A stretch of DNA of 64,000 bases, from NCBI GenBank assembly GCA_938048755.1, contig CALIUG010000081.1, positions 271 through 64,270 of the forward strand, in the 5' to 3' direction. How positions within the stretch are numbered: the stretch's first letter is position 1; each line of letters begins with the position of its first letter. The notes beneath the pieces were generated by a model, which made no database searches, was not told the origin of the DNA, and saw only the letters and a program-made list of their open reading frames with translations. This document shows, one piece after another, positions 1 through 64,000 of the stretch. Both the position numbers and the translations under genes were made by a program. This DNA comes from an uncultured Alphaproteobacteria bacterium. GTDB taxonomy: Bacteria > Pseudomonadota > Alphaproteobacteria > SP197.

Positions 1-159
1 CAACCTCGCGCACCGGCAGGCCCGCCTCATTGATCGCCTTGGCGGTGCCACCCGTCGAAATCAGCTCGACCCCATGGTCATGGAGCGCCCGGGCAAACTC
101 GACCAGCCCCGTCTTGTCGGAAACCGAAAGCAGCGCACGTTTGATCTGGACATCGGACA
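1..159 (-). CDS. purH: Bifunctional AICAR transformylase/IMP cyclohydrolase PurH, N-terminal fragment (gene continues past window start)
   Basis: Reverse strand from about 159 reads [53 protein letters not shown], the typical PurH N-terminus (MGS-like domain). Confidence 0.6.
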
Positions 160-255
160 TGGAATCACCGGAGCAGAAAGAGGAGCCGGAGTGATAGCCG
201 ACCAGGGCAAGGGATCAAAGGGTGCGGTGCTGTGGGATGTGGGGAGGGAGTTGCA

Positions 256-771
256 TCAATCGGTACGGCCGTGGAACCCGATCAGGCAAACTTCAAAGAA
301 GGGGCCAGAGTCATCGTCGTACATTGTATTTCGTACCTTCACCAAGGTGCCGTCGGCACCTTTGCTGAACAGATAATCCATGGAATTGGGGGCATCTCCC
401 TGCGTAATACCCTCCGTTTGGGGAACACCATATTCAGCGATCAGATCATCAAGTGCGCCATCGCAAGCTGATGTTGCCCCATCGCCCCAAAGCAAATTGT
501 ACTGAAAAACGACCACCAAGCCTCCGTCATCAAAGAAGTAGTGTGTGGAGGTACCGGGTTCATCATGTTTCCTGACTTCACTCAGGACTACAGCCCACGC
601 TTCACCACGGATTTCACCCGACGCCAGCAATGGGTTGGTCTCCAGCACCACTGGCGTTACCGCTCTGACTTCCTCAGGCGTCATGCCCCATTCGGTGTTC
701 TCCCAACCCGCTTCTGCACCAGAAGCGAGCAGAGTGGCAAAGAGGGCTAGGACACAGCACAAGCGGTGCAT
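256..771 (-). CDS. Hypothetical secreted protein (paralog of the next gene)
   Basis: ORF 256..813 trimmed to the Met that begins a signal peptide (MHRLCCVLALFATLLASGAEA). The mature N-terminus AGWENTEWGMTPEEV is shared with the adjacent gene. Confidence 0.4.
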   Translation of the reverse strand: MHRLCCVLALFATLLASGAEAGWENTEWGMTPEEVRAVTPVVLETNPLLASGEIRGEAWAVVLSEVRKHDEPGTSTHYFFDDGGLVVVFQYNLLWGDGATSACDGALDDLIAEYGVPQTEGITQGDAPNSMDYLFSKGADGTLVKVRNTMYDDDSGPFFEVCLIGFHGRTD

Positions 772-773
772 TT

Positions 774-1478
774 CTATTCCTTGTCTTCCCAAGCGACGAG
801 ATGCACGACACATCGGTCTTCGACGCCAAATTGCTCAACATCACAATCCATGGGACCCCCGTCGGAGTACATCAGATCGACCAGCCGTTCTGAATGCTCG
901 CCACAATCCTGGCTATCCATCCGCTCCGTAGCGCAGGCTCCAAGTGCCTGGATCGCCGTCTCGAGCTCGGCAGACCTTTGCCAGTCCCGAAGGCAGTCGG
1001 TCTGACCTACGATAGCCAGGCTGCAATTCTCATAAGTCACCCGGCTCTGCGTCTGGGGATGTTGCCAGGTTTCAGCCAGCCTGCAGTGTTCCCGAGGATA
1101 CTGCCCGAAGATGGTGTGGCGTGCCTCTGGCTCTCCCAGGCGATCCTGCCATTGGACAAACAGGATGTCGCAGGCCTGCTGACCATCCCGAGAGGGCATC
1201 AGCGCAACTTCCGTCAGGCGGTCCTGCTCCAGCCTGAAGAGCACAAGCACGTCATGGCCTGATAGGGCGTCGTTCATCACGAGAGAGGGTTCAAAGAAAA
1301 GCTCGATGAAGCCGCTGAATTCTGCCCAATCAGCTTCCCGGGGTTCTCTGGCATCACCACCCGTTGCCGCCATCACCTCTTCACGCGTCATGCCCCAGTC
1401 GGTGTTCTCCCAGCCGGCATACGCGGGGTTTTGGACGACCAGCAGGAGAAGAGCGGCGGTGAAGAACAGGGAGCGCAT
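774..1478 (-). CDS. Hypothetical secreted Cys-rich protein (paralog)
   Basis: ORF 774..1529 trimmed to Met18 (MRSLFFTAALLLLVVQNPAYA signal peptide), followed by AGWENTDWGMTREEV. Many Cys in the C-terminal half. Confidence 0.4.
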   Translation of the reverse strand: MRSLFFTAALLLLVVQNPAYAGWENTDWGMTREEVMAATGGDAREPREADWAEFSGFIELFFEPSLVMNDALSGHDVLVLFRLEQDRLTEVALMPSRDGQQACDILFVQWQDRLGEPEARHTIFGQYPREHCRLAETWQHPQTQSRVTYENCSLAIVGQTDCLRDWQRSAELETAIQALGACATERMDSQDCGEHSERLVDLMYSDGGPMDCDVEQFGVEDRCVVHLVAWEDKE

Positions 1479-1530
1479 GACACAACCGTGCCGTGCCGAC
1501 GGACAGGGGTCAAACACCGCATCCCACAAA

Positions 1531-1560
1531 CAAAAAGGGCCGCTCTGAAGCGGCCCTTTC
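1531..1560 (-). terminator. Rho-independent terminator downstream of rho
   Basis: Hairpin GGGCCGCT-CTGA-AGCGGCCC at about 1537-1556, followed on the minus strand by a TTTTTG tract, immediately after the rho stop. Confidence 0.5.
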
Positions 1561-1562
1561 CG

Positions 1563-2885
1563 TTACGTGTTCATCGAGTCGAAGAAGTCGTCGTTGTTCT
1601 TGGTGTGTTTGAGCTTCTCCATCAGGAATTCCATGGCATCGACCGGGCCCATGGGCATCAGGATGCGGCGCAGGACCCACATCTTGGCGAGCTGGCCTTT
1701 GCCGACCAGGAGCTCTTCCTTGCGGGTGCCTGATTTGCCGACATCGATCGCGGGGAAGATGCGCTTGTCGGCGATCTTGCGGTCCATGACGATTTCGGAG
1801 TTACCCGTACCCTTGAACTCTTCGAAGATGACCTCGTCCATGCGGCTGCCGGTATCGATCAGCGCGGTGGCGATGATGGTGAGGCTTCCTCCGCCTTCGA
1901 TGTTGCGGGCGGCACCAAAGAAACGCTTGGGACGCTGCAGGGCGTTGGCGTCGACACCACCGGTCAGCACCTTGCCGGAACTCGGCACCACGGTGTTGTA
2001 GGCGCGCGCCAGACGGGTGATGGAGTCCAGCAGGATTACGACATCGCGCTTCTGCTCGACCAGACGCTTGGCCTTTTCGATCACCATTTCCGAAACCGCG
2101 ACATGGCGCGTGGGCGGCTCGTCGAAGGTCGAGGCAATGACCTCGCCCTTGACCTGGCGCTGCATGTCGGTGACTTCCTCGGGCCGCTCATCGATGAGCA
2201 GGACCAGCAGGTAGACTTCGGGATGGTTGGCTTCGATGGCGTGCGCGATGTTCTGCATCAGCACAGTCTTGCCCGCGCGTGGGGGTGAGGTGAGCAGCGC
2301 GCGCTGGCCCTTGCCCAGGGGAGAGACCAGTTCGATCACGCGGGTCGAGAGATCCTGACGCGTGGGGTCCTGGATTTCCAGATCGAGCTTTTCTTCCGGG
2401 TAGAGCGGGGTGAGGTTGTCGAACGGCACGCGGTGGCGTGTGGATTCGGGATCCTCGAAGTTGATGTGGTTGACCTTCAGCAGGGCGAAGTAACGCTCGT
2501 TTTCCTTCGGGCTGCGGATCTGGCCCTCGACCGTGTCGCCGGTCTTGAGCGCAAAGCGGCGCATCTGGCTGGGGCTGACATAGATGTCATCGGGCCCGGG
2601 CAGGTAATTTGATTCAGGGCTGCGCAGAAAGCCGAAGCCGTCGGGCAGGATTTCCAGAACCCCGCGCCCGAAGATCGGCACGTCCTGTTCGGCCATTTCC
2701 TTGAGGATGGCGAACATCAGGTCCTGCTTGCGCAGCACGCTGGCGCTTTCGATGCCCAGTTCCTCGCCAAAGGCCAGAAGGTCCTCGGGCTTGCGTTCCT
2801 TCAGTTCCTGAAGGCTGAGCGAGTTGTATTCGGAGGCTTTCGCGACGATGGAATCGTCGGTTGTTTCGGATTCGGTAACGGTCAT
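1563..2885 (-). CDS. rho: Transcription termination factor Rho
   Basis: 440 aa with an N-terminal RNA-binding domain, the P-loop PRAGKT and the RecA-like core ([23 protein letters not shown]). Confidence 0.95.
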
Positions 2886-3107
2886 GTGGGACCTTGTATG
2901 GGACGACGGGGAGACTTCCCGTGGGTCGTCTGAAGTGAAGAAAGAGTGGGGTTACGCTTGTCGAACCGGCCCGGTGCAGAACGCTTGGGCCCTGGGTCGC
3001 GAACCGGTCTGATGCCGGTTGTTGCGCTTCGTTGGAGCCCTAGAAATAAGCGCGGATCGCGCGGGAGTCAACGACTTCGAGGTGACGGTGGACGCTGGGG
3101 CAGACGC

Positions 3108-3536
3108 CTACTTGCCGGGTGCCAGCGCGGGGTCATTCTTCAGAATGCACCACAGGCCCACCGCTGCGGGCCAGGCGGCCCAGAGACCCCAGGGCACGAA
3201 AAGCGTCACCGTGCCCGAGAGGCTGGCCGCCGTGAAACTCATGTCGTTGCCCGCGATATCGCCGATCAGGTGCACGAAGACGACCATCAACAGCGCCATG
3301 ACAAGCGCGACCAGGAACGATGCCGCCAGGAAGGCCCGCAGCATGGAAAGCCCGCTCTTTTCCAGAAACGCCAGGCCCAGCTTCAGCGTGAATATTGCCC
3401 CCATGAACGGCAGCAGCAGCGGAAAGGCAAACATCAGGGACTGGATCGAATAGGGCCAGACCATCATGTAGGCGATGAGCGAGAAGAGGCCGCCCAGCAT
3501 AACAGCCTTGGACCAGAGTTGCGGGGTTGGTTTCAT
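3108..3536 (-). CDS. Hypothetical integral membrane protein
   Basis: 142 aa, highly hydrophobic with multiple predicted TM helices. Its start overlaps the hemJ stop (ATGA), suggesting co-transcription with the heme genes. Confidence 0.5.
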   Translation of the reverse strand: MKPTPQLWSKAVMLGGLFSLIAYMMVWPYSIQSLMFAFPLLLPFMGAIFTLKLGLAFLEKSGLSMLRAFLAASFLVALVMALLMVVFVHLIGDIAGNDMSFTAASLSGTVTLFVPWGLWAAWPAAVGLWCILKNDPALAPGK

Positions 3537-3985
3537 CAGAACGGCTTTACCACGACCATGATGACGATGACGACCATCAGCACCGCGGGCACCTCGTTCA
3601 CGAACTTGTAGAAACGCGCCGATCGGGTGTTGCGGTCCTCGGCAAAGGCGCGGCGCCAGCGTGACAGCTCACCATGAAGGCCCACCATCACGATGACCGC
3701 GACCAGCTTCACATACCACCAGCCCTCGCTCCAGATGCCCATGCCGCGGTCGAAAAACAGCAGGCCACCCAGCACGAAGACCAGGATCATGGCGGGGTTG
3801 ATAATGCCGCGCAGCAGGCGCCGTTCCATCACCTTGAAGGTTTCCGACTGCACCGATCCGATTTCGGCATCGACGTGATAGGCAAAGAGCCGCGGCAGAT
3901 AGAGCATGCCCGCCATCCAGGCGATCACAGCAATGATGTGGAATGCCTTGATCCAGATATAGGCGCCGCCCAGAAACCCTTCCAT
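3536..3985 (-). CDS. hemJ: Protoporphyrinogen IX oxidase HemJ (CopD-like, UPF0093)
   Basis: About 150 aa membrane protein starting MEGFLGGAYIWIKAFHIIAVIAWMAGMLYLPRLFAYH, the HemJ signature. Sits directly downstream of hemH with a GGAGG RBS. Start trimmed to Met16 of the ORF. Confidence 0.75.
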   Translation of the reverse strand: MEGFLGGAYIWIKAFHIIAVIAWMAGMLYLPRLFAYHVDAEIGSVQSETFKVMERRLLRGIINPAMILVFVLGGLLFFDRGMGIWSEGWWYVKLVAVIVMVGLHGELSRWRRAFAEDRNTRSARFYKFVNEVPAVLMVVIVIMVVVKPF

Positions 3986-3987
3986 GG

Positions 3988-5019
3988 TCAGGCCTCCATG
4001 CAGGGACACTTGCCCCAGGCACCGGGGCACAGCCGTCGGCCGGTATCGGGTCCAAGATCAGGGGCACCCGGCTCCAGGGTGGTGCGCACAATGCCGGCAA
4101 GGCCTTCGATGAAAGCCTCTTCGACACCCAGTGCCGGAACCCGCAGATAGGGCGCACAGCCGTTCTTGCCGGCCATTTCGGCATATTCGATATCAAGCTC
4201 GACCAGGGTTTCGGAATGTTCCGAGACAAAGGCGATCGGCACCACGACAGCACCCTTGCCCTCCTTGCCCGCGCGTTTGATTTCATCATCGGTTGAGGGA
4301 CCGATCCAGGTCAGCGGCCCCACGCGTGACTGGTAACAGACCTGCCAGTCCAGATCGGGTCTGGCCAGTTTTGCGACCACCGCCGCGGCGGTCTGTTCGA
4401 TCTGCCACTGATAGGGATCGCCTGCCTTGACGATCTTTTCGGGCAGGCCGTGGGCCGAGAAGAGGACCCGAACCGGCTGATCGCCCGCCTTGTCGAGGGT
4501 ACGATCGAGCAGGGCGGCATGGGCAGCAATCAGGCCCTCATGCATGGGATAACAGCACACCGCTTTGGTCGGGGCCTTGATCCCGGCCTTTTCTGCGGCA
4601 CGGTGCCATGCCTGCATCGACGAGCCCGTCGTGGTGGTCGAGAATTGCGGATAGAGCGGCAGCAGGATCACGCGATTGGGTGCAAAGGCAGCGACCTCCA
4701 TCGCCGTGTCCTGGGCCATGGGATGCCAGTAACGCATGGAGATGAAGACCCGGGTTTCCTCATCATCCAGGGCCGCTTCCAGCTTGGCTGCCTGGGCACG
4801 GGTTTCTTCCAGCAGCGGGGACTTGCCGCCGATCAGCGCATAGATCTTGCGGGCTTCCTTCTGGCGTTTGTTGGAAATGACCGACGCCAGGAGCGGGCGC
4901 AGCGGCCAGGGCAGGCCGATGATTGCGGGATCGTTGAAGAGGTTGTTGAGAAAGGGCTGGATCGCATCAGGCGAATCGGGACCACCCAGATTGAAGAGCA
5001 CCACGGCCGTGCGCGTCAT
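3988..5019 (-). CDS. hemH: Ferrochelatase
   Basis: 343 aa; N-terminus MTRTAVVLFNLGGPDSPDAIQPFLNNLFNDPAI is classic ferrochelatase. Confidence 0.95.
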   Translation of the reverse strand: MTRTAVVLFNLGGPDSPDAIQPFLNNLFNDPAIIGLPWPLRPLLASVISNKRQKEARKIYALIGGKSPLLEETRAQAAKLEAALDDEETRVFISMRYWHPMAQDTAMEVAAFAPNRVILLPLYPQFSTTTTGSSMQAWHRAAEKAGIKAPTKAVCCYPMHEGLIAAHAALLDRTLDKAGDQPVRVLFSAHGLPEKIVKAGDPYQWQIEQTAAAVVAKLARPDLDWQVCYQSRVGPLTWIGPSTDDEIKRAGKEGKGAVVVPIAFVSEHSETLVELDIEYAEMAGKNGCAPYLRVPALGVEEAFIEGLAGIVRTTLEPGAPDLGPDTGRRLCPGAWGKCPCMEA

Positions 5020-6164
5020 GACGGCATCTCCCGATGATGACCGCGCACCGTCGCCACCAGTTCAGCGACGTGGTCGGGCGGGGTTTCCTTGATCACGCCG
5101 TGACCCAGGTTGAAGACATGGGGACCCTCGCCTGCGGCATCGAGAATGGCCCTTGCTCCCGCACGCAAGGCATCGCCACCAGCCAGCAACAGCTCGGGAT
5201 CCAGATTGCCCTGGATGGGCCCGCCACGTTGCAAATCCGCCATGGCTGGCAGCGAAACACCCTGATCAATCTGGAGAACATCAATGCCCGTCTCGGCGCG
5301 ATAACGCGCGTAGGCATCACCGGCACCGCGGGGAAACCCGATGAAGGGAATGCCCGGCCGTGCAGCATGGACCTCGGCCACGATCTGGCGCGCGGGCCCA
5401 ATGGACCAGCGATCGAAGGCAAAACCGTTCAGCAGACCTGCCCAGCTGTCGAAAAGCTGCACAGCCTGGGCACCGGCATCGATCTCGCCGATCAGCAGCG
5501 CAGCGACAGAACGCGAGAGCACATCGAGCAGACGATCCAGCAGATCGGGATCGTCACGCATCAGGTCCCGTGTCCGGGGAAAGTCTCCGCCACCGCGCCC
5601 GTCGATCATGTAGGCGGCAAGGGTGAAGGGCGCACCGGCAAATCCGATCAGCGCGGTGTCGGGATCAAGCGCAGCACGCACCCTGCCAAGCGTATCCATC
5701 AACGGCTGGTTGCCTGGAACCACGCATTCGGGATCAAGCGATGCAACGTCCCCGGCGCCCTCAAGCGGATCGAGGAGCGGACCTTCGCCCTCGGCAAAGC
5801 GCAGATTGCGGCCCATGGCATCGGGGATGATCAGGATATCGGAGAACACGATGGCAGCATCAAACGCAAAGCGCCGGATCGGCTGCAGGGTGATCTCGGT
5901 TGCGATCTCTGGCGTGTTGGCACAGGTCAGGAAGTCGCCGGCCTCCTCACGCAGGGCACGGTATTCCGGCAGGTACCGGCCGGCCTGGCGCATCAGCCAG
6001 ATCGGTACGGGGTCCATGCGTTGACCGCCCAGAGCCTTGATCAGGCGTGGGGTCACGGGGGTTGGGAGAGGCGATGATGTGTTCACGAAGTGGGGACTTA
6101 CACCCTTCCCCCCTTCAATAAAAGAAGGTCTAAAAGGTTGTGGTAGTAGTGAATCCCTGTCCAT
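5016..6164 (-). CDS. hemE: Uroporphyrinogen decarboxylase
   Basis: Contains PIWLMRQAGRYLPEY and the rest of the URO-D fold. The real start is probably the internal GTG near 6086 (VNTSSPLPTPVTPRLIKAL...), judged by alignment to the E. coli HemE N-terminus. Confidence 0.9.
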   Translation of the reverse strand: MDRDSLLPQPFRPSFIEGGKGVSPHFVNTSSPLPTPVTPRLIKALGGQRMDPVPIWLMRQAGRYLPEYRALREEAGDFLTCANTPEIATEITLQPIRRFAFDAAIVFSDILIIPDAMGRNLRFAEGEGPLLDPLEGAGDVASLDPECVVPGNQPLMDTLGRVRAALDPDTALIGFAGAPFTLAAYMIDGRGGGDFPRTRDLMRDDPDLLDRLLDVLSRSVAALLIGEIDAGAQAVQLFDSWAGLLNGFAFDRWSIGPARQIVAEVHAARPGIPFIGFPRGAGDAYARYRAETGIDVLQIDQGVSLPAMADLQRGGPIQGNLDPELLLAGGDALRAGARAILDAAGEGPHVFNLGHGVIKETPPDHVAELVATVRGHHREMPS

Positions 6165-6477
6165 GTCTTGGATAGCTGTTTGTGGCGTGAGTCACCGACA
6201 GGGTTGTGGACCCTGAGGAAGGCGCTGACATAGTGGTGTGCGGGAATCAGGGACAACACGGATTCTCCGCCGAGTCGCCTTGTGGGAAATCTTGTGGATC
6301 GCTTGTGAAAGGCCTCCATCGATTCACATCCCGTGCGTTACCTTCCACAGGGCGCGTTTGGCGATGTTCCCCATGGGGACAAAAGCGGTCTGAAACTCGC
6401 ATGATGTGGATGGGGGTTGCGCGTCTGTGCAATACCGGCGACTTATCCCCGATGATCCACGATACGCCCACAAGCCC
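6087..6477. other. oriC: Probable chromosomal replication origin (oriC) in the hemE/DUF299 intergenic region
   Basis: Six same-orientation TGTGG cores (TGTGGTAGT, TGTGGCGTG, TGTGGACCC, TGTGGGAAA, TGTGGATCG, TGTGGATGG) plus inverted TTATCCCCG and TGATCCACG resemble DnaA boxes (TTATCCACA). There is an AT-rich tract at about 6113-6138 (CAATAAAAGAAGGTCTAAAAGG). Six GANTC methylation motifs fall within 6151-6325. Position between hemE and the DUF299 gene matches the conserved alphaproteobacterial origin locus. Confidence 0.5.
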
Positions 6478-7296
6478 ATGACGGACTTTCACTTCCATCT
6501 GGTGTCGGATGCCACCGGCGAGACGATTCTTTCGGTCGCCCATGCCGCCGTGGCGCAGTTCGAGGATGTCGAGGCTGTGGAACATGTCTGGGCCCTTATA
6601 CGCTCGACGCGCCAGATGGATCGCGTGCTTGCCGCCATCGAGGCCAATCCCGGTGTGGTGATCTATACGTTGGTCGACCAGGCAAGGCGTGATCAGCTCA
6701 CCCTTGGCTGCCAGAAGCTCAGCGTTCCCTGCGTGCCTGTGCTCGATCCCGTCCTGGGCGTGCTCTCGACCTATCTTGGGCAGCCGGTGAAGGGCCTGCC
6801 CGGCGAACAGCACACCCTTGATGCCGACTACTTTGCCCGGGTCGATGCCATCCAGTTCGTCCTGCGTCATGATGACGGCCAGTCGCCCTATGATATCGAT
6901 GAAGCCGATGTCATCGTTGTGGGTGTCTCGCGTACCTCCAAGACCCCGACCTGTTTCTATCTTGCCAACCGGGGTCTGAAAGCCGCCAACGTGCCGATCG
7001 TGCCCAGCGTGCCCGTGCCTGACGAATTGCTGAGGGCCAAACGTCCGCTTGTCGTCGCCCTGATCCAGAGTGCGGATCGGCTGGTCCAGGTGCGCAAGAA
7101 CCGCATGACCATGCTGAAGCAGGAAGGCGAGAGCGATTATGTCGAACCCGCTGCCGTGCGCCGGGAACTGGCCTATGCCCGCAAACTCTATGAAGAGAAC
7201 GACTGGCCCGTCATCGATGTGACACGCCGATCCATCGAAGAAACGGCGGCCGCCATCCTGCAACTCTATCAGGAACGCTTCGGGGCCCTGCCGTGA
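6478..7296 (+). CDS. Putative pyruvate, phosphate dikinase/PEP synthetase regulatory protein (DUF299 kinase/phosphotransferase)
   Basis: Starts MTDFHFHLVSDATGETILSVAHAAVAQF; has the P-loop-like GVSRTSKTPTCFYLANRG. Start trimmed to Met25 of the ORF. Confidence 0.85.
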   Translation: MTDFHFHLVSDATGETILSVAHAAVAQFEDVEAVEHVWALIRSTRQMDRVLAAIEANPGVVIYTLVDQARRDQLTLGCQKLSVPCVPVLDPVLGVLSTYLGQPVKGLPGEQHTLDADYFARVDAIQFVLRHDDGQSPYDIDEADVIVVGVSRTSKTPTCFYLANRGLKAANVPIVPSVPVPDELLRAKRPLVVALIQSADRLVQVRKNRMTMLKQEGESDYVEPAAVRRELAYARKLYEENDWPVIDVTRRSIEETAAAILQLYQERFGALP

Positions 7297-7904
7297 TGCC
7301 TGCTGACCGCACCCCTCTCATCCTGGCATCGGCCAGTGCCGGTCGCCGGGCCATGCTGGAGAATGCCGGTGTGGTGTTTGACGTGGAAGCCGCCAGCATC
7401 GATGAGGATGCCGTCAAGCAGTCCCTGGGAGCAGAGGGTGCGAGCGTCGAACGGGCCGCCGAGACCCTTGCCGAAATTAAAGCCCGGCGTATCAGTGCGC
7501 GCCATCCAGGCATCCTCGTGCTGGGTTCGGATTCGATGCTGGAATGCGAGGGCCGCTGGTTCGACAAGGCGACCTCCATGGAGGAAGCCCGTGAACATCT
7601 CCAGGCCATGCGCGGAAGGACCCACCGGCTGGTGACCTCGGCCGTGCTGGTGCGCGACGAGGGGCGGATCTGGCATCACACGGCTGTGGCCTCGATGACC
7701 ATGCGAAACTTTTCGGATGCCTGGCTTGATGCCTATCTGGCCGAGATCGGCGAAGCGGCCTGTGCCAGTGTAGGCTGTTACCAGGTCGAGGGACGGGGCC
7801 TGCAGCTCTTTGCCCGGATAGACGGTGACTTCTTTGCCATTGTCGGTCTGCCCATGGTGCAGGTGCTCGATCAGTTGCGGACACAGGGAGTGCTGGCGAC
7901 ATGA
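7293..7904 (+). CDS. maf: Maf-like nucleoside triphosphate pyrophosphatase
   Basis: 203 aa; LILASASAGRRAMLENAGV and the Maf fold. Overlaps the neighbouring genes by 4 bp (operon). Confidence 0.85.
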   Translation: MMPADRTPLILASASAGRRAMLENAGVVFDVEAASIDEDAVKQSLGAEGASVERAAETLAEIKARRISARHPGILVLGSDSMLECEGRWFDKATSMEEAREHLQAMRGRTHRLVTSAVLVRDEGRIWHHTAVASMTMRNFSDAWLDAYLAEIGEAACASVGCYQVEGRGLQLFARIDGDFFAIVGLPMVQVLDQLRTQGVLAT

Positions 7905-8740
7905 TCCATTCGGGAAAGACCATGCTGGCCGGTGTCATGGGCTGGCCGGTTGCCCATTCGCGCTCCCCGCGCCTGCACGGGTTCTGGCTTGAGTCCTATC
8001 GCATCGATGGTGCCTATGTGCCGCTTGCCGTCCCGCCGGGAGGTTTCGAGCGCGCCCTGCGCGCGCTGCCCGATCTGGGCTTTCGCGGGGCCAACGTCAC
8101 CCTGCCGCACAAGGAAGCAGCCCTGGCCCTGGCCGATGAGGCCGACGACATCGCCCGGCGTATCGGTGCGGCCAACACCATCATCGTGCGTGATGACGGC
8201 AGCCTTTCTGCCACCAACACCGATGCCTTCGGCTTCATGGAAAACCTGGAACAACGCGCTCCGGGCTGGCCGTCGGGCCGCGATGCCGTGTTGCTGGGTG
8301 CTGGCGGTGCCAGTCGTGCCGTGATCGTTGCGTTGCTGGAAGCAGGCGTGCCCGGCATCCGGCTGGCCAACCGCACCGCCGAACGTGCCCGGGCGCTGGC
8401 TGACGAATTCGGTCCTGCCGTGGAACTGGTCGCCTGGGAGGAACGCAGCGACGCCCTTGAAGGTGCGGGCCTGCTGGTCAACAGCACCCAGCTTGGCATG
8501 ACAGGCCAGCCCGTGCTGGAGATCGCGCTCGACTCCCTGGCCGAAGACGCCGTGGTCTACGACCTCGTCTATGCTCCGCTCGAAACCGGTCTCCTGGCCG
8601 AGGCCGGCCGGCACCATCTGCGCACGGTCGATGGCCTGGGCATGCTGCTCCATCAGGCGCGCCCCGGCTTTGCCGCTTGGTACGGCCGCGAGCCCGAAGT
8701 CAACGGCGCGCTCTACGCCTATGTCGCCGAAGACCTCTGA
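7901..8740 (+). CDS. aroE: Shikimate dehydrogenase
   Basis: 279 aa; GVMGWPVAHSRSPRLHGFWLE substrate-binding motif and GAGGASRAV NADP-binding motif. Confidence 0.9.
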   Translation: MIHSGKTMLAGVMGWPVAHSRSPRLHGFWLESYRIDGAYVPLAVPPGGFERALRALPDLGFRGANVTLPHKEAALALADEADDIARRIGAANTIIVRDDGSLSATNTDAFGFMENLEQRAPGWPSGRDAVLLGAGGASRAVIVALLEAGVPGIRLANRTAERARALADEFGPAVELVAWEERSDALEGAGLLVNSTQLGMTGQPVLEIALDSLAEDAVVYDLVYAPLETGLLAEAGRHHLRTVDGLGMLLHQARPGFAAWYGREPEVNGALYAYVAEDL

Positions 8741-8746
8741 AGGCCA

Positions 8747-9376
8747 GTGATGGTTGTTCTTGGTCTCACAGGCTCCATCGGTATGGGCAAATCGACCGTG
8801 GCGTCGATGTTCGCGAGGCACGGTGCCCTGGTCCATGACGCCGATGCTGTGGTGCACCGGCTTTATGGTCCCGGCGGCGCGGCGGTTGCGGTGAGTGCCG
8901 ACCTGGTGCCCGATGCCGTTGTGGGATCAGGCCGTGATGCCCATGTCGATCGTGGTCGTCTGGGCAAGGCCGTGCTGGGCGATGCCGATGCGATGCGGGC
9001 GCTGGAAGCCGGTGTGCATCCCCTGGTTGGTGCTGAGCGTGATCGCTTCCTGCGACAGGCCTGCCGCCGTGGTGTTGATTTGGTCGTGATGGATGTGCCG
9101 CTCCTCTATGAGACCGGCGGCGAAAAACGTGTCGATGCGGTCTGTGTGGTTTCCGCGCCGGACTTCATCCAGGCCCGCCGTGTTCTGGCCCGGCCCGGGA
9201 TGACGGCTGAGAAGCTCGGACAGATCCGCGCCCGGCAGATGCCCGACAGCGAGAAACGCCGGCGCGCCGACTTCGTGATCTCCACCGGACTCTCGAAAGG
9301 GCTGACCTGGCGCTGTGTGGGGTCGGTGGTACGGGAGCTCAGAGACTGCCACGGCCACATCTGGCCGCCGCGTTAG
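8747..9376 (+). CDS. coaE: Dephospho-CoA kinase
   Basis: 209 aa; P-loop LGLTGSIGMGKST at the N-terminus. Confidence 0.9.
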   Translation: MMVVLGLTGSIGMGKSTVASMFARHGALVHDADAVVHRLYGPGGAAVAVSADLVPDAVVGSGRDAHVDRGRLGKAVLGDADAMRALEAGVHPLVGAERDRFLRQACRRGVDLVVMDVPLLYETGGEKRVDAVCVVSAPDFIQARRVLARPGMTAEKLGQIRARQMPDSEKRRRADFVISTGLSKGLTWRCVGSVVRELRDCHGHIWPPR

Positions 9377-9459
9377 TCATGCACAACCCGGTGCTCCGGT
9401 CCTGTCGCGATCAGCCGGACAAGGGTGTAGGATGACACCAGCCAACCAGACAGTGATCC

Positions 9460-10152
9460 ATGCGCGAAATCGTTCTTGATACCGAAACCACGGGCCTTGA
9501 CGTCCTCAACGGCCATCGCCTGGTCGAGATCGGCTGTGTGGAGCTCGTCAACCTGGTGCCAACGGGTGTGACCTGGCAGTGCTATCTCAATCCGCAACGC
9601 GCGAACGAGCTGGAAGCCTTTAACGTCCACGGGCTGTCGGATGTGTTTCTGGCCAAGCAGCCGCTGTTCCGCGACAAGGCCGAGGAGTTTGTCGACTTCA
9701 TCGCCGACAGCATGCTGATCATCCACAATGCCGAGTTCGACCTGAAGTTCCTCAACAACGAACTCAAGCAGATTGGCATGGACACCATCCGTGGTGAGCG
9801 GGTGACCGATTCGCTGGCCCTTGCCCGCACGATCTATCCGGGCCAGGCCAACAGCCTGGATGCCCTGATGAAACGTCTTGGTGTCGATGCTTCGGCGCGG
9901 ACACGCCATGGCGCGCTGCTCGATGCCGAATTGCTGGCCCAGGTCTATCTGGAACTGCGTGGCGGCCGCCAGGCCGACCTTGCCCTTGCCCCTGAAAAGA
10001 ACGAGGCGACGTTCCAGGCAGGCGGGGCCGAAACCAGCCGCGAACATCGCGAGGCCCGGCCCCACGATGCCACCGAAGAGGAAATCGCCCGCCACGAGGC
10101 CTTCCTCGACAGCCTGGATGACACCATCTGGCGCCGCTTCACCGCCGGCTGA
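9460..10152 (+). CDS. dnaQ: DNA polymerase III epsilon subunit (3'-5' exonuclease)
   Basis: MREIVLDTETTGLD (Exo I), HNAEFD (Exo II) and HGALLDAELLAQVY (Exo III) motifs. Confidence 0.9.
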   Translation: MREIVLDTETTGLDVLNGHRLVEIGCVELVNLVPTGVTWQCYLNPQRANELEAFNVHGLSDVFLAKQPLFRDKAEEFVDFIADSMLIIHNAEFDLKFLNNELKQIGMDTIRGERVTDSLALARTIYPGQANSLDALMKRLGVDASARTRHGALLDAELLAQVYLELRGGRQADLALAPEKNEATFQAGGAETSREHREARPHDATEEEIARHEAFLDSLDDTIWRRFTAG

Positions 10153-10174
10153 TTGTTCCTGTTCTGAAGGACGA

Positions 10175-11155
10175 TCAGGGAATGATCACGGTTGACCCCA
10201 CGGTGCGCCTTCTTTCCAGGGCTTCATGGGCTTCGACGATGTCGGCCAGCCGGAAGGTCTGGCCGATCGTGATGCGGATCTTGCCCGAGGTGATCATCGA
10301 AAGCGCACGATCGGCACTGGAAACCAGTTCCTGGCGCGTCGCTGTGTAGTCGTGCATGTCGGGGCGGGTGATGAAAGCCGATCCGTGCTGGGCCAGAAGA
10401 CGCGGCTGGAACGGCGGCGGCTCACCCGATGACTGGCCGAACGAGACCAGCATGCCCAGGCGCGCGAGGCAATCAAGACTGTCTTCGAATGTGTCCTTGC
10501 CGATGGAATCATAGACCACGGGAACGCCTGCACCCTTGGTCTCTTCCATGACCCGTTCGACCAGATTGTCCTGACCCAGGATCAGTGGAACATCGCAACC
10601 GTTCTGGCGCGCCAGTTCGGCCTTCGCAGTCGTGGAGACCGTACCGATGATACGTGCGCCCAATGCCTGGGCCCACTGACACGCGATCAGGCCGACACCA
10701 CCTGCCGCGGCGTGAAACAGGATTGTCTGGCCGCGCCGCACCTTGAAGCATCGCTCCAGCAGGTATTCGACGGTCATCGCCTTGGTCATGGCGGCCGCGG
10801 CGACCTTGTCGTCCATGCCCTCGGGCAGCACCACAAGCTGCCCGGCATCGGCGATCATGGCCTGAGCATAGTTGCCCGGACCGGCAAGAACCGCGACGCG
10901 GTCGCCGACCTTGATGTCGTGCACATCCTCGCCGATGGCTTCGACAACACCGGCGGATTCGCAGCCCAGCGGAGCAGGCAGATCGACGGGATAGAGCCCT
11001 GTGCGCTCATAGACATCATAGAAATTGAGCGCGATGGCGGTGTTGCGCACTAAGGCCTGACCGGGCCCGGGATCGCCCAGGGCAACCTGCTCGAGTTGCA
11101 TGACCTCGGGCCCGCCATAGTGATGCACGCGTACGGCGGTGACCGTGTTGCTCAT
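10175..11155 (-). CDS. NADPH:quinone oxidoreductase (zinc-type alcohol dehydrogenase superfamily)
   Basis: 326 aa MDR-family protein with an AAAGGVG Rossmann motif. Paralog of the adjacent gene; its start overlaps the upstream gene's stop (ATGA). Confidence 0.8.
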   Translation of the reverse strand: MSNTVTAVRVHHYGGPEVMQLEQVALGDPGPGQALVRNTAIALNFYDVYERTGLYPVDLPAPLGCESAGVVEAIGEDVHDIKVGDRVAVLAGPGNYAQAMIADAGQLVVLPEGMDDKVAAAAMTKAMTVEYLLERCFKVRRGQTILFHAAAGGVGLIACQWAQALGARIIGTVSTTAKAELARQNGCDVPLILGQDNLVERVMEETKGAGVPVVYDSIGKDTFEDSLDCLARLGMLVSFGQSSGEPPPFQPRLLAQHGSAFITRPDMHDYTATRQELVSSADRALSMITSGKIRITIGQTFRLADIVEAHEALERRRTVGSTVIIP

Positions 11156-12123
11156 GGTATCAGCACCGTGGAACCGGTCGTCCGGCGTCCTTCAAGATCG
11201 CGATGGGCCTGTTCCGTCTCGGTGAGCGGATAGGTCTGGTTGACGTTGATCGCGACCTTGCCGGAACCCACCATGTTGAACAGGCGCTGGGTCGAAAGCT
11301 CCAGATCCTCGCGTGTGGCGGTGTAGTTGGCGAGGCTTGGCCGGGTGTAGAAAAGCGATCCGCCCGCCGCCAGTCTGGCGGGATTGAAACTGGTGACCGG
11401 GCCTGACGACTGGCCGAACGAAACCATCATGCCGCGGGTTGCGAGCGAGGCCAGGGAGGCCTCGAAAGTATCGGCGCCAACGGAGTCATAGACCACGGGC
11501 ACGCCCTTGCCGTCGGTCAGGTCCTTCACCCGCGCGGCAATGTCGTCACGACCCGTGATCAGCGCATGATCGCAGCCATGGGCCATCGCCAGTTCAGCCT
11601 TTTCGTCCGTGGACACGGTGCCGATCACCGTGGCCCCGATCGACTTGGCCCACTGGCAGGCGATCAGACCGACACCGCCTGCTGCTGCGTGAAACAGGAT
11701 GGTCTGTCCGGCCACGACCGGGAAGGTGCGGCACAGCAGGTACTCCACCGTCATGCCTTTCAGCATCATGGCGGCAGCGGTCTCGTCGTCGACGGATTCG
11801 GGAATCTTCACCACCTTGTCGGCAGGGATCGTGCGCGCCGTGCAATAGGCCCTCCCGGCCATGGCGTAAGCGATCCGGTCGCCAGGCTCGAGCCCGGCCA
11901 CGCCGTCACCCAGGGCCTCGACCACCCCGGCGGCCTCCATGCCCAGCGTCGCGGGCAGGTCCATGGGGTAGAGACCCGAACGCTGGTAGATGTCGATGAA
12001 GTTGAGGCCCACCGCGGTGTGGCGGATCAGCACCTCACCGGGTGCGGGATCGTTGACGTCGATGTCTTCGACCTTGAGCTGTTCAGGCCCGCCCGCTTCA
12101 TGAATGCGGATCGCTGTTGCCAT
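11152..12123 (-). CDS. NADPH:quinone oxidoreductase paralog
   Basis: MDR family; start trimmed to MATAIRIHEAGGPEQL, which is preceded by a GGAGGACA RBS. Confidence 0.8.
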   Translation of the reverse strand: MATAIRIHEAGGPEQLKVEDIDVNDPAPGEVLIRHTAVGLNFIDIYQRSGLYPMDLPATLGMEAAGVVEALGDGVAGLEPGDRIAYAMAGRAYCTARTIPADKVVKIPESVDDETAAAMMLKGMTVEYLLCRTFPVVAGQTILFHAAAGGVGLIACQWAKSIGATVIGTVSTDEKAELAMAHGCDHALITGRDDIAARVKDLTDGKGVPVVYDSVGADTFEASLASLATRGMMVSFGQSSGPVTSFNPARLAAGGSLFYTRPSLANYTATREDLELSTQRLFNMVGSGKVAINVNQTYPLTETEQAHRDLEGRRTTGSTVLIP

Positions 12124-12212
12124 GATGTGTCCTCCAGTTCGCGTGCCTGGAGTCTGCACTGCCGGATGTCATTTGAACCAGTCTTGAATGTGGCAGGCCG
12201 CGTACCGTTGGT

Positions 12213-14255
12213 TCAGGTTTTTTTCGGATCCAGCAGATTCACCAGCGCATCCGCACTGCTCACCGGCAACGAACAGACGGGGCCTTCGCAGACATAGGCG
12301 GTGGCGGAACCGTCGATCTGGCCCTTGCCGGCGGCGGGATGGCCAGCGGGCAGGGATTCCCCGGGAGCGATGACCGACACGACCGTATCCTGGCGTCCGG
12401 CCTTCCAGACCTCGGCCAGAAGCGCTTCGGTCGCGGGATCGCCACGTTCGCCAATGATCGCGATCTGCACGGCATGATTGAGTAGATCGAGATTGCTGAT
12501 CAGGACGGCATGGGCCAGCGGATTAGCCAGGATATCCGATGAAAACGTTGCAGCAATGGCTTCTGCGCGATCCCGAAAGCCGGTTTCTCCAGTCAAATGC
12601 CACAACCGGGCGTTGACACCCACCATGGTTCCGTTGCCTGATGGGGTGGCATTGTCGAGCGCGGTTTTGGTGCGCACGATCAGCGCTTCGGCATGATCGG
12701 CGGTAAAGAAGTAACCCCCGGCCTGATCGTCCCAGTAGTGGGTGTCAGCCGTGGCGACCCAGGTCCTGGCATGGTCAAGGAGGCCGGCATCGCCGGTGAT
12801 TTCGAGCAGGGCGAGCGCGGCATCGGCCATGTGGCTGTAGTCGTCGATCATGGCGACGTCGAGCACGCGGCAGTCGCGCGCGCTGTGTTTCAGGCGCGGA
12901 CCGTCGGTCATGGTGGCGACGATGTGGTCAAAGGCCTGCCGCGCTTGTGTGATCCAGGTGTCCTGGCCAAAGGCAGCGCCGGCGCGGGCCAGGGCGCGGA
13001 TCATCAGGCCGTTCCAGTCCGCCAGCACCTTGTCGTCCAGGCCCGGGCGGGGGCGGGGCGCACGGATCTCCAGCAGCTTTGCGCGTGACACGGCAAGCCT
13101 GGCTTCGATCTCGGGCTCTGGCTCACCCGTGGCAAGACGGTTCAGGATGGTCTTGCCTTCCCAGTTGCCCTCGGGCGTGACGCCGTAATGATTCTTGAAG
13201 AGCGCGGCATCCTCGCCCAGCGCATCATCAATCTGCGCTTCGGACCAGACATAAAACGCGCCCTCTTCACTGTGTCCGGTCCCATCATCGGAATCGGCAT
13301 CCAGGCTGGAGCACAACGCACTCTCAGCTGTCATCATCTCGCGCTGCAGCCAGGTCACGGTTTCGGCCACACGGCGCCGGTAGAGATCATGGCCGGTGCC
13401 CAGCCACAGGCGGGTGTAGTGCTCGATTAACTGGCTGTTGTCGTAGAGCATCTTCTCGAAATGCGGCACCAGCCAGATCTCGTCCACCGAGTAGCGCGCC
13501 CAGCCGCCGCCCAGATGGTCATAGATTCCGCCCTCGGCCATGGCATCGGCGCTGGTCAGCACGGCACGCCCGAAGCTGTCGCCGCGGCCCTTGCGATGGG
13601 CGCGCCAGAGCAGATCGAGATCGGGCACATGGGGGAACTTCGGGGCCTGGCCGATGCCGCCATAACGCATGTCGACAACCTGCATCAGCTTGTCAGCGCA
13701 GACGTCGGCCAGATCGGCGGGCAGGGTGCCACCGCCCTGTTTGGCTGAGAGTTTGGTGAGCGCCTCCTGCAGCGCCATCCGGTTCTGGTCGATCTTTTCC
13801 TTGCCGTTGCGGAACGTGTCTTCCACGGCAACCAGAACGTCGGTGAATCCGGGACGCCCGTATTTCGGCGTGCCGGGGAAGTAGGTGCCGCCCCAGAAGG
13901 GTTCGCCATCGGGCGTCAGGAACATGGTGAGCGGCCAGCCGCCCTGCTGGCCCAGCAGCTGCAATGCGGTCTGATAGATTGTGTCGATGTCGGGGCGTTC
14001 CTCGCGGTCGACCTTGATGTTGACGAAGAGGTCGTTCATCACATCGGCGATCGCGGAGTTTTCAAAGCTCTCATGGGCCATCACATGGCACCAGTGACAG
14101 GCGGCATAACCGACCGAAAGCAGGATCGGTTTGTCCTGCGCCTTGGCATGGGCCAGGGTTTCTGCGCCCCAGGGCTGCCAGTGCACCGGATTGTCCCGGT
14201 GCTGGTGGAGATAGGGACTGGTCTCCTGGTCGAGATTGTTACGCTGAAAATCCAT
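12213..14255 (-). CDS. Thioredoxin-domain protein (DUF255/YyaL family with N-acylglucosamine 2-epimerase-like C-terminal domain)
   Basis: Begins [29 protein letters not shown] and carries a CHWCHVM thioredoxin-like motif. Start trimmed to Met109 of the long ORF. Confidence 0.85.
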
Positions 14256-14366
14256 GCAGGAAACCGCCGGGCGTTGCGTTAATGGGGACAGAGCCCGTAA
14301 CGTGGCTGTCGGACCCGATCTTCGCAACCCAACGCAGAGTAGGGTTTTGGGCCAGGGAGAGCAGAT

Positions 14367-14606
14367 ATGAAAATCACCATCGAAGTCGATTGTACGCCCG
14401 AGGAGGCCCGTGCCTTCATGGGCATGCCCGATGTCCGCCCCATGCAGGACGAAATCATGGCCGACATGAAGGAACGCATGACCGAAGCCGCAAAGAACTT
14501 CGAGCCCGAAGCCGCGCTGAAGGCCTGGATGGGTGCTTCCGGTGACGGCATGGAGCAGATGATGCGCTTCTGGCAGCAACTTGGTCAGGGAAAGGACAAG
14601 GCGTGA
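14367..14606 (+). CDS. Hypothetical small protein
   Basis: 79 aa ORF with a GGGAGAG RBS; overlaps the start of the downstream ferredoxin gene (ATGA), suggesting an operon. Confidence 0.45.
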   Translation: MKITIEVDCTPEEARAFMGMPDVRPMQDEIMADMKERMTEAAKNFEPEAALKAWMGASGDGMEQMMRFWQQLGQGKDKA

Positions 14607-14941
14607 GCGATCCCGCTCCCTATTACACGCGCCACGTCTTCTGCTGCACCAACGAGCGGGCAGAAGGCCATCCGCGCGGCTGCTGCAAGGCCCGCAATGC
14701 CGAGGCTCTGCGCAATCACCTGAAAGCCCGCACCAAGGAACTGGGCATTCCCGGCGTCCGCATCAATGCCGCGGGTTGCCTGGATCGGTGCGAACTGGGC
14801 CCGACCATGGTGATCTATCCCGAAGGGGTCTGGTATCGTTACGAGACCGAGCAGGACGTGGAAGAGATCCTGCGCATCCACATCGCCGGCAACGGCCGCG
14901 TCGAACGCCTGATGCTCCAACCCGAAGATGGCCCCAAGTGA
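14603..14941 (+). CDS. Thioredoxin-like [2Fe-2S] ferredoxin
   Basis: 112 aa with the Cys pattern CC...C(35)C...C typical of the thioredoxin-like ferredoxin/NuoE-like family. Confidence 0.8.
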   Translation: MSDPAPYYTRHVFCCTNERAEGHPRGCCKARNAEALRNHLKARTKELGIPGVRINAAGCLDRCELGPTMVIYPEGVWYRYETEQDVEEILRIHIAGNGRVERLMLQPEDGPK

Positions 14942-14967
14942 TCCTGCCACCGGCTTTGCGAAGCCGG

Positions 14968-14983
14968 TGTTTCACGTGAAACA
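14968..14983. other. parS: parS centromere-like site, perfect consensus TGTTTCACGTGAAACA (intergenic, just upstream of mnmE)
   Basis: Exact match to the 16-bp ParB/Spo0J-binding consensus; extended 18-bp palindrome GTGTTTCACGTGAAACAC. Preceded by a hairpin CCGGCTT-TGCG-AAGCCGG, a possible terminator for the ferredoxin gene. Confidence 0.8.
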
Positions 14984-14992
14984 CATGCCGTC

Positions 14993-16300
14993 ATGACGAT
15001 CTTTGCCCTCTCTTCCGCGCCAGGCCGCGCGGCTTTGGCCGTGATCCGGGTTTCGGGACCGGCTGCCGGGGATGCCGTGCGTGCCCTGACGGGAAGGGAC
15101 ACCCCGAGTCCGCGAACTGCAGCGCTGCGGCGCATTACGGAGCCCGAAAGTGGCGACCTGATCGACGAGGCCCTGATCCTGTGGTTCCAGGGACCTGCCA
15201 GTGAGACCGGCGAGGACATGGCGGAGTTTCAGGTCCATGGCGGGCGCGCCGTGGTGCAGGGGGTCCTGGACGCGCTTGCCCGGTTGCCGGGGCTGCGTCC
15301 TGCTGAACCCGGTGAATTCACCCGTCGCGCTGTGCTCAACAGCAAGCTTGATCTCACGGCGGCAGAAGCCGTCGCGGATCTGGTCGAGGCCGATACCAGC
15401 CGTCAGCGCGATCAGGCACTGGCCCAGATGCAGGGCGCGCTGGCGCTGGCCTATGACGGTTGGCGGGATCGTCTGGTTGCGCTGATGGCCAGGCTCGAGG
15501 CCGTGATCGACTTTTCCGATGAAGAACTGCCCGATGATGTGACGACCGGCCTGATGGATGCGGTCGGGACGCTCCGCACGGAAATCCTGGCCTATCTGGA
15601 CGATGACCGGCGCGGCGAACGTCTGCGTGAAGGCCTGCATATCGTGATCCTGGGGGCTCCCAATGTCGGGAAATCGAGCCTGTTGAACCGCCTGGCACGC
15701 CGGGAGGCAGCGATTGTCTCGTCGGAGGCCGGTACGACCCGCGATGTCGTCGAGGTGACGCTCGATCTCGCCGGTTTTGCCGTGACCCTGGCCGACACGG
15801 CGGGATTGCGCACGGATGCCGGTGCTGTGGAGCGCGAAGGCATGCGCCGTGCGCTGGATCGCGCGCGTGATGCCGATCTGAAGCTGGCGCTGGTGGATGC
15901 CGCGCGTTGGGACAAGACCTGGGCCGCCGTGAGGGATCAGGTGGATGACAGCACCATCGTTGTTGCCAACAAGTCCGACCTTGACCCTGTTTCACGTGAA
16001 ACATCGTCGCTGGCGGTTTCCTGCACCACAGGCGAAGGCCTGGACGACCTGGTAGCCCTGTTGTCACAGCGCATCCGGGAGTCCTGGGACGGCGCGCTTG
16101 CCGGACCCACGCGGGAGCGGCACAGGGCCGGACTGGAACAGGCTGCGGCCGCACTGGAACGCGCTCAACATGGGGAAGAGGCGGCCCTGGTTGCCGAGGA
16201 TCTGCGTCTGGCCGCGACGGCGCTAGGCCGGATCACGGGCAGGGTTGATGTCGAGGACCTGCTGGATGTGATCTTTTCGGAGTTCTGCATCGGAAAATAG
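14993..16300 (+). CDS. mnmE: tRNA modification GTPase MnmE
   Basis: 435 aa with G-domain motifs GAPNVGKSSLLN and DTAG, and C-terminal CIGK. Confidence 0.95.
   Translation: MTIFALSSAPGRAALAVIRVSGPAAGDAVRALTGRDTPSPRTAALRRITEPESGDLIDEALILWFQGPASETGEDMAEFQVHGGRAVVQGVLDALARLPGLRPAEPGEFTRRAVLNSKLDLTAAEAVADLVEADTSRQRDQALAQMQGALALAYDGWRDRLVALMARLEAVIDFSDEELPDDVTTGLMDAVGTLRTEILAYLDDDRRGERLREGLHIVILGAPNVGKSSLLNRLARREAAIVSSEAGTTRDVVEVTLDLAGFAVTLADTAGLRTDAGAVEREGMRRALDRARDADLKLALVDAARWDKTWAAVRDQVDDSTIVVANKSDLDPVSRETSSLAVSCTTGEGLDDLVALLSQRIRESWDGALAGPTRERHRAGLEQAAAALERAQHGEEAALVAEDLRLAATALGRITGRVDVEDLLDVIFSEFCIGK
15988..16003. other. parS: parS site inside the mnmE coding sequence (TGTTTCACGTGAAACA)
   Basis: Perfect 16-bp consensus in frame, encoding VSRET. 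Confidence 0.75.
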
Positions 16301-16306
16301 ACCGGG

Positions 16307-16323
16307 GTGTTTCACGTGAAACA
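16307..16323. other. parS: parS site immediately downstream of the mnmE stop (TGTTTCACGTGAAACA)
   Basis: Perfect 16-bp consensus about 7 nt after the stop, in the mnmE-mnmG intergenic region. Confidence 0.8.
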
Positions 16324-16532
16324 TCCTGATCGTCCGGAAACCCACTTGCTATCCCCCCGATTCCGGGATTTGTTCACTTGTGTTGACCATCGTTACGCCA
16401 GGTTGGGGTGCATGGGGTTGTCTTCGCGTTTTTCATCCAGCCCACCATCCCATCGCCTGATGGGCTGATAATCAGGAGAATCAGGGAGCCCGGCGCTGGA
16501 CCTTGACCCGCCGCGTCCCTACATTCCGCGCC

Positions 16533-18401
16533 ATGAACGTGAACACCACCTTTGATGTGATTGTGGTTGGCGGCGGCCATGCCGGTACAGAGGCCGCTGC
16601 TGCGTCTGCGCGTTGCGGTGCGGCGACCTGTCTGGTCACGCACAAGGCCGCGACCATCGGCGCGATGTCCTGTAATCCGGCCATTGGCGGACTGGGCAAG
16701 GGTCATCTGGTACGTGAGATCGATGCCCTGGACGGGCTGATGGGCCGCGCCATCGACCGTTCCGGTATCCAGTTCCGCATGCTCAACGCCAGCAAGGGTC
16801 CGGCCGTGCGGGGCCCACGAGCCCAGGCAGATCGTGTGCTCTATGCCGGCGCCATTCAGGAACTGCTCGCCGAACAGGATAATCTGGTGATCCTGGAAGG
16901 GGAGGCCGACGACGTTGTCCTTGATGATTCCGGTGCCATTGCCGGTCTTGGCCTGAGCGATGGCCGGAAGCTTGCCTGCCGCGCTGTCGTGGTCACAACG
17001 GGCACCTTCCTGCGTGGCATGGTCCATCTGGGTGAGGAAACCTGGGCGGCGGGCCGCATTGGCGATGCCCCCGCGGTAGGGCTGGCACACACCCTGGAGC
17101 GCCTGGCTTTTGCACTGGGGCGCCTGAAGACGGGCACGCCGCCGCGCCTGGACGGGCGCACTGTCGACTGGCAGGCCTGCAAGATTCAACCAGGTGATGC
17201 TCCACCGGTACCGTTTTCATCGCTGACCCAGACGATCACGGTGCCCCAGGTTCCCTGCTACATCACCCACACGACCGAGGCGACGCACGCTATCATTCGC
17301 GCGAACCTTGATCGTGCACCGATCTATTCCGGCCAGATCGACGGAACGGGACCGCGCTACTGTCCCTCCATCGAGGACAAGGTCGTTCGGTTTGCCGAAA
17401 AGCCCGGTCATCAGATCTTTCTGGAACCCGAGGGCATCACCACCGACACGGTCTATCCCAACGGCATCTCGACCTCGCTGCCACGCGATGTGCAGGACGC
17501 CCTTGTGGCGACCATTCCGGGCCTGGAGACCGCCGTGATCGAACAGCACGGCTACGCCATCGAATACGATTTTGTCGATCCGCGCGAGCTGCATCACACG
17601 CTGGAAACCCGCAGAATTCCTGGCCTTTATCTCGCTGGCCAGATCAACGGAACCACAGGTTACGAAGAGGCTGGCGGCCAGGGGCTCGTGGCGGGGCTGA
17701 ATGCTGCCCGGCGTGCCGGCGGCAGTGAAGCGGTCACCTTTGATCGTGCCGAAGCCTATCTGGGTGTGATGATCGACGATCTCGTAACCCGCGGTACGTC
17801 TGAGCCCTACCGCATGTTCACCAGCCGCGCCGAGTACCGCCTGATGTTGCGGGCCGACAACGCCGATCTGCGGCTGACGCCCAAGGGGCTTGCTGCGGGT
17901 TGTGTCGGGCCCGAGCGGCGTGCGGCCTTCGCCCGGCGTAAGGAAGCTGTTGAAAGCGCGCTGGCCGAGGCTGCTGGTCTCACGGTCTCGCCCGATGAGG
18001 CCTGCGCTGTGGGCATGGCGGTGAATCGTGACGGTCGTCGGCGCAGTCTGATCGACCTCTTTGCTTATCCAGATGCCACGCGCGAGCGCCTGTCATCCCT
18101 GTGGCCACAGATCGCCGGCTGGCCGGATCATGCGCTCGAGCAGGTCGAGATTGCAGGCCGTTATGCCGGTTACGTCCATCGCATGGAGGCTGATATCGCA
18201 ACCCTGCGACGGGATGAGGCCCTGCGCCTTCCAGCCGATCTGGACTTTGCCGTGATTGGCGGTCTGTCGACGGAAATGCGCGAGAAGCTGGCCGTCGCCA
18301 GGCCCGAGACGCTGGGGCAGGCGGCGCGCATTCCAGGCGTCACGCCGGCCGCTCTGCAGGCCCTGATGGCCCACGTACGTCGCAAGGCGGCCAGATTGTG
18401 A
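16533..18401 (+). CDS. mnmG: tRNA uridine 5-carboxymethylaminomethyl modification enzyme MnmG (GidA)
   Basis: [19 protein letters not shown]-binding N-terminus. Start trimmed to MNVNTTFDV by alignment to the E. coli MnmG start. Confidence 0.95.
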
Positions 18402-19033
18402 GCAACCAGACCGAGGTTCTAAACGCCGAGACGGCCTGTGAACGGCTGGGTGTTTCACGTGAAACACGCGAGAAGCTGGAGGCCTATGTCGCCATTCTGC
18501 TGGAATGGCAGGGCCGCATGAACCTGATTGGGCCCAGCACGATCGACGATATCTGGAACCGTCACATCGTGGATTGCGCGCAACTGGCCCGTCTGGTGCC
18601 TCCTGGATGCCGGCGGCTGGTCGATCTTGGCAGTGGTGCGGGGCTACCGGGCCTTGTCTTTGCCATTCTGGGCGTGCCGGGCGTTGAACTGGTCGAGAGC
18701 GATCAGAAGAAGGCGGCTTTCCTTCATGCCGCCGCCGGCGCGGCGGGCGTCAGGCCGTTGATTCACACCTGCCGGGTCGAGGCGATGCCTCCCGAGCCCG
18801 CCGACGTGGTGACCGCCAGGGCGGTTGCACCCCTCGAACGGCTCGCTCCCATGGTCGCGCGTTTCATGACCGAGGGAAGCGTCGCAATTCTGCCCAAAGG
18901 CAGTTCGGTGGATGATGAGTTGAAAGCCGTAGCGCGTCAATGGCACCTGTGGTACAGTCGTCACACAAGTATGACAGACCCTCGTGGCTGTCTCCTCGTG
19001 ATCGACAGGTTGTACCATGACCCCCATCTCTGA
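18398..19033 (+). CDS. rsmG: 16S rRNA (guanine527-N7)-methyltransferase RsmG (GidB)
   Basis: 211 aa; SAM-binding [12 protein letters not shown]; GTG start overlapping the mnmG stop. Confidence 0.9.
18451..18466. other. parS: parS site inside the rsmG coding sequence (TGTTTCACGTGAAACA)
   Basis: Perfect consensus; the 18-bp palindrome GTGTTTCACGTGAAACAC encodes VSRET in frame. Confidence 0.75.
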
Positions 19034-19889
19034 CCCCACATATGCCAACCCCTTGTGTGATACAGATCGTCTGACACAAGAACTTGGGTATGACAATTCC
19101 CGAAAAATCATCGCGGTGGCGAACCAGAAAGGTGGCGTTGGTAAGACAACGACGACCATCAATCTGGCGACGGCGCTGGCTGCTGTTGGTCGGAAAATCC
19201 TGATCATCGACAGCGACTCCCAGGGCAATGCCAGCACCGGACTTGGTATTGCACCGTCAGACAGGCGTCAGACAACCTATGATCTTCTGACCCGGGGCGC
19301 TTCGGCGGTGGTGCCGATGGCAACCTCCATTCCCGGCCTCTCGATCATCCCTGCAACGGTCGACCTCTCGGGCGCCGAGATCGAACTGGTCGATATCCCC
19401 GACCGCCATGCCCTGCTCAAGACCGCGCTTGATGAACTCGCGGGTGACTATGATCTCGTCCTGATCGACTGTCCACCCGCCCTGGGCCTGCTGACCCTCA
19501 ACGCCCTGGTCGCTGCCGATGAGGTGCTGGTGCCCCTGCAGTGCGAGTTTTTCGCACTCGAGGGCCTCTCCATGTTGCTCAACACGGTCGAGCGGGTTTG
19601 CCAGGCCTACAATCCCGATCTCACGGTCTCGGGTATTGTTCTGACCATGTACGACAAGCGGAACCGTCTCTCGCGCGAGGTGGTCGATGACGTGCGTCGG
19701 GTCATGGGCGACAAGGTTTACCAGACCGTGATCCCGCGCAATGTCCGTGTCTCGGAGGCGCCCTCCTACGGTAAGCCTGTGATGTTACACGCTTTTCACA
19801 GCTCAGGTGCGCAGGCCTATGTCCATTTGGCCGGTGAAATGCTGCGCCGTGAAGCCGCCCAGCGCCATGTTCTGCAGGGAGCGGCCTGA
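19017..19889 (+). CDS. parA: Chromosome partitioning ATPase ParA
   Basis: Deviant Walker A NQKGGVGKTTT; ParA/Soj family. Confidence 0.9.
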   Translation: MTPISDPTYANPLCDTDRLTQELGYDNSRKIIAVANQKGGVGKTTTTINLATALAAVGRKILIIDSDSQGNASTGLGIAPSDRRQTTYDLLTRGASAVVPMATSIPGLSIIPATVDLSGAEIELVDIPDRHALLKTALDELAGDYDLVLIDCPPALGLLTLNALVAADEVLVPLQCEFFALEGLSMLLNTVERVCQAYNPDLTVSGIVLTMYDKRNRLSREVVDDVRRVMGDKVYQTVIPRNVRVSEAPSYGKPVMLHAFHSSGAQAYVHLAGEMLRREAAQRHVLQGAA

Positions 19890-20791
19890 TGAGTGAATCA
19901 AGAGGTCTGGGCCGTGGTCTTTCCGCCCTGATGGGCGAGCCGGTTGCCGCGAAAGGTGCACAAGTGCCCGAGTCGGGCGAGGGGCTGCGCCAGATAGCCA
20001 TCGGCAATCTGCGTCCTGGCAAGTATCAGCCGCGAACACACTTCAACGAGGATGAGCTTGAAAGCCTCTCGCAGTCGCTCCAGCACAGCGGCATGATGCA
20101 GCCCATCGTCGTGCGCCCGCTCAGGGGCGAAGACGGTGTCTTCGAGATTGTGGCCGGTGAACGTCGTTGGCGTGCCGCGCAGAAGGCGCGCATGCATGAC
20201 GTCCCGGTCATCGTGCGCGACCTCACCGATCGGGAAGTTCTTGAGCTCGGCCTGATCGAGAATCTGCAACGGGAAGACCTCGGCCCCCTGGAAGAGGCGG
20301 CCGGGTTTGAGCGTCTTGCCAACGAGTTTCAGCTTAACCAGCGCCAGATCGGTGTCGTGGTTGGCAAGAGCCGTTCCTACATTGCCAACATGATTCGCCT
20401 GCTGCAGTTGCCACCGGCTCTGCGCACGATGCTCGACACTGGCGCGCTGACCGCTGGACATGGGCGCGCGCTGCTGATGGCCGACGATCCCGAAGCCCTG
20501 GCCCAGCGCGTCGTCCGCGATGGTCTCTCCGTGCGTGAAACCGAAGCACTGGTGCAGGCCGGCGATACCAGCACGGCCGATAAAAAGCGACGCGACAAAA
20601 CCGGCGAAACCATCAGCGCCGATTTGCGCGACCTTCAGAACCGACTGAGCGAACAGACCGGTCTGAAGGTCGAGATCAAATCGAAGGGTGAGGCCGGTCA
20701 ACTGGTCCTGAGCTACGCCAGCTTGGAACAGCTCGACGACATGATCGCCCGACTGGAATCACCGCCCCGGCCACGGTTGGTTCAGAACTGA
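19889..20791 (+). CDS. parB: Chromosome partitioning protein ParB
   Basis: ParB N-terminal box (GERRWRAA) and an HTH; directly follows parA. Confidence 0.9.
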   Translation: MSESRGLGRGLSALMGEPVAAKGAQVPESGEGLRQIAIGNLRPGKYQPRTHFNEDELESLSQSLQHSGMMQPIVVRPLRGEDGVFEIVAGERRWRAAQKARMHDVPVIVRDLTDREVLELGLIENLQREDLGPLEEAAGFERLANEFQLNQRQIGVVVGKSRSYIANMIRLLQLPPALRTMLDTGALTAGHGRALLMADDPEALAQRVVRDGLSVRETEALVQAGDTSTADKKRRDKTGETISADLRDLQNRLSEQTGLKVEIKSKGEAGQLVLSYASLEQLDDMIARLESPPRPRLVQN

Positions 20792-20843
20792 AGAAGATTG
20801 CCGCGCGCTGCTTTCCTGATCGGCCGCCAGTTTGACAGCCAAG

Positions 20844-21605
20844 TCAGACTTCGTTCTGTCCGGCCTTGAAGCGCCTTACCCACGCACGGCTCGTCGCGTC
20901 GGCCAGCTTCGCAACACCGGGTTCCACGCCATCGGCTTTCGCTCCATTGCGACCCAGATAGACCAGCACCTCGCGCAGGGTTTCGATCGGACTTGCCGAG
21001 AAGGTTTCGTAACAGAGGCGCAAGGGCTCGATGTCTTCCCGGTCAAACCAGTCTTCCCAGGCACGATCGTGGGCTTCCATCTCCGCGACACAGTTCCCAA
21101 TCCTGTCGCCGTCGTAGGTCAGCGCCTGGGGCTCCGAGAGGCGTTCCAGCTCGGTTCCGTCGGGTACCTTGTGCCAGAGGCCGCTTTGCTGCGCCTTCAC
21201 ATAGGAGACCGCCTGCTCGACCTTGTCGTGCCGGGAAAGATGGATGAAGCAGGTCCGGCCGAACGCCGCTTCCAGGCGGTCGCGATCCCGCGTGCATTCC
21301 GGATGCAGTATGGCGAGCTTCCCGACAAAGAAGTCAAAGCTATGGCGCTGCAGTCGCAGTCCGAACATTCCGGTCTCAAGACTTCCTTCGGCGATCGCAG
21401 CCTTGAACGTTTCGTCCAGGACGTCGTGCTCGCAGCCGGCAGCATCAGGCGCAAGACCGAGCTCCCTACGCCAGCTCGCGACGGAAGGCTCATGGAAATA
21501 GGATTCGGGATTACCTGCGACGCCGGTCGCAATCAGCAGCTTGCACAACAGCGTGCTGCCACTGCGTGGCGCGGTGCAGATCACATAGGAATCATAGACG
21601 CTCAC
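20844..21605 (-). CDS. Stf0-family PAPS-dependent sulfotransferase
   Basis: 253 aa. The N-terminus YVICTAPRSGSTLLCKLL is the 5'-phosphosulfate-binding loop of Stf0-type (trehalose 2-sulfotransferase-like) enzymes. Confidence 0.7.
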   Translation of the reverse strand: MSVYDSYVICTAPRSGSTLLCKLLIATGVAGNPESYFHEPSVASWRRELGLAPDAAGCEHDVLDETFKAAIAEGSLETGMFGLRLQRHSFDFFVGKLAILHPECTRDRDRLEAAFGRTCFIHLSRHDKVEQAVSYVKAQQSGLWHKVPDGTELERLSEPQALTYDGDRIGNCVAEMEAHDRAWEDWFDREDIEPLRLCYETFSASPIETLREVLVYLGRNGAKADGVEPGVAKLADATSRAWVRRFKAGQNEV

Positions 21606-21985
21606 TGCGGGGCCTGCCGTGCCTCATTCCTGATCACTTCAATCCGATTGCCAAAGGGATCATCGACATAGATGCGTTCCTGGCCGAAGGGGTCGATGTC
21701 ATCAGTCACGGTCAAACCAAGGTCAGACAAGCGTTTCCTCAGTGCGTCGAGATCATCCAGGATCAGGCCCGGATGTGCCTTTCTTGCAGCCCGGAAATCA
21801 TGATCAATCCCCAAGTGTAATCCGACTCCATCGCTGAGCAAAAACCAGAGTCCGCCGCGTGTTGCGAGTGCAGCAGGTTTCGCAATTTTCTTCAGACCAA
21901 GCGCATCTTTATAGAAGGCGCGGGCTTGCGCTTCCGAATCTGGCGGCATCGCGATCTGAAGATGGTCCAGGCGCATGTCTGTCAA
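21602..21985 (-). CDS. VOC-family (glyoxalase/bleomycin-resistance/dioxygenase) protein
   Basis: 127 aa with a beta-alpha-beta-beta-beta module signature (HLQIAMPPDSEAQARAFYKDALGL ... GNRIEV). Confidence 0.7.
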   Translation of the reverse strand: MTDMRLDHLQIAMPPDSEAQARAFYKDALGLKKIAKPAALATRGGLWFLLSDGVGLHLGIDHDFRAARKAHPGLILDDLDALRKRLSDLGLTVTDDIDPFGQERIYVDDPFGNRIEVIRNEARQAPQ

Positions 21986-23010
21986 CGGCGCCCTGCCGCA
22001 TGGGCCGCGCGGGCAAGATCAAACAGGGCGCGCCGGCAGATCGTGTTGGCAGGCATGCCCGTTGTCTTGCATTGGATCTCCGCCTCGGTCAGATGACCCA
22101 GGGCGCGGATTGCGCGATCTGCGTTCCAGCGTCGTGACCCGGCTTTCAGGGCATCGATCGCCCGGAAGTGAAAGACCTTCGCACCCCTGATCGCGGCATC
22201 TTCAGGCGTGCCGCGTTCGCGCAATGCCAGGAACAACTGCAGTTGGGTCATGTGTCGGCGCACCGCACCCAGGATGCTGACCGGCTGTTCGCGGTCCGCC
22301 AGAGCGCGCTCCAGGCTGCGGTCGAGATCATCAAGCCGACCCGACGAAACCGCCTGGGCAATACGGTCCAGGGAGAGGAACGAACTGTCGGCCACCACGG
22401 CCTCGACATCCTCTACCGATACCGTCGCACCTTCACCGGCATAGAGCGCCAGCTTGGCAATCTCGTTGCGGGTCTGTCGCCGGTCACCGCCCAGATAGGC
22501 GACCAGAAGCGCCTTGGCATCGCGATCAATTCGGACGCCATGTTCGCCCAGAGTCGCATCAACGATGCCGGAGAGATCTCGACCTTCGTCCCGGTAGCAG
22601 GCGATGGCCGCGCCTCCTCCTGACTTTTCCAGAAGGCTCCGAAGCTTCGAGCGGCCCTGTAGTTCGCCGGCCTCGACGACCACCAGGGTGTCGCCGGTCT
22701 GGCGACCCAGCAGGTCTTCGACGGCACCGGTCAGTTTGTCGCCCGCACCCTTCACACGCACCACACGGCGCCCGCCGGTCAGCGACATGGCTCTGGCCTC
22801 GTCAATCAGAAGCCCGGGATCGGAGGCTGCGGCATCGCCCGAAAGCTCTGCAACACGAAACGGATCGGAAAGGTCTTCCACCGCACTGGCAGCGATAAGA
22901 TCCGCGCGTTCGCGCACCATGCCGGTGTCGGCGCCATAGACAAGGACCACACGCACGGCGGGGTCAGGCTTACGGCAGAAGGCGTCGACCTGGCGTGCTG
23001 CGATCTTCAT
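21982..23010 (-). CDS. holA: DNA polymerase III delta subunit
   Basis: 342 aa; starts MKIAARQVDAFCRKPDPAVRVVLVYGADTGMVRE. Conserved leuS-lptE-holA order. Confidence 0.85.
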   Translation of the reverse strand: MKIAARQVDAFCRKPDPAVRVVLVYGADTGMVRERADLIAASAVEDLSDPFRVAELSGDAAASDPGLLIDEARAMSLTGGRRVVRVKGAGDKLTGAVEDLLGRQTGDTLVVVEAGELQGRSKLRSLLEKSGGGAAIACYRDEGRDLSGIVDATLGEHGVRIDRDAKALLVAYLGGDRRQTRNEIAKLALYAGEGATVSVEDVEAVVADSSFLSLDRIAQAVSSGRLDDLDRSLERALADREQPVSILGAVRRHMTQLQLFLALRERGTPEDAAIRGAKVFHFRAIDALKAGSRRWNADRAIRALGHLTEAEIQCKTTGMPANTICRRALFDLARAAHAAGRR

Positions 23011-23016
23011 CGCCGA

Positions 23017-23541
23017 TCATCCCTGCCGGGCGAAATAGAACGAGAGCAGATTGGTGATGGTGCCCGAGAGGTCGTGCGCCGCATCCTCGGCGGTGGCCTG
23101 CTCGGCCACCAGCGTAGCGTATTCGGATTCGACGACATCGTAGCTCCCCGTCGCACGAGCGGTTGAACTGTAGAGCAGGGTCATGGATGTGCTGTCGTAA
23201 AGCGCAAAGTCGGCGTTCAGCGCCAGATTGAACCGGGTCACGGTATCGTTGGACTGGATCTGCAGGGCCGCCGTCGACTGATCGATTTCAACCAGCAACC
23301 GATACCGTGTCGGTTGGCGGCCCTGGCCGGCCGTAAAACGATCGATCAGCTCGTTCTTGAGAATCTGGCCGATGCGCCGTTCCGTGCCTTCGCCGATTTC
23401 GTTGATCTCGATCGCGGCCAACTCAGGCGAAACGGCGCCGCCCGATGCCTGCTGGCCGTAAAGAGGCTGAAAACCGCAGCCGGAAAGCAGGGCAAATCCC
23501 GACAGGCCGCCCAGGTGAAGCATGGCGCGGCGCGTGATCAT
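23017..23541 (-). CDS. lptE: LPS-assembly lipoprotein LptE
   Basis: 174 aa with a lipobox (LLSGCG); sits between leuS and holA as usual. Confidence 0.75.
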   Translation of the reverse strand: MITRRAMLHLGGLSGFALLSGCGFQPLYGQQASGGAVSPELAAIEINEIGEGTERRIGQILKNELIDRFTAGQGRQPTRYRLLVEIDQSTAALQIQSNDTVTRFNLALNADFALYDSTSMTLLYSSTARATGSYDVVESEYATLVAEQATAEDAAHDLSGTITNLLSFYFARQG

Positions 23542-23582
23542 GATGGGTCGCAGGCGAAGTTCATGACCAGGAGTCTACACCA

Positions 23583-26153
23583 TCAGCCAACAACGATGTT
23601 GACGATCTTGTTGGGCACCACGATGACCTTGCGTACCGTGAGACCCGCCATGGCGCGCTGCACATTGTCGTCTGCCATGGCCGCAGCCTCGATGGCGTCC
23701 CTGTCACCGTCGCGCGGCAGTTCAAGCTTGGCGCGCATCTTTCCGTTGACCTGCACCGCGATCGTCACGCTGTCTTCGACGATCAGGGATGCATCTGCAA
23801 CCGGCCAGGCTGCATCGGCCAGCAGGCCCTCATGCCCCAGAGCCTTCCACATCTCTTCGGCCAGATGGGGCATCATGGGTCCGCTCAGGACGATCAGCGT
23901 TTCCAGCGCCTCGCGATGTGCCCAGCCGTCGCCGGCATCGTCTGCCTTGAAGTCTCCGATGGCGTTGGCGAGTTCGTGAATGCGGGCAACCGAGCGGTTG
24001 AAGTGAAAGGCTTCGATGTCGCCGGTTACGCCGTCGATGGCCTTGTGCACGATCTGGCGCAGCCCTGTCGCAGTCGCCCCGAACGATCCCGGCTTGTCTG
24101 ATCCCGGCGCGGGCAGTGACGCAACCGCATCGCCGACCAGACGGGCGATGCGCTGGACAAAGCGATGGGCACCGGCGATGCCGCCATCGGTCCATTCCAG
24201 ATCGCGGTCGGGCGGCGAATCCGAAAGCATGAACCAGCGCGCGGTATCGGCACCGAAATCGGCAATAATGCGTTCGGGATCGACAACGTTGCGTTTGGAC
24301 TTCGACATCTTCTCGGAACGGCCGACCGTCACCGGTGCCGAGTCCTCCAGGCGCACGACCGCGCCGCCGTCGGCCCGATCGACCTCACCGGGCTCGAGAT
24401 AGCTGCCGTCGGGGCCCTGGTAGGTTTCATGGGTCACCATGCCCTGCGTAAAGAGGCCCTCGAACGGCTCGTCAAAGTCGAGATAGCCGCAGCGACGCAG
24501 GGCACGCGTGAAGAAGCGTGAATAGAGAAGATGCAGCACGGCGTGCTCGACACCACCGATGTACTGATCCACCGGCATCCAGTAGGTCACGGCTTCCTTG
24601 TCCATGGGCGATTCGTCGCGCGGCGAACAGAAGCGCAGGAAGTACCAGCTGGAATCGACAAAGGTGTCGAGCGTGTCGGTATCGCGCAGGGCGTCGGCGC
24701 CGCAGGCCGGGCAGACGACGTGTTTCCAGGTCGGGTGATGGTCCAGCGGATTGCCGGCCTCACCGATCACGACATCCTCGGGCAGTGCAACGGGCAGCTG
24801 ATCATCGGGCACCTGAACAATGCCGCAGGCATCGCAGTGGATGATGGGGATCGGCGTGCCCCAGTAGCGCTGGCGCGATATGCCCCAGTCGCGCAGACGA
24901 TAGTTGATCGTGCGTTCGGCCCGGCCCATGGCTTCCAGGCGCGATGCGATCTCTTCCTTGGCGGCATCCACCGTCATGCCGTCAAGAAACTCGGAATTGG
25001 CCAGAAGACCCTCGCCCTTGAAGGCTTCGTTCCCGACCTGGAACTCGGCAACATTGGCATCGGCGGGGACCACGACCGGGGTGACGGGCAACGCGTACTT
25101 GCGTGCAAAGTCCAGGTCGCGCTGGTCATGGGCCGGGCAGCCGAAGATAGCGCCCGAGCCGTATTCCATCAGCACGAAGTTGGCGACATAGACCGGCAGT
25201 TCGCGACCGTCGAAGGGATGAATGGCCTTCAGGCCGGTGTCATGGCCGCGTTTCTCGGCCCGTTCGATGGCTTCCTCGCTGGTGCCGATTCGGCCGCATT
25301 CGGCAATGAACTCGCCCAGGGCGGGATCCGTTGCGGCCAGTGCCGTGCTAAGTGGGTGTTCGGGCGAAAGTGCCATGAAGCTCGCGCCAAAGATCGTGTC
25401 ATGGCGTGTCGTGAAGACTTCCAGCTGATCGTCGCGGTCTTTCAGGGCAAACCGCATCTTGAGGCCTTCGGAACGACCGATCCAGTTGGTCTGCATCAGA
25501 CGGACCTTGTCGGGCCAGCGGTTCAGCTCCGTCAGGGCATCGGCCAGTTCGTCGGCAAACTCCGTGATCTTGAGAACCCATTGATTCAGCTGACGTTTCT
25601 CGACTGTTGCGCCGGATCGCCAGCCCTTGCCGTCGATCACCTGCTCGTTGGCCAGCACGGTCTGGTCGACCGGATCCCAGTTGACCCAGGCTTCGCGGCG
25701 GTCAACCAGGCCGACCTTCAAGAAATCAAGGAACAGCTTCTGCTGGTGACGGTAGTATTCGGGATGGCAGGTCGCGATCTCGCGTGACCAGTCGAGAGAA
25801 AGGCCCATGGACTGCAGCTGTCCGCGCATGGCCCGGATGTTGTCATAGGTCCATTCGCGCGGATGCACGCCCTTGGCCATGGCGGCGTTCTCTGCCGGCA
25901 GGCCAAACGCGTCCCAACCCATGGGATGGAGCACGTTGAAGCCACGGGCGCGTTTGTAGCGCGCCACCAGATCGCCCATGGCGTAGTTGCGCACATGGCC
26001 CATATGAATGCGCCCGCTGGGATAGGGGAACATCTCCAGGACATAGGCCTTGGGGCGGTCATCGGGCGGCCCGGCCCGGAAGGTTCCGGCCTGTTCCCAG
26101 ACTTCGCGCCAGCGGGGTTCCGCCTCGCGGAAATTGTAACGTTCGCGTGCCAT
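23583..26153 (-). CDS. leuS: Leucyl-tRNA synthetase
   Basis: 856 aa; HMGHVRNY (HIGH) and KMSKS motifs. Confidence 0.97.
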
Positions 26154-26254
26154 GATTGGATTGTCTTTGTCTGCCTGAGCGAATTGGCGCGCAAGCTAGA
26201 GCATGATCCCGGTGAAATCCACGCGGGATCGCATCTCTTCCTGTTTATGCCGCG

Positions 26255-26845
26255 TTATTGACCCAGCTGGGCAATGCGCATCTGGCGCGCGCGGGTCAGG
26301 ACCGCATCGACCAGGGAGGCCGGTGTGGCGGGATCGACCGCGGCCTCGTACCAGGCACCATCAGCACCGCGCAGCTGACGGTTGACCTGCACCTGCACGC
26401 CGTCGGCACGCAGCCTGGTATCGAGAATGTAGACCGTCACCTTGAAGCGCTCGTTGGGCGTTTCGGGCGATGCGTACCAGTCATAGATGATCACGCCGCC
26501 CAGCGGATCGGCCGAAATCGGAGGCAGAAAGGCAAAGGTATCGAGCGAGGCGCGCCACAGGAACGCGTTGACGCCCAGACCGGCACCGCCGCCTTCGTCC
26601 GGTCTTGTCTCGTCCCACAGGTTGCTGATGCCGCCGGCGCCAAAAATGGTCTGCCGGTTGGGATCGTTCACATCCGGCTCGAACCGGCCCTGCGAGGTCT
26701 GGGTCGTGTCTTCGACACCGTCATAGGTCACATTGCCGCAGGCGCCAAGCAGCCCGGCCATCAGGATGACGGCCGCGCCGCGGCAGCACCAGGTGGCAAA
26801 GGTTGTGTTGTTGACGTCCGTGGAAGCTTGAAAACGTGAGGTCAA
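26255..26845 (-). CDS. DUF3576-like lipoprotein
   Basis: Probable lipobox LLGAC; conserved periplasmic domain. Start codon uncertain. Confidence 0.5.
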   Translation of the reverse strand: MTSRFQASTDVNNTTFATWCCRGAAVILMAGLLGACGNVTYDGVEDTTQTSQGRFEPDVNDPNRQTIFGAGGISNLWDETRPDEGGGAGLGVNAFLWRASLDTFAFLPPISADPLGGVIIYDWYASPETPNERFKVTVYILDTRLRADGVQVQVNRQLRGADGAWYEAAVDPATPASLVDAVLTRARQMRIAQLGQ

Positions 26846-27249
26846 GGCGGATGGGTTCCTGTCGGGTCCAGAAGCGCCGCACCTTGGCGCAGGACACGGT
26901 TTCGGGCAAGCATGATCTTACCGGTGACCGTCACCTCTTATTGCGGCAATGTTATGACCGCTCTGTCCGAGGGTTCGGGCCTGTGGCACCTGTTCCAATG
27001 TGGGCCACATTGATGCATTCGTGCAACAGTGCGCCGGAAACGCAACAAACCCTGTCGAAAGCCGTGGAAATCCACGTGTCTGTCTTGTTAGGTTTGTTTC
27101 GCGAAATCGGCGGGAGACCACTCCAACGTTGAGGCCCCACGCAACGACGCAAGTCAGAGCAAGGGTGTTGGAGGGGTCAAACGTCGATAGCCTTTCCGTT
27201 CCGGAAAGACGCTTGGCACTTGAGCAGTCCTTAAAGGAGGTTTGCGCTT

Positions 27250-28482
27250 ATGAAAAAGGTTCTTCTTGGAACCACGGCGCTTGTCTCGGCGGGTCTTGTT
27301 GCGCAGAACGCGCAGGCAGCCGATCCGATCGAGTTGAGTGTTGGTGGTTATCACGACTGGGCGTTCTTCTTCGCGAAGAACGATGACAACCCGGCTGCGG
27401 GCACCCTGCCTGCTGAGCCTGGTTTTAACTTCGGCGACCATGACATCAAGTTTGACGGTGAAGTTCAGCTTCGCGGTTCGACGGTTCTGGACAATGGCCT
27501 CGAAGTCGGTGTTCGCATCGAGATCGAAGGCGAGACCCAGGGCGATCAGCTCGACGAGAACTACGCCTGGATTGAAGGTTCCTTCGGTACCTTCCGTTTC
27601 GGCAACGACGATCCCGTCTCCGCGCAGATGGCAACTGCCGCTCCGTACCTGAACTACGTCTTCGGCGCCAACTCGCCGACCGTGTTCGCGAACGGTCTGT
27701 CGCAGTTCTTCGCACGTTCGGGCTCCACGGGCATTGGTACTGCCGGTGGTACGCTGCGTTCGCGTTTCGCCGCTGGTGCATATGCCACCTTCGCGACGTT
27801 CCCGAACCAGTCGTTCGATGATGCGCAGCTCATCTACTTCACACCTGTGTTCAACGGCTTCCAGTTCGGTGTCTCCTATGCCCCGAACAACACCGAAGCC
27901 CAACCAGCCGGTGTGTATCTGCTCCCCAACAAGATTGGCACCGCGTCGACCTCGCCTGCGATCACGCATGGTGAAGTCTACTCGGTCGCTGGTCGTTACG
28001 ACGGTTCCGTTGGCGATCTCGGTGTGACCGTGGCCGCTGGCTGGATGCGCATGGAACAGAAGGCCATCTCCAACCCTGCCGGCACGCTGCAGGGTGCGGA
28101 TTCGGATGCATGGGACGTCGGCCTGGTGCTCTACTGGGGCAACTGGGGTCTTGGTGGTTCGTACCTGAACAACCAGGACTGGCATAACGTCTCGGGCACC
28201 GACACGGAAGCCTTCGACATCGGTCTGGCCTACTGGTCGGACGGAGCATGGTCGGCAGGTATCTACTGGTTGCACCAGGAAATCGACTACGCCGCTGGCA
28301 ACCTGGTTGCTGGTGTGGACATCACCGATGAGTTCGATGCTTATCGTCTGATGGGTCAGTATGACCTGGGTCCGGGCATTGCCGTCACGGGCGCGCTGGG
28401 TCTCGACACCTTCGAAGATGGTGTTGTGAACCGCGAGTACGAGACGCAGATGGTCGGCGCCGGTATCATGATCGGCTTCTGA
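27250..28482 (+). CDS. Outer-membrane porin (alphaproteobacterial Omp2/RopA-like family), copy 1
   Basis: 410 aa; signal peptide MKKVLLGTTALVSAGLVAQNAQA, Gly/aromatic-rich beta-barrel and C-terminal Phe (IGF). Strong RBS AAGGAGG. Confidence 0.8.
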   Translation: MKKVLLGTTALVSAGLVAQNAQAADPIELSVGGYHDWAFFFAKNDDNPAAGTLPAEPGFNFGDHDIKFDGEVQLRGSTVLDNGLEVGVRIEIEGETQGDQLDENYAWIEGSFGTFRFGNDDPVSAQMATAAPYLNYVFGANSPTVFANGLSQFFARSGSTGIGTAGGTLRSRFAAGAYATFATFPNQSFDDAQLIYFTPVFNGFQFGVSYAPNNTEAQPAGVYLLPNKIGTASTSPAITHGEVYSVAGRYDGSVGDLGVTVAAGWMRMEQKAISNPAGTLQGADSDAWDVGLVLYWGNWGLGGSYLNNQDWHNVSGTDTEAFDIGLAYWSDGAWSAGIYWLHQEIDYAAGNLVAGVDITDEFDAYRLMGQYDLGPGIAVTGALGLDTFEDGVVNREYETQMVGAGIMIGF

Positions 28483-28509
28483 TCTCACGATCAGAGACTT
28501 CTACGTCAA

Positions 28510-28540
28510 GGGGCGGCCTTCGGGTCGCCCCTTTTCTTTT
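28510..28540 (+). terminator. Rho-independent terminator after porin copy 1
   Basis: GGGGCGGCC-TTCG-GGTCGCCCC hairpin followed by TTTTCTTTT. Confidence 0.7.
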
Positions 28541-29009
28541 GCGCTATGACCAGGCGCCCCCAGGCAGAATGTCTCTGCCTGACATGACGGCTTCTGGCCT
28601 GGACGGCAGACAGCCGCAACCATGGTTCTTCCGACCACGCGGCAGTCCGGGCCATTTCGGCAGGCCCATCACACAAACGCGAACCGTTTTCACGGCGCCG
28701 CGATCCAGCACGACAGGTTAACGGTCACGTCCGCATGCCCTTTGACGGATCGGCAGAATCTCTCCTGATTTCTCAAGCGTCCGTGAAGGTCACTGACGGC
28801 ATCGTTGATTCGTTACCAGCACCTTGAGGCGTTCCATACATGGGCTGCAAGCCGAGGCCCGTCGGCGCGGTATAGGACCTCAACCCCGCACCGCTCCAGC
28901 ATCAAAGACGGGCCTCTCAATCCGCCACGGCGCTCACCGTGGTCAGGACCGTTCAAGTGCCAGGTTGTCGTGATGGAACATCAGGACTGCTGCAAGGAGG
29001 TTTGCGCTT

Positions 29010-30239
29010 ATGAAGAAAGTACTACTTGGAACGACCGCGCTGGTTTCGGCAGGTCTGCTTGCGCAGAACGCGCAAGCTGCCGACCCGATCGAACTCAGTG
29101 TCGGCGGCTATCACAACTGGTTGTGGTTCTTTGCCGATAACGATGACAATCCGGCTGCGGGCACCCTGCCTGCTGAGCCTGGTTTCAACCTCGGCGACCA
29201 TGACATCAAGTTTGACGGTGAAGTTCAGCTTCGCGGTTCGACGGTTCTGGACAATGGCCTCGAAGTCGGTGTTCGCATCGAGATCGAGGGTGAAACCCAG
29301 GGCGATCAGCTCGACGAGAACTACGCCTGGATTGAAGGTTCCTTCGGTACCTTCCGTTTCGGCAACGACGATCCCGTCTCCTACATCATGGCGACGGCTG
29401 CGCCGTATCTGAACTATCTGTTTGCGGCGAACTCGCCGACCGTATTTGCAAACGGTCTCTCGCAGTTCTTCGCACGTTCGGGTTCAACCGGTATTGGCCC
29501 AGGCGGAACACTGCGTTCGCGTTTCGCCGCTGGTGCCTATGCCACCTTTGCGACGTTCCCGAACTCTACCTTTGATGATGCGTCGCTCTACTACTTCACA
29601 CCTGTGTTCAACGGCTTCCAGTTCGGTGTCTCCTATGCCCCGAACAACACCGAAGCCCGCCCAGCCGGTGTGTATCTGCTCCCCGTCAAGGTTGGTGGCA
29701 CGTCGACCTCGCCTGCGTTCACGCATGGTGAAGTCTACTCGGTCGCTGGCCGTTACGATGGGGCCGTGGGTGATCTTGGCGTGACCGTTGCGGCGGGTTA
29801 TCTGCGCGTCAACCAGAAGGCGATCTCCAATCCTCCCGGCACAATGACAGGTGCAGACGAGGATACCTATGATCTCGGCCTGGTACTCTACTGGGGCAAC
29901 TGGGGTCTTGGTGGTTCGTACCTCAACGCCACCGACTGGCATAATGTCTCGGGTACCGATACCGAATCCTTCGATGTTGGTCTGGCCTACTGGTCCGACG
30001 CCATATGGTCGGCCGGTATCTACTGGTTGCACCAGGAAATCGACTATGCCGCCGGCAACCTGGTTGCCGGAGCGAACATCACCGATGAGTTCGATGCTTA
30101 TCGTCTGATGGGTCAATATGACCTGGGTCCGGGCATTGCTGTTACGGGTGCTCTGGGTCTTGATACCTTCGATGACGGTGTCGTGAACCGTGAGTACGAG
30201 ACACGCATGGTCGGTGCAGGTATCAGCATCGGCTTCTGA
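29010..30239 (+). CDS. Outer-membrane porin, copy 2 (tandem paralog, about 85% identical to copy 1)
   Basis: 409 aa; signal peptide MKKVLLGTTALVSAGLLAQNAQA. Long stretches are nucleotide-identical to copy 1. Confidence 0.8.
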   Translation: MKKVLLGTTALVSAGLLAQNAQAADPIELSVGGYHNWLWFFADNDDNPAAGTLPAEPGFNLGDHDIKFDGEVQLRGSTVLDNGLEVGVRIEIEGETQGDQLDENYAWIEGSFGTFRFGNDDPVSYIMATAAPYLNYLFAANSPTVFANGLSQFFARSGSTGIGPGGTLRSRFAAGAYATFATFPNSTFDDASLYYFTPVFNGFQFGVSYAPNNTEARPAGVYLLPVKVGGTSTSPAFTHGEVYSVAGRYDGAVGDLGVTVAAGYLRVNQKAISNPPGTMTGADEDTYDLGLVLYWGNWGLGGSYLNATDWHNVSGTDTESFDVGLAYWSDAIWSAGIYWLHQEIDYAAGNLVAGANITDEFDAYRLMGQYDLGPGIAVTGALGLDTFDDGVVNREYETRMVGAGISIGF

Positions 30240-30267
30240 TCTCGCGATCGGAGGCATACGACGTCAA

Positions 30268-30299
30268 GGGGCGGCCTTCGGGTCGCCCCTTTTCTGTTT
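30268..30299 (+). terminator. Rho-independent terminator after porin copy 2
   Basis: Identical hairpin GGGGCGGCC-TTCG-GGTCGCCCC followed by TTTTCTGTTT. Confidence 0.7.
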
Positions 30300-30361
30300 G
30301 CGATGCTCCCGGCATGGCCCTTTGGCGTCATGGTGTGTTAAGTCAGAACGCGAAAATCACG

Positions 30362-31219
30362 ATGGTGTCGATGGGCAATCTTATCTGGCTCGCCTCCTAC
30401 CCGAAATCGGGCAACACCTGGATGCGCGCCTTTCTGACCAACCTGATGACGAATGCGGAACGGCCGGCCGGGATCAACGAACTGGGTGCGGTTGCCATAG
30501 GCGATTCCGAGCCTGGGCGCTACGAACGTCTCTCGGGCAAGGTGGCTTCAGAGCTTGATGCTGCCGCCGTTGCGGCGCTGCGCCCGAAGGTGCAGGCCCA
30601 GATTGCCGCCGAGTTGCCCTCTACCCGGTTCGTGAAGATCCACAGTGCCATGATGCAGACGGCCGGGCATCCCAGTGTCAACATGCAGGTCACCGCAGGT
30701 GCTATCTACATCGTGCGCAATCCGTTGGATGTCGCGCTCTCCTTTGCGCACCATCTGGGATCAACCGTCGATGACGTGATCGACCTGATGGCGCGCGACA
30801 ACACGGTCACCGACAGTACGCCGGTGGCCGTCTCGGAACTGATCGGAAGCTGGAGCCAGCATGTTGCAAGCTGGACTGCCAGGCCCAATCCCGGCCTTCA
30901 TGTCGTGCGTTACGAGGACATGCTGAGCGGACCGCAATCTGCCTTTGGCAAGGTCGTCAAGTTCCTGCAGCTCCAGGCCCCACGCCCGCGCATCGACAAG
31001 GCGATCCGCCATGCCTCGTTCAAGGTCCTGCGCAACCAGGAAGAACGCGATGGTTTCCGGGAACGCAGTGAACATGCTGACCACTTTTTCCGATCCGGCA
31101 AGGCCGGCGGCTGGCGTGACACTCTTTCGCCAAAGCAGGTTTCCGCCATTGTTGACCGTCACGGCGAACAAATGGCGCGGTTCGGATATCTCCCCGAGTC
31201 CCGTCAGGGAGATACCTGA
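30362..31219 (+). CDS. SULT-like PAPS-dependent sulfotransferase, array member 1 of 9
   Basis: IWLASYPKSGNTW (5'-PSB loop), FVKIHSA (catalytic His region), IYIVRNPLDVALSF (3'-PB region) and FFRSGKAGGWR. Start codon uncertain (ATG at 30362 or 30371). Confidence 0.8.
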   Translation: MVSMGNLIWLASYPKSGNTWMRAFLTNLMTNAERPAGINELGAVAIGDSEPGRYERLSGKVASELDAAAVAALRPKVQAQIAAELPSTRFVKIHSAMMQTAGHPSVNMQVTAGAIYIVRNPLDVALSFAHHLGSTVDDVIDLMARDNTVTDSTPVAVSELIGSWSQHVASWTARPNPGLHVVRYEDMLSGPQSAFGKVVKFLQLQAPRPRIDKAIRHASFKVLRNQEERDGFRERSEHADHFFRSGKAGGWRDTLSPKQVSAIVDRHGEQMARFGYLPESRQGDT

Positions 31220-31221
31220 CC

Positions 31222-32058
31222 ATGAGTCGCATCATCTGGCTGGCAAGCTTCCCCAAGTCGGGCAACACCTGGACGCGAATCTTCCTGCTCAACCTGTTCA
31301 TGAATCCGTCCAGGCCGCTATCGATCAACGAAGTCCCGGAAATGTCGCCTTCCGACGTCGCGTCGGCCTGGTACGAGATGTTCGACAAGCGGCCCCGAAG
31401 CCAATGGAGCTTGGGGGATGTGGCAAAGCTGCGCCACCAGGTGCAGGAAGAGATCGCCAGCAAGACGCCCGATTCCATCTTTGTGAAAACCCACAGTCCG
31501 CTCCTGCCCTGGCAGGGTGTGCCGGCCTTCAACATGAAGGTGACTGCCGGGGCGGTCTGCATCGTGCGCAACCCGCTTGATGTTGTCGCCTCTTATGCCA
31601 GCCACTCGGGCCTCGATTATGACGGCATCATCAAGGTGATGGCGCGCGAGGATTACACGGCTCCGGGTGGTGATGATCGCGTTCCCCACCCGATCGGAAG
31701 CTGGTCGCAGAACGTTGCAAGCTGGACCGCCCGGCCTCATCCGGCCATGCATGTCATGCGCTACGAGGACATGGTCGAGAATCCGGAGGAAACCTTTGGA
31801 AAGCTTGTTGCCTTCCTGCGGCTTCCTCCCGACCCCGACCGCCTGAAGAAGGCCATTGCATTCTCGTCCTTTGACGAGGTGCAGAAGCAGGAATCCGCCG
31901 GGGGCTTCGAGGAGGCGAGCAAGAAGGCGGATCGCTTCTTCCGTGGCGGCAAGACTGGCGGATGGCGCAAGGAACTCACGCCTGAACAGGTCCGCGCCGT
32001 CGTGTCAGTCCACCGTGAGCAGATGGCACGCTTTGGTTATGTTCCGGAAGGTTACTGA
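31222..32058 (+). CDS. SULT-like sulfotransferase, array member 2
   Basis: MSRIIWLASFPKSGNTW, VKTHSP, CIVRNPLDVVASY, FFRGGKTGGWR. Confidence 0.8.
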   Translation: MSRIIWLASFPKSGNTWTRIFLLNLFMNPSRPLSINEVPEMSPSDVASAWYEMFDKRPRSQWSLGDVAKLRHQVQEEIASKTPDSIFVKTHSPLLPWQGVPAFNMKVTAGAVCIVRNPLDVVASYASHSGLDYDGIIKVMAREDYTAPGGDDRVPHPIGSWSQNVASWTARPHPAMHVMRYEDMVENPEETFGKLVAFLRLPPDPDRLKKAIAFSSFDEVQKQESAGGFEEASKKADRFFRGGKTGGWRKELTPEQVRAVVSVHREQMARFGYVPEGY

Positions 32059-32900
32059 TGGGCAAGATCGTCTGGCTGGCCAGCTATCCCAAATCCGGCA
32101 ACACGTGGATGCGCGCGTTTCTGCACAACCTGTTCCGGAACCCGGATCGTCCGTTGCCGCTGGAACAGTTGGGCGGCGGCAATCTGACGACTGCCGAAAC
32201 GGCCATGAACTGGTACCAGGCGCTGGATCCGCGTCCTCCCGCGGAATGGTCGCAGGAAGAAATCGATGCCATGCGCCTGGAGGTCCATGAAGCCATCGCA
32301 GCGTCCGTACCCGGCAACATCTTCTGCAAGATTCATGGCGCGATCTTCGAGCTGCGTGGCCGCATGACCGTCAACCTGGCGGTCAGTGCGGGCGCCATCT
32401 ACATCGTGCGCAATCCGCTCGACGTCGTGCTGTCCTATGCCGACTTTCAGGGCATCAGTGTCGATGTCGCCATCACGGCGCTGGGTGCGCGAAACTTCGA
32501 ACTTCCCCGCGACGCCGGCAATGTGTCCGAGCCCCTGGGTAGCTGGTCCCAGAATGTCGAGAGCTGGACCGGTAAACCCAATCCTGCCCTGCATGTCGTG
32601 CGCTATGAGGACCTCATCGCCAAACCGGTGGCGACCTTTAGCGGCGTTGCCAAATTCCTGGGCATCGACGCCCCGCGTCCACGCCTGGAAAAGGCCGTGC
32701 GCCATTCCTCCTTCAAGGTCCTGCGCAACCAGGAGGACAAGACGGGCTTTTCCGAGCGGTCTCCGGCACAGGAGCGGTTCTTCCGGAGCGGCAAGTCCGG
32801 TGGCTGGCGCAAGGGTCTCACCGACGAACAGGTCGCGCGCATCGTGGAGGACCATCGTGAGCAGATGGATCGTTTCGGCTACATTCCGGAAGGCTGCTGA
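32058..32900 (+). CDS. SULT-like sulfotransferase, array member 3
   Basis: MGKIVWLASYPKSGNTW, CKIHGA, IYIVRNPLDVVLSY, FFRSGKSGGWR. Start overlaps the previous stop. Confidence 0.8.
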   Translation: MGKIVWLASYPKSGNTWMRAFLHNLFRNPDRPLPLEQLGGGNLTTAETAMNWYQALDPRPPAEWSQEEIDAMRLEVHEAIAASVPGNIFCKIHGAIFELRGRMTVNLAVSAGAIYIVRNPLDVVLSYADFQGISVDVAITALGARNFELPRDAGNVSEPLGSWSQNVESWTGKPNPALHVVRYEDLIAKPVATFSGVAKFLGIDAPRPRLEKAVRHSSFKVLRNQEDKTGFSERSPAQERFFRSGKSGGWRKGLTDEQVARIVEDHREQMDRFGYIPEGC

Positions 32901-33742
32901 TGGGCAAGATCGTGTGGCTGGCCAGTTACCCCAAATCCGGAAACACCTGGATGCGCGCCTTTCTGCATCACTTCTTCCGCAATCCTGACGCGCCGATTCC
33001 GCTCAACCAGTTGGGCGGCGGCAACCTCACGACGTCGGAGACCGGCCTGCACTGGTATCAAGCGCTTGATCCGCGACCGCTGGCAGAATGGAGCGCAGAA
33101 GAGATCGCGGCCATGCGTCCGAAGGTTCAGCAGGCCATCGCAGCTTCGGTATCGGGCAACATCTTCTGCAAGATTCATAGCGCCTTGTTCGAACTGCGTG
33201 GCAGCATGACCGTTGATCTGGCCGTCAGCGCGGGCGCCATCTACATCGTGCGCAATCCGCTCGACGTGGTGGTATCCTTTGCCGACTATCAGGGGGTCAC
33301 GATCGACATCGCGATCAAGGCCATGGGCATGGCGAACTTCGAACTGCCGCGCGACGGCGACGCCATCACGTCGCCGCTTGGAAGCTGGACCCAGAATGTC
33401 CGGAGCTGGACCGCCAAACCCAGCCCGGCCCTGCATGTCGTGCGTTATGAGGACATGCTGGATGATCCCCAGGCAACCTTCGGCGGCGTGGTCCGGTTTC
33501 TGGGTGTGGACAGCCCGCCCGAGCGGATCGAGAAGGCGGTGCGCCATTCCTCGTTCAAGGAGCTGAGGGCCCAGGAAGATGCCACCGGATTTGTCGAGCG
33601 CTCACCTTCCCAGGAGCGATTCTTCCGCAGTGGAACCTCCGGCCAGTGGCGCGATGCCCTGAACGACGAGCAGATCGCGGCCATTGTCGGCGACCATCGT
33701 GAGCAGATGGCACGCTTCGACTATATCCCCGACGGATTCTGA
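32900..33742 (+). CDS. SULT-like sulfotransferase, array member 4 (about 75% identical to member 3)
   Basis: MGKIVWLASYPKSGNTW, CKIHSA, IYIVRNPLDVVVSF, FFRSGTSGQWR. Confidence 0.8.
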   Translation: MGKIVWLASYPKSGNTWMRAFLHHFFRNPDAPIPLNQLGGGNLTTSETGLHWYQALDPRPLAEWSAEEIAAMRPKVQQAIAASVSGNIFCKIHSALFELRGSMTVDLAVSAGAIYIVRNPLDVVVSFADYQGVTIDIAIKAMGMANFELPRDGDAITSPLGSWTQNVRSWTAKPSPALHVVRYEDMLDDPQATFGGVVRFLGVDSPPERIEKAVRHSSFKELRAQEDATGFVERSPSQERFFRSGTSGQWRDALNDEQIAAIVGDHREQMARFDYIPDGF

Positions 33743-33745
33743 ACG

Positions 33746-34609
33746 ATGGGCAACATCCTGTGGCTTGCGAGTTATCCGAAGTCCGGCAACACCTGGATGC
33801 GGGCGTTTCTGCACAACGTCCTGCGTGACCCCGATCAACCCGCAGACATCAACCAGATGACCGGTACGCTGACACAAGGTGAGTCCTCCATGGGCTGGTA
33901 CCGTGTCGCCAATCCGCGTCCGCCCGAACAGTGGTCACCTGCCGAAATCGCGCGCATGCGGCCCCATGTCCACGAGATGATCGCCAAGGGTCAGAAGGGC
34001 ACGGTGTTCTGCAAGACCCACAACGCGCTGATCAAGGTAGAGGGGCAACCCACGATCAACACGCGTGTCACCGCCGGTGCCATTTACATCGTGCGCAACC
34101 CGCTGGATGTCCTGCTTTCCTTTGCCGATTTTCAGGCGGTCTCGATCGATGAGGCCATCACGATCATGGCGCAACGAAATTTTGCGACACCCCTGACCGA
34201 CCGGAACGTGCCCGAAACGCTGGGGAGCTGGTCTCAGCATGTGTCGAGTTGGACGGCACAGGAAAGCAAGAGCCTGCATGTGGTGCGTTACGAGGATCTG
34301 CTCGAAGACCCGGTCAAGACCTTCGGTGACACGCTTGCCTTCATGAAACTTGATGTCTCACGCGCCCGCCTCGACAAGGCGATCCGCAATGCATCCTTCA
34401 AGGAATTGCGCAAGCAGGAAGAGCAGAAGGGTTTCAACGAGCGTCCCGATCACCAGGAACGCTTTTTCCGCAAGGGCGTCGCCGGTCAGTGGAAACAGGA
34501 GCTGAACCGAGAACAGATTGCCCGCATTTGCGAGGATCATGGTGACCAGATGGCGCGTTTCGGCTATCTCCCCGATAGCTACAAACCACAGACGAAATTG
34601 GAGGCTTGA
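33746..34609 (+). CDS. SULT-like sulfotransferase, array member 5
   Basis: MGNILWLASYPKSGNTW, CKTHNA, IYIVRNPLDVLLSF, FFRKGVAGQWK. Confidence 0.8.
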   Translation: MGNILWLASYPKSGNTWMRAFLHNVLRDPDQPADINQMTGTLTQGESSMGWYRVANPRPPEQWSPAEIARMRPHVHEMIAKGQKGTVFCKTHNALIKVEGQPTINTRVTAGAIYIVRNPLDVLLSFADFQAVSIDEAITIMAQRNFATPLTDRNVPETLGSWSQHVSSWTAQESKSLHVVRYEDLLEDPVKTFGDTLAFMKLDVSRARLDKAIRNASFKELRKQEEQKGFNERPDHQERFFRKGVAGQWKQELNREQIARICEDHGDQMARFGYLPDSYKPQTKLEA

Positions 34610-34612
34610 CCG

Positions 34613-35449
34613 TTGGGCCAGATTATCTGGATTGCGAGTTATCCCAAGTCGGGCAACACCTGGACCCGTGCGTTTCTGCACAACCTGTTCCGTGATCCCA
34701 AGACGTCGTTCAACATCAACGACATGACCCTGTTGACGGCAAACGAAGCGGCCAACGCGCACTATCGCGACCTCGACCCCCGCTCCTGGGAGGAGTGGAG
34801 CAACGAGGATGTTGCGGCCATGCGTCCGCGGGCACAGGCGATTCTGGCGGCGTCACGGCCCCATACGATTTTTGCCAAGACCCATCTGGCAGTCCTGCAC
34901 CTGCGCGGCCATCCCACGATCAACATGAACGTGACGGCTGCCGCAGTCTATCTCATCCGCAATCCGCTGGATGTGACGGTTTCCTTTGCCGATCATCAGG
35001 GGCTCACCATCGATCAGCAGATCGAAGTTCTCAACCTGAAGAACTATGAGACGCCCAACGGTCCAACGCTGGTCAACGAACCCATGGGAACCTGGTCCCA
35101 GCATGTCGAAAGCTGGACTGCCCGGCCCAATCCCGGTCTCCACGTCATGCGCTACGAGGACATGCTGGTCAATCCGGTCAAGAGTTTCGGTAGCCTGGTG
35201 AAGTTTCTCCGGCTCGATACTCCGCGTTCGCGCATCGAACGCGCAGTCAAGAATTCCTCCTTCAAGGTTCTGCGCAAGCAGGAAGAACTGCACGGCTTCA
35301 GCGAACGCACGGTTGCGCAGAAGAACTTCTTCCGTTCCGGCAAGTCCGGCCAATGGAAGGACGTGTTGACCGACGAGCAGGTCGCCAAGGTCTGCGAGGC
35401 GCACCACGATCAGATGGCCAGGTTCGGGTACCTGCCGGAAGGGTACTGA
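34613..35449 (+). CDS. SULT-like sulfotransferase, array member 6
   Basis: TTG start; GQIIWIASYPKSGNTW, AKTHLA, VYLIRNPLDVTVSF, FFRSGKSGQWK. Confidence 0.75.
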   Translation: MGQIIWIASYPKSGNTWTRAFLHNLFRDPKTSFNINDMTLLTANEAANAHYRDLDPRSWEEWSNEDVAAMRPRAQAILAASRPHTIFAKTHLAVLHLRGHPTINMNVTAAAVYLIRNPLDVTVSFADHQGLTIDQQIEVLNLKNYETPNGPTLVNEPMGTWSQHVESWTARPNPGLHVMRYEDMLVNPVKSFGSLVKFLRLDTPRSRIERAVKNSSFKVLRKQEELHGFSERTVAQKNFFRSGKSGQWKDVLTDEQVAKVCEAHHDQMARFGYLPEGY

Positions 35450-35455
35450 GGACTT

Positions 35456-36292
35456 ATGGGCAAGATCATCTGGATCGCGAGCTATCCCAAATCCGGCAAC
35501 ACCTGGATGCGCATCTTCCTGTTCAACCTGCTGGCAGATGCACCCGACCCGCTTCCTCTTTCGGAAGTCAGCCGGATGTCGACCTCCGATACCGTGCTGC
35601 GCTGGTATACCGAAGTCGACGACCGCGACCCAGCGAGCTGGACCACCGAGGAGGTCGCTGATCTGCGCCTGAAGATGCAGCAGCACATGACGACGCTGTC
35701 GCCCGAGCCGACCTTCATGAAGACCCATGCCGCCCTGGTGCCCATGGCCGGACGCCAGCCCTTTGACATGGAAGCCACCACTGGTGCGATCTATATCGTG
35801 CGCAATCCCCTGGATGTCGCAGCGTCCTATGCACGCCATGCCGGCGTGCCGGTCGATGAGATCATCAAGGTCATGAGTACGCCCAACCACATGCTGCCAC
35901 GCAACGAGTCGCTGGCCGAGTTTGTTCAGGGTGGCTGGTCGCAACATGTGATGAGCTGGACCCGCATGCCCAATCCGGCCGTCCACGTCATGCGCTATGA
36001 AGACCTTGCAGCGGATGCCTCCGAAGCGTTCGGCAAGGTGTGCAGTTTCCTGAAGCTCGACCTGGAGCCAGAGCGTGTCGCGCGCGCCGTCGATCACGCC
36101 TCGATCGCGTCCTTGCGCAAGCTGGAGGACGAACAGGGTTTCAACGAGAAGAGCGACCATCAGGACCGGTTCTTTGGTGAAGGTGGCGTCGGCGCCTGGC
36201 AGCGTGAACTCAGCGAAGACCAGGCGCGCCAGATTGTTGATCGCCATCGCGATCAGATGACACGCTTTGGGTACGTGCCCGAGGGCTGGTGA
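35456..36292 (+). CDS. SULT-like sulfotransferase, array member 7
   Basis: MGKIIWIASYPKSGNTW, MKTHAA, IYIVRNPLDVAASY, FFGEGGVGAWQ. Confidence 0.8.
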   Translation: MGKIIWIASYPKSGNTWMRIFLFNLLADAPDPLPLSEVSRMSTSDTVLRWYTEVDDRDPASWTTEEVADLRLKMQQHMTTLSPEPTFMKTHAALVPMAGRQPFDMEATTGAIYIVRNPLDVAASYARHAGVPVDEIIKVMSTPNHMLPRNESLAEFVQGGWSQHVMSWTRMPNPAVHVMRYEDLAADASEAFGKVCSFLKLDLEPERVARAVDHASIASLRKLEDEQGFNEKSDHQDRFFGEGGVGAWQRELSEDQARQIVDRHRDQMTRFGYVPEGW

Positions 36293-36296
36293 ACCC

Positions 36297-37136
36297 ATGG
36301 GCAAGATCCTGTGGCTCGCGAGTTATCCCAAGTCCGGCAATACCTGGGTGCGCCTGTTTCTTGCCAATCTGTTCAAGGGGGATGGCAGTGCTCCGGTCGC
36401 GCTGGACCGGATCGGCGAGGCGACGCTGGCGGAACCGGGAACGGCCGGTTTTGCGCTGCTCGACCAGCGTCCCTGGCAGGAATGGAGCATCGAGGACATC
36501 GCCCGCATGCGCCCGCAGGTACAAGAGCGGATCGCGGCCACCGGCGAAGGGGTTGTTCCCGTCAAGACGCACAGCGCCTTTGTCATGGTCCGCGGCACAC
36601 CGTCGATCAACATGGGCGTGACCGCTGGCGCGGTTTATGTCGTGCGCAATCCGCTTGATATCGCGGTCTCCTATGCCCACCACCAGGGTCTCACCATCGA
36701 CGAGATCATCGCGATCATGGCCAGGGACATGTTTACGACGCCGACCAATGCGACCAACGTGTATGAGGTCATGGGCTCCTGGTCGCAGCATGTTGCGAGC
36801 TGGACCGCCAGCGCCAGCCCCATGATGCATGTCATGCGTTATGAAGACATGCTTGGCGATCCCCATGCGGCCTTTGGCGATCTTGCCCGTTTCATGCGTG
36901 TTGAAGCCGATGATGCGACCGTTGCCAACGCGGTCGCGATGAGCGCGTTCGACAAGGTTGCAGACCAGGAAGCAAAGGAAGGCTTTCAAGAACGCACACC
37001 TGCGCAGGACCGCTTCTTCCGGGCAGGGAAGGCCGATCAGTGGCGCGATGTGCTGACGGACCAACAGGTCTCTGATGTCGTGGGGGCGCATCGTGAACAG
37101 ATGGCCCGGTTCGGCTACATCCCGGACGGATTTTAG
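36297..37136 (+). CDS. SULT-like sulfotransferase, array member 8
   Basis: MGKILWLASYPKSGNTW (start trimmed to Met11 of the ORF), VKTHSA, VYVVRNPLDIAVSY, FFRAGKADQWR. Confidence 0.8.
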   Translation: MGKILWLASYPKSGNTWVRLFLANLFKGDGSAPVALDRIGEATLAEPGTAGFALLDQRPWQEWSIEDIARMRPQVQERIAATGEGVVPVKTHSAFVMVRGTPSINMGVTAGAVYVVRNPLDIAVSYAHHQGLTIDEIIAIMARDMFTTPTNATNVYEVMGSWSQHVASWTASASPMMHVMRYEDMLGDPHAAFGDLARFMRVEADDATVANAVAMSAFDKVADQEAKEGFQERTPAQDRFFRAGKADQWRDVLTDQQVSDVVGAHREQMARFGYIPDGF

Positions 37137-37148
37137 GATCCGACGGAG

Positions 37149-37988
37149 ATGGGCAGGATCCTCTGGCTCGCCAGCTATCCCAAATCTGGCAACACCTGGA
37201 TGCGGGCCTTCCTGCACAACCTGATTGTCGACAAGGGTGGCCCGCTGGACCTCAACGCCATGTCGAAGGGCGCGCTGATGGACGCTGCCTATCAGCACTA
37301 TGTGCCGCTCACCGATCAGGATCCGCGCCAGTTGAGCCGGGAGGACATCGCCCGCCTGCGTCCGCGCATGCAGGCGGCGCTGGCGGCAGGCAGGCCAGGC
37401 ACGCTGTTTGTGAAGACCCATACCGCGCTTACCATGCTGGCGGGCCATCCCAGCCACGACCCCGAGCTCACCCTTGGCTCGATCTACATGGTGCGCGACC
37501 CCCGTGATGTTGCCGTCAGCTATGCCGACCATCTGGGCCTTTCCATCGACGGGGCCATCGACGCCATGGCGCGCGAGAATGCCCAGACTGACGCCAGCGA
37601 CAAGGGCGTCACCGAGTTCATCGGAAGCTGGTCCCAGAATGTGACCGGCTGGACCCGTCAGACATCCGGCACGGTTCTGGTACTGCGCTACGAAGACATG
37701 CTCGACCAGCCCGCAGAGGCTTTCGGCAGGGTCGTTGCCTTCCTGGGCCTGGAGCGCTCGCCACAGCAGGTCGAAAAGGCGATCGAGAACACCAGCTTCG
37801 AGCAGCTCGCCCGTCAGGAGGCGCAGGCGGGCTTCCAGGAGCGTTCGATCAAGCAGGAGAAGTTCTTCCGGCGTGGCCGTTCCGGGTCCTGGCGGTCTAT
37901 GCTCTCGTCCGAACAGGCCGCAAGGCTGGCCGCTGATCACGGCGAGGTAATGCGGCGCTTCGGCTATCTCGAGGATGAGGCACCATGA
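37149..37988 (+). CDS. SULT-like sulfotransferase, array member 9
   Basis: MGRILWLASYPKSGNTW, VKTHTA, IYMVRDPRDVAVSY, FFRRGRSGSWR. Confidence 0.8.
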   Translation: MGRILWLASYPKSGNTWMRAFLHNLIVDKGGPLDLNAMSKGALMDAAYQHYVPLTDQDPRQLSREDIARLRPRMQAALAAGRPGTLFVKTHTALTMLAGHPSHDPELTLGSIYMVRDPRDVAVSYADHLGLSIDGAIDAMARENAQTDASDKGVTEFIGSWSQNVTGWTRQTSGTVLVLRYEDMLDQPAEAFGRVVAFLGLERSPQQVEKAIENTSFEQLARQEAQAGFQERSIKQEKFFRRGRSGSWRSMLSSEQAARLAADHGEVMRRFGYLEDEAP

Positions 37989-38665
37989 ACGACCACAGCG
38001 ATGTCAGAGAAAACCTGGATGCGGTGAAGGCCGAGATTTCCGCTGCAGAACAGGAGGCAGGCCGCGACAAGGGCTCCGTCACGCTGGTTGCGGTCTCAAA
38101 GACCCATGACGGCGCACGCATCCGCCCGGCTCTGGAAGCGGGCCACCGTGTCTATGGTGAAAACCGCGTGCAGGAAGCCCAGGGCAAGTGGCCTGAACTG
38201 AAGGCGGTGTTCGAGGGTGTCGAGCTCCATCTGATCGGACCCCTGCAGACCAACAAGTCTGACGACGCGGTTGCCCTGTTCGATGTCATCGAAAGTGTCG
38301 ACCGGCCCAAGCTGGTCCATGCCCTGGCCCGTTCGATGGAAAAACTGGGTCGCCGACCGGCCTGTTTCATCCAGGTCAACACGGGTGAAGAGGATCAGAA
38401 GGCGGGTTGTCTGCCCGATGATACCGATGCCCTGGTGGCGCAGGCCCGTGACGCAGGGCTCGATGTGGTCGGTCTCATGTGCATTCCCCCGTTTGACGAG
38501 GAGCCTTCGCTCCACTTTGCCCTGCTGGCAGATCTCGCAAAACGTAACGGCCTCACGCAACTTTCCATGGGCATGTCGGGGGATTACGAAACGGCGGTGG
38601 CATTTGGCGCCACCCATGTGCGGGTCGGCACGGCAATCTTCGGAGCCCGGCCGAAACTGACATGA
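37985..38665 (+). CDS. yggS: PLP-homeostasis protein, YggS/PROSC family
   Basis: 226 aa with the alanine-racemase-N-like fold; VSKTHD PLP-lysine motif. Confidence 0.9.
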   Translation: MNDHSDVRENLDAVKAEISAAEQEAGRDKGSVTLVAVSKTHDGARIRPALEAGHRVYGENRVQEAQGKWPELKAVFEGVELHLIGPLQTNKSDDAVALFDVIESVDRPKLVHALARSMEKLGRRPACFIQVNTGEEDQKAGCLPDDTDALVAQARDAGLDVVGLMCIPPFDEEPSLHFALLADLAKRNGLTQLSMGMSGDYETAVAFGATHVRVGTAIFGARPKLT

Positions 38666-38668
38666 GTC

Positions 38669-39196
38669 TCATGCGGCCACGGTAAGATTGCCCAGGACGC
38701 CATCGTAGATCAGGATTTTTCCTGAAAGGAACATGCGTCCGAACAGTACCGGAAGATTGGGCGGTAACTCCGTTCCAACAAACTGTTCTATCCGCATCTC
38801 GTCGAGTTCCGGCACCCTGTAGCACAACAGATACACCGGCACCGGTTTGGCAGCGACGCCGTGTACGCTGTAGCTCTCGATGAAATCTACGGGACGGGCG
38901 CCCAGTTGATGGGCATAGGCGTTCGTTACCACGTTGAAATCCGCGCCCGTATCGATCAGAGCATGAACACGATGTGCGGGTCCGAATACGGTCTGGTCCG
39001 GCTCATGCGAGTCTGGACGGGCAAGGTCGATCGAAATCCAGGGTCCGACTTGAGCAAGGGCTTCAGCGGATGTGAAGCCAAGATCGTCAGGAAGTCTCTT
39101 CGAAAGGACCGGCACCGCAACGTCCCAACATGGCAGCAGGTGATAGACAGGCGTAGTTGCGGCCGATCTGGCGCAGGAGAAACGGTTCTTCGGCAC
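38669..39196 (-). CDS. Retropepsin-like (clan AA) aspartic protease
   Basis: ALIDTGADFNVVT matches the DTGA active-site motif of bacterial retropepsin-like proteases. The N-terminal roughly 110 nt overlap the adjacent small ORF in a different frame; the only alternative in-frame start is a GTG near 39115. Confidence 0.55.
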   Translation of the reverse strand: MPKNRFSCARSAATTPVYHLLPCWDVAVPVLSKRLPDDLGFTSAEALAQVGPWISIDLARPDSHEPDQTVFGPAHRVHALIDTGADFNVVTNAYAHQLGARPVDFIESYSVHGVAAKPVPVYLLCYRVPELDEMRIEQFVGTELPPNLPVLFGRMFLSGKILIYDGVLGNLTVAA

Positions 39197-39359
39197 TGCA
39201 TTGCTGCAGGGCGCTACGTGCCGCGCTGTCGCAATCGGGAAAAAGACCCAGGATCTCGGTCTCGCGGATCACGACATATTCACCCATATGTTCGGCTTCT
39301 AAGCGATACCGATTGGCTTCGAAGGTCGAGATCTCGGTCTTGAGGTGGTAGTTGTCCAT
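39087..39359 (-). CDS. Hypothetical small protein overlapping the start of the aspartic protease gene
   Basis: About 90 aa ORF with GGAGGG about 9 nt upstream of the MDNYHLKTEI start. No recognisable motifs. Confidence 0.3.
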   Translation of the reverse strand: MDNYHLKTEISTFEANRYRLEAEHMGEYVVIRETEILGLFPDCDSAARSALQQCSAEEPFLLRQIGRNYACLSPAAMLGRCGAGPFEETS

Positions 39360-39506
39360 CGCATCCATGCCCTCCACTGGCGCTTACCATGCCACATCAG
39401 CGAGTCCGGGTCTGACTCGTTCTCGCCATGGATGTCGCTTAGAGACTCGCCTGCTGCTTGACCGTCCCGTGTCCCCGCGCGATAACGCGGCCAATCTGAC
39501 AATGGA

Positions 39507-40508
39507 GTGGTCCCGATGAATCGGGTTTTTTCCGGCATTCAGCCGACCGGCAGCCTGCACCTTGGCAACTATCTTGGCGCCCTGAAACGTTTCGTGGAAA
39601 TGCAGGACGACTACGAGTGCATCTATTGCATCGTCGATCTGCATGCCATCACCATGCCGTACGACCCTGCGGAACTGCGCGCCAATACGCGTGAGGTGAC
39701 GGCCGGTTTCCTGGCCTCGGGGCTCGACCCCGAACGGTGCGTCATCTTCAACCAGAGCCAGTGCCCGATGCATCCGCGCCTGGGCTGGATGCTGTCGTGC
39801 CTGACACCGCTGGGCTGGCTGAACCGCATGACCCAGTTCAAGGAAAAGGCCGGCAAGAAACGTGAGCAGGCAAGTCTGGGACTTTACGGATACCCCGTGC
39901 TCCAGGCCGCCGACATCATCGGCTATCACGCCACGCACGTGCCCGTGGGCGAGGATCAGAAGCAGCATCTCGAGCTCAGCCGCGATATTGCCGGTGCCTT
40001 CAACCGTCAGTTCGGCGTCGACTTCTTTCCGCTGCCCGAACCGGTCATCACCGGCGAGGCGACGCGGGTAATGTCCCTGCGTGACGGAACGAAGAAGATG
40101 TCGAAGTCCGACGAGAGCGATTACTCGCGCATCAATCTCAACGACGACCGCGACACCATTGCGCTGAAGTTCCGCAAGGCACGTACCGACAGTGAGCCTG
40201 GTGTCACCTATGACGCCGAGAACCGGCCCGAAGCCTCGAACCTGATCACGATCTATGCGGCCCTGGCCGACACCTCCCGTCAGGCTGTGGTGGACGACTA
40301 TGCCAGCGCGCAGTTCAGTGACTTCAAGAAGGCGCTGACGGAACTGGCGGTCGAGAAACTGGGCCCGGTCGGTGAGGAAATGAAACGTCTGATGGCTGAT
40401 CCGGGTTACGTCGACGGTGTCCTGAAAGACGGTGCGGAACGCGCGCGCGCGATCGCCATGCCGATCCAGGACGAGGTCGAAGAGATCATGGGTTTTCTCA
40501 AAGCCTAG
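39507..40508 (+). CDS. trpS: Tryptophanyl-tRNA synthetase
   Basis: 333 aa; [15 protein letters not shown] (HIGH region) and KMSKS. Confidence 0.95.
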
Positions 40509-40552
40509 AGCAGGATCGCACCAGACCGTGTGCGGCCTGAAGCGATCAGGCT

Positions 40553-41254
40553 CTAACGGTTTCGGCGTTTGAAGGTCAGATAGACCGGCGTGCGCCCGGC
40601 TTTCCCTGCCTTGGCTTCATAACGCGTTCCGGGCCAGTCGTCGGGGCGGTCTTGCCAGTCGCCTGGCCGGCGCGCCGTCCAGACCAGATCGGGATGGGGC
40701 CAGACGGCCGTCATCATCCAACGGGCATAGTCCATGATGTCGGTGGCCAGCCGCAATTCGCCACCATCGGCGAGCAGAACGGCAAACCGTTCGACTGTGA
40801 GCGGGTTGACGATGCGGCGACGCTTGTGGCGTGTCTTGGGCCAGGGGTCGGGAAACAGGACCATGATGCGCTCAAGGCTGGCATCGGGCAGTGCTTCGAG
40901 AAGCGGTCGCACGTCGTCGTCGAGAATACGTACATTGTCGAGCTGCTCATCCTCGACATGGGCGAGCAGGCTGGCCACGCCGTTGATGAAGGGTTCGGCA
41001 CCGATCACCGTGACGTCGCGATTGTGTTTTGCCTGCCAGGCCAGATGCTCTCCGCCGCCAAAGCCTATTTCCAGCCACAGCTGATCTTTCCCCGCAACCG
41101 GGCCCTTCAGGTCCAGCCGTCCGTCCTCGTCGATCTCCGGCCGGATGGTTGGCAGAACCTCGTCGACCAGAGCCTGACGCCGTGGCGTCAGCTCATGGCC
41201 CTTGCGGCGGCCGAAAAGCCGCTGGCGGCCGGGAGTGGGAATCTGTTTGGCCAT
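40553..41254 (-). CDS. trmB: tRNA (guanine46-N7)-methyltransferase
   Basis: 233 aa TrmB-family SAM methyltransferase (LEIGFGGGEHLAWQA ... FPDPWPK). Confidence 0.9.
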   Translation of the reverse strand: MAKQIPTPGRQRLFGRRKGHELTPRRQALVDEVLPTIRPEIDEDGRLDLKGPVAGKDQLWLEIGFGGGEHLAWQAKHNRDVTVIGAEPFINGVASLLAHVEDEQLDNVRILDDDVRPLLEALPDASLERIMVLFPDPWPKTRHKRRRIVNPLTVERFAVLLADGGELRLATDIMDYARWMMTAVWPHPDLVWTARRPGDWQDRPDDWPGTRYEAKAGKAGRTPVYLTFKRRNR

Positions 41255-41386
41255 CGGTGCAATCGGCTAGAGCGGATCGTGACAGGGGCGAACCATCCAT
41301 CGTTCGCACCTATCAGGTGAATCCGTTCTGTTTCATGGCGACAGGGCAGCCTGTGATCCCGTTAAACGAGATCACAGGGAATGACG

Positions 41387-42553
41387 TTACGCCAGTGCGG
41401 ACTTGAGTGTGTCAGCCAGATCGGTCTTTTCCCACGAGAAACCACCATCGGCTTCGGGCTCGCGACCCATATGGCCATAGGCCGCCGTGCGCTCGTAGAT
41501 CGGCCGGTCGAGATGGAGGTGGTTGCGGATGCCGCGGGGCGTCAGGTCCATGACCTCGCGCAGGGCTTTCTCAAGCGCTGCCTCGTCACACTGGCCGGTG
41601 CCGTAGGTGTCGACATAGACCGACAGCGGATCAGCAACACCGATGGCATAGGAAAGCTGGATCGAGCAGCGATCAGCCAGACCCGCCGCCACGACATTCT
41701 TGGCGAGGTAACGGCTGGCATAGGCGGCCGAACGGTCGACCTTGCTGGGATCCTTGCCCGAGAAGGCGCCGCCGCCATGGGGTGCTGCGCCACCATAGGT
41801 GTCGACGATGATCTTGCGTCCGGTCAGGCCGCAGTCACCATCGGGTCCGCCAATGACAAAGTTGCCGGTCGGGTTCACATAAAACTGGTCTTCTGGGCAC
41901 ATCCAGCCGTCGGGCAGGACTTCCTCGACATAGGGACGCACGATTTCCTTGACCTGGTCCTGGTTGAGGCTGGCGTCGTGCTGGGTCGATACCACCACGG
42001 AGGTCGCGCGCACCGGCTTGCCGTCTTCATAGGTGAGCGTCACCTGGCTTTTGGAATCTGGCGCCAGCAGCGGCTCGGTGCCGTCGTGGCGCACGTCTGC
42101 CAGGCGTTTGAGGATCTGATGGGAAAGATGGATCGGAGCCGGCATCAGAACCGACGTTTCGCGGCAGGCGTACCCGAACATGATGCCCTGGTCACCTGCA
42201 CCCTCGGCCTTGTTGCCGTCGGCATCGACGCCCTGGGCAATATCGGCGGACTGCTCATGCAGGTGCACCTGCACTTCGGCGTTCTTCCAGTGAAAGCCGT
42301 CCTGTTCATAACCGATCGACTTCACGGCATTGCGTGCAAGTTCCTCGACCCGGTCGATGACCTCATGGGGTCCACGAACTTCGCCGGCAATGACGATCAG
42401 GTTGGTCGTTGTCAGGGTCTCGCAGGCAACGCGGGCGGTTGGATCGGCACCCAGATAGGCGTCCACCACGGCATCGGAGATGCGGTCACAGACCTTGTCG
42501 GGGTGACCTTCGGACACCGATTCGCTGGTGAACAGGTAGCTCTTTCTCGCCAC
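41387..42553 (-). CDS. metK: S-adenosylmethionine synthetase
   Basis: [15 protein letters not shown] and GGGAFSGKD motifs. Start trimmed to a GTG ([11 protein letters not shown]) that is preceded by GGGAGA. Confidence 0.95.
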
Positions 42554-42772
42554 GATCACTCTCCCATGACGCTGATGGTAAAACAGGAACCGAATGGCTG
42601 GCACGCAGCAGCATTCTGATGCGCGCGACACTCGCCGAAGCGGACTGATGGGTCAAGATTTTTGACGTATTGCCACAGTTTTTGGCCACATGCATGCACG
42701 CGGTACGAAGTTTCGGCAGTGAGGGTGCCGACCCCGGTGAACACGAGGGTGCCCCGGAGGTCGGCAATCAGA

Positions 42773-43195
42773 TCAGCCTTCGGCAGGCTTGTCCTTGGGT
42801 CCGGCAGCCTTCACCAGCTCGAAGACCTTGCGACGCAGACGATCATCAGGGATGCGGTAATAGGCACGCACCAGTTCCAATGTTTCGCGTTTGGTCAGGG
42901 TGTCGGGTCCTGAAGGATCCTCCGGCGGAGAAGCCGGCGGTGCGGCGCCACCGCCTGTGGCGGTTTCCTCGGTCATGTCATCGAAGAAGAAGCTGACCGG
43001 CACGTCCAGGATCTGCGACAGCTTGAACAGACGGCTGGAGCCAATCCGGTTCGCACCGCGCTCGTATTTCTGAATTTGCTGGAAGGTCAGTCCCAGTGCC
43101 TGTGCCAGTTTCTCCTGACTCATTCCCAGCAGGGTCCGACGCAATCTGACGCGGCCACCGACATGAATGTCGATCGGATTTGGTTTGCTTACCAT
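42773..43195 (-). CDS. XRE-family helix-turn-helix transcriptional regulator
   Basis: 140 aa; HTH LLGMSQEKLAQALGLTFQQIQKYERGANR. Confidence 0.8.
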   Translation of the reverse strand: MVSKPNPIDIHVGGRVRLRRTLLGMSQEKLAQALGLTFQQIQKYERGANRIGSSRLFKLSQILDVPVSFFFDDMTEETATGGGAAPPASPPEDPSGPDTLTKRETLELVRAYYRIPDDRLRRKVFELVKAAGPKDKPAEG

Positions 43196-43320
43196 AGGTT
43201 CTGGTTCTTTCTCTGCGTTCCCGTTCGTTACTGCGCTCGACGGGTACCGACACGGTTTTCAAGAGCCCCAACAGCACCAACCGCATCGGACAAGAACGTG
43301 ACCCGAATCAACCCTCAGTG

Positions 43321-44880
43321 CTAGCACCGTCCGGTTGCGGAACCTGTTCCCCCATCGCCCACACGATGAGAGGTGTGCAAGGTCCAGGCCAGAATCAGGG
43401 CCAAAGGGATCAGACTGAAAAACAGTGTCCAGTCACCCCACCGCGCATAAAGCGTCGGTGCGGCAACAGGCTCCGGAAGCGCGCCGTCGAGGACACCGCG
43501 ATGACCCAGAGGCAGGCTGGATAGCACGCGTCCCATGGGGTCAATGAAGCCGCTGATGCCGGTATTGGCGACCCGCACCATGGGCAATCCCTGTTCGACA
43601 GCGCGCAGACGGGCAGCCTGAAAGTGCTGATAGGGTCCTGTGGAGTCGCCATACCAGCCGTCGTTCGTGATGTTGAGCAACCAGGATGGTCGCCCCTGAT
43701 CCCTGGTGATTTCGGCCGGAAAGATCACTTCATAGCAGATCAGGGGGCCGAAAGGCGGCAGGTTTCCTTGATTCATGACCACGGGACCAGGTCCGGCGGC
43801 AAAGTCGGTCGTGCCGGGTGTCAGCTTGTCGATGGGCAGAACGCCACGCAGAGGCACGTATTCCCCGAACGGCACCAGGTGATGTTTGTCATAGGTCGCC
43901 ACGAGACCGGTCTGGTCGACGACCAGCATGCTGTTCCAGGGTCGCAGGGTACCGTCTGCCGCCTCCGACGCGCGGACGGCACCGGCCAGCAGCAGGCCGC
44001 CCTCGGGCACAATGGAAGCGGCTTCCTGCAGGGTTACCGGTCGGCGCAACAGCTGGAACGGAATGGCAGCCTCCGGCCAGATGACCGCGGTGGGTTGCTC
44101 GCTCGCAGGTTGCGACAAACTCAGCGCAATATGCGTTGCAAAATGCGATTCCTGCAGTGTGCTGCGCCACTTGTCGGCTTGCGCAATTTTGGCCTGGACA
44201 AGCCTCAAGACGACATCTTGCTGATAGGTTGTGGGATGCTCGGATAGTCGCAGGCTGCCCACGCCCCAGACGACCGCCATGATGCCGACTGACAGACCCA
44301 TGGCGATCAGCGCCCGGCCACGTGGCAACCTGCCGGTGCGGGTCATGAGAGCGGGCAGCAGGGCCGCCAGCAGGATGATTGCCGACAAGGCCCACGGACC
44401 ACCCCAGGCGGCCGGTTGCAGCAGTGCATCCGAGAGGCCCAGGGAGGTGCCAAGCATGTTCCAGGGAAACCCGGTCAGCACCCAGCTGCGCAGCCATTCC
44501 ACCAGAAGCCAGGCCAACATCAGCGCACCGGCCCGTGCCGCGCCCGAAGGCGCGAACCGGGCAAGCACACAAGCCAAAGCCGGGAACAGGCCAAAGCCCA
44601 GCGCAATGGCCAGGAGCGCCAGGGGATACAGCCATCCGAACCGGTCCGCATCGACCAGAAGCGCATTGGCGATCCAGTAGAACCCACCGCCCGAAAACCC
44701 GATGCCGAAGAGCCAGCCGTCGAACCAGGCACGACGGAACGAGCGCGCACCGTTCAGGATCCAGGCAAGCCCGGTCAGGGAAATCAGGGCAACGGGCAGA
44801 ATGTAGAAGGGGGGCAGGGCTGCTGCCAGCAACAGGCCAAGGCCAAGGGCCGCCAGACAACGGCGCCAGCCATGCAGCAT
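43321..44880 (-). CDS. lnt: Apolipoprotein N-acyltransferase
   Basis: N-terminal TM helices plus a C-terminal nitrilase-like CN-hydrolase domain. Start trimmed to MLHGWRRCLAALGLG, leaving a gap after the corC stop. Confidence 0.85.
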   Translation of the reverse strand: MLHGWRRCLAALGLGLLLAAALPPFYILPVALISLTGLAWILNGARSFRRAWFDGWLFGIGFSGGGFYWIANALLVDADRFGWLYPLALLAIALGFGLFPALACVLARFAPSGAARAGALMLAWLLVEWLRSWVLTGFPWNMLGTSLGLSDALLQPAAWGGPWALSAIILLAALLPALMTRTGRLPRGRALIAMGLSVGIMAVVWGVGSLRLSEHPTTYQQDVVLRLVQAKIAQADKWRSTLQESHFATHIALSLSQPASEQPTAVIWPEAAIPFQLLRRPVTLQEAASIVPEGGLLLAGAVRASEAADGTLRPWNSMLVVDQTGLVATYDKHHLVPFGEYVPLRGVLPIDKLTPGTTDFAAGPGPVVMNQGNLPPFGPLICYEVIFPAEITRDQGRPSWLLNITNDGWYGDSTGPYQHFQAARLRAVEQGLPMVRVANTGISGFIDPMGRVLSSLPLGHRGVLDGALPEPVAAPTLYARWGDWTLFFSLIPLALILAWTLHTSHRVGDGGTGSATGRC

Positions 44881-44926
44881 TGCAAGCTGCTCGGGCAGGT
44901 TTTCGGGCTTCAGCACCGCGCCGGCG

Positions 44927-45808
44927 TCAGCTCCGCGATGCGCCATAACGCACACGCAGGCGTTTGATCCTCCGTGGATCGGCATCGACGATTTCAAACT
45001 CCAGGCCGGACTCGTGGGGAATCACTTCACCGCGCACGGGTATCCGCCCCAGCAAGGAGTAGACCAGCCCGCCGAGCGTTTCGATATCCTCGTCGCGCTC
45101 ATCGGGAAGCAGATCACAGCCGGTCATCTCTTCAAGCTCTTCAACGGAGGCGCGGGCATGGGCTTCGAACACGCCGCCCTTCTCCGACAGCAGATGGCCG
45201 TCGTCGCTGTCGTGCTCATCCCAGATTTCGCCCACGATGGGCTCGACCAGATCCTCGATCGTGGCAAGCCCGTCGATGCCGCCGAACTCATCGACCACCA
45301 AGGCCATGTGTACCCGTGATGTCCGCATCTTGATCAGAAGATCCAGCACCGGCATCGAAGGCGGGACAAACAGAACATCACGCACGACCGATTCCAGCGG
45401 TGGACCCGGAGGCGGTGTGCCCCAGTGGTCCAGCAGATCGCGCACATGGATCATGCCCATGGGGTCGTCCAGGGACTCGCGATAGACTGGTAATCTGGAG
45501 TGGCCTTCCCGGCGCATGATCTCGACAACCTCGGCAAGCCCAGCCGAAACCTCGATCGCCAACACGTCGGCGCGGGGAACCATCACGTCATCGACACGCA
45601 ACTCCCCGAACTCGAGCAGATTGACCAGCATGGCGCGCTCGGCATCCGACAGTGTCGTGCCGTCGTCCTCATAGTCCTCCAGCAATTCCTCGACGGTTTC
45701 GCGCAGGCTCTCGCCGCTGCGCCCACCGACCAGCTTGCGCAGCCAACCGGCGAATCCGACAGGATTTGGTGATACGGGCGTTGTTCGATCAGCCATGGTG
45801 TCTTTCAC
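44927..45808 (-). CDS. corC: CorC/HlyC-family CBS-domain protein (YbeX)
   Basis: Two CBS domains and a CorC_HlyC C-terminal domain, in the conserved ybeZ-ybeY-ybeX-lnt order. Confidence 0.85.
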   Translation of the reverse strand: MKDTMADRTTPVSPNPVGFAGWLRKLVGGRSGESLRETVEELLEDYEDDGTTLSDAERAMLVNLLEFGELRVDDVMVPRADVLAIEVSAGLAEVVEIMRREGHSRLPVYRESLDDPMGMIHVRDLLDHWGTPPPGPPLESVVRDVLFVPPSMPVLDLLIKMRTSRVHMALVVDEFGGIDGLATIEDLVEPIVGEIWDEHDSDDGHLLSEKGGVFEAHARASVEELEEMTGCDLLPDERDEDIETLGGLVYSLLGRIPVRGEVIPHESGLEFEIVDADPRRIKRLRVRYGASRS

Positions 45809-46338
45809 GCATAGGGGTTGGGTATCCCGAGACTGGACAGCACCTGGGACTCAAGAGCTTCCATAGCAACGGCATCGTCTTCTTCTTCATGGTCATATCC
45901 CAGGAGGTGAAGGCTGCCGTGCACCACCAGGTGACACAGGTGGTTGCGGGCAGGCACGCCGCTTTCTTCGGCCTCGCGCAGCACGGTCTCGCGTGCCAGC
46001 ACGACATCTCCGATCTCGATGGGAAGGTCCCGGGGTGCGCCGGACGGAATGGAGGGCATCGTTCCCGCAACCAGGTCTTCTGCCGGAAACGACAAGACGT
46101 TCGTGGCCTTGTCCTGCCCGCGCCAGCGGGCGTTGAGTGCGCGAACGGCTTCGTCATTGGTCAGAACAACGGCCATGGAAAGTTGGGGTCCGGGGCAAAC
46201 GTGATCGAGCGCCGCAATACCAGCCAATTCGGCGGCAGCGGGCGCATCCGGCAGCGCCTCGAGCCAGGCAGCATCCTCAAGGGCAAGGTCGACTTCGACC
46301 CTGCCGGTCATACTCGAAGGAAGGCTTTCAACCATCAT
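45805..46338 (-). CDS. ybeY: Endoribonuclease YbeY (rRNA maturation factor)
   Basis: HLVVHGSLHLLGYDH zinc-binding motif. Confidence 0.9.
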   Translation of the reverse strand: MMVESLPSSMTGRVEVDLALEDAAWLEALPDAPAAAELAGIAALDHVCPGPQLSMAVVLTNDEAVRALNARWRGQDKATNVLSFPAEDLVAGTMPSIPSGAPRDLPIEIGDVVLARETVLREAEESGVPARNHLCHLVVHGSLHLLGYDHEEEDDAVAMEALESQVLSSLGIPNPYA

Positions 46339-47324
46339 TGCCGCTCCGACTTGGCACCCTGGCCGTCATAGGCGCGCACAATCCGGGTAACCAGTTCATG
46401 GCGTACGACATCGGCAGCCGTGAAGCGCACGGTGCTGATGCCCTTGACGTCTTCGAGCACACGCAGCGCATCGGCCAGACCGGAAGTCTGCCCGGCGGGC
46501 AGATCCACCTGGGTCAGATCGCCGGTCACCACCATGCGGGCATTCTCGCCCAGGCGGGTCAGGAACATCTTCATCTGCACCGGTGTCGTGTTCTGTGCCT
46601 CGTCGAGAATGACGAAGGCGTTGGCCAGCGTGCGCCCGCGCATGAAGGCAAGCGGGGCAACCTCGATGTCGTCGCTTTCCATGCGGCGCGCGACCTTTTC
46701 ACCAGGCATCATGTCATGGAGTGCGTCATAGAGCGGGCGAAGATAGGGATCGACCTTGTCGCGCAGATCGCCGGGCAGGAAGCCCAGTCGTTCACCGGCT
46801 TCCACGGCCGGGCGCGACAGCACGATGCGATCCACCTTGCCTGCTTCCATCATGGCAACGGCCATGGCGACGGCCAGATAGGTCTTGCCGGTACCCGCCG
46901 GCCCCAGCGCAAACACCAGTTCGCTATCCATCAGAGTCTGGAGATAGCGGGCCTGGTTGCGCGATCGCGGCGTGATTCGCCGCTTGGGCGTGCGGATCTC
47001 CATCATCGGTGCCGCTGTCTCGCCATCGGGCAGGGGATCGCTGGCCATGCGCAGTGCGGCATCGACGTCAGCCAGCCCGACCGACAGGCCGCTCTTGAGA
47101 CGACCATACAACTGATTGAGAACAGCCACAGCCGCGTCTGCAGAACCCTCCGGCCCTGCCACGGCGATCTGGTTCCCGCGCGAGGTCAACGAGACCTCAA
47201 GCTGCTGCTCGATACGTGCCAGATTGCGGTCGTGGTCGCCGTAGAGAACCGACAACAGGGCATTGTCGTCAAAGGTCAGGTAACGCAACGCTTCGGCGGT
47301 ATCCTGCACGGTGGGGATCGCCAT
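46335..47324 (-). CDS. phoH: PhoH-like ATPase (YbeZ)
   Basis: Walker A GPAGTGKTYLAVAMA; PhoH family. Confidence 0.9.
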   Translation of the reverse strand: MAIPTVQDTAEALRYLTFDDNALLSVLYGDHDRNLARIEQQLEVSLTSRGNQIAVAGPEGSADAAVAVLNQLYGRLKSGLSVGLADVDAALRMASDPLPDGETAAPMMEIRTPKRRITPRSRNQARYLQTLMDSELVFALGPAGTGKTYLAVAMAVAMMEAGKVDRIVLSRPAVEAGERLGFLPGDLRDKVDPYLRPLYDALHDMMPGEKVARRMESDDIEVAPLAFMRGRTLANAFVILDEAQNTTPVQMKMFLTRLGENARMVVTGDLTQVDLPAGQTSGLADALRVLEDVKGISTVRFTAADVVRHELVTRIVRAYDGQGAKSERQ

Positions 47325-48727
47325 CAGGCCACCTGCTCGGCAGGTTGCTGCATGGTGTCACCGGCGGTATCGGCCAGAATACCGGTCAGGGACTTTGCAT
47401 TGGCTTCCACCAGCGTTACGGGCGCAATCTGCCCCAGAAGCTGCAGAGGCGCCTCAACATAGACGGCCTGCAGCCAGGGCGTGCGTCCCACCATCTGTTC
47501 GGGCCTGCGGCCAATCCGCTCAAACAGCGCCGGCGCCTGGCAACCCACCGTGGCATGGTTGAACGCCACCTGCTGGGCATCCAGGATCTGCTGAAGCGCG
47601 GCAAGCCGGTCGGATTTCACGGCATCGTCAACCTGCTGGCCCGCGGTCGAAGCCGGCGTACCCGGTCGGGCGCTGTACTTGAACGAAAAGGCCGACGCAT
47701 AGGTGACGTCGGTGACGAGCCGCAACGTATCGGCAAAGTCGGCATCGCTCTCGCCGGGAAAGCCGACAATGAAATCACCCGACATCGCAATATCGGGTCG
47801 GGCGTGGCGGATGCGGTCGATCAGCCGTCGATAGTCATCGGCGGTGTGGCGCCGGTTCATGGCTTTCAGGATCGTGTCGCTGCCCGATTGTACCGGCAGG
47901 TGCAGATAGGGCATCAGGGCGTCGACCTCGCCATGGGCGGCGATCAGATCATCGTCCATGTCCCGAGGGTGCGAGGTCGTGTAGCGGATGCGGTCCAGGC
48001 CATCGATCTCAGCAAGTTTACGGATCAGGCGCGCCAGGGTCCAGTCGCGGCCATCGGGCCCTTCCCCGTGATAGGCATTGACGTTCTGACCCAGCAGCGT
48101 GATTTCGCGCACGCCAGCGCCAACCAGACGGCGTGCTTCGGTCAGCACGGCCTCTCCGGGACGCGAAAACTCGGCACCCCGCGTATAGGGAACAACACAG
48201 AACGTGCAGAACTTGTCACAGCCTTCCTGCACCGAAAGGAAGGCGGAAGGCCCCTCAACCGCCTGTGTTTCAGGCAGGTGGTCAAACTTCGATTCTGCGG
48301 GAAAGTCGGTGTCGAGGACCGCGCCGGTCGAACGGTGCGCGCGTGCGACCAGTTCGGGCAGGCGGTGATAGGTCTGGGGCCCCACGATCAGATCCACGAC
48401 CGGTGCGCGGCGGCGCATTTCCTGGCTCTCGGCCTGGGCAACACAACCCGCCACGGCGATCAGCATCTGATCGCCCCGCTCGGCCGCTTCTTCCTTCAGG
48501 GGGCGCAACCGGCCAAGCTCGGAATAGACCTTTTCTGCCGCCTTCTCGCGGATATGGCACGTGTTTAGGATGACCAGATCCGCCCCGTCCGGCGCATCGG
48601 TCGCTTCATAACCCAACGGCGCCAGCAGATCGGCCATACGACCGGAGTCGTAGACATTCATCTGGCAGCCATAGGTCTTGATATAGAGTTTTCTGGGCAA
48701 TCGCGGATCGCTGTGATGACGCTTCAA
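47324..48727 (-). CDS. miaB: tRNA-i6A37 methylthiotransferase MiaB
   Basis: [11 protein letters not shown] (UPF0004 domain), CxxxCxxC radical-SAM motif (CDKFCTFC) and a TRAM domain. Confidence 0.95.
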
Positions 48728-48854
48728 GAGCGTTCAGTATGGAAGCGGTTCATATCGCTTTAGCAAGGTCCGGTCTCTGGTTCCAAATCCGCCGCTCCTT
48801 GCCGGAACCCGACCAGTGCGGAACGGTCACCATGCCTTAGCAACCCTGCTTGAG

Positions 48855-49685
48855 TCAATTCGTGCGCGCCTTCTTCAGCCGACCGCCCAGGCCGCGCTTC
48901 CGCTTGGGTGGCAGGCGGCCCGAGAGTGCGGTGGAGACGGCGTCACCGATGATCTGCTGGCATTGCTCGGCCAGGACGCGGCGGTCGTCGCCGGCATCTT
49001 CGATGGTCAGGGTCGGATGGAACTGCACGATGACCGTCACAACCCCGGTTTTCAGCATCTGCCAGGCATGGGGCACCAGGTCCATGTCGCCGTACCAGGC
49101 ATAGTTGGGGCGCAGTTCACGATCCATGGGCAGGTTGGAAAACCCGGCATAGGCGATGGAGACCGGCTGCAGGGCGACAGGTTTGTCGTTGATGCGCTGC
49201 TGGGCCACGGCGAACAGGGCGCGCTTGAAGGGCAGGACCTTGTTGCCGTCGCTGGTCGTGCCTTCGGGGAACAGGATCAGGCGTTCACCCGCTTCCAGGC
49301 GCTCCTGAATGGCGGTCTTGTGTTTTCCGGCCTGGCTGCGGCGCCGGTCGACAAAGACGGTGCGCTGCAGCTTGGCCAGAAGGCCGAAACCCGGCCAGCT
49401 GCCGACTTCGGACTTGGCAACAAAGCTTCCGCGCACCAGGGCGCCCAGGATCTCGATGTCGAGGTAGGACGTATGGTTGGCGACAAACAGGCAGGGACGC
49501 TCAAGCGCCACGCGTCCGCGAATGTCCAGGCGGATACCCAGAATGCGCAGCACGATGCGGTGATAGAACTGCGGAAAGGCGTGGCTTGCGCGCGCACCAA
49601 GGGTCACCAGAACGATCTGCACAGGCAGGCAGATCAGGGTGAAGCCGACATAGCCCAATGCCCGGATCGCAGCGAGCAGCGTCAT
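48855..49685 (-). CDS. olsA: Lysophospholipid/lyso-ornithine-lipid O-acyltransferase (PlsC/OlsA-like)
   Basis: HTSYLD (HX4D) and FPEGTTS acyltransferase motifs. Start trimmed to MTLLAAIRALGYV. Lies immediately downstream of the olsB-like gene. Confidence 0.7.
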   Translation of the reverse strand: MTLLAAIRALGYVGFTLICLPVQIVLVTLGARASHAFPQFYHRIVLRILGIRLDIRGRVALERPCLFVANHTSYLDIEILGALVRGSFVAKSEVGSWPGFGLLAKLQRTVFVDRRRSQAGKHKTAIQERLEAGERLILFPEGTTSDGNKVLPFKRALFAVAQQRINDKPVALQPVSIAYAGFSNLPMDRELRPNYAWYGDMDLVPHAWQMLKTGVVTVIVQFHPTLTIEDAGDDRRVLAEQCQQIIGDAVSTALSGRLPPKRKRGLGGRLKKARTN

Positions 49686-49699
49686 GCGCCCGGCACCAT

Positions 49700-50554
49700 T
49701 TAAGCGCCCCCGGGACCGGAACCCAGATCGTCGTCCTCGGCCTCCTCGTCCTTCTTGTAGCGTTTGTCGAACTTGTCCGAGATGGCGGACATGTCGAGCA
49801 CAACGCATACATCGGTGGTGTTGAACTGGTAGTCGATCACCGCACCATCGCCAAAGCGGCAACCGGCCCTGGCATAGCCCTTGATCAGCGGCGGCAGACT
49901 GGAGCGTCCCTTGATGGCGTCGATCTCATCGGCGGGCAGCCGGTTCATGTCGACATAGAGGTCATCAAGGGCGCGCGGGCAGATTGCGGCCGGCGCCTGA
50001 AGATGATGGTGGAGATAGGAAAGCGGCCGTGCCAGTTCATCAGGATCGATGCCGTGCAGGCTGGCACAGCCGAACATGATGCGGATATCGTGCTGGTTGG
50101 CATAGGCACCCAGACCACGCAGCAGGGCCTGAACCGCCGCGCCGGCGCGATAGTTCATGTCGACGCAACTGCGGCCCAGTTCGACGAGCTCGCCTTCAAC
50201 GGCCAGCAGTTTGGATATGTCGTATTCGCCTGATGTGTAGAACTTGCCGAACTTCTCGGCGACAGAGCGGCGCAGCAGGCGATAGGTGCCGACAATGGCT
50301 TCGTCGCCCTCACGTTTGGTATCGCGCACGATGAGATGGTCGCAAACCTCGTCGAATTCATCGAAATCGCGCCCTTCGGCCTTCATGGAGCCGATCGGCT
50401 TGGCCTTCATCTCGTCATAGAAGACGCGGTAACGCAGCCTCTGGACGGCGCGAATCTCGGATTCGTCGCGCGCCAGGCGCAGTTCCAGGGGACCCAGCAT
50501 GATGCCGGTCTCCAGGGGGGCTGCCTCGCTGCTCGCCTCATGCATGGCCTGCAC
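49700..50554 (-). CDS. olsB: GNAT-family N-acyltransferase, ornithine N-acyltransferase OlsB-like
   Basis: 284 aa GNAT/hemolysin-like acyltransferase adjacent to a PlsC-like gene, the organisation of ornithine-lipid biosynthesis olsB-olsA. Confidence 0.65.
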   Translation of the reverse strand: MQAMHEASSEAAPLETGIMLGPLELRLARDESEIRAVQRLRYRVFYDEMKAKPIGSMKAEGRDFDEFDEVCDHLIVRDTKREGDEAIVGTYRLLRRSVAEKFGKFYTSGEYDISKLLAVEGELVELGRSCVDMNYRAGAAVQALLRGLGAYANQHDIRIMFGCASLHGIDPDELARPLSYLHHHLQAPAAICPRALDDLYVDMNRLPADEIDAIKGRSSLPPLIKGYARAGCRFGDGAVIDYQFNTTDVCVVLDMSAISDKFDKRYKKDEEAEDDDLGSGPGGA

Positions 50555-50560
50555 CCAAGA

Positions 50561-50986
50561 TCAGGAGTCCTTGGTCGGCTTCACGGCCTTGCCGTAAAGC
50601 TCGAGGCGATGGTCGACCAGGCGGAAGCCCAGGCGTTTGGCGATTTTCTCCTGCAGGGCTTCAAGTTCCTCGTCGAAAAACTCGATGACTTCGCCGGTGT
50701 CCAGATTGATCAGGTGATCGTGGTGTTCGTCTTCTTCGGTCGCTTCGTATCGCGCCCGGCCACCACCAAAGTCGTGACTTTGGATAATCTGGGAATCCTC
50801 GAACAGGCGCAGTGTGCGATAAACCGTTGCCAGACTGATCCGGTCATCCAGTGCCGAGGCCCTTCGGTAGACTTCTTCGACATCGGGATGGTCTTCGGAA
50901 TCCGACAGAACGCGGGCGATGACGCGCCGCTGTTCGGTCATCTTCAAACCCTTGTCGATACAAGCCTGTTCAATACGCGATGTCAT
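50561..50986 (-). CDS. fur: Fur-family metalloregulator
   Basis: 141 aa; an HTH (TEQRRVIARVL) and His/Glu/Asp metal sites (HHDH). Confidence 0.85.
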   Translation of the reverse strand: MTSRIEQACIDKGLKMTEQRRVIARVLSDSEDHPDVEEVYRRASALDDRISLATVYRTLRLFEDSQIIQSHDFGGGRARYEATEEDEHHDHLINLDTGEVIEFFDEELEALQEKIAKRLGFRLVDHRLELYGKAVKPTKDS

Positions 50987-51201
50987 GATGTCTGAATTTT
51001 AACCCGCAATTCACGCCAGCACCATGGCCCGCGCCGATCCCCGCCTCATCTTATAAGGCAAGAGCAGCTTCACATGTTTGCACCGGATCGCCAGCGATTC
51101 GGCGCAAACGGGATATGCTCCAGGAGATGGTTTCACCAAGGCCCCGTGGCAACCATATAATGCAAAAGCCCATTTGGGGCTTCTGTTTGCTGAAAGGTCC
51201 G

Positions 51202-51462
51202 ATGTTGAGCCAGAACACCGCGCATACCGACACCGACGTTTTCCTCGATATCACACCTGATGTCTGTCCGCTCACGTTCGTGAAAACCAAGATCGCGATC
51301 GAGAAGATGGCGGTGGGCGAAACGGTCGAGGTGCGTCTGAACGATGGTGAACCGCTCAAGAATGTGCCCCGTTCGGTCGAGGAGCATGGTCATCAGATCC
51401 TCTCCCTTGAGCAGGAGGAAGAGGGCTCGCAGGTCTGGCGTCTGGTGGTCAGGAAGGCCTAA
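51202..51462 (+). CDS. TusA-family sulfurtransferase-like protein
   Basis: DITPDVCPLTF carries the CPxP motif of TusA. Start trimmed to Met30 of the ORF; AAAGG RBS. Confidence 0.6.
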   Translation: MLSQNTAHTDTDVFLDITPDVCPLTFVKTKIAIEKMAVGETVEVRLNDGEPLKNVPRSVEEHGHQILSLEQEEEGSQVWRLVVRKA

Positions 51463-52571
51463 CCAAGCGCGCGTGTCAGCGTGAGCGCATCGACGCTGTC
51501 TTGTTCGTTTTCGTAGTAGCCCTTGCGACGACCCGTCTGCTTGAAACCAGCCCGGGCATAAAGCGTGCGTGCGGCAAGGTTGTCCTCGGCAACCTCCAGA
51601 AACAGGTATCTGGCTCCGGCGCTGCGCACCCGGTCCGTGACGCCGGCCAGCAGGCGCGCGCCGATTCCCGACTTGCGTGCATCCTTAACGACACCGATGG
51701 AAAGCAGTTCGGCTTCGTCGGCGGTCTGGCGAACAAAGGCAAAGCCCCTTTCCTGTCCCCTGGGGTCGACGGCAACCAGCGCAAAACTGTTCTGGCGTTC
51801 CAGCACACGGCCGATGAAATCAGCGGCCCATGGCTCCCGGAAACAGCGCCCATGCAGCGCCGAAAGCCGCTGGCTCTCCCCCGCATTGGCCACGTGCAGC
51901 TTGACCGGTGCAAGTTCTCCCGGCCGCTTGGCATCGGCGGCGCGCAGATAGAGTGGCGCCGGAGGCGCTTTGGGAAACGCTTCGCTGTCGCGCCCAAAGC
52001 GCCGGATGGCCAGCGCGGCAACATCGCGCGCATCGGGTAGCCGCAGCGCGGCATCAACCACAACGCCGGCATGATCCGCAAAGGCATCGGCGCCACTGCC
52101 GACCGCCAGCCAGGCACCTTCGGCAAGGCGGCAATCGGCGCGTTCGGCAATCAGGGGCGGGGAAAGTGTTGCACCGTCCCGCGCAAAGGTCTGGAGATAG
52201 ATCTGACCCCGTCGTGCATCCAGGGCGACAGCCAGCGACCGCTCACCCAGTGTGTCTGCATCCAGGGATGCCGCGATGGTTTCATGGGTCGTGAAACCGG
52301 CAACCGGCAGGTCTGCAGCCAGCGCCAGGCCGCGTGCCGCGGCCAGACCCACACGCACACCGGCAAAGCTGCCGGGCCCCACGGTCACTGCAATCAGATC
52401 AAGCCCGTCGAACGGCAGGTCCGCGCGTGTCATGACTTCCAGAGCCATGGGAATCATGCGTTCGGCATGACCGCGGGTCATCGCTTCCCAACCGTTGGCC
52501 AGGACCGCTTCACCGTCACACACGGCCACGGAACAGGCCGCCAGGGTTGAATCAAGTGCCAGAACCTTCAT
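51459..52571 (-). CDS. tsaB: TsaB (t6A biosynthesis) fused in one ORF to a RimI-like GNAT acetyltransferase
   Basis: The N-terminal 220 aa is TsaB/YeaZ-like (MKVLALDSTLAACSVAV). The C-terminal 150 aa is a GNAT (RimI-like, LSIGVVKDARKSGIGARLL). There is no stop codon between the domains. Confidence 0.75.
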   Translation of the reverse strand: MKVLALDSTLAACSVAVCDGEAVLANGWEAMTRGHAERMIPMALEVMTRADLPFDGLDLIAVTVGPGSFAGVRVGLAAARGLALAADLPVAGFTTHETIAASLDADTLGERSLAVALDARRGQIYLQTFARDGATLSPPLIAERADCRLAEGAWLAVGSGADAFADHAGVVVDAALRLPDARDVAALAIRRFGRDSEAFPKAPPAPLYLRAADAKRPGELAPVKLHVANAGESQRLSALHGRCFREPWAADFIGRVLERQNSFALVAVDPRGQERGFAFVRQTADEAELLSIGVVKDARKSGIGARLLAGVTDRVRSAGARYLFLEVAEDNLAARTLYARAGFKQTGRRKGYYENEQDSVDALTLTRALG

Positions 52572-52624
52572 GGGATGCTGTGTGCCTGCGTGGTAACGTT
52601 GCCGTCAATCCGAGGGGATCCAAC

Positions 52625-53182
52625 ATGACACTGCTGGTCGAAATCAGCCCGCCCCGTTTCGACGTTGTTGTCGATCTTGTCTATGGCCATGACGACAACT
52701 TCATGGGGCAAGCCATCTATGCCAACCCGCGCTGTTTTCTCCATGCCGATGCTGCAGCCTGTCTGGAGCTTGCGGTGGGTTACGCCGCCGAACAGGACCT
52801 GCGCCTGAAGATCACCGATGCCTTCCGCCCCTCGGAAGCACAATGGGCCTTGTGGAACCACACGCCCGACTCCGACTATGTCGCCGATCCCCGTCGTGGC
52901 TCGCCCCACAGCCGGGGTGTCGCGGTCGATGTCACCCTGCTGGATGCCGACGGGTGCGAGATCGACATGGGTGGCCCGGTCGATGATCTCACCGCCAACG
53001 GTCATCATGATGCGGTTGGTATCACGCCGGCTCAGCGCGCCAACCGTTTCCTGCTGCTGGGCATCATGACGGCGGCGGGATTTGACTGGTACGTCAACGA
53101 ATGGTGGCACTATCAGCTCTTCACACCGCGCCGCTATCCCGTGCTCAGCGATCGCGCGGCAGGCACGGGCATGATGGCCTAA
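52625..53182 (+). CDS. M15-family D-alanyl-D-alanine dipeptidase (VanX-like)
   Basis: HSRGVAVDVTLLD and WWHY zinc-ligand motifs. Start trimmed to MTLLVEISPP, preceded by GAGGGG. Confidence 0.7.
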   Translation: MTLLVEISPPRFDVVVDLVYGHDDNFMGQAIYANPRCFLHADAAACLELAVGYAAEQDLRLKITDAFRPSEAQWALWNHTPDSDYVADPRRGSPHSRGVAVDVTLLDADGCEIDMGGPVDDLTANGHHDAVGITPAQRANRFLLLGIMTAAGFDWYVNEWWHYQLFTPRRYPVLSDRAAGTGMMA

Positions 53183-53193
53183 CGGTGCCAGCA

Positions 53194-53778
53194 TCAGACA
53201 ATCTCGCAGGCCTCGTCAAACGCGAATCGATAGGCACGCGGGTCCAGACCCGTGCGGTCGCCATAGCCCAGATTGACCAGGAAATTGCTTTTGTAGCTGG
53301 TGCCCTCAAAAAACGCCTTGTCCACGCCGTCGCCGTCAAAGCCTGACATGGGGCCACAGTCCAGGCCCAGTGCGCGGGCGGCCAGGATGAAGTAGGCGCC
53401 CTGCAGGGTGGCGTTGCGGAACGCGGTTTCCTGGGCCAGTTCCGCGCTGGATGTGAACCAGGAAACGGCCTCTTCCATGAATAGTCGCGGCAAATGCTCG
53501 TAGAACTTTGTGTCATAGGCCAGTATGGAGACCACGGGGGCTGCCATGGTCTGTTCAACATTGGCCGACATGAGATGGGGTTCGAGCCGTGCCTTGGCGG
53601 CATCGCTGACGACAAAGGTGACACGCATGGGTGAACAGTTCGCGCTTGTCGGGCCCATCCGGGCGAGATCCCACAGCGCTTCGAGTGTTTCCCGGCTGAC
53701 CTTGCGGTCCTGCCAGCGCGATACCGTGCGCGCCTCGCGAAAGAGGAGATCAAGGGCCTTGTCGTCAAGCGTGTCCAT
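53194..53778 (-). CDS. Nitroreductase-family protein, RutE/malonic-semialdehyde-reductase-like
   Basis: Aligns with the E. coli RutE N-terminus from [18 protein letters not shown]; [10 protein letters not shown]-type motif ([10 protein letters not shown]). Confidence 0.75.
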
Positions 53779-54850
53779 GGCGGAGTTCCTGCGCGCGCGT
53801 ATCGTGGGCTGGCTGACAGGTGTAACGCTCGCCCTGGGCACTGTCATCCCTGCGGTACCGGCGGTTCATGCGCAAGTCGTTGCGGAGCCCGCCTCGGCCG
53901 TGGTCCTGATGTATCACCGGTTCGGCGATGAGGGTGTGCCCTCGACCAACATCCGGCTCGACCAGTTCGAAGCGCACATCGCAACCCTGACCGACGGGCG
54001 TTACAACGTCCTGCCGCTCGAAGAGATTGTCGACGCGCTCGCTGCAGGTACATCCCTGCCCGACCGTACCATCGCCATCACCATCGATGATACCTACCGG
54101 TCCACCTTTACTCAGGCGTTTCCGCGACTGCAGGCAGCGGGCCTGCCGTTCACCCTGTTCGTCAATACCGATTCGGTTGGTCAGGTCGCCGGTGCCCTCA
54201 GCTGGGATGAGATTCGCACGATGGTCGAAGCCGGCGTCACAATCGGTGCCCATAGTGCCGCCCATGGCCACATGGCCTTCATGGACCGTGGCACCATGGA
54301 GCAGGATCTGGCGCGCATGACCTCGACCTTCCTGCGCGAACTGGGTTTCGTGCCGCGCCTCTTTGCCTATCCCTATGGCGAATACAGTGCCGAACTGGTC
54401 GCGATGATCGAAAACGCCGGTTATGCCGCCGCCTTCGGCCAGCATTCCGGGGCTGTTGCAGCCGGCGCCAATCGTTACACGCTGCCGCGTTTTGCGCTCA
54501 ACGAACGGTATGGCGAGCCTGATCGTTTTGCGACCATCGTCGATACTCTGGCGTTCCCGGTGCGCGACATCATGCCCGAAGACATGCCGATCCGCGGTTC
54601 GGGCAGCGCCAACCCGCCGTCCATCGGCTTCACCGCCGACGAATCCGTGGGCTCCCTCCACCGACTGGCCTGTTTTGCCTCCAACGATGCGAATGTCGAT
54701 CTGGAACTGCTGGGCGATCGCCATGTCGAGGTCCGGCTCGACCGGCCCTTCGGCCCTGGCCGCAGCCGTCTCAACTGCACGCTTCCGACACCGGACGGCC
54801 GCTTCCGCTGGCTGGGCCTGCCGTTCCTCGTGCCCGGAGGTGTTGAATGA
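53777..54850 (+). CDS. Polysaccharide deacetylase (NodB-homology) family protein, secreted
   Basis: Signal peptide [32 protein letters not shown], then a NodB-like domain ([10 protein letters not shown] ... HSAAHGHM). Confidence 0.75.
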
Positions 54851-55407
54851 GCTTTCGCAAGTGCCGCTCGTATGAGGAGCGCCGCAGCGACAGCACATTC
54901 GTGACGTCCGGCGAACTGAGGCTTTTTCTGCTTCTGACATTTCTAGCGGCGTTGGCCCTGAACGGAGTGTCGGGACGTTATGCGGTCGGGATGATCGCGA
55001 TCGTCCTTTTTGCGATCCCGTACTTTTTTCTCTTTGTGTTCTTCTGGTATGCGACCCGATCGTTCATCGCTGCCGTACTGGCCAGCGGCGTTCTATGCAT
55101 GGTTCTGATGGTTGCGGTGCAGGCTGGAGTTGCCGAGTCGGGCAATGCAACCGTGAACAGTCTTGGTGTGACCATCTTCAAGGATGGCAGCATCACCCGT
55201 GGCGGAATTCTTGCGCTCGCTGAGCGATACGCAGCGTTCGCCATGATCTGGGCTCTGGCGATATACATCACCCTTCGTGCCACGCCGACCTTCAACGCAG
55301 CGCGAGTTGGCAGATGGGCCGGTCAGAGAGCCAGGTCAGCCAGGCGGGCGTTGTCGAAATCGGTGAGTTTGTTGAAGCGGATGACCGAGCGCACCAGTTC
55401 GATGTAG
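54847..55407 (+). CDS. Hypothetical membrane protein (locally AT-rich)
   Basis: 186 aa with at least 3 TM segments. Local base composition is visibly lower in GC than the surroundings. The 3' end overlaps the convergent glucosaminidase gene. Confidence 0.35.
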   Translation: MSFRKCRSYEERRSDSTFVTSGELRLFLLLTFLAALALNGVSGRYAVGMIAIVLFAIPYFFLFVFFWYATRSFIAAVLASGVLCMVLMVAVQAGVAESGNATVNSLGVTIFKDGSITRGGILALAERYAAFAMIWALAIYITLRATPTFNAARVGRWAGQRARSARRALSKSVSLLKRMTERTSSM

Positions 55408-56273
55408 TCGGGCTCCTCGGCGTAATCGTCCAGACCGGCGGCCAGGGTCCAGCCGTCCAGCGGCAGATTTTCGCTGTGGAGTGCGGTGCGGATCTGGCGC
55501 AGGTGGCGATAGGCGCTGTGGCGGTTCAGGTTGACGAGGTAGGCCAGCACGGAATCCTTCAGGCCATCGAACGACTTCACGACATGGGTTTCATCGGAAC
55601 GGCGCGCTTCGGGCACGATGCCGTCGTCTTCATCCCACGAGCGCTGACCGAACACGGCATTGCCCTCATGGGCAAAACGCGACGTGCCCCAGCCTGATTC
55701 CAGCGCGGCCTGGGCCAGTACCAGCGAGGGTGGAATGACATCGACGCGCGCAACCAGCGTGTCGAGATCGGCGTCGTCGACATAGTAGAGCTCGGCAAGC
55801 TCGTTGAGCCATGCCAGGTCCTCGGCGGAAAGTTCCTGACCCATGTCGAGCGTCGACTTGAGATAGAGCAGGTGCACACGGTCTTCGAGGATGTTCTCGT
55901 TGGCTGCCAGCACCAGCGGCAGCATGACCATGATGAAGATGCGCTTCTTCTCGGCCACCTGATCGATCTCGGCCATGTCCTGGGGCATGGCCGTGGGGTA
56001 GAGGCGCGGCACCAGGGCGTCACCCTCGCGCACGCTGGCAACCTGGAATCCGGCTTCGGAGAGAATCTGGTCCACGGTCTCTGCGTCCGAGGCCGGCAGC
56101 AACCCTGATTCTGCAACAACCTCGGACGTCTCGGTCACGGGCTCCATGGCGATGACCGCACGGGGCGAGACAGCGGAGCTGGTGCCGGTCTCGTCGGCTG
56201 TGTCAGCCAGTGCGCCATGAGTCAGAAACGCTGTGGTCAGCAGGACCACAGACCTGGAAAGTTTGACAGACAT
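55323..56273 (-). CDS. Glucosaminidase-domain protein (Bax/FlgJ C-terminal-like muramidase)
   Basis: LVLAQAALESGWGTSRFAHEGNAVFGQ is the mannosyl-glycoprotein endo-beta-N-acetylglucosaminidase signature. N-terminal signal peptide. Confidence 0.65.
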   Translation of the reverse strand: MSVKLSRSVVLLTTAFLTHGALADTADETGTSSAVSPRAVIAMEPVTETSEVVAESGLLPASDAETVDQILSEAGFQVASVREGDALVPRLYPTAMPQDMAEIDQVAEKKRIFIMVMLPLVLAANENILEDRVHLLYLKSTLDMGQELSAEDLAWLNELAELYYVDDADLDTLVARVDVIPPSLVLAQAALESGWGTSRFAHEGNAVFGQRSWDEDDGIVPEARRSDETHVVKSFDGLKDSVLAYLVNLNRHSAYRHLRQIRTALHSENLPLDGWTLAAGLDDYAEEPDYIELVRSVIRFNKLTDFDNARLADLAL

Positions 56274-56344
56274 AAAAGGAGGCTCCCTTTGAACCACCGT
56301 TGATCGCCGCCACCCCTGTCCTCCGAAGGAACGGCAGGTTCGCC

Positions 56345-56899
56345 CTACATAACGGGGCGAACTTCGACCACTTCGGGGATGTAATGTTTCAGAAGATTCT
56401 CGATGCCCATTTTTAGGGTCATTGTCGAACTGGGGCAGCCCTGACAGGCGCCCTGCATGGTGAGGTGGACGATACCGTCCTGGTAGGAGCGGAAGACAAT
56501 ATCCCCGCCGTCCTGGGCAACGGCCGGACGCACGCGGGTATCGAGCAGTTCCTTGATCTGGCCTACGACTTCGGCATCGGCTTCGCCAAAGCTCTCTTCG
56601 GCGGCTTCGCTGTCGCCTTCGATGACCGGACGGCCTGCGATGAAGTGCTCCATGATCACGCCCAGAATGGCGGGTTTCATGAGCTGCCAGTCACCGCCTT
56701 CGCTTTTGGTCACCGAAACAAAGTCGGACCCCAGGAACACGCCCTCGACCTCGGCCACATCAAACAGGCGATGGGCCAGGGGTGAACGCTCTGCGGCTTC
56801 CTGGTTGGAAAAATCGGCCGTTCCGGAGGTCATCACGGCCTTGCCCGGCAGAAACTTCAGGGTCAACGGGTTGGGCGTATCTTCGGTCTGGATGAACAT
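56345..56899 (-). CDS. nfuA: NifU/Nfu-type Fe-S cluster assembly protein
   Basis: Nfu_N domain (MFIQTEDTPNPLTLKF) plus a C-terminal NifU domain with CQGCPSS. Confidence 0.8.
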   Translation of the reverse strand: MFIQTEDTPNPLTLKFLPGKAVMTSGTADFSNQEAAERSPLAHRLFDVAEVEGVFLGSDFVSVTKSEGGDWQLMKPAILGVIMEHFIAGRPVIEGDSEAAEESFGEADAEVVGQIKELLDTRVRPAVAQDGGDIVFRSYQDGIVHLTMQGACQGCPSSTMTLKMGIENLLKHYIPEVVEVRPVM

Positions 56900-57064
56900 G
56901 GTGCTCTCCGTTCCTTCCGGTCGCTTGGACCGCTGCGCATCAGGTGATCGCCAGCGCTGGCGTATGGCAAATGCCACGAACGTGGCCCTTACATAGTGAT
57001 CGTGGTCACAGGGTCAAGGCCCCACGTGTGGATGCATGGGAGCTATGCGCGAGCCGGGATGCTC

Positions 57065-57571
57065 TCAGGTAATGTTGATGATCTTCTCGTCGGTCAGGCT
57101 GCCCGGCACGATGACCAGCGGAATCGAGAGACGTCCGGCAAGATTGCCGGCCAGAAAGCCCACCAGCTTGCCTTTGCCGTCGGCGGGATTGGAGCCGATG
57201 CACAGAAGATCGATGCTGGGATCTTCATCGACGGCACCCAGAATCTCGTCGCCGATGCGGCCCTCGCGCATCAGGAGTTCAGGCATGACGCCAGCCCAGC
57301 CGTTGACGTCGGCGGCCAGTTCCTGGAGCAGGGCTTCAGCTTCTTCGCGGCGTTCCTCACGCATCATTTCCTCGACACCAGACCACTGGCGAAAGTCCAC
57401 GGGCTGGATGATGTGGAGCAAGGCGACGCGCCCATTGGTGTTCTTGGCCCGGCGGCAGGCAAAGTGCACGGCAACGCGGCTGGGCGGTGAGCCATCGACG
57501 CAGACCAGGAACTTCACCTGTCCGGCGACATGTTCACTGGGCGCATTGGTACTGTCGGATTGCTCGCTCAT
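57065..57571 (-). CDS. uspA: Universal stress protein UspA family
   Basis: 168 aa alpha/beta fold with the ATP-binding motif GSNPADGKGKLVGFLAGNLAG. Confidence 0.8.
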   Translation of the reverse strand: MSEQSDSTNAPSEHVAGQVKFLVCVDGSPPSRVAVHFACRRAKNTNGRVALLHIIQPVDFRQWSGVEEMMREERREEAEALLQELAADVNGWAGVMPELLMREGRIGDEILGAVDEDPSIDLLCIGSNPADGKGKLVGFLAGNLAGRLSIPLVIVPGSLTDEKIINIT

Positions 57572-57650
57572 GGTTCTCCATTACACGCTTGTTTGCCGCG
57601 CCCGTTCGGCGCCTCGGCTTGCCGGCTCTTACCGGTCTGTGGCGTTTGGA

Positions 57651-58400
57651 TCAGGGACGCCGGAACATCAGATTGCCCAACAAGCCTGCCATCACTGCAC
57701 CCAGCACTGCAAGGATGCCGTGAAGTGTGCCGTCTTCGTATGCGAATTCGTACAAGTCCGCTCCGAATCCACCCTTGCCCACCTCCAGGGGTGACGTCTG
57801 GGCTCCAACCACCTGGCCGTCGCGAATCAGGAAACTCTGGACCAGATAGGAGCCCACCGGCACATCGGCCGGGAAGGGAATCTTGACCCTGAAAAGTCGA
57901 CCACCGAACACATTGATGTGCAGAGGCGCTTCCGGATATAGACCATTCGCTTGCTTGAGGCCGATCAGTGCGGCCAGAAACTCCGTTTCTTCGGTCTCGT
58001 CGACGTCGTCCTCAGCATCGACCCGGAGTCCCGCAAGGCCGATTTCGTAAAGCCGCAGTTGATCGGGTGTCGCAAGTTCTTCAAGCGGGTTGGTTGAGGC
58101 CACAGCGTAAAAGGCCGGCACGTTGCGGAACTCAGCCGATTCCGCATTGATCCAGATTCCGAAGACACGGTCCTTCTTGCGCACCACAACATTGTCGCGC
58201 GGGCCGGTCACCACAACGATGACATCGCCACCGCCTTCAATGGCGCCAAAGACCAGGAGCTCCGTGCCCTTGAAGTCCGATGTGATGGAGATGCGATGAT
58301 TGGACAGATCGGCAATGAGGTCCTGTGCCGTGGCCGGGCGCATGGCCAACGCCAGGATCGCCAGCGCGATCGACAAGGCAGCAAGGCGGGGCCGGATCAA
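57651..58400 (-). CDS. TIGR02186-family alphaproteobacterial putative transmembrane protein
   Basis: 249 aa with a signal peptide and a C-terminal TM; typically paired with a TauE/SafE permease, as here. Confidence 0.55.
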   Translation of the reverse strand: MIRPRLAALSIALAILALAMRPATAQDLIADLSNHRISITSDFKGTELLVFGAIEGGGDVIVVVTGPRDNVVVRKKDRVFGIWINAESAEFRNVPAFYAVASTNPLEELATPDQLRLYEIGLAGLRVDAEDDVDETEETEFLAALIGLKQANGLYPEAPLHINVFGGRLFRVKIPFPADVPVGSYLVQSFLIRDGQVVGAQTSPLEVGKGGFGADLYEFAYEDGTLHGILAVLGAVMAGLLGNLMFRRP

Positions 58401-59320
58401 TGGAGCCCCACCACGGAAAGGCTGAACAGATTGGAAGGCTCACTGATCAGGCGCCACAGCAGCGTCCCACAAACGCCCAGCACGACCAGAGCCAGCAGCC
58501 CGCGCAGTTCCTCGCCACGCAGTTCCGCGCCGACGCGCGTACCGAACTGCGCGCCGATCACCGCGCCAAGGGTCAGCAGGCCGGCCAGAACGACATCGAC
58601 GGTCTGGGTGTTGGCCGAATGCAGAATGGTCGCCACGGCCGTGACGAAGGTGATCTGGAAGAGCGAGGTGCCGATCACCACGCTGACCGGCATGCCCAGC
58701 AGATAGATCATCGCCGGTACCAGCAGGAAACCACCGCCGACACCCATGATCGAGGCAAGCACGCCGACAAAGAAACCCAAGCCGATTGGGAGGATGGCGC
58801 TGATATAGAGGCGCGAGGTGCGGAAGCGCATCTTGAAGGGCAGGCCGTGGGCCCAGTTGTGGACATGCGCCTTTTTGCGGGCCGTGGATCCGCCGCGCCG
58901 CCGCAGGATGGCACGCACCGATTCCACCATCATCAGGGTGCCGATCGACCCCAGCATGAAGACATAGGAAATCGAGATGACCAGGTCGATCTGGCCCAGT
59001 TGGCGCAGGATATCGAAGAGCCAGACACCAAAGGCAGAGCCCAGGGTGCCGCCGGCCAGCAGCACGACGCCCATCTTGAAATCAACCTGGCGTCGGCGCC
59101 AATGGGCCATGAAGCCGGAGACCGATGCAGCCACGACCTGGTTGACTTCCGAGCCCACCGCGACAGGCGGTGGGACGCCGATGAAGATCAGCAGCGGAGT
59201 CATCAGGAAACCGCCTCCGACGCCGAACAGGCCGGACAGAAAGCCGACCATGCCACCCATGCCCAGCAGCAGGAAAATGTCGACGGACATCTCTGCGATG
59301 GGCAGGTAGATCTGGAACAT
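58397..59320 (-). CDS. TauE/SafE (DUF81) family sulfite/anion exporter
   Basis: 307 aa with 8 or more TM helices in a duplicated 4-TM arrangement. Confidence 0.8.
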   Translation of the reverse strand: MFQIYLPIAEMSVDIFLLLGMGGMVGFLSGLFGVGGGFLMTPLLIFIGVPPPVAVGSEVNQVVAASVSGFMAHWRRRQVDFKMGVVLLAGGTLGSAFGVWLFDILRQLGQIDLVISISYVFMLGSIGTLMMVESVRAILRRRGGSTARKKAHVHNWAHGLPFKMRFRTSRLYISAILPIGLGFFVGVLASIMGVGGGFLLVPAMIYLLGMPVSVVIGTSLFQITFVTAVATILHSANTQTVDVVLAGLLTLGAVIGAQFGTRVGAELRGEELRGLLALVVLGVCGTLLWRLISEPSNLFSLSVVGLH

Positions 59321-59463
59321 GGGCTAACCGGCGCGTTGGAGCTGAAGGTTATCTTTTGCGCCTGCAACGGGCGCGCGACAAGGTTTAACCGGCAATTTCA
59401 GCCCTGGTCCGGCAAGATTCACGCAATTGGCTGCGCAAACATGATCATGACGCTGCTGCACGG

Positions 59464-61902
59464 TCACAACTCCGGGGGTGCTCCGGCCAGGACTTCGCGT
59501 TTGCCGACATGGTTGGCGGGGCTGACCACGCCTTCACGCTCGAGCTGTTCGATGATCGTGGCGGCACGGTTATAGCCGATCTTCAGGTGCCGCTGGATGA
59601 AGCTGGTCGAGGCTTTCTGTTCCTTGGTCACCAGGAACACGGCCTGATCATATAGCGCCTGATCCTTGTCACCGCCATCGGCAAAGCCGCCCACGCCACC
59701 CATATCGGTGGGCATCTCGAAGGGTTCTTCGGTGACGGACTCAATGTAGTCGGGCTCGCCTTGGCTTCTCAGGAATTCGGCGACCTGCTGGACCTCGTCG
59801 TCGCCCACAAAGGGTCCGTGAATACGGGTCAGGCGGCCGCCGCCACGCATGAACAGCATGTCGCCCTTGCCCAGCAACTGCTCGGCACCCTGTTCGCCGA
59901 TGATGGTGCGGCTGTCGATCTTGGACGTGACATGGAAGCTGATGCGGCTTGGGAAGTTTGCCTTGATCGTACCGGTGATGACATCGACCGAGGGGCGTTG
60001 CGTGGCCATGATGAGGTGGATGCCCGCAGCACGTGCCATCTGTGCCAGGCGCTGGATCGCACCTTCGATGTCACGTCCCGCGACCAGCATCAGATCGGCC
60101 ATCTCGTCAACGATGACCACGATGAAGGGCAGTTTCTTCTCGGCGATCATCTCTTCTTCAAAGACCGGCTCGCCCGATTCCGCGTTGAAGCCGGTCTGGA
60201 CCGCGCGGGTCAGCGGCAGCCCCTTGGCGAGCGACTCTTCGATACGCTTGTTGAAGCCGTCAATGTTGCGCACGCCGACCTTCTGCATGGCACGGTAACG
60301 CTGCTCCATCTCGCGCACGGTCCATTTCAGCGCCATCACGGCCTTGCCCGGTTCCGTGACCACGGGGGTCAGCAGATGGGGAATGTCGTCATAGACACTG
60401 AGTTCCAGCATCTTGGGATCGATCATGATCATGCGGCATTCTTCCGGCGTCATGCGGTAGAGCAGCGACAGGATCATGGCGTTGACCGCGACCGACTTGC
60501 CCGAACCTGTGGTCCCCGCGACCAGCAGATGCGGCATGTTGGCCAGGTCCTCGATCACCGGTGCGCCGGAGATTTCCTTGCCCAGGGCAATGGGGAGCTT
60601 CAGGCCCTGTTTCTTGTAATCCCTGCATTCCATCAGCTCGCGCAACGCAACCGTCTCGCGGTCCTTGTTGGGAAGCTCGATGCCCAGAACCGTGCGGCCG
60701 GGCACCACGGCGACGCGGGCAGAGATGGCCGACATGTTCCGCGCAATGTCGTCGGCCAGGCCGATCACGCGGCTGGCGCGGATGCCTGCTTCGGGCTCGA
60801 GCTCGTACATGGTCACGACCGGACCGGGACGCACATCGGCAATCTCGCCACGGATGCCGAAATCCGAAAGCACGCCTTCGAGCATGCGCGCGTTCTGTTC
60901 CAGCCCCTCTTCGTCCACCTGCTTGCGCGTGGAATGATCGACCTCGGTCAGGAGTTCGATGGCAGGAAGACTGAACCCATCGGAAGGATCAAAGGCAAAG
61001 GCGGTCTGCTTGGGCGCCTTGCGACGGGTCTTGCCCGGCGTATCGGCGCGCGGCTTGACGCGACCCTTGGCGGCAGGTTTCTCCGGCTCGGCAACCCTGC
61101 GCGGCGCAGCCGTTGCGGTGACGGTGGCAGGCTCCTCGTCTTCTTCTTCCTCATACCAGGCCTCTTCGTCGTCCTCACGGACGTCTTCGGTTTCCTCTGG
61201 TCTGCGGGCAAACCGCTCGCGCAGATCAGACAGCATCTGGGGAACGGTTTCACGCAGAGCGGGCAGACCGTCGCGTGCCTTCTCAAAGGACCACTGCCAG
61301 GCTGTGCGCAGCGCACGTCCCAGGGTGGCAAGATCGGTCCAGGGCAGCGCCGTGGCAAAGGCAAAGGCGGCCAGTCCCGGCAAGGCAAGGGCCAGCACGA
61401 CCCAGCCGACCGCCAGGTCGGCAATCAGGGGAACCTTGATCATCGCGGTTGCGATCAGCGCCCCGGCCAGACCACCGGGTCCGGCGGGCAGGCCATCGGC
61501 GCCGGGCCAGGCCGCCAGAGTCATTGCAGGGCAGATCAGCAACAGGGCAATGGGCGTCATGACCAGACGCCATGCCGGATTCGGCAGGGCATGGCGCACG
61601 ATCAGGCGGCGTGCCCAGGCAAACAAGATCAACGATGGCAGATAGGCTGCGACCCCAAGCCAGGTGAAGGCCAGATCGGAGGTGAACGCGCCCAGCAGCC
61701 CCGCCATGTTGGCGGGCGCGGCATTGGTCGCGTGATTGAACGAGGGGTCGGCAGCGTCATAGGTAAAGAGCGCCAGCAGAAGCCAACCCGCCGTCAGGGC
61801 ACAGGCGATGCCCAGGGTCTCGATGGCGCGCAGGCGCATCCAGGCTGCGGCCTGGGGAGGCAGAAACTGAAAACTGAAGTTCGGTGCGCTACGGGTTGCC
61901 AT
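59464..61902 (-). CDS. ftsK: DNA translocase FtsK
   Basis: N-terminal TM domain, an acidic/Pro-rich linker, a motor domain with GTTGSGKSV Walker A, and a C-terminal gamma domain. Start trimmed to [10 protein letters not shown] to avoid overlapping the upstream gene. Confidence 0.9.
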
Positions 61903-61960
61903 GATCAGGCTCGCTTGCTGGAAAGATGCGAAAATCGGGAAAGATGCATGTGCCACGCCA

Positions 61961-63151
61961 TCACAGGGTCTCGGCAATGCGGGTCAGAGCAGTCCGGGTG
62001 GTCTCGAGATCGCTCACCAGGGCAACGCGGATGAATTCGGCAGCTTCGTTGCTGCCGTCGGGCATGTCTTCGGCCAGGTAGCGGCCGGGCAGCACCTTCA
62101 CGGCAGCCTCGCCCCACAGGCGTTTGGAGGCCTCGATGCCGTCGCCGACATCCAGCCACAGGAAAAACCCGCCCGGCGGGCGATAGAATCCGAAGCGGTT
62201 ACCCAGAATGCGCTCAGCAATGTCGATCTTCTCGCGATAAAGACGCCGGTTCTCGGCCACATGGGCCTCATCGGACCACAAGACATCGGCGGCGGCATAG
62301 TGGGACATGGAACTCGACGCCGCGGCGTATTTGCGCAGGCGCAGAAAGGCTTCCAGGAAGGCGGGATCACCGGCGACAAAGCCGTGACGCAGGCCGGGAA
62401 CGCTGGAACGCTTGGACAGCGAATGGAAGCACACGACGTTGGAAAGGTCGTTGTCGGCAGCACAGATTTCCATCACGCCCGACGGTGGTTCACGGTCGTA
62501 GATTTCCGCGTAACATTCGTCGGAAACCAGCAGAAAATCGTGCTTTCTGGCCAGATCGACGGCGCGCCGGTAATAGGCAAGATCAGCCACCGTGCCCTGG
62601 GGATTGGCCGGTGAACACAGATAGAAGATCGCCGTTCGCTCCAGCACGTCGGGCGTCAGGGCATCCAGATCGGGCAGGAAGTTGGTTTCGCGCCTGCAGG
62701 ACAGGAACACCGGTTCCGCACCGGCACAGACCGCTCCGCCCTTATAGGGCTGGTAGAACGGGTTGGGCAGAAGGGCAACCGGGGTCTTGCTGCCTTTGGC
62801 ACGCGGCACGGCGGCCAGCGCGATCATGAAGAGGCCCTCGCGCGTGCCCTGAACCGGCAGGATGGCGCGATCCGGGTCAATCAGGGTGTCGGGCAGGCCG
62901 TAACGCCGGTTCAGCCAGCCCGCCATGGTGCGGCCCAGGGCTGGCGTGCCTTCGATCGGGGGGTAGATCCCGTAACCGTCAAAGCTGCCTGAAAGCGCCT
63001 CGCGGGCAATCTCGGGAACGCCGTGTTTGGGTTCGCCGATCCACATAGGGATGGCATCAGCGTGTCCATCCGGCAAGGGAATGTCCTTCACCAGAGCGTT
63101 CATGCGCCAGAACGGATAGTCCTGAAGGTCGTTCAGCTTGTCGCTGATCAT
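61961..63151 (-). CDS. Class I/II PLP-dependent aminotransferase (DapC/succinyldiaminopimelate-transaminase-like)
   Basis: 396 aa; N-terminal [15 protein letters not shown] and the PLP-lysine region [14 protein letters not shown]. Confidence 0.75.
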
Positions 63152-63255
63152 GGAAATACCCCGCCGTTGGATGGCGAGCTTAACATGATGATCAAACGAA
63201 ATCCAAAAAAATCGTTGTCTCTCGCAGACTTATAGCCGTTCCTTGGACTCGTCTG

Positions 63256-63555
63256 TCAATCCGACAGGCGTGTTTCCAGATCCATCGCCTGATGCAGGAC
63301 TCGGACGATCTCGATCCGTGAGGACTCCGCGTAGCGATAGAATATGATGTGCGAGCCGCAGGGTTGCTTGCGGTAACCCGTTCGGATGTCGCTCGCATCC
63401 CGCCCCTTGCGCTTTCCATTGGCAAGGTCATTGCAGGCATCGCGAAGTTGCAGGAGGTAACGCTCTGCCTGGCTCAGGCCCCAGCGTTCCAAGGTGAAGT
63501 CATAAATCGATTCGATGTCGGCAAGGGCGCCAGGCGTGAACCTCAGTTCAGCCAT
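63256..63555 (-). CDS. parE: Type II toxin ParE/RelE family
   Basis: 99 aa; overlaps the upstream antitoxin gene by 8 nt; RelE/ParE fold signature (IFYRY...EIVRVLH). Confidence 0.8.
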
Positions 63556-63799
63556 TTGGGGCGTCTTGGGCCCGTTTTTGTGTCAGAAACCTATCGAAAT
63601 CGAAGTCTGTTGCGACGCCGCTTTCTTCACCCTCGATCAGGGCTGAACGCAGGGCGCTGAGCTTGGCCTCATGCTCCTCGAGCATCCGCAGGCCGGCGCG
63701 CACAACCTCGCTGGTTGAACCGTAACGACCGTTGGCAACCTGCGAACCGACAAACCGATTGAAGTGATCACCCAGAATCACTGATGTGTTCTTGCTCAT
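63548..63799 (-). CDS. parD: Type II antitoxin ParD (CopG/Arc/MetJ ribbon-helix-helix)
   Basis: 83 aa; [16 protein letters not shown] is the ParD signature. Confidence 0.8.
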
Positions 63800-63885
63800 G
63801 ACCTGACTCCCTGCATCTGCGAGATTATATCATAACACATGGTACTACACAGCATTCCTGTCGCCCGGTCAGAGAGGCAAATGCG

Positions 63886-64000
63886 TTACTTCGCTTGCCC
63901 CTTGATCCGCTCGCGGTGCCAGACGTAGAGGCCCGCGCCGATGATGACGGCGATGCCGGCCCAGGACCAGCCATCGGGGAAGGTACCGAAGATCAGCAGG
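63886..64000 (-). CDS. EamA/DMT-family transporter, C-terminal fragment (gene continues past window end)
   Basis: The reverse strand reads ...LIFGTFPDGWSWAGIAVIIGAGLYVWHRERIKGQAK-stop, a typical DMT C-terminus. Confidence 0.4.
   Translation of the reverse strand, partial: LLIFGTFPDGWSWAGIAVIIGAGLYVWHRERIKGQAK

Follow-up and report, generated by a model that had tools for sequence, protein, structure and literature searches.

A probable DnaA-dependent replication origin between hemE and a DUF299 gene in an uncultured marine alphaproteobacterium

Where chromosome replication begins in an uncultured marine alphaproteobacterium is the question raised by the gap between two divergent genes, hemE and a DUF299 gene, in a 64-kb stretch of its DNA (the window). 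The corresponding position is the mapped origin, Cori, of Caulobacter, at hemE/duf299 (CCNA_00001) (PMC6393856), and an earlier note on this DNA had named the gap a probable oriC. That proposal is supported by synteny, by conserved phased DnaA boxes, by a segment of duplex less stable than any other in the window and by parS sites with parAB nearby, and we put the probability that the gap is the DnaA-dependent chromosomal oriC at roughly 85%. Origins of this type are already known from Caulobacter and its relatives, the present one is an ordinary example, and none of the findings overturns current understanding. What the gap likely provides is a chromosome zero point for this uncultured lineage, of use for orienting assemblies, for estimating growth rates from metagenome coverage (peak-to-trough ratio) and for comparing origin design.

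The genes diverge from the gap in the order rho-hemH-hemE / DUF299-maf-aroE-coaE-dnaQ (NCBIfam matches in the window), and the divergent pair described in the earlier note was reproduced, with the same 391-bp gap, by an independent gene call on an ENA scaffold that is 99.7% identical (L087). The hemE product is 356 amino acids long in that ENA call and 333 amino acids long in a JGI call, whose start lies 69 nt later and would extend the gap to ~460 bp. A GTG start at 6086 is likely, and the alternative start at 6017 is possible. A longer hemE reading frame, beginning with an ATG at 6164 and spanning the AT-rich tract of the gap, was considered and rejected, as relatives carry frame-breaking 1-nt indels and the gene callers start at 6086 or later. 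A search of positions 5500-7000 against Rfam returned no RNA family. Table 1 lists the features of the locus.

Table 1. Features of the candidate origin and its surroundings, in window coordinates
Feature	Position	Strand	Remarks
hemE (uroporphyrinogen decarboxylase), left border	5016..6086	-	NCBIfam TIGR01464, 361 bits
Candidate oriC, whole hemE-DUF299 intergenic region	6087..6477	.	391 bp, 55% G+C vs 62% in flanks
AT-rich tract TTCAATAAAAGAAGGTCTAAAAGGTT, candidate DNA unwinding element	6114..6139	.	27% G+C
Triplet repeat TTG TGG TAG TAG TGA, DnaA-trio-like	6138..6152	+	between AT-rich tract and boxes
Six GANTC (CcrM-type) sites	6151..6325	.	at 6151, 6189, 6244, 6261, 6272, 6321
Weak DnaA-box-like CTTGGATAG (reverse complement CTATCCAAG, 3 mismatches)	6167..6175	-	nearest box to triplet repeat
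DnaA-box-like TGTGGGAAA (reverse complement TTTCCCACA, 2 mismatches)	6281..6289	-	kept only in closest relatives
DnaA box TGTGGATCG (reverse complement CGATCCACA)	6293..6301	-	1 mismatch to Caulobacter G-box TGATCCACA
DnaA-box-like CCTTCCACA (3 mismatches)	6341..6349	+	invariant TCCACA core
Perfect palindrome TCCCCATGGGGA, two back-to-back W-box hexamers (TCCCCA)	6368..6379	.	
TGGGGACAA (reverse complement TTGTCCCCA, 2 mismatches)	6374..6382	-	extends right half of palindrome
DnaA-box-like TGTGGATGG (reverse complement CCATCCACA, 2 mismatches)	6405..6413	-	kept only in closest relatives
Three tandem same-orientation boxes, 10-11 bp apart	6443..6472	+	just upstream of DUF299 start; TTATCCCCG at 6443, TGATCCACG at 6453 (1 mismatch to G-box), weak ACGCCCACA at 6464
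DUF299 / PPDK-PEP synthase regulator gene, right border	6478..7296	+	NCBIfam NF003742, 326 bits; Pfam PF03618 on L087
Four perfect parS sites TGTTTCACGTGAAACA, chromosome centromere	14968..18466	.	starts 14968, 15988, 16308, 18451
parA-parB	19017..20791	+	NCBIfam; downstream of mnmE-mnmG-rsmG

Six 9-mers with no more than two mismatches to the DnaA box TTATCCACA fall in the gap (6281, 6293, 6374 and 6405 on the minus strand, 6443 and 6453 on the plus strand) versus 71 in the remaining 63.6 kb, making this the only such cluster, and the densest, in the window. No site in the gap matches TTATCCACA at more than seven of nine positions, a perfect copy of the consensus being absent. The earlier note had counted at least six TGTGG-containing 9-mers matching the DnaA box at six or seven of nine positions; TGTGG does occur six times on the plus strand of the gap (6139, 6181, 6205, 6281, 6293 and 6405), and three of these sites match at seven positions and one (6205) at six, but those at 6139 and 6181 match at only five. 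The DnaA sites of Caulobacter comprise the G-box TGATCCACA and the W-box, consensus TCCCCA (PMC4285127). Matches to the G-box with at most one mismatch are found in the gap at 6293 (minus strand) and 6453 (plus strand), and exact W-boxes at 6091, 6368 and 6374.

Several of these sites are conserved. The TGTGGAT of the 6293 box is invariant in all aligned relatives, including one of 59% identity (L006), and TCCACAGG, at the 6341-6349 site, ranks among the 8-mers most common to the intergenic regions of the family. At 6167-6175, the GGAT(A/G)G core is kept in the clade, the site being the positional homologue of a TGTGGATAN box in distant relatives. CATGGGGACA is invariant in the clade, while the palindrome at 6368 as such is clade-specific and folds no better than shuffled sequences. 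Within the tandem array beside DUF299, TTATCC and CCCACA are kept in the clade.

The wider comparison covered 86 related loci and the window, and 71 of these 87 sequences have the hemE-DUF299 arrangement; most of the other 16 apparently end too near DUF299 to reach hemE. Across the 71 loci the median gap length is 392 bp, and boxes are concentrated in the gap relative to its flanks, both with at most one mismatch (3.24/kb vs 0.09/kb, 36-fold) and with at most two (12.5/kb vs 1.25/kb, 10-fold). Boxes in the same orientation are spaced 9-12, 18-23 or 31-32 bp apart, a phasing of ~10.5 bp, and plus-orientation boxes gather 60-20 bp ahead of DUF299, with 56 sites in those bins over the 71 regions. 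The gap is just 48-53% identical to those of relatives whose DUF299 proteins are 85-87% identical, and despite this divergence TGTGGAT, TCCACA, CATGGGGACA, TTATCC and the AT-rich/triplet block are invariant. The resulting picture of a hemE-type origin is one of constant length, with opposed phased box arrays and a module of AT-rich tract, triplet repeat and box beside hemE.

An AT-rich stretch at about 6113-6138 had been suggested as a possible unwinding element, and the candidate is here placed at 6114-6139, a tract of 27% G+C. It ties for the lowest G+C among the 26-mers of the window, and no duplex in all 64 kb is less stable than the 40-bp and 60-bp segments that begin at 6114. The tract is nearly invariant in the clade, and most of the 71 loci have an AT-rich tract at the corresponding position. 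An overlap of the tract with the hemE promoter is possible, and the AT-rich/triplet block, which occupies the stretch 30-65 bp ahead of the hemE start, could therefore be conserved as promoter or 5'UTR.

Adjoining the tract is the triplet repeat, which reads AGT GAT GAT GGT GTT in the 3' to 5' direction and is kept both in the clade and in distant relatives, with GTAGTAGT present in 11 of the 71 intergenic regions. Runs of at least four TNG units near hemE occur in 11 of the 71 on the strand of the repeat and in none on the opposite strand, ~24 times background. Read along the minus strand, the arrangement is 5'-CTATCCAAG...CTACTACCACAACC-TTTTAGACCTTCTTTTATTGAA-3', that is, boxes, trios and AT-rich DNA, and the C. 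difficile element 5'-CACCTACTACTATTACTACTATGA-3', which precedes its unwinding element, has the same polarity (PMC7561715). In the basal unwinding system, composed of DnaA-box and DnaA-trio, a 13-bp spacer is the commonest (PMC8287927). The likeness to this system, known from Bacillus subtilis and other bacteria, extends to the box or boxes, the spacer (11-13 bp in the relatives), the 3'-GAT-5' triplets and the AT-rich region (PMC8287927, PMC7561715). Unlike in that system, the units GGT, GTT and AGT here have no central A. A strict rule for the DnaA-trio asks for a box with at most two mismatches, 0-16 bp to the first trio, and at least three consecutive central-A trios (3'-NAN-5', typically GAT). 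In the window itself the nearest box, CTTGGATAG, differs at three positions and is 14-17 bp from the repeat, and no more than two GAT units follow one another. Among the 71 related gaps, a box near the trio as the rule defines it is found in 33, with a spacer peak at 11-13 bp, and the distance from triplet run to box is 11-13 bp in 21 of the 33 scorable loci. The order of AT-rich tract, TAG-type triplet repeat, 11-13 bp spacer and DnaA box is common to the family. More speculatively, hemE-type origins of alphaproteobacteria may use a relaxed G-N-T trio code. A conserved inverted repeat nearby, CCTGTC (6156) with GACAGG (6198), was rejected as a structured element, having one compensatory change only and folding scores that are not significant (z of -0.9 and -1.3).

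This anatomy suggests how the origin would work, with DnaA binding, the site of unwinding, methylation and origin activity all predicted from sequence. DnaA would bind two opposed sets of moderate or weak boxes, resembling the G-box and W-box classes of Caulobacter: one set reading TGTGGAT on the plus strand (6167, 6281, 6293, 6374 and 6405) and the TTATCC/TGATCC array at 6443-6472. An oligomer growing from the left-facing boxes would spread over the triplet repeat and open the adjoining AT-rich tract beside hemE, the predicted site of helicase loading. A CcrM-type enzyme would probably methylate the six GANTC sites, which would then be hemimethylated just after initiation. CtrA would not bind, and its control would be absent at this gap. 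In agreement with the earlier note, no exact TTAA-N7-TTAA CtrA box exists anywhere in the 64-kb window; the closest approach within the gap differs at two positions, and no TTAACCAT half-site is present there. Likewise, no match to the IHF consensus WATCAANNNNTTR with at most one mismatch was found on either strand of the gap. Origins other than that of Caulobacter are reported to lack CtrA sites, Rickettsia being a possible exception (PMC4468827).

All six of the GANTC sites that the earlier note had placed within about 175 bp were located, and six in 175 bp occur nowhere else in the window (Poisson P ~6e-6 per 175-bp window). GANTC is two-fold depleted over the window as a whole (155 observed vs 303 expected from shuffles) and 4-7x enriched in the gap, where its density is 15/kb vs 3.4/kb in the other non-coding gaps of the window (4.4x, P ~0.0025); GATC sites in the gap number only two. 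Across the 71 loci the enrichment is 3.2-fold only, and 11 gaps have no site. In the clade, all eight sequences keep 5-7 sites per gap while the positions turn over, the GAGTC at 6272 alone being positionally conserved.

The chances are about even that the gap is the origin and the cluster plays no part in replication, reflecting instead a weaker selection against GANTC in non-coding DNA, or serving hemE and DUF299 transcription only. The modest family-wide enrichment, the gaps with no site and the turnover of individual sites are what this would lead one to see, and Caulobacter lacking ccrM has normal DNA content, Cori methylation not being required for replication (PMC6393856, PMC3973325). 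Even in Caulobacter, GANTC has no established role in controlling replication. On the other side, the retention of 5-7 sites in all eight clade sequences, whose gaps are 48-53% identical at the extremes, together with a density 4.4x that of other non-coding gaps, suggests that the number of GANTC sites is maintained. It would go considerably further, and we think it unlikely, to suppose that selection in this marine clade holds the number constant while individual sites turn over, and that the origin senses how far it is methylated. With the number under selection in a clade without CtrA boxes, the origin would distinguish the fully methylated from the hemimethylated state, and GANTC would either lock initiation to once per cycle or set off origin transcription, a counterpart of Dam/SeqA control; control by methylation state is not known from any DnaA-dependent alphaproteobacterial origin.

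Much less probable is that the gap is a divergent promoter and regulatory region only, with the boxes serving as operators, GANTC serving GcrA/CcrM-dependent transcription and replication starting at some other place, such as beside dnaA. The gene dnaA is, as previously stated, not in the window, in which no DnaA signature and no DnaA-like large ORF was found. Both promoters must indeed sit in the gap, the AT-rich block immediately precedes the hemE gene, and the GC skew does not pin an origin to the gap. GANTC is, moreover, depleted overall and generally enriched in the intergenic DNA of CcrM-bearing Alphaproteobacteria (PMC3973325), and the best conserved site, CGAGTCG at 6272, fits the GcrA-preferred motif YGAKTCK (PMC4647560). 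However, this is one fit among six GANTC sites, no more than chance, and enrichment of the GcrA motif was rejected; a sigma-70 consensus scan likewise found no sigma-70-like promoter. Two opposed arrays with at least nine phased box-like sites between them, a constant length of ~392 bp and 36-fold enrichment in the 71 loci go far beyond what a DnaA-regulated promoter needs, and the same gap is the mapped origin of Caulobacter. That the TTGTGG direct repeats are iterons of a non-DnaA initiator or regulator, in a plasmid-like or accessory replicator, is scarcely credible: five of the 15 TTGTGG copies in the window do lie in the gap, all on one strand, but the conserved repeats extend to TGTGGAT or TGTGGGA, which are DnaA-box cores, the non-extending copies at 6181 and 6205 are unconserved, the copy at 6138 is part of the triplet repeat, the neighbourhood has no rep gene, and the context is core-chromosomal (rho, dnaQ, mnmEG, parAB, leuS, holA, ftsK).

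Chromosome context provides additional support for the gap as chromosomal oriC, and counts against its being a promoter region only. The four parS sites lie 8.5-12 kb from the candidate origin, and parS and parAB together occupy 8.5-14 kb to its right; the expectation for parS in the window is 0.18 even allowing up to three mismatches, and the same sites are present in two related sequences (L001 and L002). In OZ242015.1, a complete 3.75-Mb chromosome from a relative of 91% identity, the locus lies at 2,839,081-2,859,896. Strand asymmetry is very weak, with a mean GC skew of -0.008 on the left (14.7 kb, an arm lengthened by 8.4 kb from L087) and +0.006 on the right (57.7 kb), of the sign expected around an origin but amounting to only ~1.5 standard errors. 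The minimum of the cumulative skew over these 72 kb, itself a weak signal, is reached around window position 1,500, some 4.7 kb to the left of the gap. In the window, and in the 10-kb flanks of relatives, the skew is too faint and gene orientation confounds it. Naive ORF/GC3 gene calling, intended to part transcription from replication skew, was rejected after it picked several antisense ORFs. The KOPS-like octamer GGGNAGGG is biased 8:2 on the right; its copies on the left are too scarce for a switch to be seen. The 7-mer GGGCAGG has a plus-strand bias on both sides of the gap, with no switch, probably owing to codon usage.

Among known origins, that of E. coli has strong and weak DnaA boxes, perfect R boxes, GATC sites with Dam and SeqA, and IHF and Fis sites. 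The present gap resembles it in having the candidate unwinding element at one end, two opposed phased arrays of DnaA boxes and a cluster of methyltransferase sites, and differs in its genomic context, in having GANTC in place of GATC, and in the perfect R boxes and IHF/Fis sites of E. coli. The E. coli Left-DOR has been described (PMC10325909). Caulobacter crescentus Cori is alike in its position at hemE/duf299, in having only moderate and weak DnaA sites (G-box and W-box) and an AT-rich region, in a cluster of ~five GANTC sites (six here) and in parS within ~10 kb (bioRxiv 10.64898/2026.09.14.751567); it is unlike in its five CtrA sites and IHF site, neither a CtrA box nor an IHF consensus match having been found here. 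The two probably also differ in layout, as the mnmE-mnmG-rsmG-parAB block lies on the DUF299 side here.

In Caulobacter this block is presumably on the hemE side. The gene yqfL, named below, we take to belong to the DUF299 family. In Azospirillum baldaniorum, oriC is predicted (DoriC/Ori-Finder) between yqfL and hemE (bioRxiv 10.64898/2026.09.14.751567). By its description, this origin, itself only predicted, is similar to the present one, with ~six DnaA boxes of mixed orientation, parAB ~12 kb away and parS 10-12 kb away, and its host is likewise placed in Rhodospirillales. MAGs related to the present DNA carry the label Rhodospirillaceae.

The gap between hemE and DUF299 is probably (at a probability of about 0.85) an oriC belonging to an already known origin type, and the origin proposed here in the earlier note is supported, at the level of sequence, by the anatomy, conservation, synteny and centromere of the locus, all of which were observed. 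The borders were identical in the gene calls of an ENA scaffold with 99.7% identity, in agreement with the earlier description of a non-coding gap between these divergent genes, and the locus reads rho-hemH-hemE, gap, DUF299-maf-aroE-coaE-dnaQ. An Rfam search of the gap returned no RNA families, and it contains no significant hairpins.

Coordinates of the candidate origin, its borders and the nearby centromere
Feature	Position	Strand	Details
Candidate oriC, non-coding gap	6087-6477		391 bp, between hemE and DUF299
hemE	5016-6086	minus	left border of gap
DUF299/PPDK-regulator gene	6478-7296	plus	right border of gap
parS (n=4)	14968-14983, 15988-16003, 16308-16323, 18451-18466		16-bp perfect palindrome TGTTTCACGTGAAACA
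parA-parB	19017-20791		downstream of mnmE-mnmG-rsmG and parS sites

Six 9-mers with at most two mismatches to the DnaA box consensus TTATCCACA (6281-, 6293-, 6374-, 6405-, 6443+ and 6453+) form the sole cluster of such boxes in the 64-kb window. The six plus-strand TGTGG repeats previously described were found, and the gap holds 5 of the 15 window copies of TTGTGG; the claim that the repeats match the DnaA box at 6-7 of 9 positions fails for two of the six TGTGG 9-mers, which match at only 5. Two islands of the gap differ from the Caulobacter G-box TGATCCACA at no more than one position, and three hexamers are exact copies of its W-box TCCCCA (consensus sequences from PMC4285127). The AT-rich stretch was likewise borne out, as the tract at 6114-6139 has 27% G+C, and no duplex in the 64 kb is less stable than the 40-bp and 60-bp windows starting at 6114, which lie about 4 sd off the mean. 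As the earlier note had reported, the window contains no TTAA-N7-TTAA (CtrA) site and no sign of dnaA; the gap also contains no match to the IHF consensus. GC skew, taken over the window plus 8.4 kb on its left, is very weak (mean -0.008 left, +0.006 right), its cumulative curve reaching its lowest point about 4.7 kb to the left of the gap, and octamer polarity (8:2) is seen on the right side only.

Close relatives, comprising six loci from a genome scan and further ones from an exact-protein look-up, all derive from MAGs of uncultured Alphaproteobacteria or 'Rhodospirillaceae'. The gap diverges fast among them, with 48-53% identity to related loci L003 and L004 though the DUF299 proteins are 85-87% identical. 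Invariant are the block ACACCCTT...AATAAAAGAAGGTCTAAAAGGTTGTnGTAGTAGTG, GGAT(A/G)G at 6170, TGTGGAT at 6293 (kept even in relative L006, at 59% identity), TCCACA at 6344, CATGGGGACA at 6370 and TTATCC at 6443; judged by sequence match, these islands are DnaA-box cores. A perfect 12-bp palindrome, TCCCCATGGGGA at 6368-6379, is invariant among the close clade and missing in the wider family, and could represent either a pair of weak DnaA sites placed back to back or the target of a dimeric protein. MAG SP197 carries near-identical hemE-gap-DUF299 copies at the end of PBNE01000002.1 (L004) and the start of PBNE01000004.1 (L005), which probably reflect overlapping contigs in the assembly or heterogeneity among strains and not two origins.

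The dense GANTC cluster was confirmed, with sites at 6151, 6189, 6244, 6261, 6272 and 6321; nowhere else in the window do six fall within 175 bp (Poisson P ~6e-6). Density in the gap is 15/kb vs 3.4/kb in other non-coding gaps (P ~0.0025), and the window as a whole is two-fold depleted (155 found vs 303 expected). These sites are probably methylated by a CcrM-type enzyme; window-wide depletion combined with intergenic enrichment is the reported signature of CcrM-bearing Alphaproteobacteria (PMC3973325). In Caulobacter, GANTC methylation at the origin is dispensable for normal DNA content (PMC6393856, PMC3973325). All clade members have 5-7 GANTC per gap at shifting positions, which hints at selection on site number.

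A metagenome scan added 80 loci (DUF299 protein identity 54-96%), and 71 of the 87 sequences have a divergent adjacent hemE. Gaps in these 71 loci have a median length of 392 bp (range 364-790) and are enriched over their flanks in boxes with at most one mismatch (3.24 vs 0.09/kb, 36x) or two (12.5 vs 1.25/kb, 10x) and in GANTC (6.1 vs 1.9/kb, 3.2x). Neighbouring same-orientation boxes are helically phased, at spacings of 9-12, 18-23 or 31-32 bp. Plus-strand TGTGGATAA boxes prevail in the hemE-proximal and middle gap, and TTATCCACA-type boxes concentrate in bins 60-20 bp upstream of DUF299.

The hemE-proximal end has a common order in most loci, with an AT-rich tract followed by a plus-strand triplet run (e.g. 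GGTAGTAGTGG) and, about 11-13 bp further on, by the tandem boxes TGTGGATAN and CGGGGATTR. Of the 71 gaps, 11 contain runs of (TNG)>=4 on the plus strand and none contains them on the other strand (~24x background); among the 33 loci that could be scored, 21 have 11-13 bp between run and box. Both the layout and the polarity, the latter compared against the C. difficile element (PMC7561715), are those described for the DnaA-box/DnaA-trio basal unwinding system, in which a 13-bp spacer is the most frequent (PMC8287927). The window itself carries a degenerate version, with the repeat 3'-AGT GAT GAT GGT GTT-5', a spacer of 14-17 bp and a nearest box with 3 mismatches, and therefore fails the strict published rule. 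DnaA would occupy moderate and weak boxes in two phased arrays of opposite orientation, and an oligomer from the left-facing boxes would extend over the triplet repeat, opening the AT-rich tract next to hemE. Because no promoters were located in the gap, the AT-rich/triplet block may also serve as the promoter of hemE; replication in Caulobacter requires transcription from a hemE promoter (PMC6393856).

Four perfect parS sites were found where 0.18 would be expected even with 3 mismatches allowed. They lie in and around mnmE-mnmG-rsmG, three of them within coding sequence or at its margin, and are also present in close relatives L001 and L002. Together with the nearby parAB, they therefore mark a chromosome centromere 8.5-12 kb from the gap, as is likewise found close to Cori, the Caulobacter crescentus origin, and to the predicted Azospirillum origin, which also agrees in position, box number and distance to parAB (bioRxiv 10.64898/2026.09.14.751567). 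The gap element shares its position with Cori and by analogy would work likewise, but is without the CtrA and IHF sites that are the hallmark of cell-cycle control at Cori; origins outside Caulobacter usually lack CtrA sites (PMC4468827).

Several other features of the window were observed. A heme-synthesis trio adjoins the origin at 3536-6086 (-), consisting of hemE, hemH (ferrochelatase) and a UPF0093 (PF03653) protein that we take to be HemJ-type, followed by a 142-aa ORF without Pfam matches and then rho. Beside rho (256-1529, -), the window and the ENA scaffold carry two small paralogous genes with secreted-looking products that share the motif GWENTxWGMTxEEV and have no Pfam match. Two other strains have a ParE toxin/HTH antitoxin pair at this site instead (L088, 11395-11992; L089, 1583-2180), a difference between strains that lies within a few kb of the origin. 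Further away are holA and leuS (21982-26153, -) and ftsK (59464-61977, -), the latter ~53 kb from the candidate origin. An unusual series of sulfotransferase paralogues lies at 30314-38665 (+), a tandem array of about nine or ten genes of similar size (226-301 aa); the two members tested both belong to Sulfotransfer_1 (PF00685).

Follow-up and report, generated by a model that had tools for sequence, protein, structure and literature searches.

Nine tandem sulfotransferase genes between porin genes and yggS in an uncultured alphaproteobacterium: a probable operon built by old tandem duplication

Why would a bacterium keep nine sulfotransferase genes side by side, and how did they come to be there? 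The locus that raises this question lies between porin genes and yggS in a 64,000-nucleotide stretch of DNA (the window) from an uncultured aquatic alphaproteobacterium. An earlier note had described nine tandem, co-directional sulfotransferase genes at 30314-37988, and the list of open reading frames (ORFs) has nine + strand ORFs where that note placed them, spanning 30371-37988 and all matching Pfam PF00685 (Sulfotransfer_1): S1 (30371..31219; E 2e-31), S2 (31222..32058; E 2e-29), S3 (32058..32900; E 1e-28), S4 (32900..33742; E 2e-29), S5 (33746..34609; E 1e-30), S6 (34613..35449, with a TTG start; E 6e-31), S7 (35456..36292; E 6e-30), S8 (36297..37136; E 4e-25) and S9 (37149..37988; E 6e-34). 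The end of the proposed span is thus retained and its beginning is not: S1 most likely starts at 30371 rather than at the alternative annotated start, 30314, because the ATGGGCAA start is kept in five arrays and the upstream extension is not. Similarly, the start of S8 is most likely 36297, as opposed to the TTG at 36267 of the mechanical ORF. With these conserved ATGGGC-type starts, the intergenic gaps from S1 to S9 are 2, -1, -1, 3, 3, 6, 4 and 12 bp (the S3 start overlapping the S2 stop by 1 nt), in keeping with the compact spacing of 0-12 bp, with overlaps, noted before. A DNA repeat scan sees the genes as nine in-register copies, 836-867 nt apart, with 60-88% nucleotide identity by repeat family.

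What do these genes encode? All nine products match Sulfotransfer_1 over its full length (positions 4-255 of the 255 in the profile, with E values from 4e-25 to 5e-34). The hallmark motifs had been ascribed to every copy, and this is correct for the PAPS loop [YF]PKSGNTW, for K(T/I)H and for the 3'-phosphate motif R(N/D)PxDxxxS (9/9 each), whereas FFRxGxxGxW is found in 8/9, S7 carrying FFGEG instead. S9 has RDPRD for RNPLD, a signature common to its orthologs. The claim that every copy is catalytically intact therefore needs qualifying: the catalytic motifs are present in all nine, but in S7 and all of its orthologs the Arg is missing from the 3'-phosphate motif FFRxG, and S7 may bind the donor differently or be non-catalytic. 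The array motifs align with K48, H108, R130, S138 and R257 of human SULT1A. Structure prediction, one of the checks that the earlier note proposed, gave an AlphaFold (AF2) model of S5 with a pLDDT of 93.9, for which the top Foldseek matches are Teg12, SULT2A1, SULT1E1 and StaL, placing S5 closest to Teg12, StaL and the animal SULT1/2 enzymes. Sequence matches of S9 in the PDB are to SULT1A1/1A2 and Teg12. The sequences support the conclusion that all nine genes encode SULT/Sulfotransfer_1-type enzymes that keep the PAPS-binding and catalytic motifs, the S7 Arg excepted. By homology, PAPS would be bound through the N-terminal PKSGNTW loop, the RNPxDxxxS motif and the C-terminal FFRxGxxGxW loop, and the conserved His of K(T/I)H would be the base that activates the acceptor hydroxyl. 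No signal peptide is found, the PAPS loop starting at residue 11. Such enzymes had been thought uncommon in bacteria, an impression that does not hold for this subfamily: with E<=1e-10 as the limit it comprises at least 7,903 clusters (90% identity), and with E<=1e-30 it comprises 1,319 (50% identity).

The closest solved relatives are the sulfotransferases of glycopeptide antibiotics, Teg12, Teg13, Teg14 and StaL (PDB 3MGB, 3NIB, 2OV8, 4EEC). Like the array enzymes, these are bacterial, cytoplasmic, single-domain Sulfotransfer_1 proteins of about 280 aa with the catalytic His and the PAPS motifs; they have a near-identical N-terminus (WIASYPKAGNTW versus WLASYPKSGNTW) and rank first among the Foldseek matches (E 7e-14, TM 0.65-0.70; phmmer E 4e-15). 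However, they are just 19-24% identical to the array enzymes and serve as tailoring enzymes in actinomycete NRPS glycopeptide clusters, while the array has no biosynthetic cluster, sits in a housekeeping locus, has nine copies and is linked to porin and yggS genes. The cytosolic SULTs of animals and plants (SULT1A1, 1E1, 2A1 and the Arabidopsis SOTs) belong to the same Pfam family and share the fold and catalytic residues, but they are eukaryotic, non-operonic and only about 20% identical, and they act on hormones, xenobiotics and secondary metabolites. These SULT families are multigene and often tandem, with members that differ in their acceptor-binding loops, and they offer the closest parallel to the way in which the array may work. 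NodH and NoeE are also alphaproteobacterial and PAPS-dependent, and act on a secreted signal. Membership in either group was rejected, since the sole match, between NoeE and S9, scores 14.8 bits, far below the cutoff of 500; nod genes are absent from the vicinity of the array.

Is the array real? It is: an independently assembled array is 99.6% identical over 13.3 kb at the nucleotide level, and orthologous arrays are found in five other genomes, which excludes the assembly artefact that the earlier note had named as a possible refutation and shows that the array is old. A survey of copy number and a phylogeny, both suggested in that note, bear this out. The five genomes (L080, L091, L090, L085 and L092) have 5, 8, 9, 10 and 10 copies, respectively, which are 1:1 orthologs with best matches running collinearly from S1 to S9, even in genomes where YggS is just 79-90% identical. 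Six ortholog groups have bootstrap values of 100/100, those of S1, S2, S6, S7 and S8 among them, and each group conserves its own sequence signatures. The S4 group has 92/100; S4 is the youngest duplicate, from the S3 lineage, and L091 and L080 lack it as a separate copy. Pairwise amino acid identity among the nine copies is 40-74% (mean 49%), with S3 and S4 closest at 74%, close to the earlier estimate of about 45-75% with the same closest pair, and the longest exact word common to any two copies is 38 nt. The dN/dS ratios of ortholog pairs are 0.045-0.125 (0.12 for S1, 0.07 for S3 and S7, 0.045 for S5), similar to those of yggS and porin, at dS values of 0.5-1.3 that are near saturation in some pairs. 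That the copies are redundant or decaying duplicates, kept for dosage or as pseudo-enzymes, or that the array is an artefact, is scarcely credible in view of these data. The missing PAPS-binding Arg in S7 would fit decay, as would the fragmented copies in some long-read relatives (L084, L086). Against this, every copy is a full-length ORF with catalytic motifs, each ortholog pair has a low dN/dS (0.05-0.13), the copies are far too dissimilar for a recent amplification or a collapsed repeat, and independent assemblies concur. The fragmentation in L084 and L086 also hits leuS and trpS, and is presumably of the kind typical of long-read frameshift errors. As to novelty, a literature search found no published description of the array, as the earlier note had expected, but arrays of 8-10 copies were already present in public MAGs (e.g., GCA_002722885.1 and GCA_018675555.1), some of their proteins being named generically in the source as "sulfotransferase" or "sulfotransferase domain-containing protein".

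Where did the array come from? To its left is a pair of Porin_4 genes, porin 1 (27250..28482, +; PF13609 E 3e-33) and porin 2 (29010..30239, +; an ORF directly 5' of the array), which are 89% identical in amino acid sequence, preceded by a DUF3576 gene (26255..26845, -; PF12100 E 5e-38), the conserved left-hand neighbor of the porin/sulfotransferase slot. To its right are yggS (37985..38665, +; PLP-binding protein family, PF01168 E 4e-20), trpS, trmB, metK and lnt. The context reported earlier, with two porin genes 5', yggS 3' and a separate Stf0-family gene (20844-21605, -, from the window ORF scan), is thus borne out. The same note had seen in the array an accessory island, and a horizontally acquired island would indeed explain why a block of housekeeping genes is interrupted; moreover, the slot draws mobile DNA in some relatives, with insertion sequences (IS) in L084-L087 and integrases in L007 and L023. 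On the other hand, the GC and GC3 content of the array equals that of its flanks, its collinear 1:1 orthologs diverge across genomes about as much as yggS does, and the slot is ancestral in many orders, being occupied by 1-4 homologs in about 30 loci of diverse Alphaproteobacteria that have the gene order holA-lptE-leuS-DUF3576 / porin-SULT(1-4)-yggS. Among 79 related loci, relatives of the porin are within 4 kb of a sulfotransferase in 34, relatives of DUF3576 in 32 (beside the porin in the synteny map) and yggS in 22 (3' of the sulfotransferase in the mapped ones). Acquisition as an island is thus very improbable and largely refuted. Since the order leuS / DUF3576 / porin - terminator - SULT(1-4) - yggS is common to many Alphaproteobacteria, the array is, judging by the sequences, an old expansion of an ancestral slot and no foreign island. 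A single ancestral sulfotransferase gene, such as sits between the major porin gene and yggS in many Alphaproteobacteria, would have given rise to nine copies by old serial tandem duplication. These duplications would predate the split of several related genera, and since then each paralog would have persisted as an ortholog group of its own, under purifying selection and without change of order.

How might the array be expressed? The terminator-like sites that flank it are strong hairpins after the porin genes only, both intrinsic terminators: one after porin 1 (28508..28543, +), with an 11-bp GC-rich stem and a T run, and a near-identical one (repeat family D13) after porin 2 (30266..30301, +), which is conserved in five arrays. 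Of 31 junctions between porin and sulfotransferase genes that were inspected, nearly all show a GC-rich stem-loop after the porin. The terminator scan gave no convincing terminator inside the array, and no promoter for it was found. Because these hairpins are strong and the second lies only about 70 nt from the S1 start, transcription of the array is probably reduced and would come either from polymerase reading through from the porin promoter or from a weak promoter that escaped recognition, and translation would probably be coupled from cistron to cistron. The yggS gene is probably the last cistron, because its start overlaps the S9 stop by 4 bp (ATGA). The reading that we consider probable is that of one operon of nine cytoplasmic PAPS-dependent O-sulfotransferases with the SULT/Teg12/StaL fold, ending in yggS, that arose by old serial tandem duplication.

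Why nine enzymes? Variation between the copies is concentrated in three segments (S5 residues about 29-57, 93-107 and 140-156), in line with the diversification of acceptor loops suggested earlier. The variable loops of the Teg12, Teg13 and Teg14 paralogs give them different regiospecificities, and by analogy with Teg12 and the SULTs we infer that the three segments line the acceptor site. In that case each of the nine would sulfate an acceptor of its own, or a position of its own on related acceptors. The preferred, weakly held view is that the acceptors are hydroxylated compounds of low molecular weight, perhaps short peptides, which pass the outer membrane by way of the neighboring channel; in the wider family, too, an outer-membrane channel, either a porin or a TonB receptor, is a neighbor. 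Clues from context conflict, with the porin or TonB receptor, the polysaccharide genes of L080, and the lasso-peptide clusters and PqqD fusion each suggesting something different.

One alternative, doubtful as it stands, is that the nine enzymes sulfate peptides or proteins, each paralog having its own residue or context, either on a ribosomal peptide encoded elsewhere in the genome or on an envelope protein, for example the adjacent porin, that has yet to be exported. Teg12 and StaL, the closest solved structures, act on peptide aglycones. Family members are fused to the PqqD peptide-recognition domain and to an HPr-kinase-like domain; TPR-Sulfotransfer_3 proteins are nearby in 22 related loci and 2OG-Fe oxygenases in 6, and porin-SULT pairs recur as units. 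The nearest homologs with an interpretable biosynthetic context, from plasmids of Thalassobaculum (sp. OXR-137) and Tistrella (T. mobilis pTM1), are of the same subfamily, align over 97-98% of the length and lie inside lasso-peptide clusters with a cyclase-like asparagine synthase, PqqD, a B2 protease, an HPr-kinase homolog and a nucleotidyltransferase; putative sulfotransferases have been noted in such clusters (PMC8498205). However, these homologs are distant (34-37% identity) and present in single copy per RiPP cluster, their function being putative, while the array has no RiPP genes: a precursor-peptide gene, cyclase, protease and PqqD are absent in and near it, and no peptide gene would fit into the short intergenic gaps. 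For the porin, nine enzymes to two porins is an odd ratio, and we know of no precedent for cytoplasmic sulfation of a Sec-exported porin. Even so, the wider-family evidence points to peptides at least as much as to small molecules, lipids or glycans.

It is also unlikely that the array decorates an envelope glycan or lipid (LPS core, O-antigen, capsule, exopolysaccharide or membrane lipid) with regiospecific sulfates at the cytoplasmic face before export. Glycan sulfation, as in glycosaminoglycan biosynthesis, typically uses a fixed set of many regiospecific sulfotransferases, and several neighbors have an envelope theme (the porins, lptE, DUF3576 and the L,D-transpeptidase YkuD, which is 3' of yggS in 12 loci). 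Furthermore, the 5-copy array of L080 directly follows genes for a Wzx-type flippase, GT4 and GT9 glycosyltransferases, a methyltransferase and other sulfotransferases; but this polysaccharide block may be an unrelated insertion, because it stands in place of the porin and contains the remnant of an IS. Glycosyltransferase and flippase genes are absent near the array in the window and in most related loci, and in both fold and sequence the enzymes belong with the cytosolic SULT/Teg12 type rather than with the carbohydrate sulfotransferase families. Stf0 of mycobacteria and LpsS of Sinorhizobium meliloti are likewise PAPS-dependent bacterial sulfotransferases and act on envelope glycans, but the known rhizobial LPS enzyme, LpsS, carries a Stf0-family annotation (PMC12445080), and that family (PF09037) is distinct from Sulfotransfer_1 in Pfam, is matched by none of the nine array genes and has its own separate gene in the window.

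The earlier note saw no genes for PAPS synthesis in the window, and cysD, cysN, cysC and cysH are indeed absent among the roughly 40 window ORFs scanned, a subset of all ORFs. Close homologs of the array genes elsewhere directly adjoin cysD and a cysN-cysC fusion.

Nine plus-strand open reading frames of 278–301 aa each lie within 30314-37988, and at the DNA level they appear as nine in-register repeats with a period of 836–867 nt and, depending on the repeat family, 60–88% nucleotide identity. The same DNA repeat scan revealed no inverted repeats or shufflon-like structure in 26800-38800. The encoded proteins, S1 to S9, are 40–74% identical in pairwise comparison (mean 49%), S3 and S4 being the closest pair (74%). 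When conserved ATGGGC-type starts are used, the intercistronic gaps are 2, -1, -1, 3, 3, 6, 4 and 12 bp, and the yggS start overlaps the S9 stop (ATGA). S1 most likely starts at 30371, since the ATGGGCAA start is kept in five arrays and the upstream extension is not; the most likely start of S8 is 36297. The compact array of consecutive, same-strand genes proposed in the earlier note, which was made from the sequence without database searches, is thus confirmed by ORF listing, repeat scan and gap measurement.

What do these genes encode? All nine proteins match the Pfam profile Sulfotransfer_1 (PF00685) from end to end (profile positions 4-255 of 255; E-values of 4e-25 to 5e-34; 89–118 bits against a cutoff of 22), and Sulfotransfer_3 also matches them, overlapping and more weakly. 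By profile membership, the array belongs to Sulfotransfer_1 only. The PAPS-binding and catalytic residues of the SULTs are found in the segments TYPKSGTTW, LLKTHLPL, RNAKDVAVSY and FMRKGMAGDWK, with which the motifs of the array pair in a phmmer alignment to human SULT1A2. Of the columns of the nine-way alignment, 54 are invariant, among them those of the PKSGNTW Lys, the K(T/I)H His and, in R(N/D)PxDxxxS, the Arg and the Ser. This His, H91 in S1 numbering, aligns to LLKTHLPL of SULT1A2 and is the predicted catalytic base. The 5'-phosphosulfate loop [YF]PKSGNTW is present in all nine copies and in 41 of 41 orthologs examined, R(N/D)PxDxxxS likewise in 9/9, and the C-terminal FFRxGxxGxW in 8/9, with S7 as the exception. 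An AlphaFold2 model of S5, made from an alignment of 63 sequences (mean pLDDT 93.9, pTM 0.91), has as its best PDB matches Teg12 (E 7e-14), SULT2A1, SULT1E1, StaL and SULT1A1, at TM-scores of 0.6–0.7; 110 PDB chains matched at E<=1e-3, and the best 50 of the 110 are all sulfotransferases. Together, the full-length profile matches, the aligned motifs and the fold of the S5 model bear out the SULT-type identity that had been read from the sequence. The suggestion that the copies have diversified was also largely right: variation between the nine paralogs is focused in three segments, at S5 residues of about 29-57, 93-107 and 140-156. These are polar and acidic in make-up and carry no clear acceptor signal.

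An assembly artefact, a concern raised in the earlier note, can be ruled out. An independent assembly, ENA metagenome scaffold L081, has the same two porins, nine sulfotransferases and yggS, and over 13.3 kb its identity to the window is 99.6%; parts of the array are also found in Logan assemblies of other runs (L082, L083). The longest exact word shared by any two copies is 38 nt, which makes repeat collapse or expansion implausible. Related arrays occupy the same position in other genomes, with five copies on a closed 3.75-Mb contig (L080), eight in a Rhodospirillaceae MAG (L091, GCA_002722885.1; a protein of it is also listed from Tara), nine on an ENA contig (L090), ten on JGI and ENA contigs in which an IS splits the array (L085-L087), and ten, one of them frameshifted, in GCA_018675555.1 (L092). 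Near relatives thus carry arrays of 5–10 copies, and loci elsewhere mostly 1–4. The arrays are already present in public MAGs, where the source names of some proteins are generic. By best match, the copies in each related genome pair one to one with S1 to S9 in unchanged order. Ortholog identity is 55–94%, whereas the next-best paralog reaches 40–57%, or as much as about 72% where the S3 and S4 groups are compared, and YggS of the array-bearing relatives is 79–90% identical to that of the window. In a neighbor-joining tree, the S1, S2, S6, S7, S8 and S9 groups have bootstrap support of 100/100 and S4 of 92/100; the S3 and S5 groups are blurred by the most distant genome. Signatures of single groups, FFGEG for S7 and RDPRD for S9, agree with the orthology. 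Between the window and L085, dN/dS is 0.045–0.125 across the sulfotransferases, compared with 0.059 for yggS, 0.133 for the porin and 0.020 for trpS. The collinear one-to-one orthologs and the low dN/dS therefore indicate that the array is old, ordered and maintained gene by gene.

In the sister species represented by L084-L087, the interrupted array (e.g., L085:5768-9925) runs from a full porin gene and an S2-like copy, through an IS that encodes an rve-type transposase and a truncated piece of a porin gene, to nine more copies. The S2-like copy is only 66% identical to S2, and one of the nine, at L085:16044-16883, has no ortholog in the window.

Is every copy catalytically intact, as had been supposed? 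The PAPS loop, the His and R(N/D)PxDxxxS are indeed present in all nine, but S7 (35456-36292) lacks the Arg of FFRxG, having FFGEG in its place. FFG(E/D)G is common to every S7 ortholog in four other genomes (L085:14364-15200, L090:11765-12601, L091:11717-12559 and L092:11547-12383), and this group has therefore lost the Arg with which SULTs bind the 3'-phosphate of PAPS. S7 is under purifying selection (dN/dS 0.07); since the change is shared by all of its orthologs, it is a conserved peculiarity rather than decay. S7 may use the donor differently or have a non-catalytic role.

Where did the array come from? A scan of GTDB species representatives gave at least 79 loci, from Alphaproteobacteria, Lysobacterales, Shewanella, Verrucomicrobiota and other groups, most of the 79 listed having 1–4 sulfotransferase copies. 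With the proteins that flank the array in the window as markers of synteny, about 30 of the alphaproteobacterial loci listed had the order parB / holA-lptE-leuS-DUF3576 (minus strand) / porin–SULT(1–4)–yggS (plus strand). Carriers of this slot include Parvibaculum, Rhodobiaceae, Sneathiella, Kiloniellaceae, Pelagibius, Dongiaceae, Reyranellaceae and many MAGs; among cultured organisms, Parvibaculum indicum DSM 25305 (L030) has a porin, two SULT genes and yggS, and Pelagibius litoralis (L042) also carries the simple module. (In Pseudohoeflea coraliihabitans, L040, a homolog lies outside the porin–yggS setting.) In GC and GC3, the nine genes do not differ from their flanks. The shared slot and the flank-like composition therefore point to an ancient, lineage-specific tandem expansion of a core-linked gene, not to the accessory island that the genes had first been taken for. 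Nor does the supposed rarity of SULTs in bacteria hold for this subfamily, which comprises at least 7,903 clusters at 90% identity (E<=1e-10) and 1,319 clusters at 50% identity (E<=1e-30).

The two porin genes upstream (27250-28482 and 29010-30239) are 86% identical in nucleotide and 89% in amino acid sequence, with a mere 42% identity between their upstream regions. The predicted mature porins start with Ala-Asp, which we take to resemble the motif for L,D-transpeptidase cross-linking of alphaproteobacterial outer-membrane proteins to peptidoglycan. Each porin gene is followed by a strong terminator (28508-28533 and 30266-30291), and the two are nearly identical. No convincing terminator is found within the array, and no candidate sigma-70-like promoter lies in the stretch of roughly 70 nt that leads from the second terminator to S1; the sole match of the sigma-70 scan sits within the second porin gene, and the number of matches is below shuffle expectation. 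Rfam has no match in the whole window, and hence no known riboswitch or leader precedes the array. The same layout recurs at 31 porin-to-SULT junctions of other genomes, nearly all of which have the SULT start 77–355 nt past the porin stop and a GC-rich hairpin in between; the hairpin of the porin terminator is kept in five arrays. Purine runs resembling GAAGG or GAGGG, supplied by the conserved C-terminal P(E/D)G(Y/F) codons, lie a few nt ahead of the following start. From this arrangement, S1 to S9 and yggS probably form one transcription unit, along which translation would be coupled; its transcripts would come either from the porin promoter, by partial read-through of the terminator, or from a weak promoter that escaped recognition.

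In mechanism and evolutionary logic, the array is like the tandem SULT/SOT gene families of animals and plants, and like the Teg12/13/14 trio. Much is understood of SULT-fold sulfation in animals and plants; the bacterial cases known to us are mainly a few tailoring steps in antibiotic synthesis. StaL and the Teg enzymes, to which the nine are 19–24% identical, are encoded in a glycopeptide NRPS cluster and act on the heptapeptide aglycone, whereas the window has no NRPS or glycopeptide genes, so a glycopeptide sulfotransferase of this type can be rejected. Curated NCBIfam models do not match eight of the copies; S9 alone hits NoeE (NF052394), meaninglessly, at 14.8 bits against an equivalog cutoff of 500 bits. 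No description of the array or its subfamily was found in full texts, mostly outside subscription journals, an absence that is not proof. The genomic coupling of the sulfotransferases to the porin, its terminator and yggS is conserved.

None of the nine (0/9) matches the Stf0 profile PF09037. The rhizobial LPS sulfotransferase LpsS of S. meliloti is a member of the Stf0 family (PMC12445080), and LPS sulfation via an LpsS homolog is therefore rejected for the array. LpsS is thus related to another gene of the window, at 20844-21605 (minus strand) between parB and holA, whose assignment to Stf0 in the earlier note is upheld by PF09037 (E 2e-83) and which is to be preferred over the nine as a candidate for the sulfation of envelope glycans. 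The related alphaproteobacterial loci that were mapped yielded no Stf0 relative, and several of them (e.g., L001, L010, L030) have parB right beside holA, so the gene looks like a lineage-specific insertion.

What, then, is sulfated? Porin relatives lie within 4 kb of a sulfotransferase in 34 of the 79 listed loci, and Porin_4 is the commonest family among the nearest flanking ORFs; in several Gammaproteobacteria, seven of the listed loci, a TonB-dependent receptor takes the porin's place. Genes of PAPS supply, cysD and a cysN-cysC fusion, adjoin the sulfotransferase gene in five or six close relatives, which lends indirect support to a predicted transfer of sulfuryl groups from PAPS. TPR–Sulfotransfer_3 proteins without signal peptides are encoded nearby in 22 listed loci, and 2OG-Fe oxygenases in six. 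These clues are mixed, and we therefore commit ourselves only to the prediction that the nine are active PAPS-dependent O-sulfotransferases differing in acceptor specificity or regiospecificity. Small or medium hydroxylated compounds are our tentative choice of acceptor, made with low confidence. Peptides or proteins are rather unlikely acceptors for the array, even though the enzymes nearest to it in structure, Teg12 and StaL, have peptide aglycones as substrates. Members of the subfamily are fused to a PqqD peptide-recognition domain, an HPr-kinase-like domain or DUF6065 (P0213, P0249, P0151, P0181), and plasmid homologs from Thalassobaculum and Tistrella, 34–37% identical, lie within lasso-peptide clusters (L088:9001-9840, L089:8980-9849), in which putative, uncharacterised sulfotransferases have been noted (PMC8498205). 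From this, some members of the family seem to be tailoring enzymes of ribosomal peptides. However, the lasso cyclase, B1/B2 and precursor gene that surround the plasmid homologs are absent around the window array, which is thus rejected as a source of lasso-peptide tailoring enzymes. Envelope glycans or lipids are unlikely, although in L080 the array comes after a polysaccharide block (Wzx, GT4, GT9 and other sulfotransferases), and YkuD L,D-transpeptidases are encoded downstream of yggS in 12 listed loci. Other classes of acceptor make up the remainder.

It is possible, if doubtful, that the module of channel gene, terminator, SULT gene(s) and yggS is an undescribed alphaproteobacterial sulfation system with exported or envelope-associated products (sulfated peptides, lipids or glycans), expanded here to a combinatorial pathway of 8–10 enzymes making multiply or differently sulfated molecules. 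If so, its products would make up a bacterial organosulfate pool in aquatic systems that has escaped notice so far. Among uncultured aquatic Alphaproteobacteria, one clade keeps 8–10 distinct SULT-type enzymes in fixed order, under purifying selection and in a core chromosomal position, and the single-copy version of the module is widespread in the class, which implies a conserved set of sulfated bacterial products. Once the acceptors are known, bacterial sulfur and organosulfate metabolism would gain a new branch, the recurrent tie to outer-membrane channels and YggS might be explained, and nine related enzymes that differ naturally in specificity would become available for biocatalytic sulfation. 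With the simple module present in cultured organisms, the question can be tested directly.

Porin–SULT pairs are also met as recurring units away from the core synteny, where they lie amid tyrosine recombinases and transposases (L007, L008, L023, L034). Two long-read alphaproteobacterial MAGs (L007:1382-11992, L023:130-11992) have two or three such pairs each, some nearly identical, separated by clusters of tyrosine recombinases (five genes in L007, three in L023) and a transposase-like gene. The unit is either an integration hot spot or the cargo of a mobile element. The large, cytoplasmic TPR–Sulfotransfer_3 proteins (e.g., L011:9338-11389, L063:4245-5846) are encoded near members of this sulfotransferase family in Alpha- and Gammaproteobacteria alike; in the latter, a TonB-dependent receptor and a 2OG-Fe(II) oxygenase often accompany them. 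The literature yielded no description of such a gene set. Elsewhere in the window, a 175-aa ORF between yggS and trpS (38669-39196, minus strand) has weak, sub-threshold aspartyl-protease matches (E 3e-4), and its reality is uncertain, since the public gene calls of L081 give two ORFs of 87 and 90 aa there. A TauE/SafE-family anion (sulfite or organosulfonate) exporter gene (58397-59320, minus strand) is sulfur-related and has no evident link to the array. A PlsC-type acyltransferase gene (48855-49862, minus strand) lies beside one for an Acetyltransf_5 (GNAT) protein (49700-50554, minus strand), presumably an olsA/olsB-like pair of ornithine-lipid synthesis.
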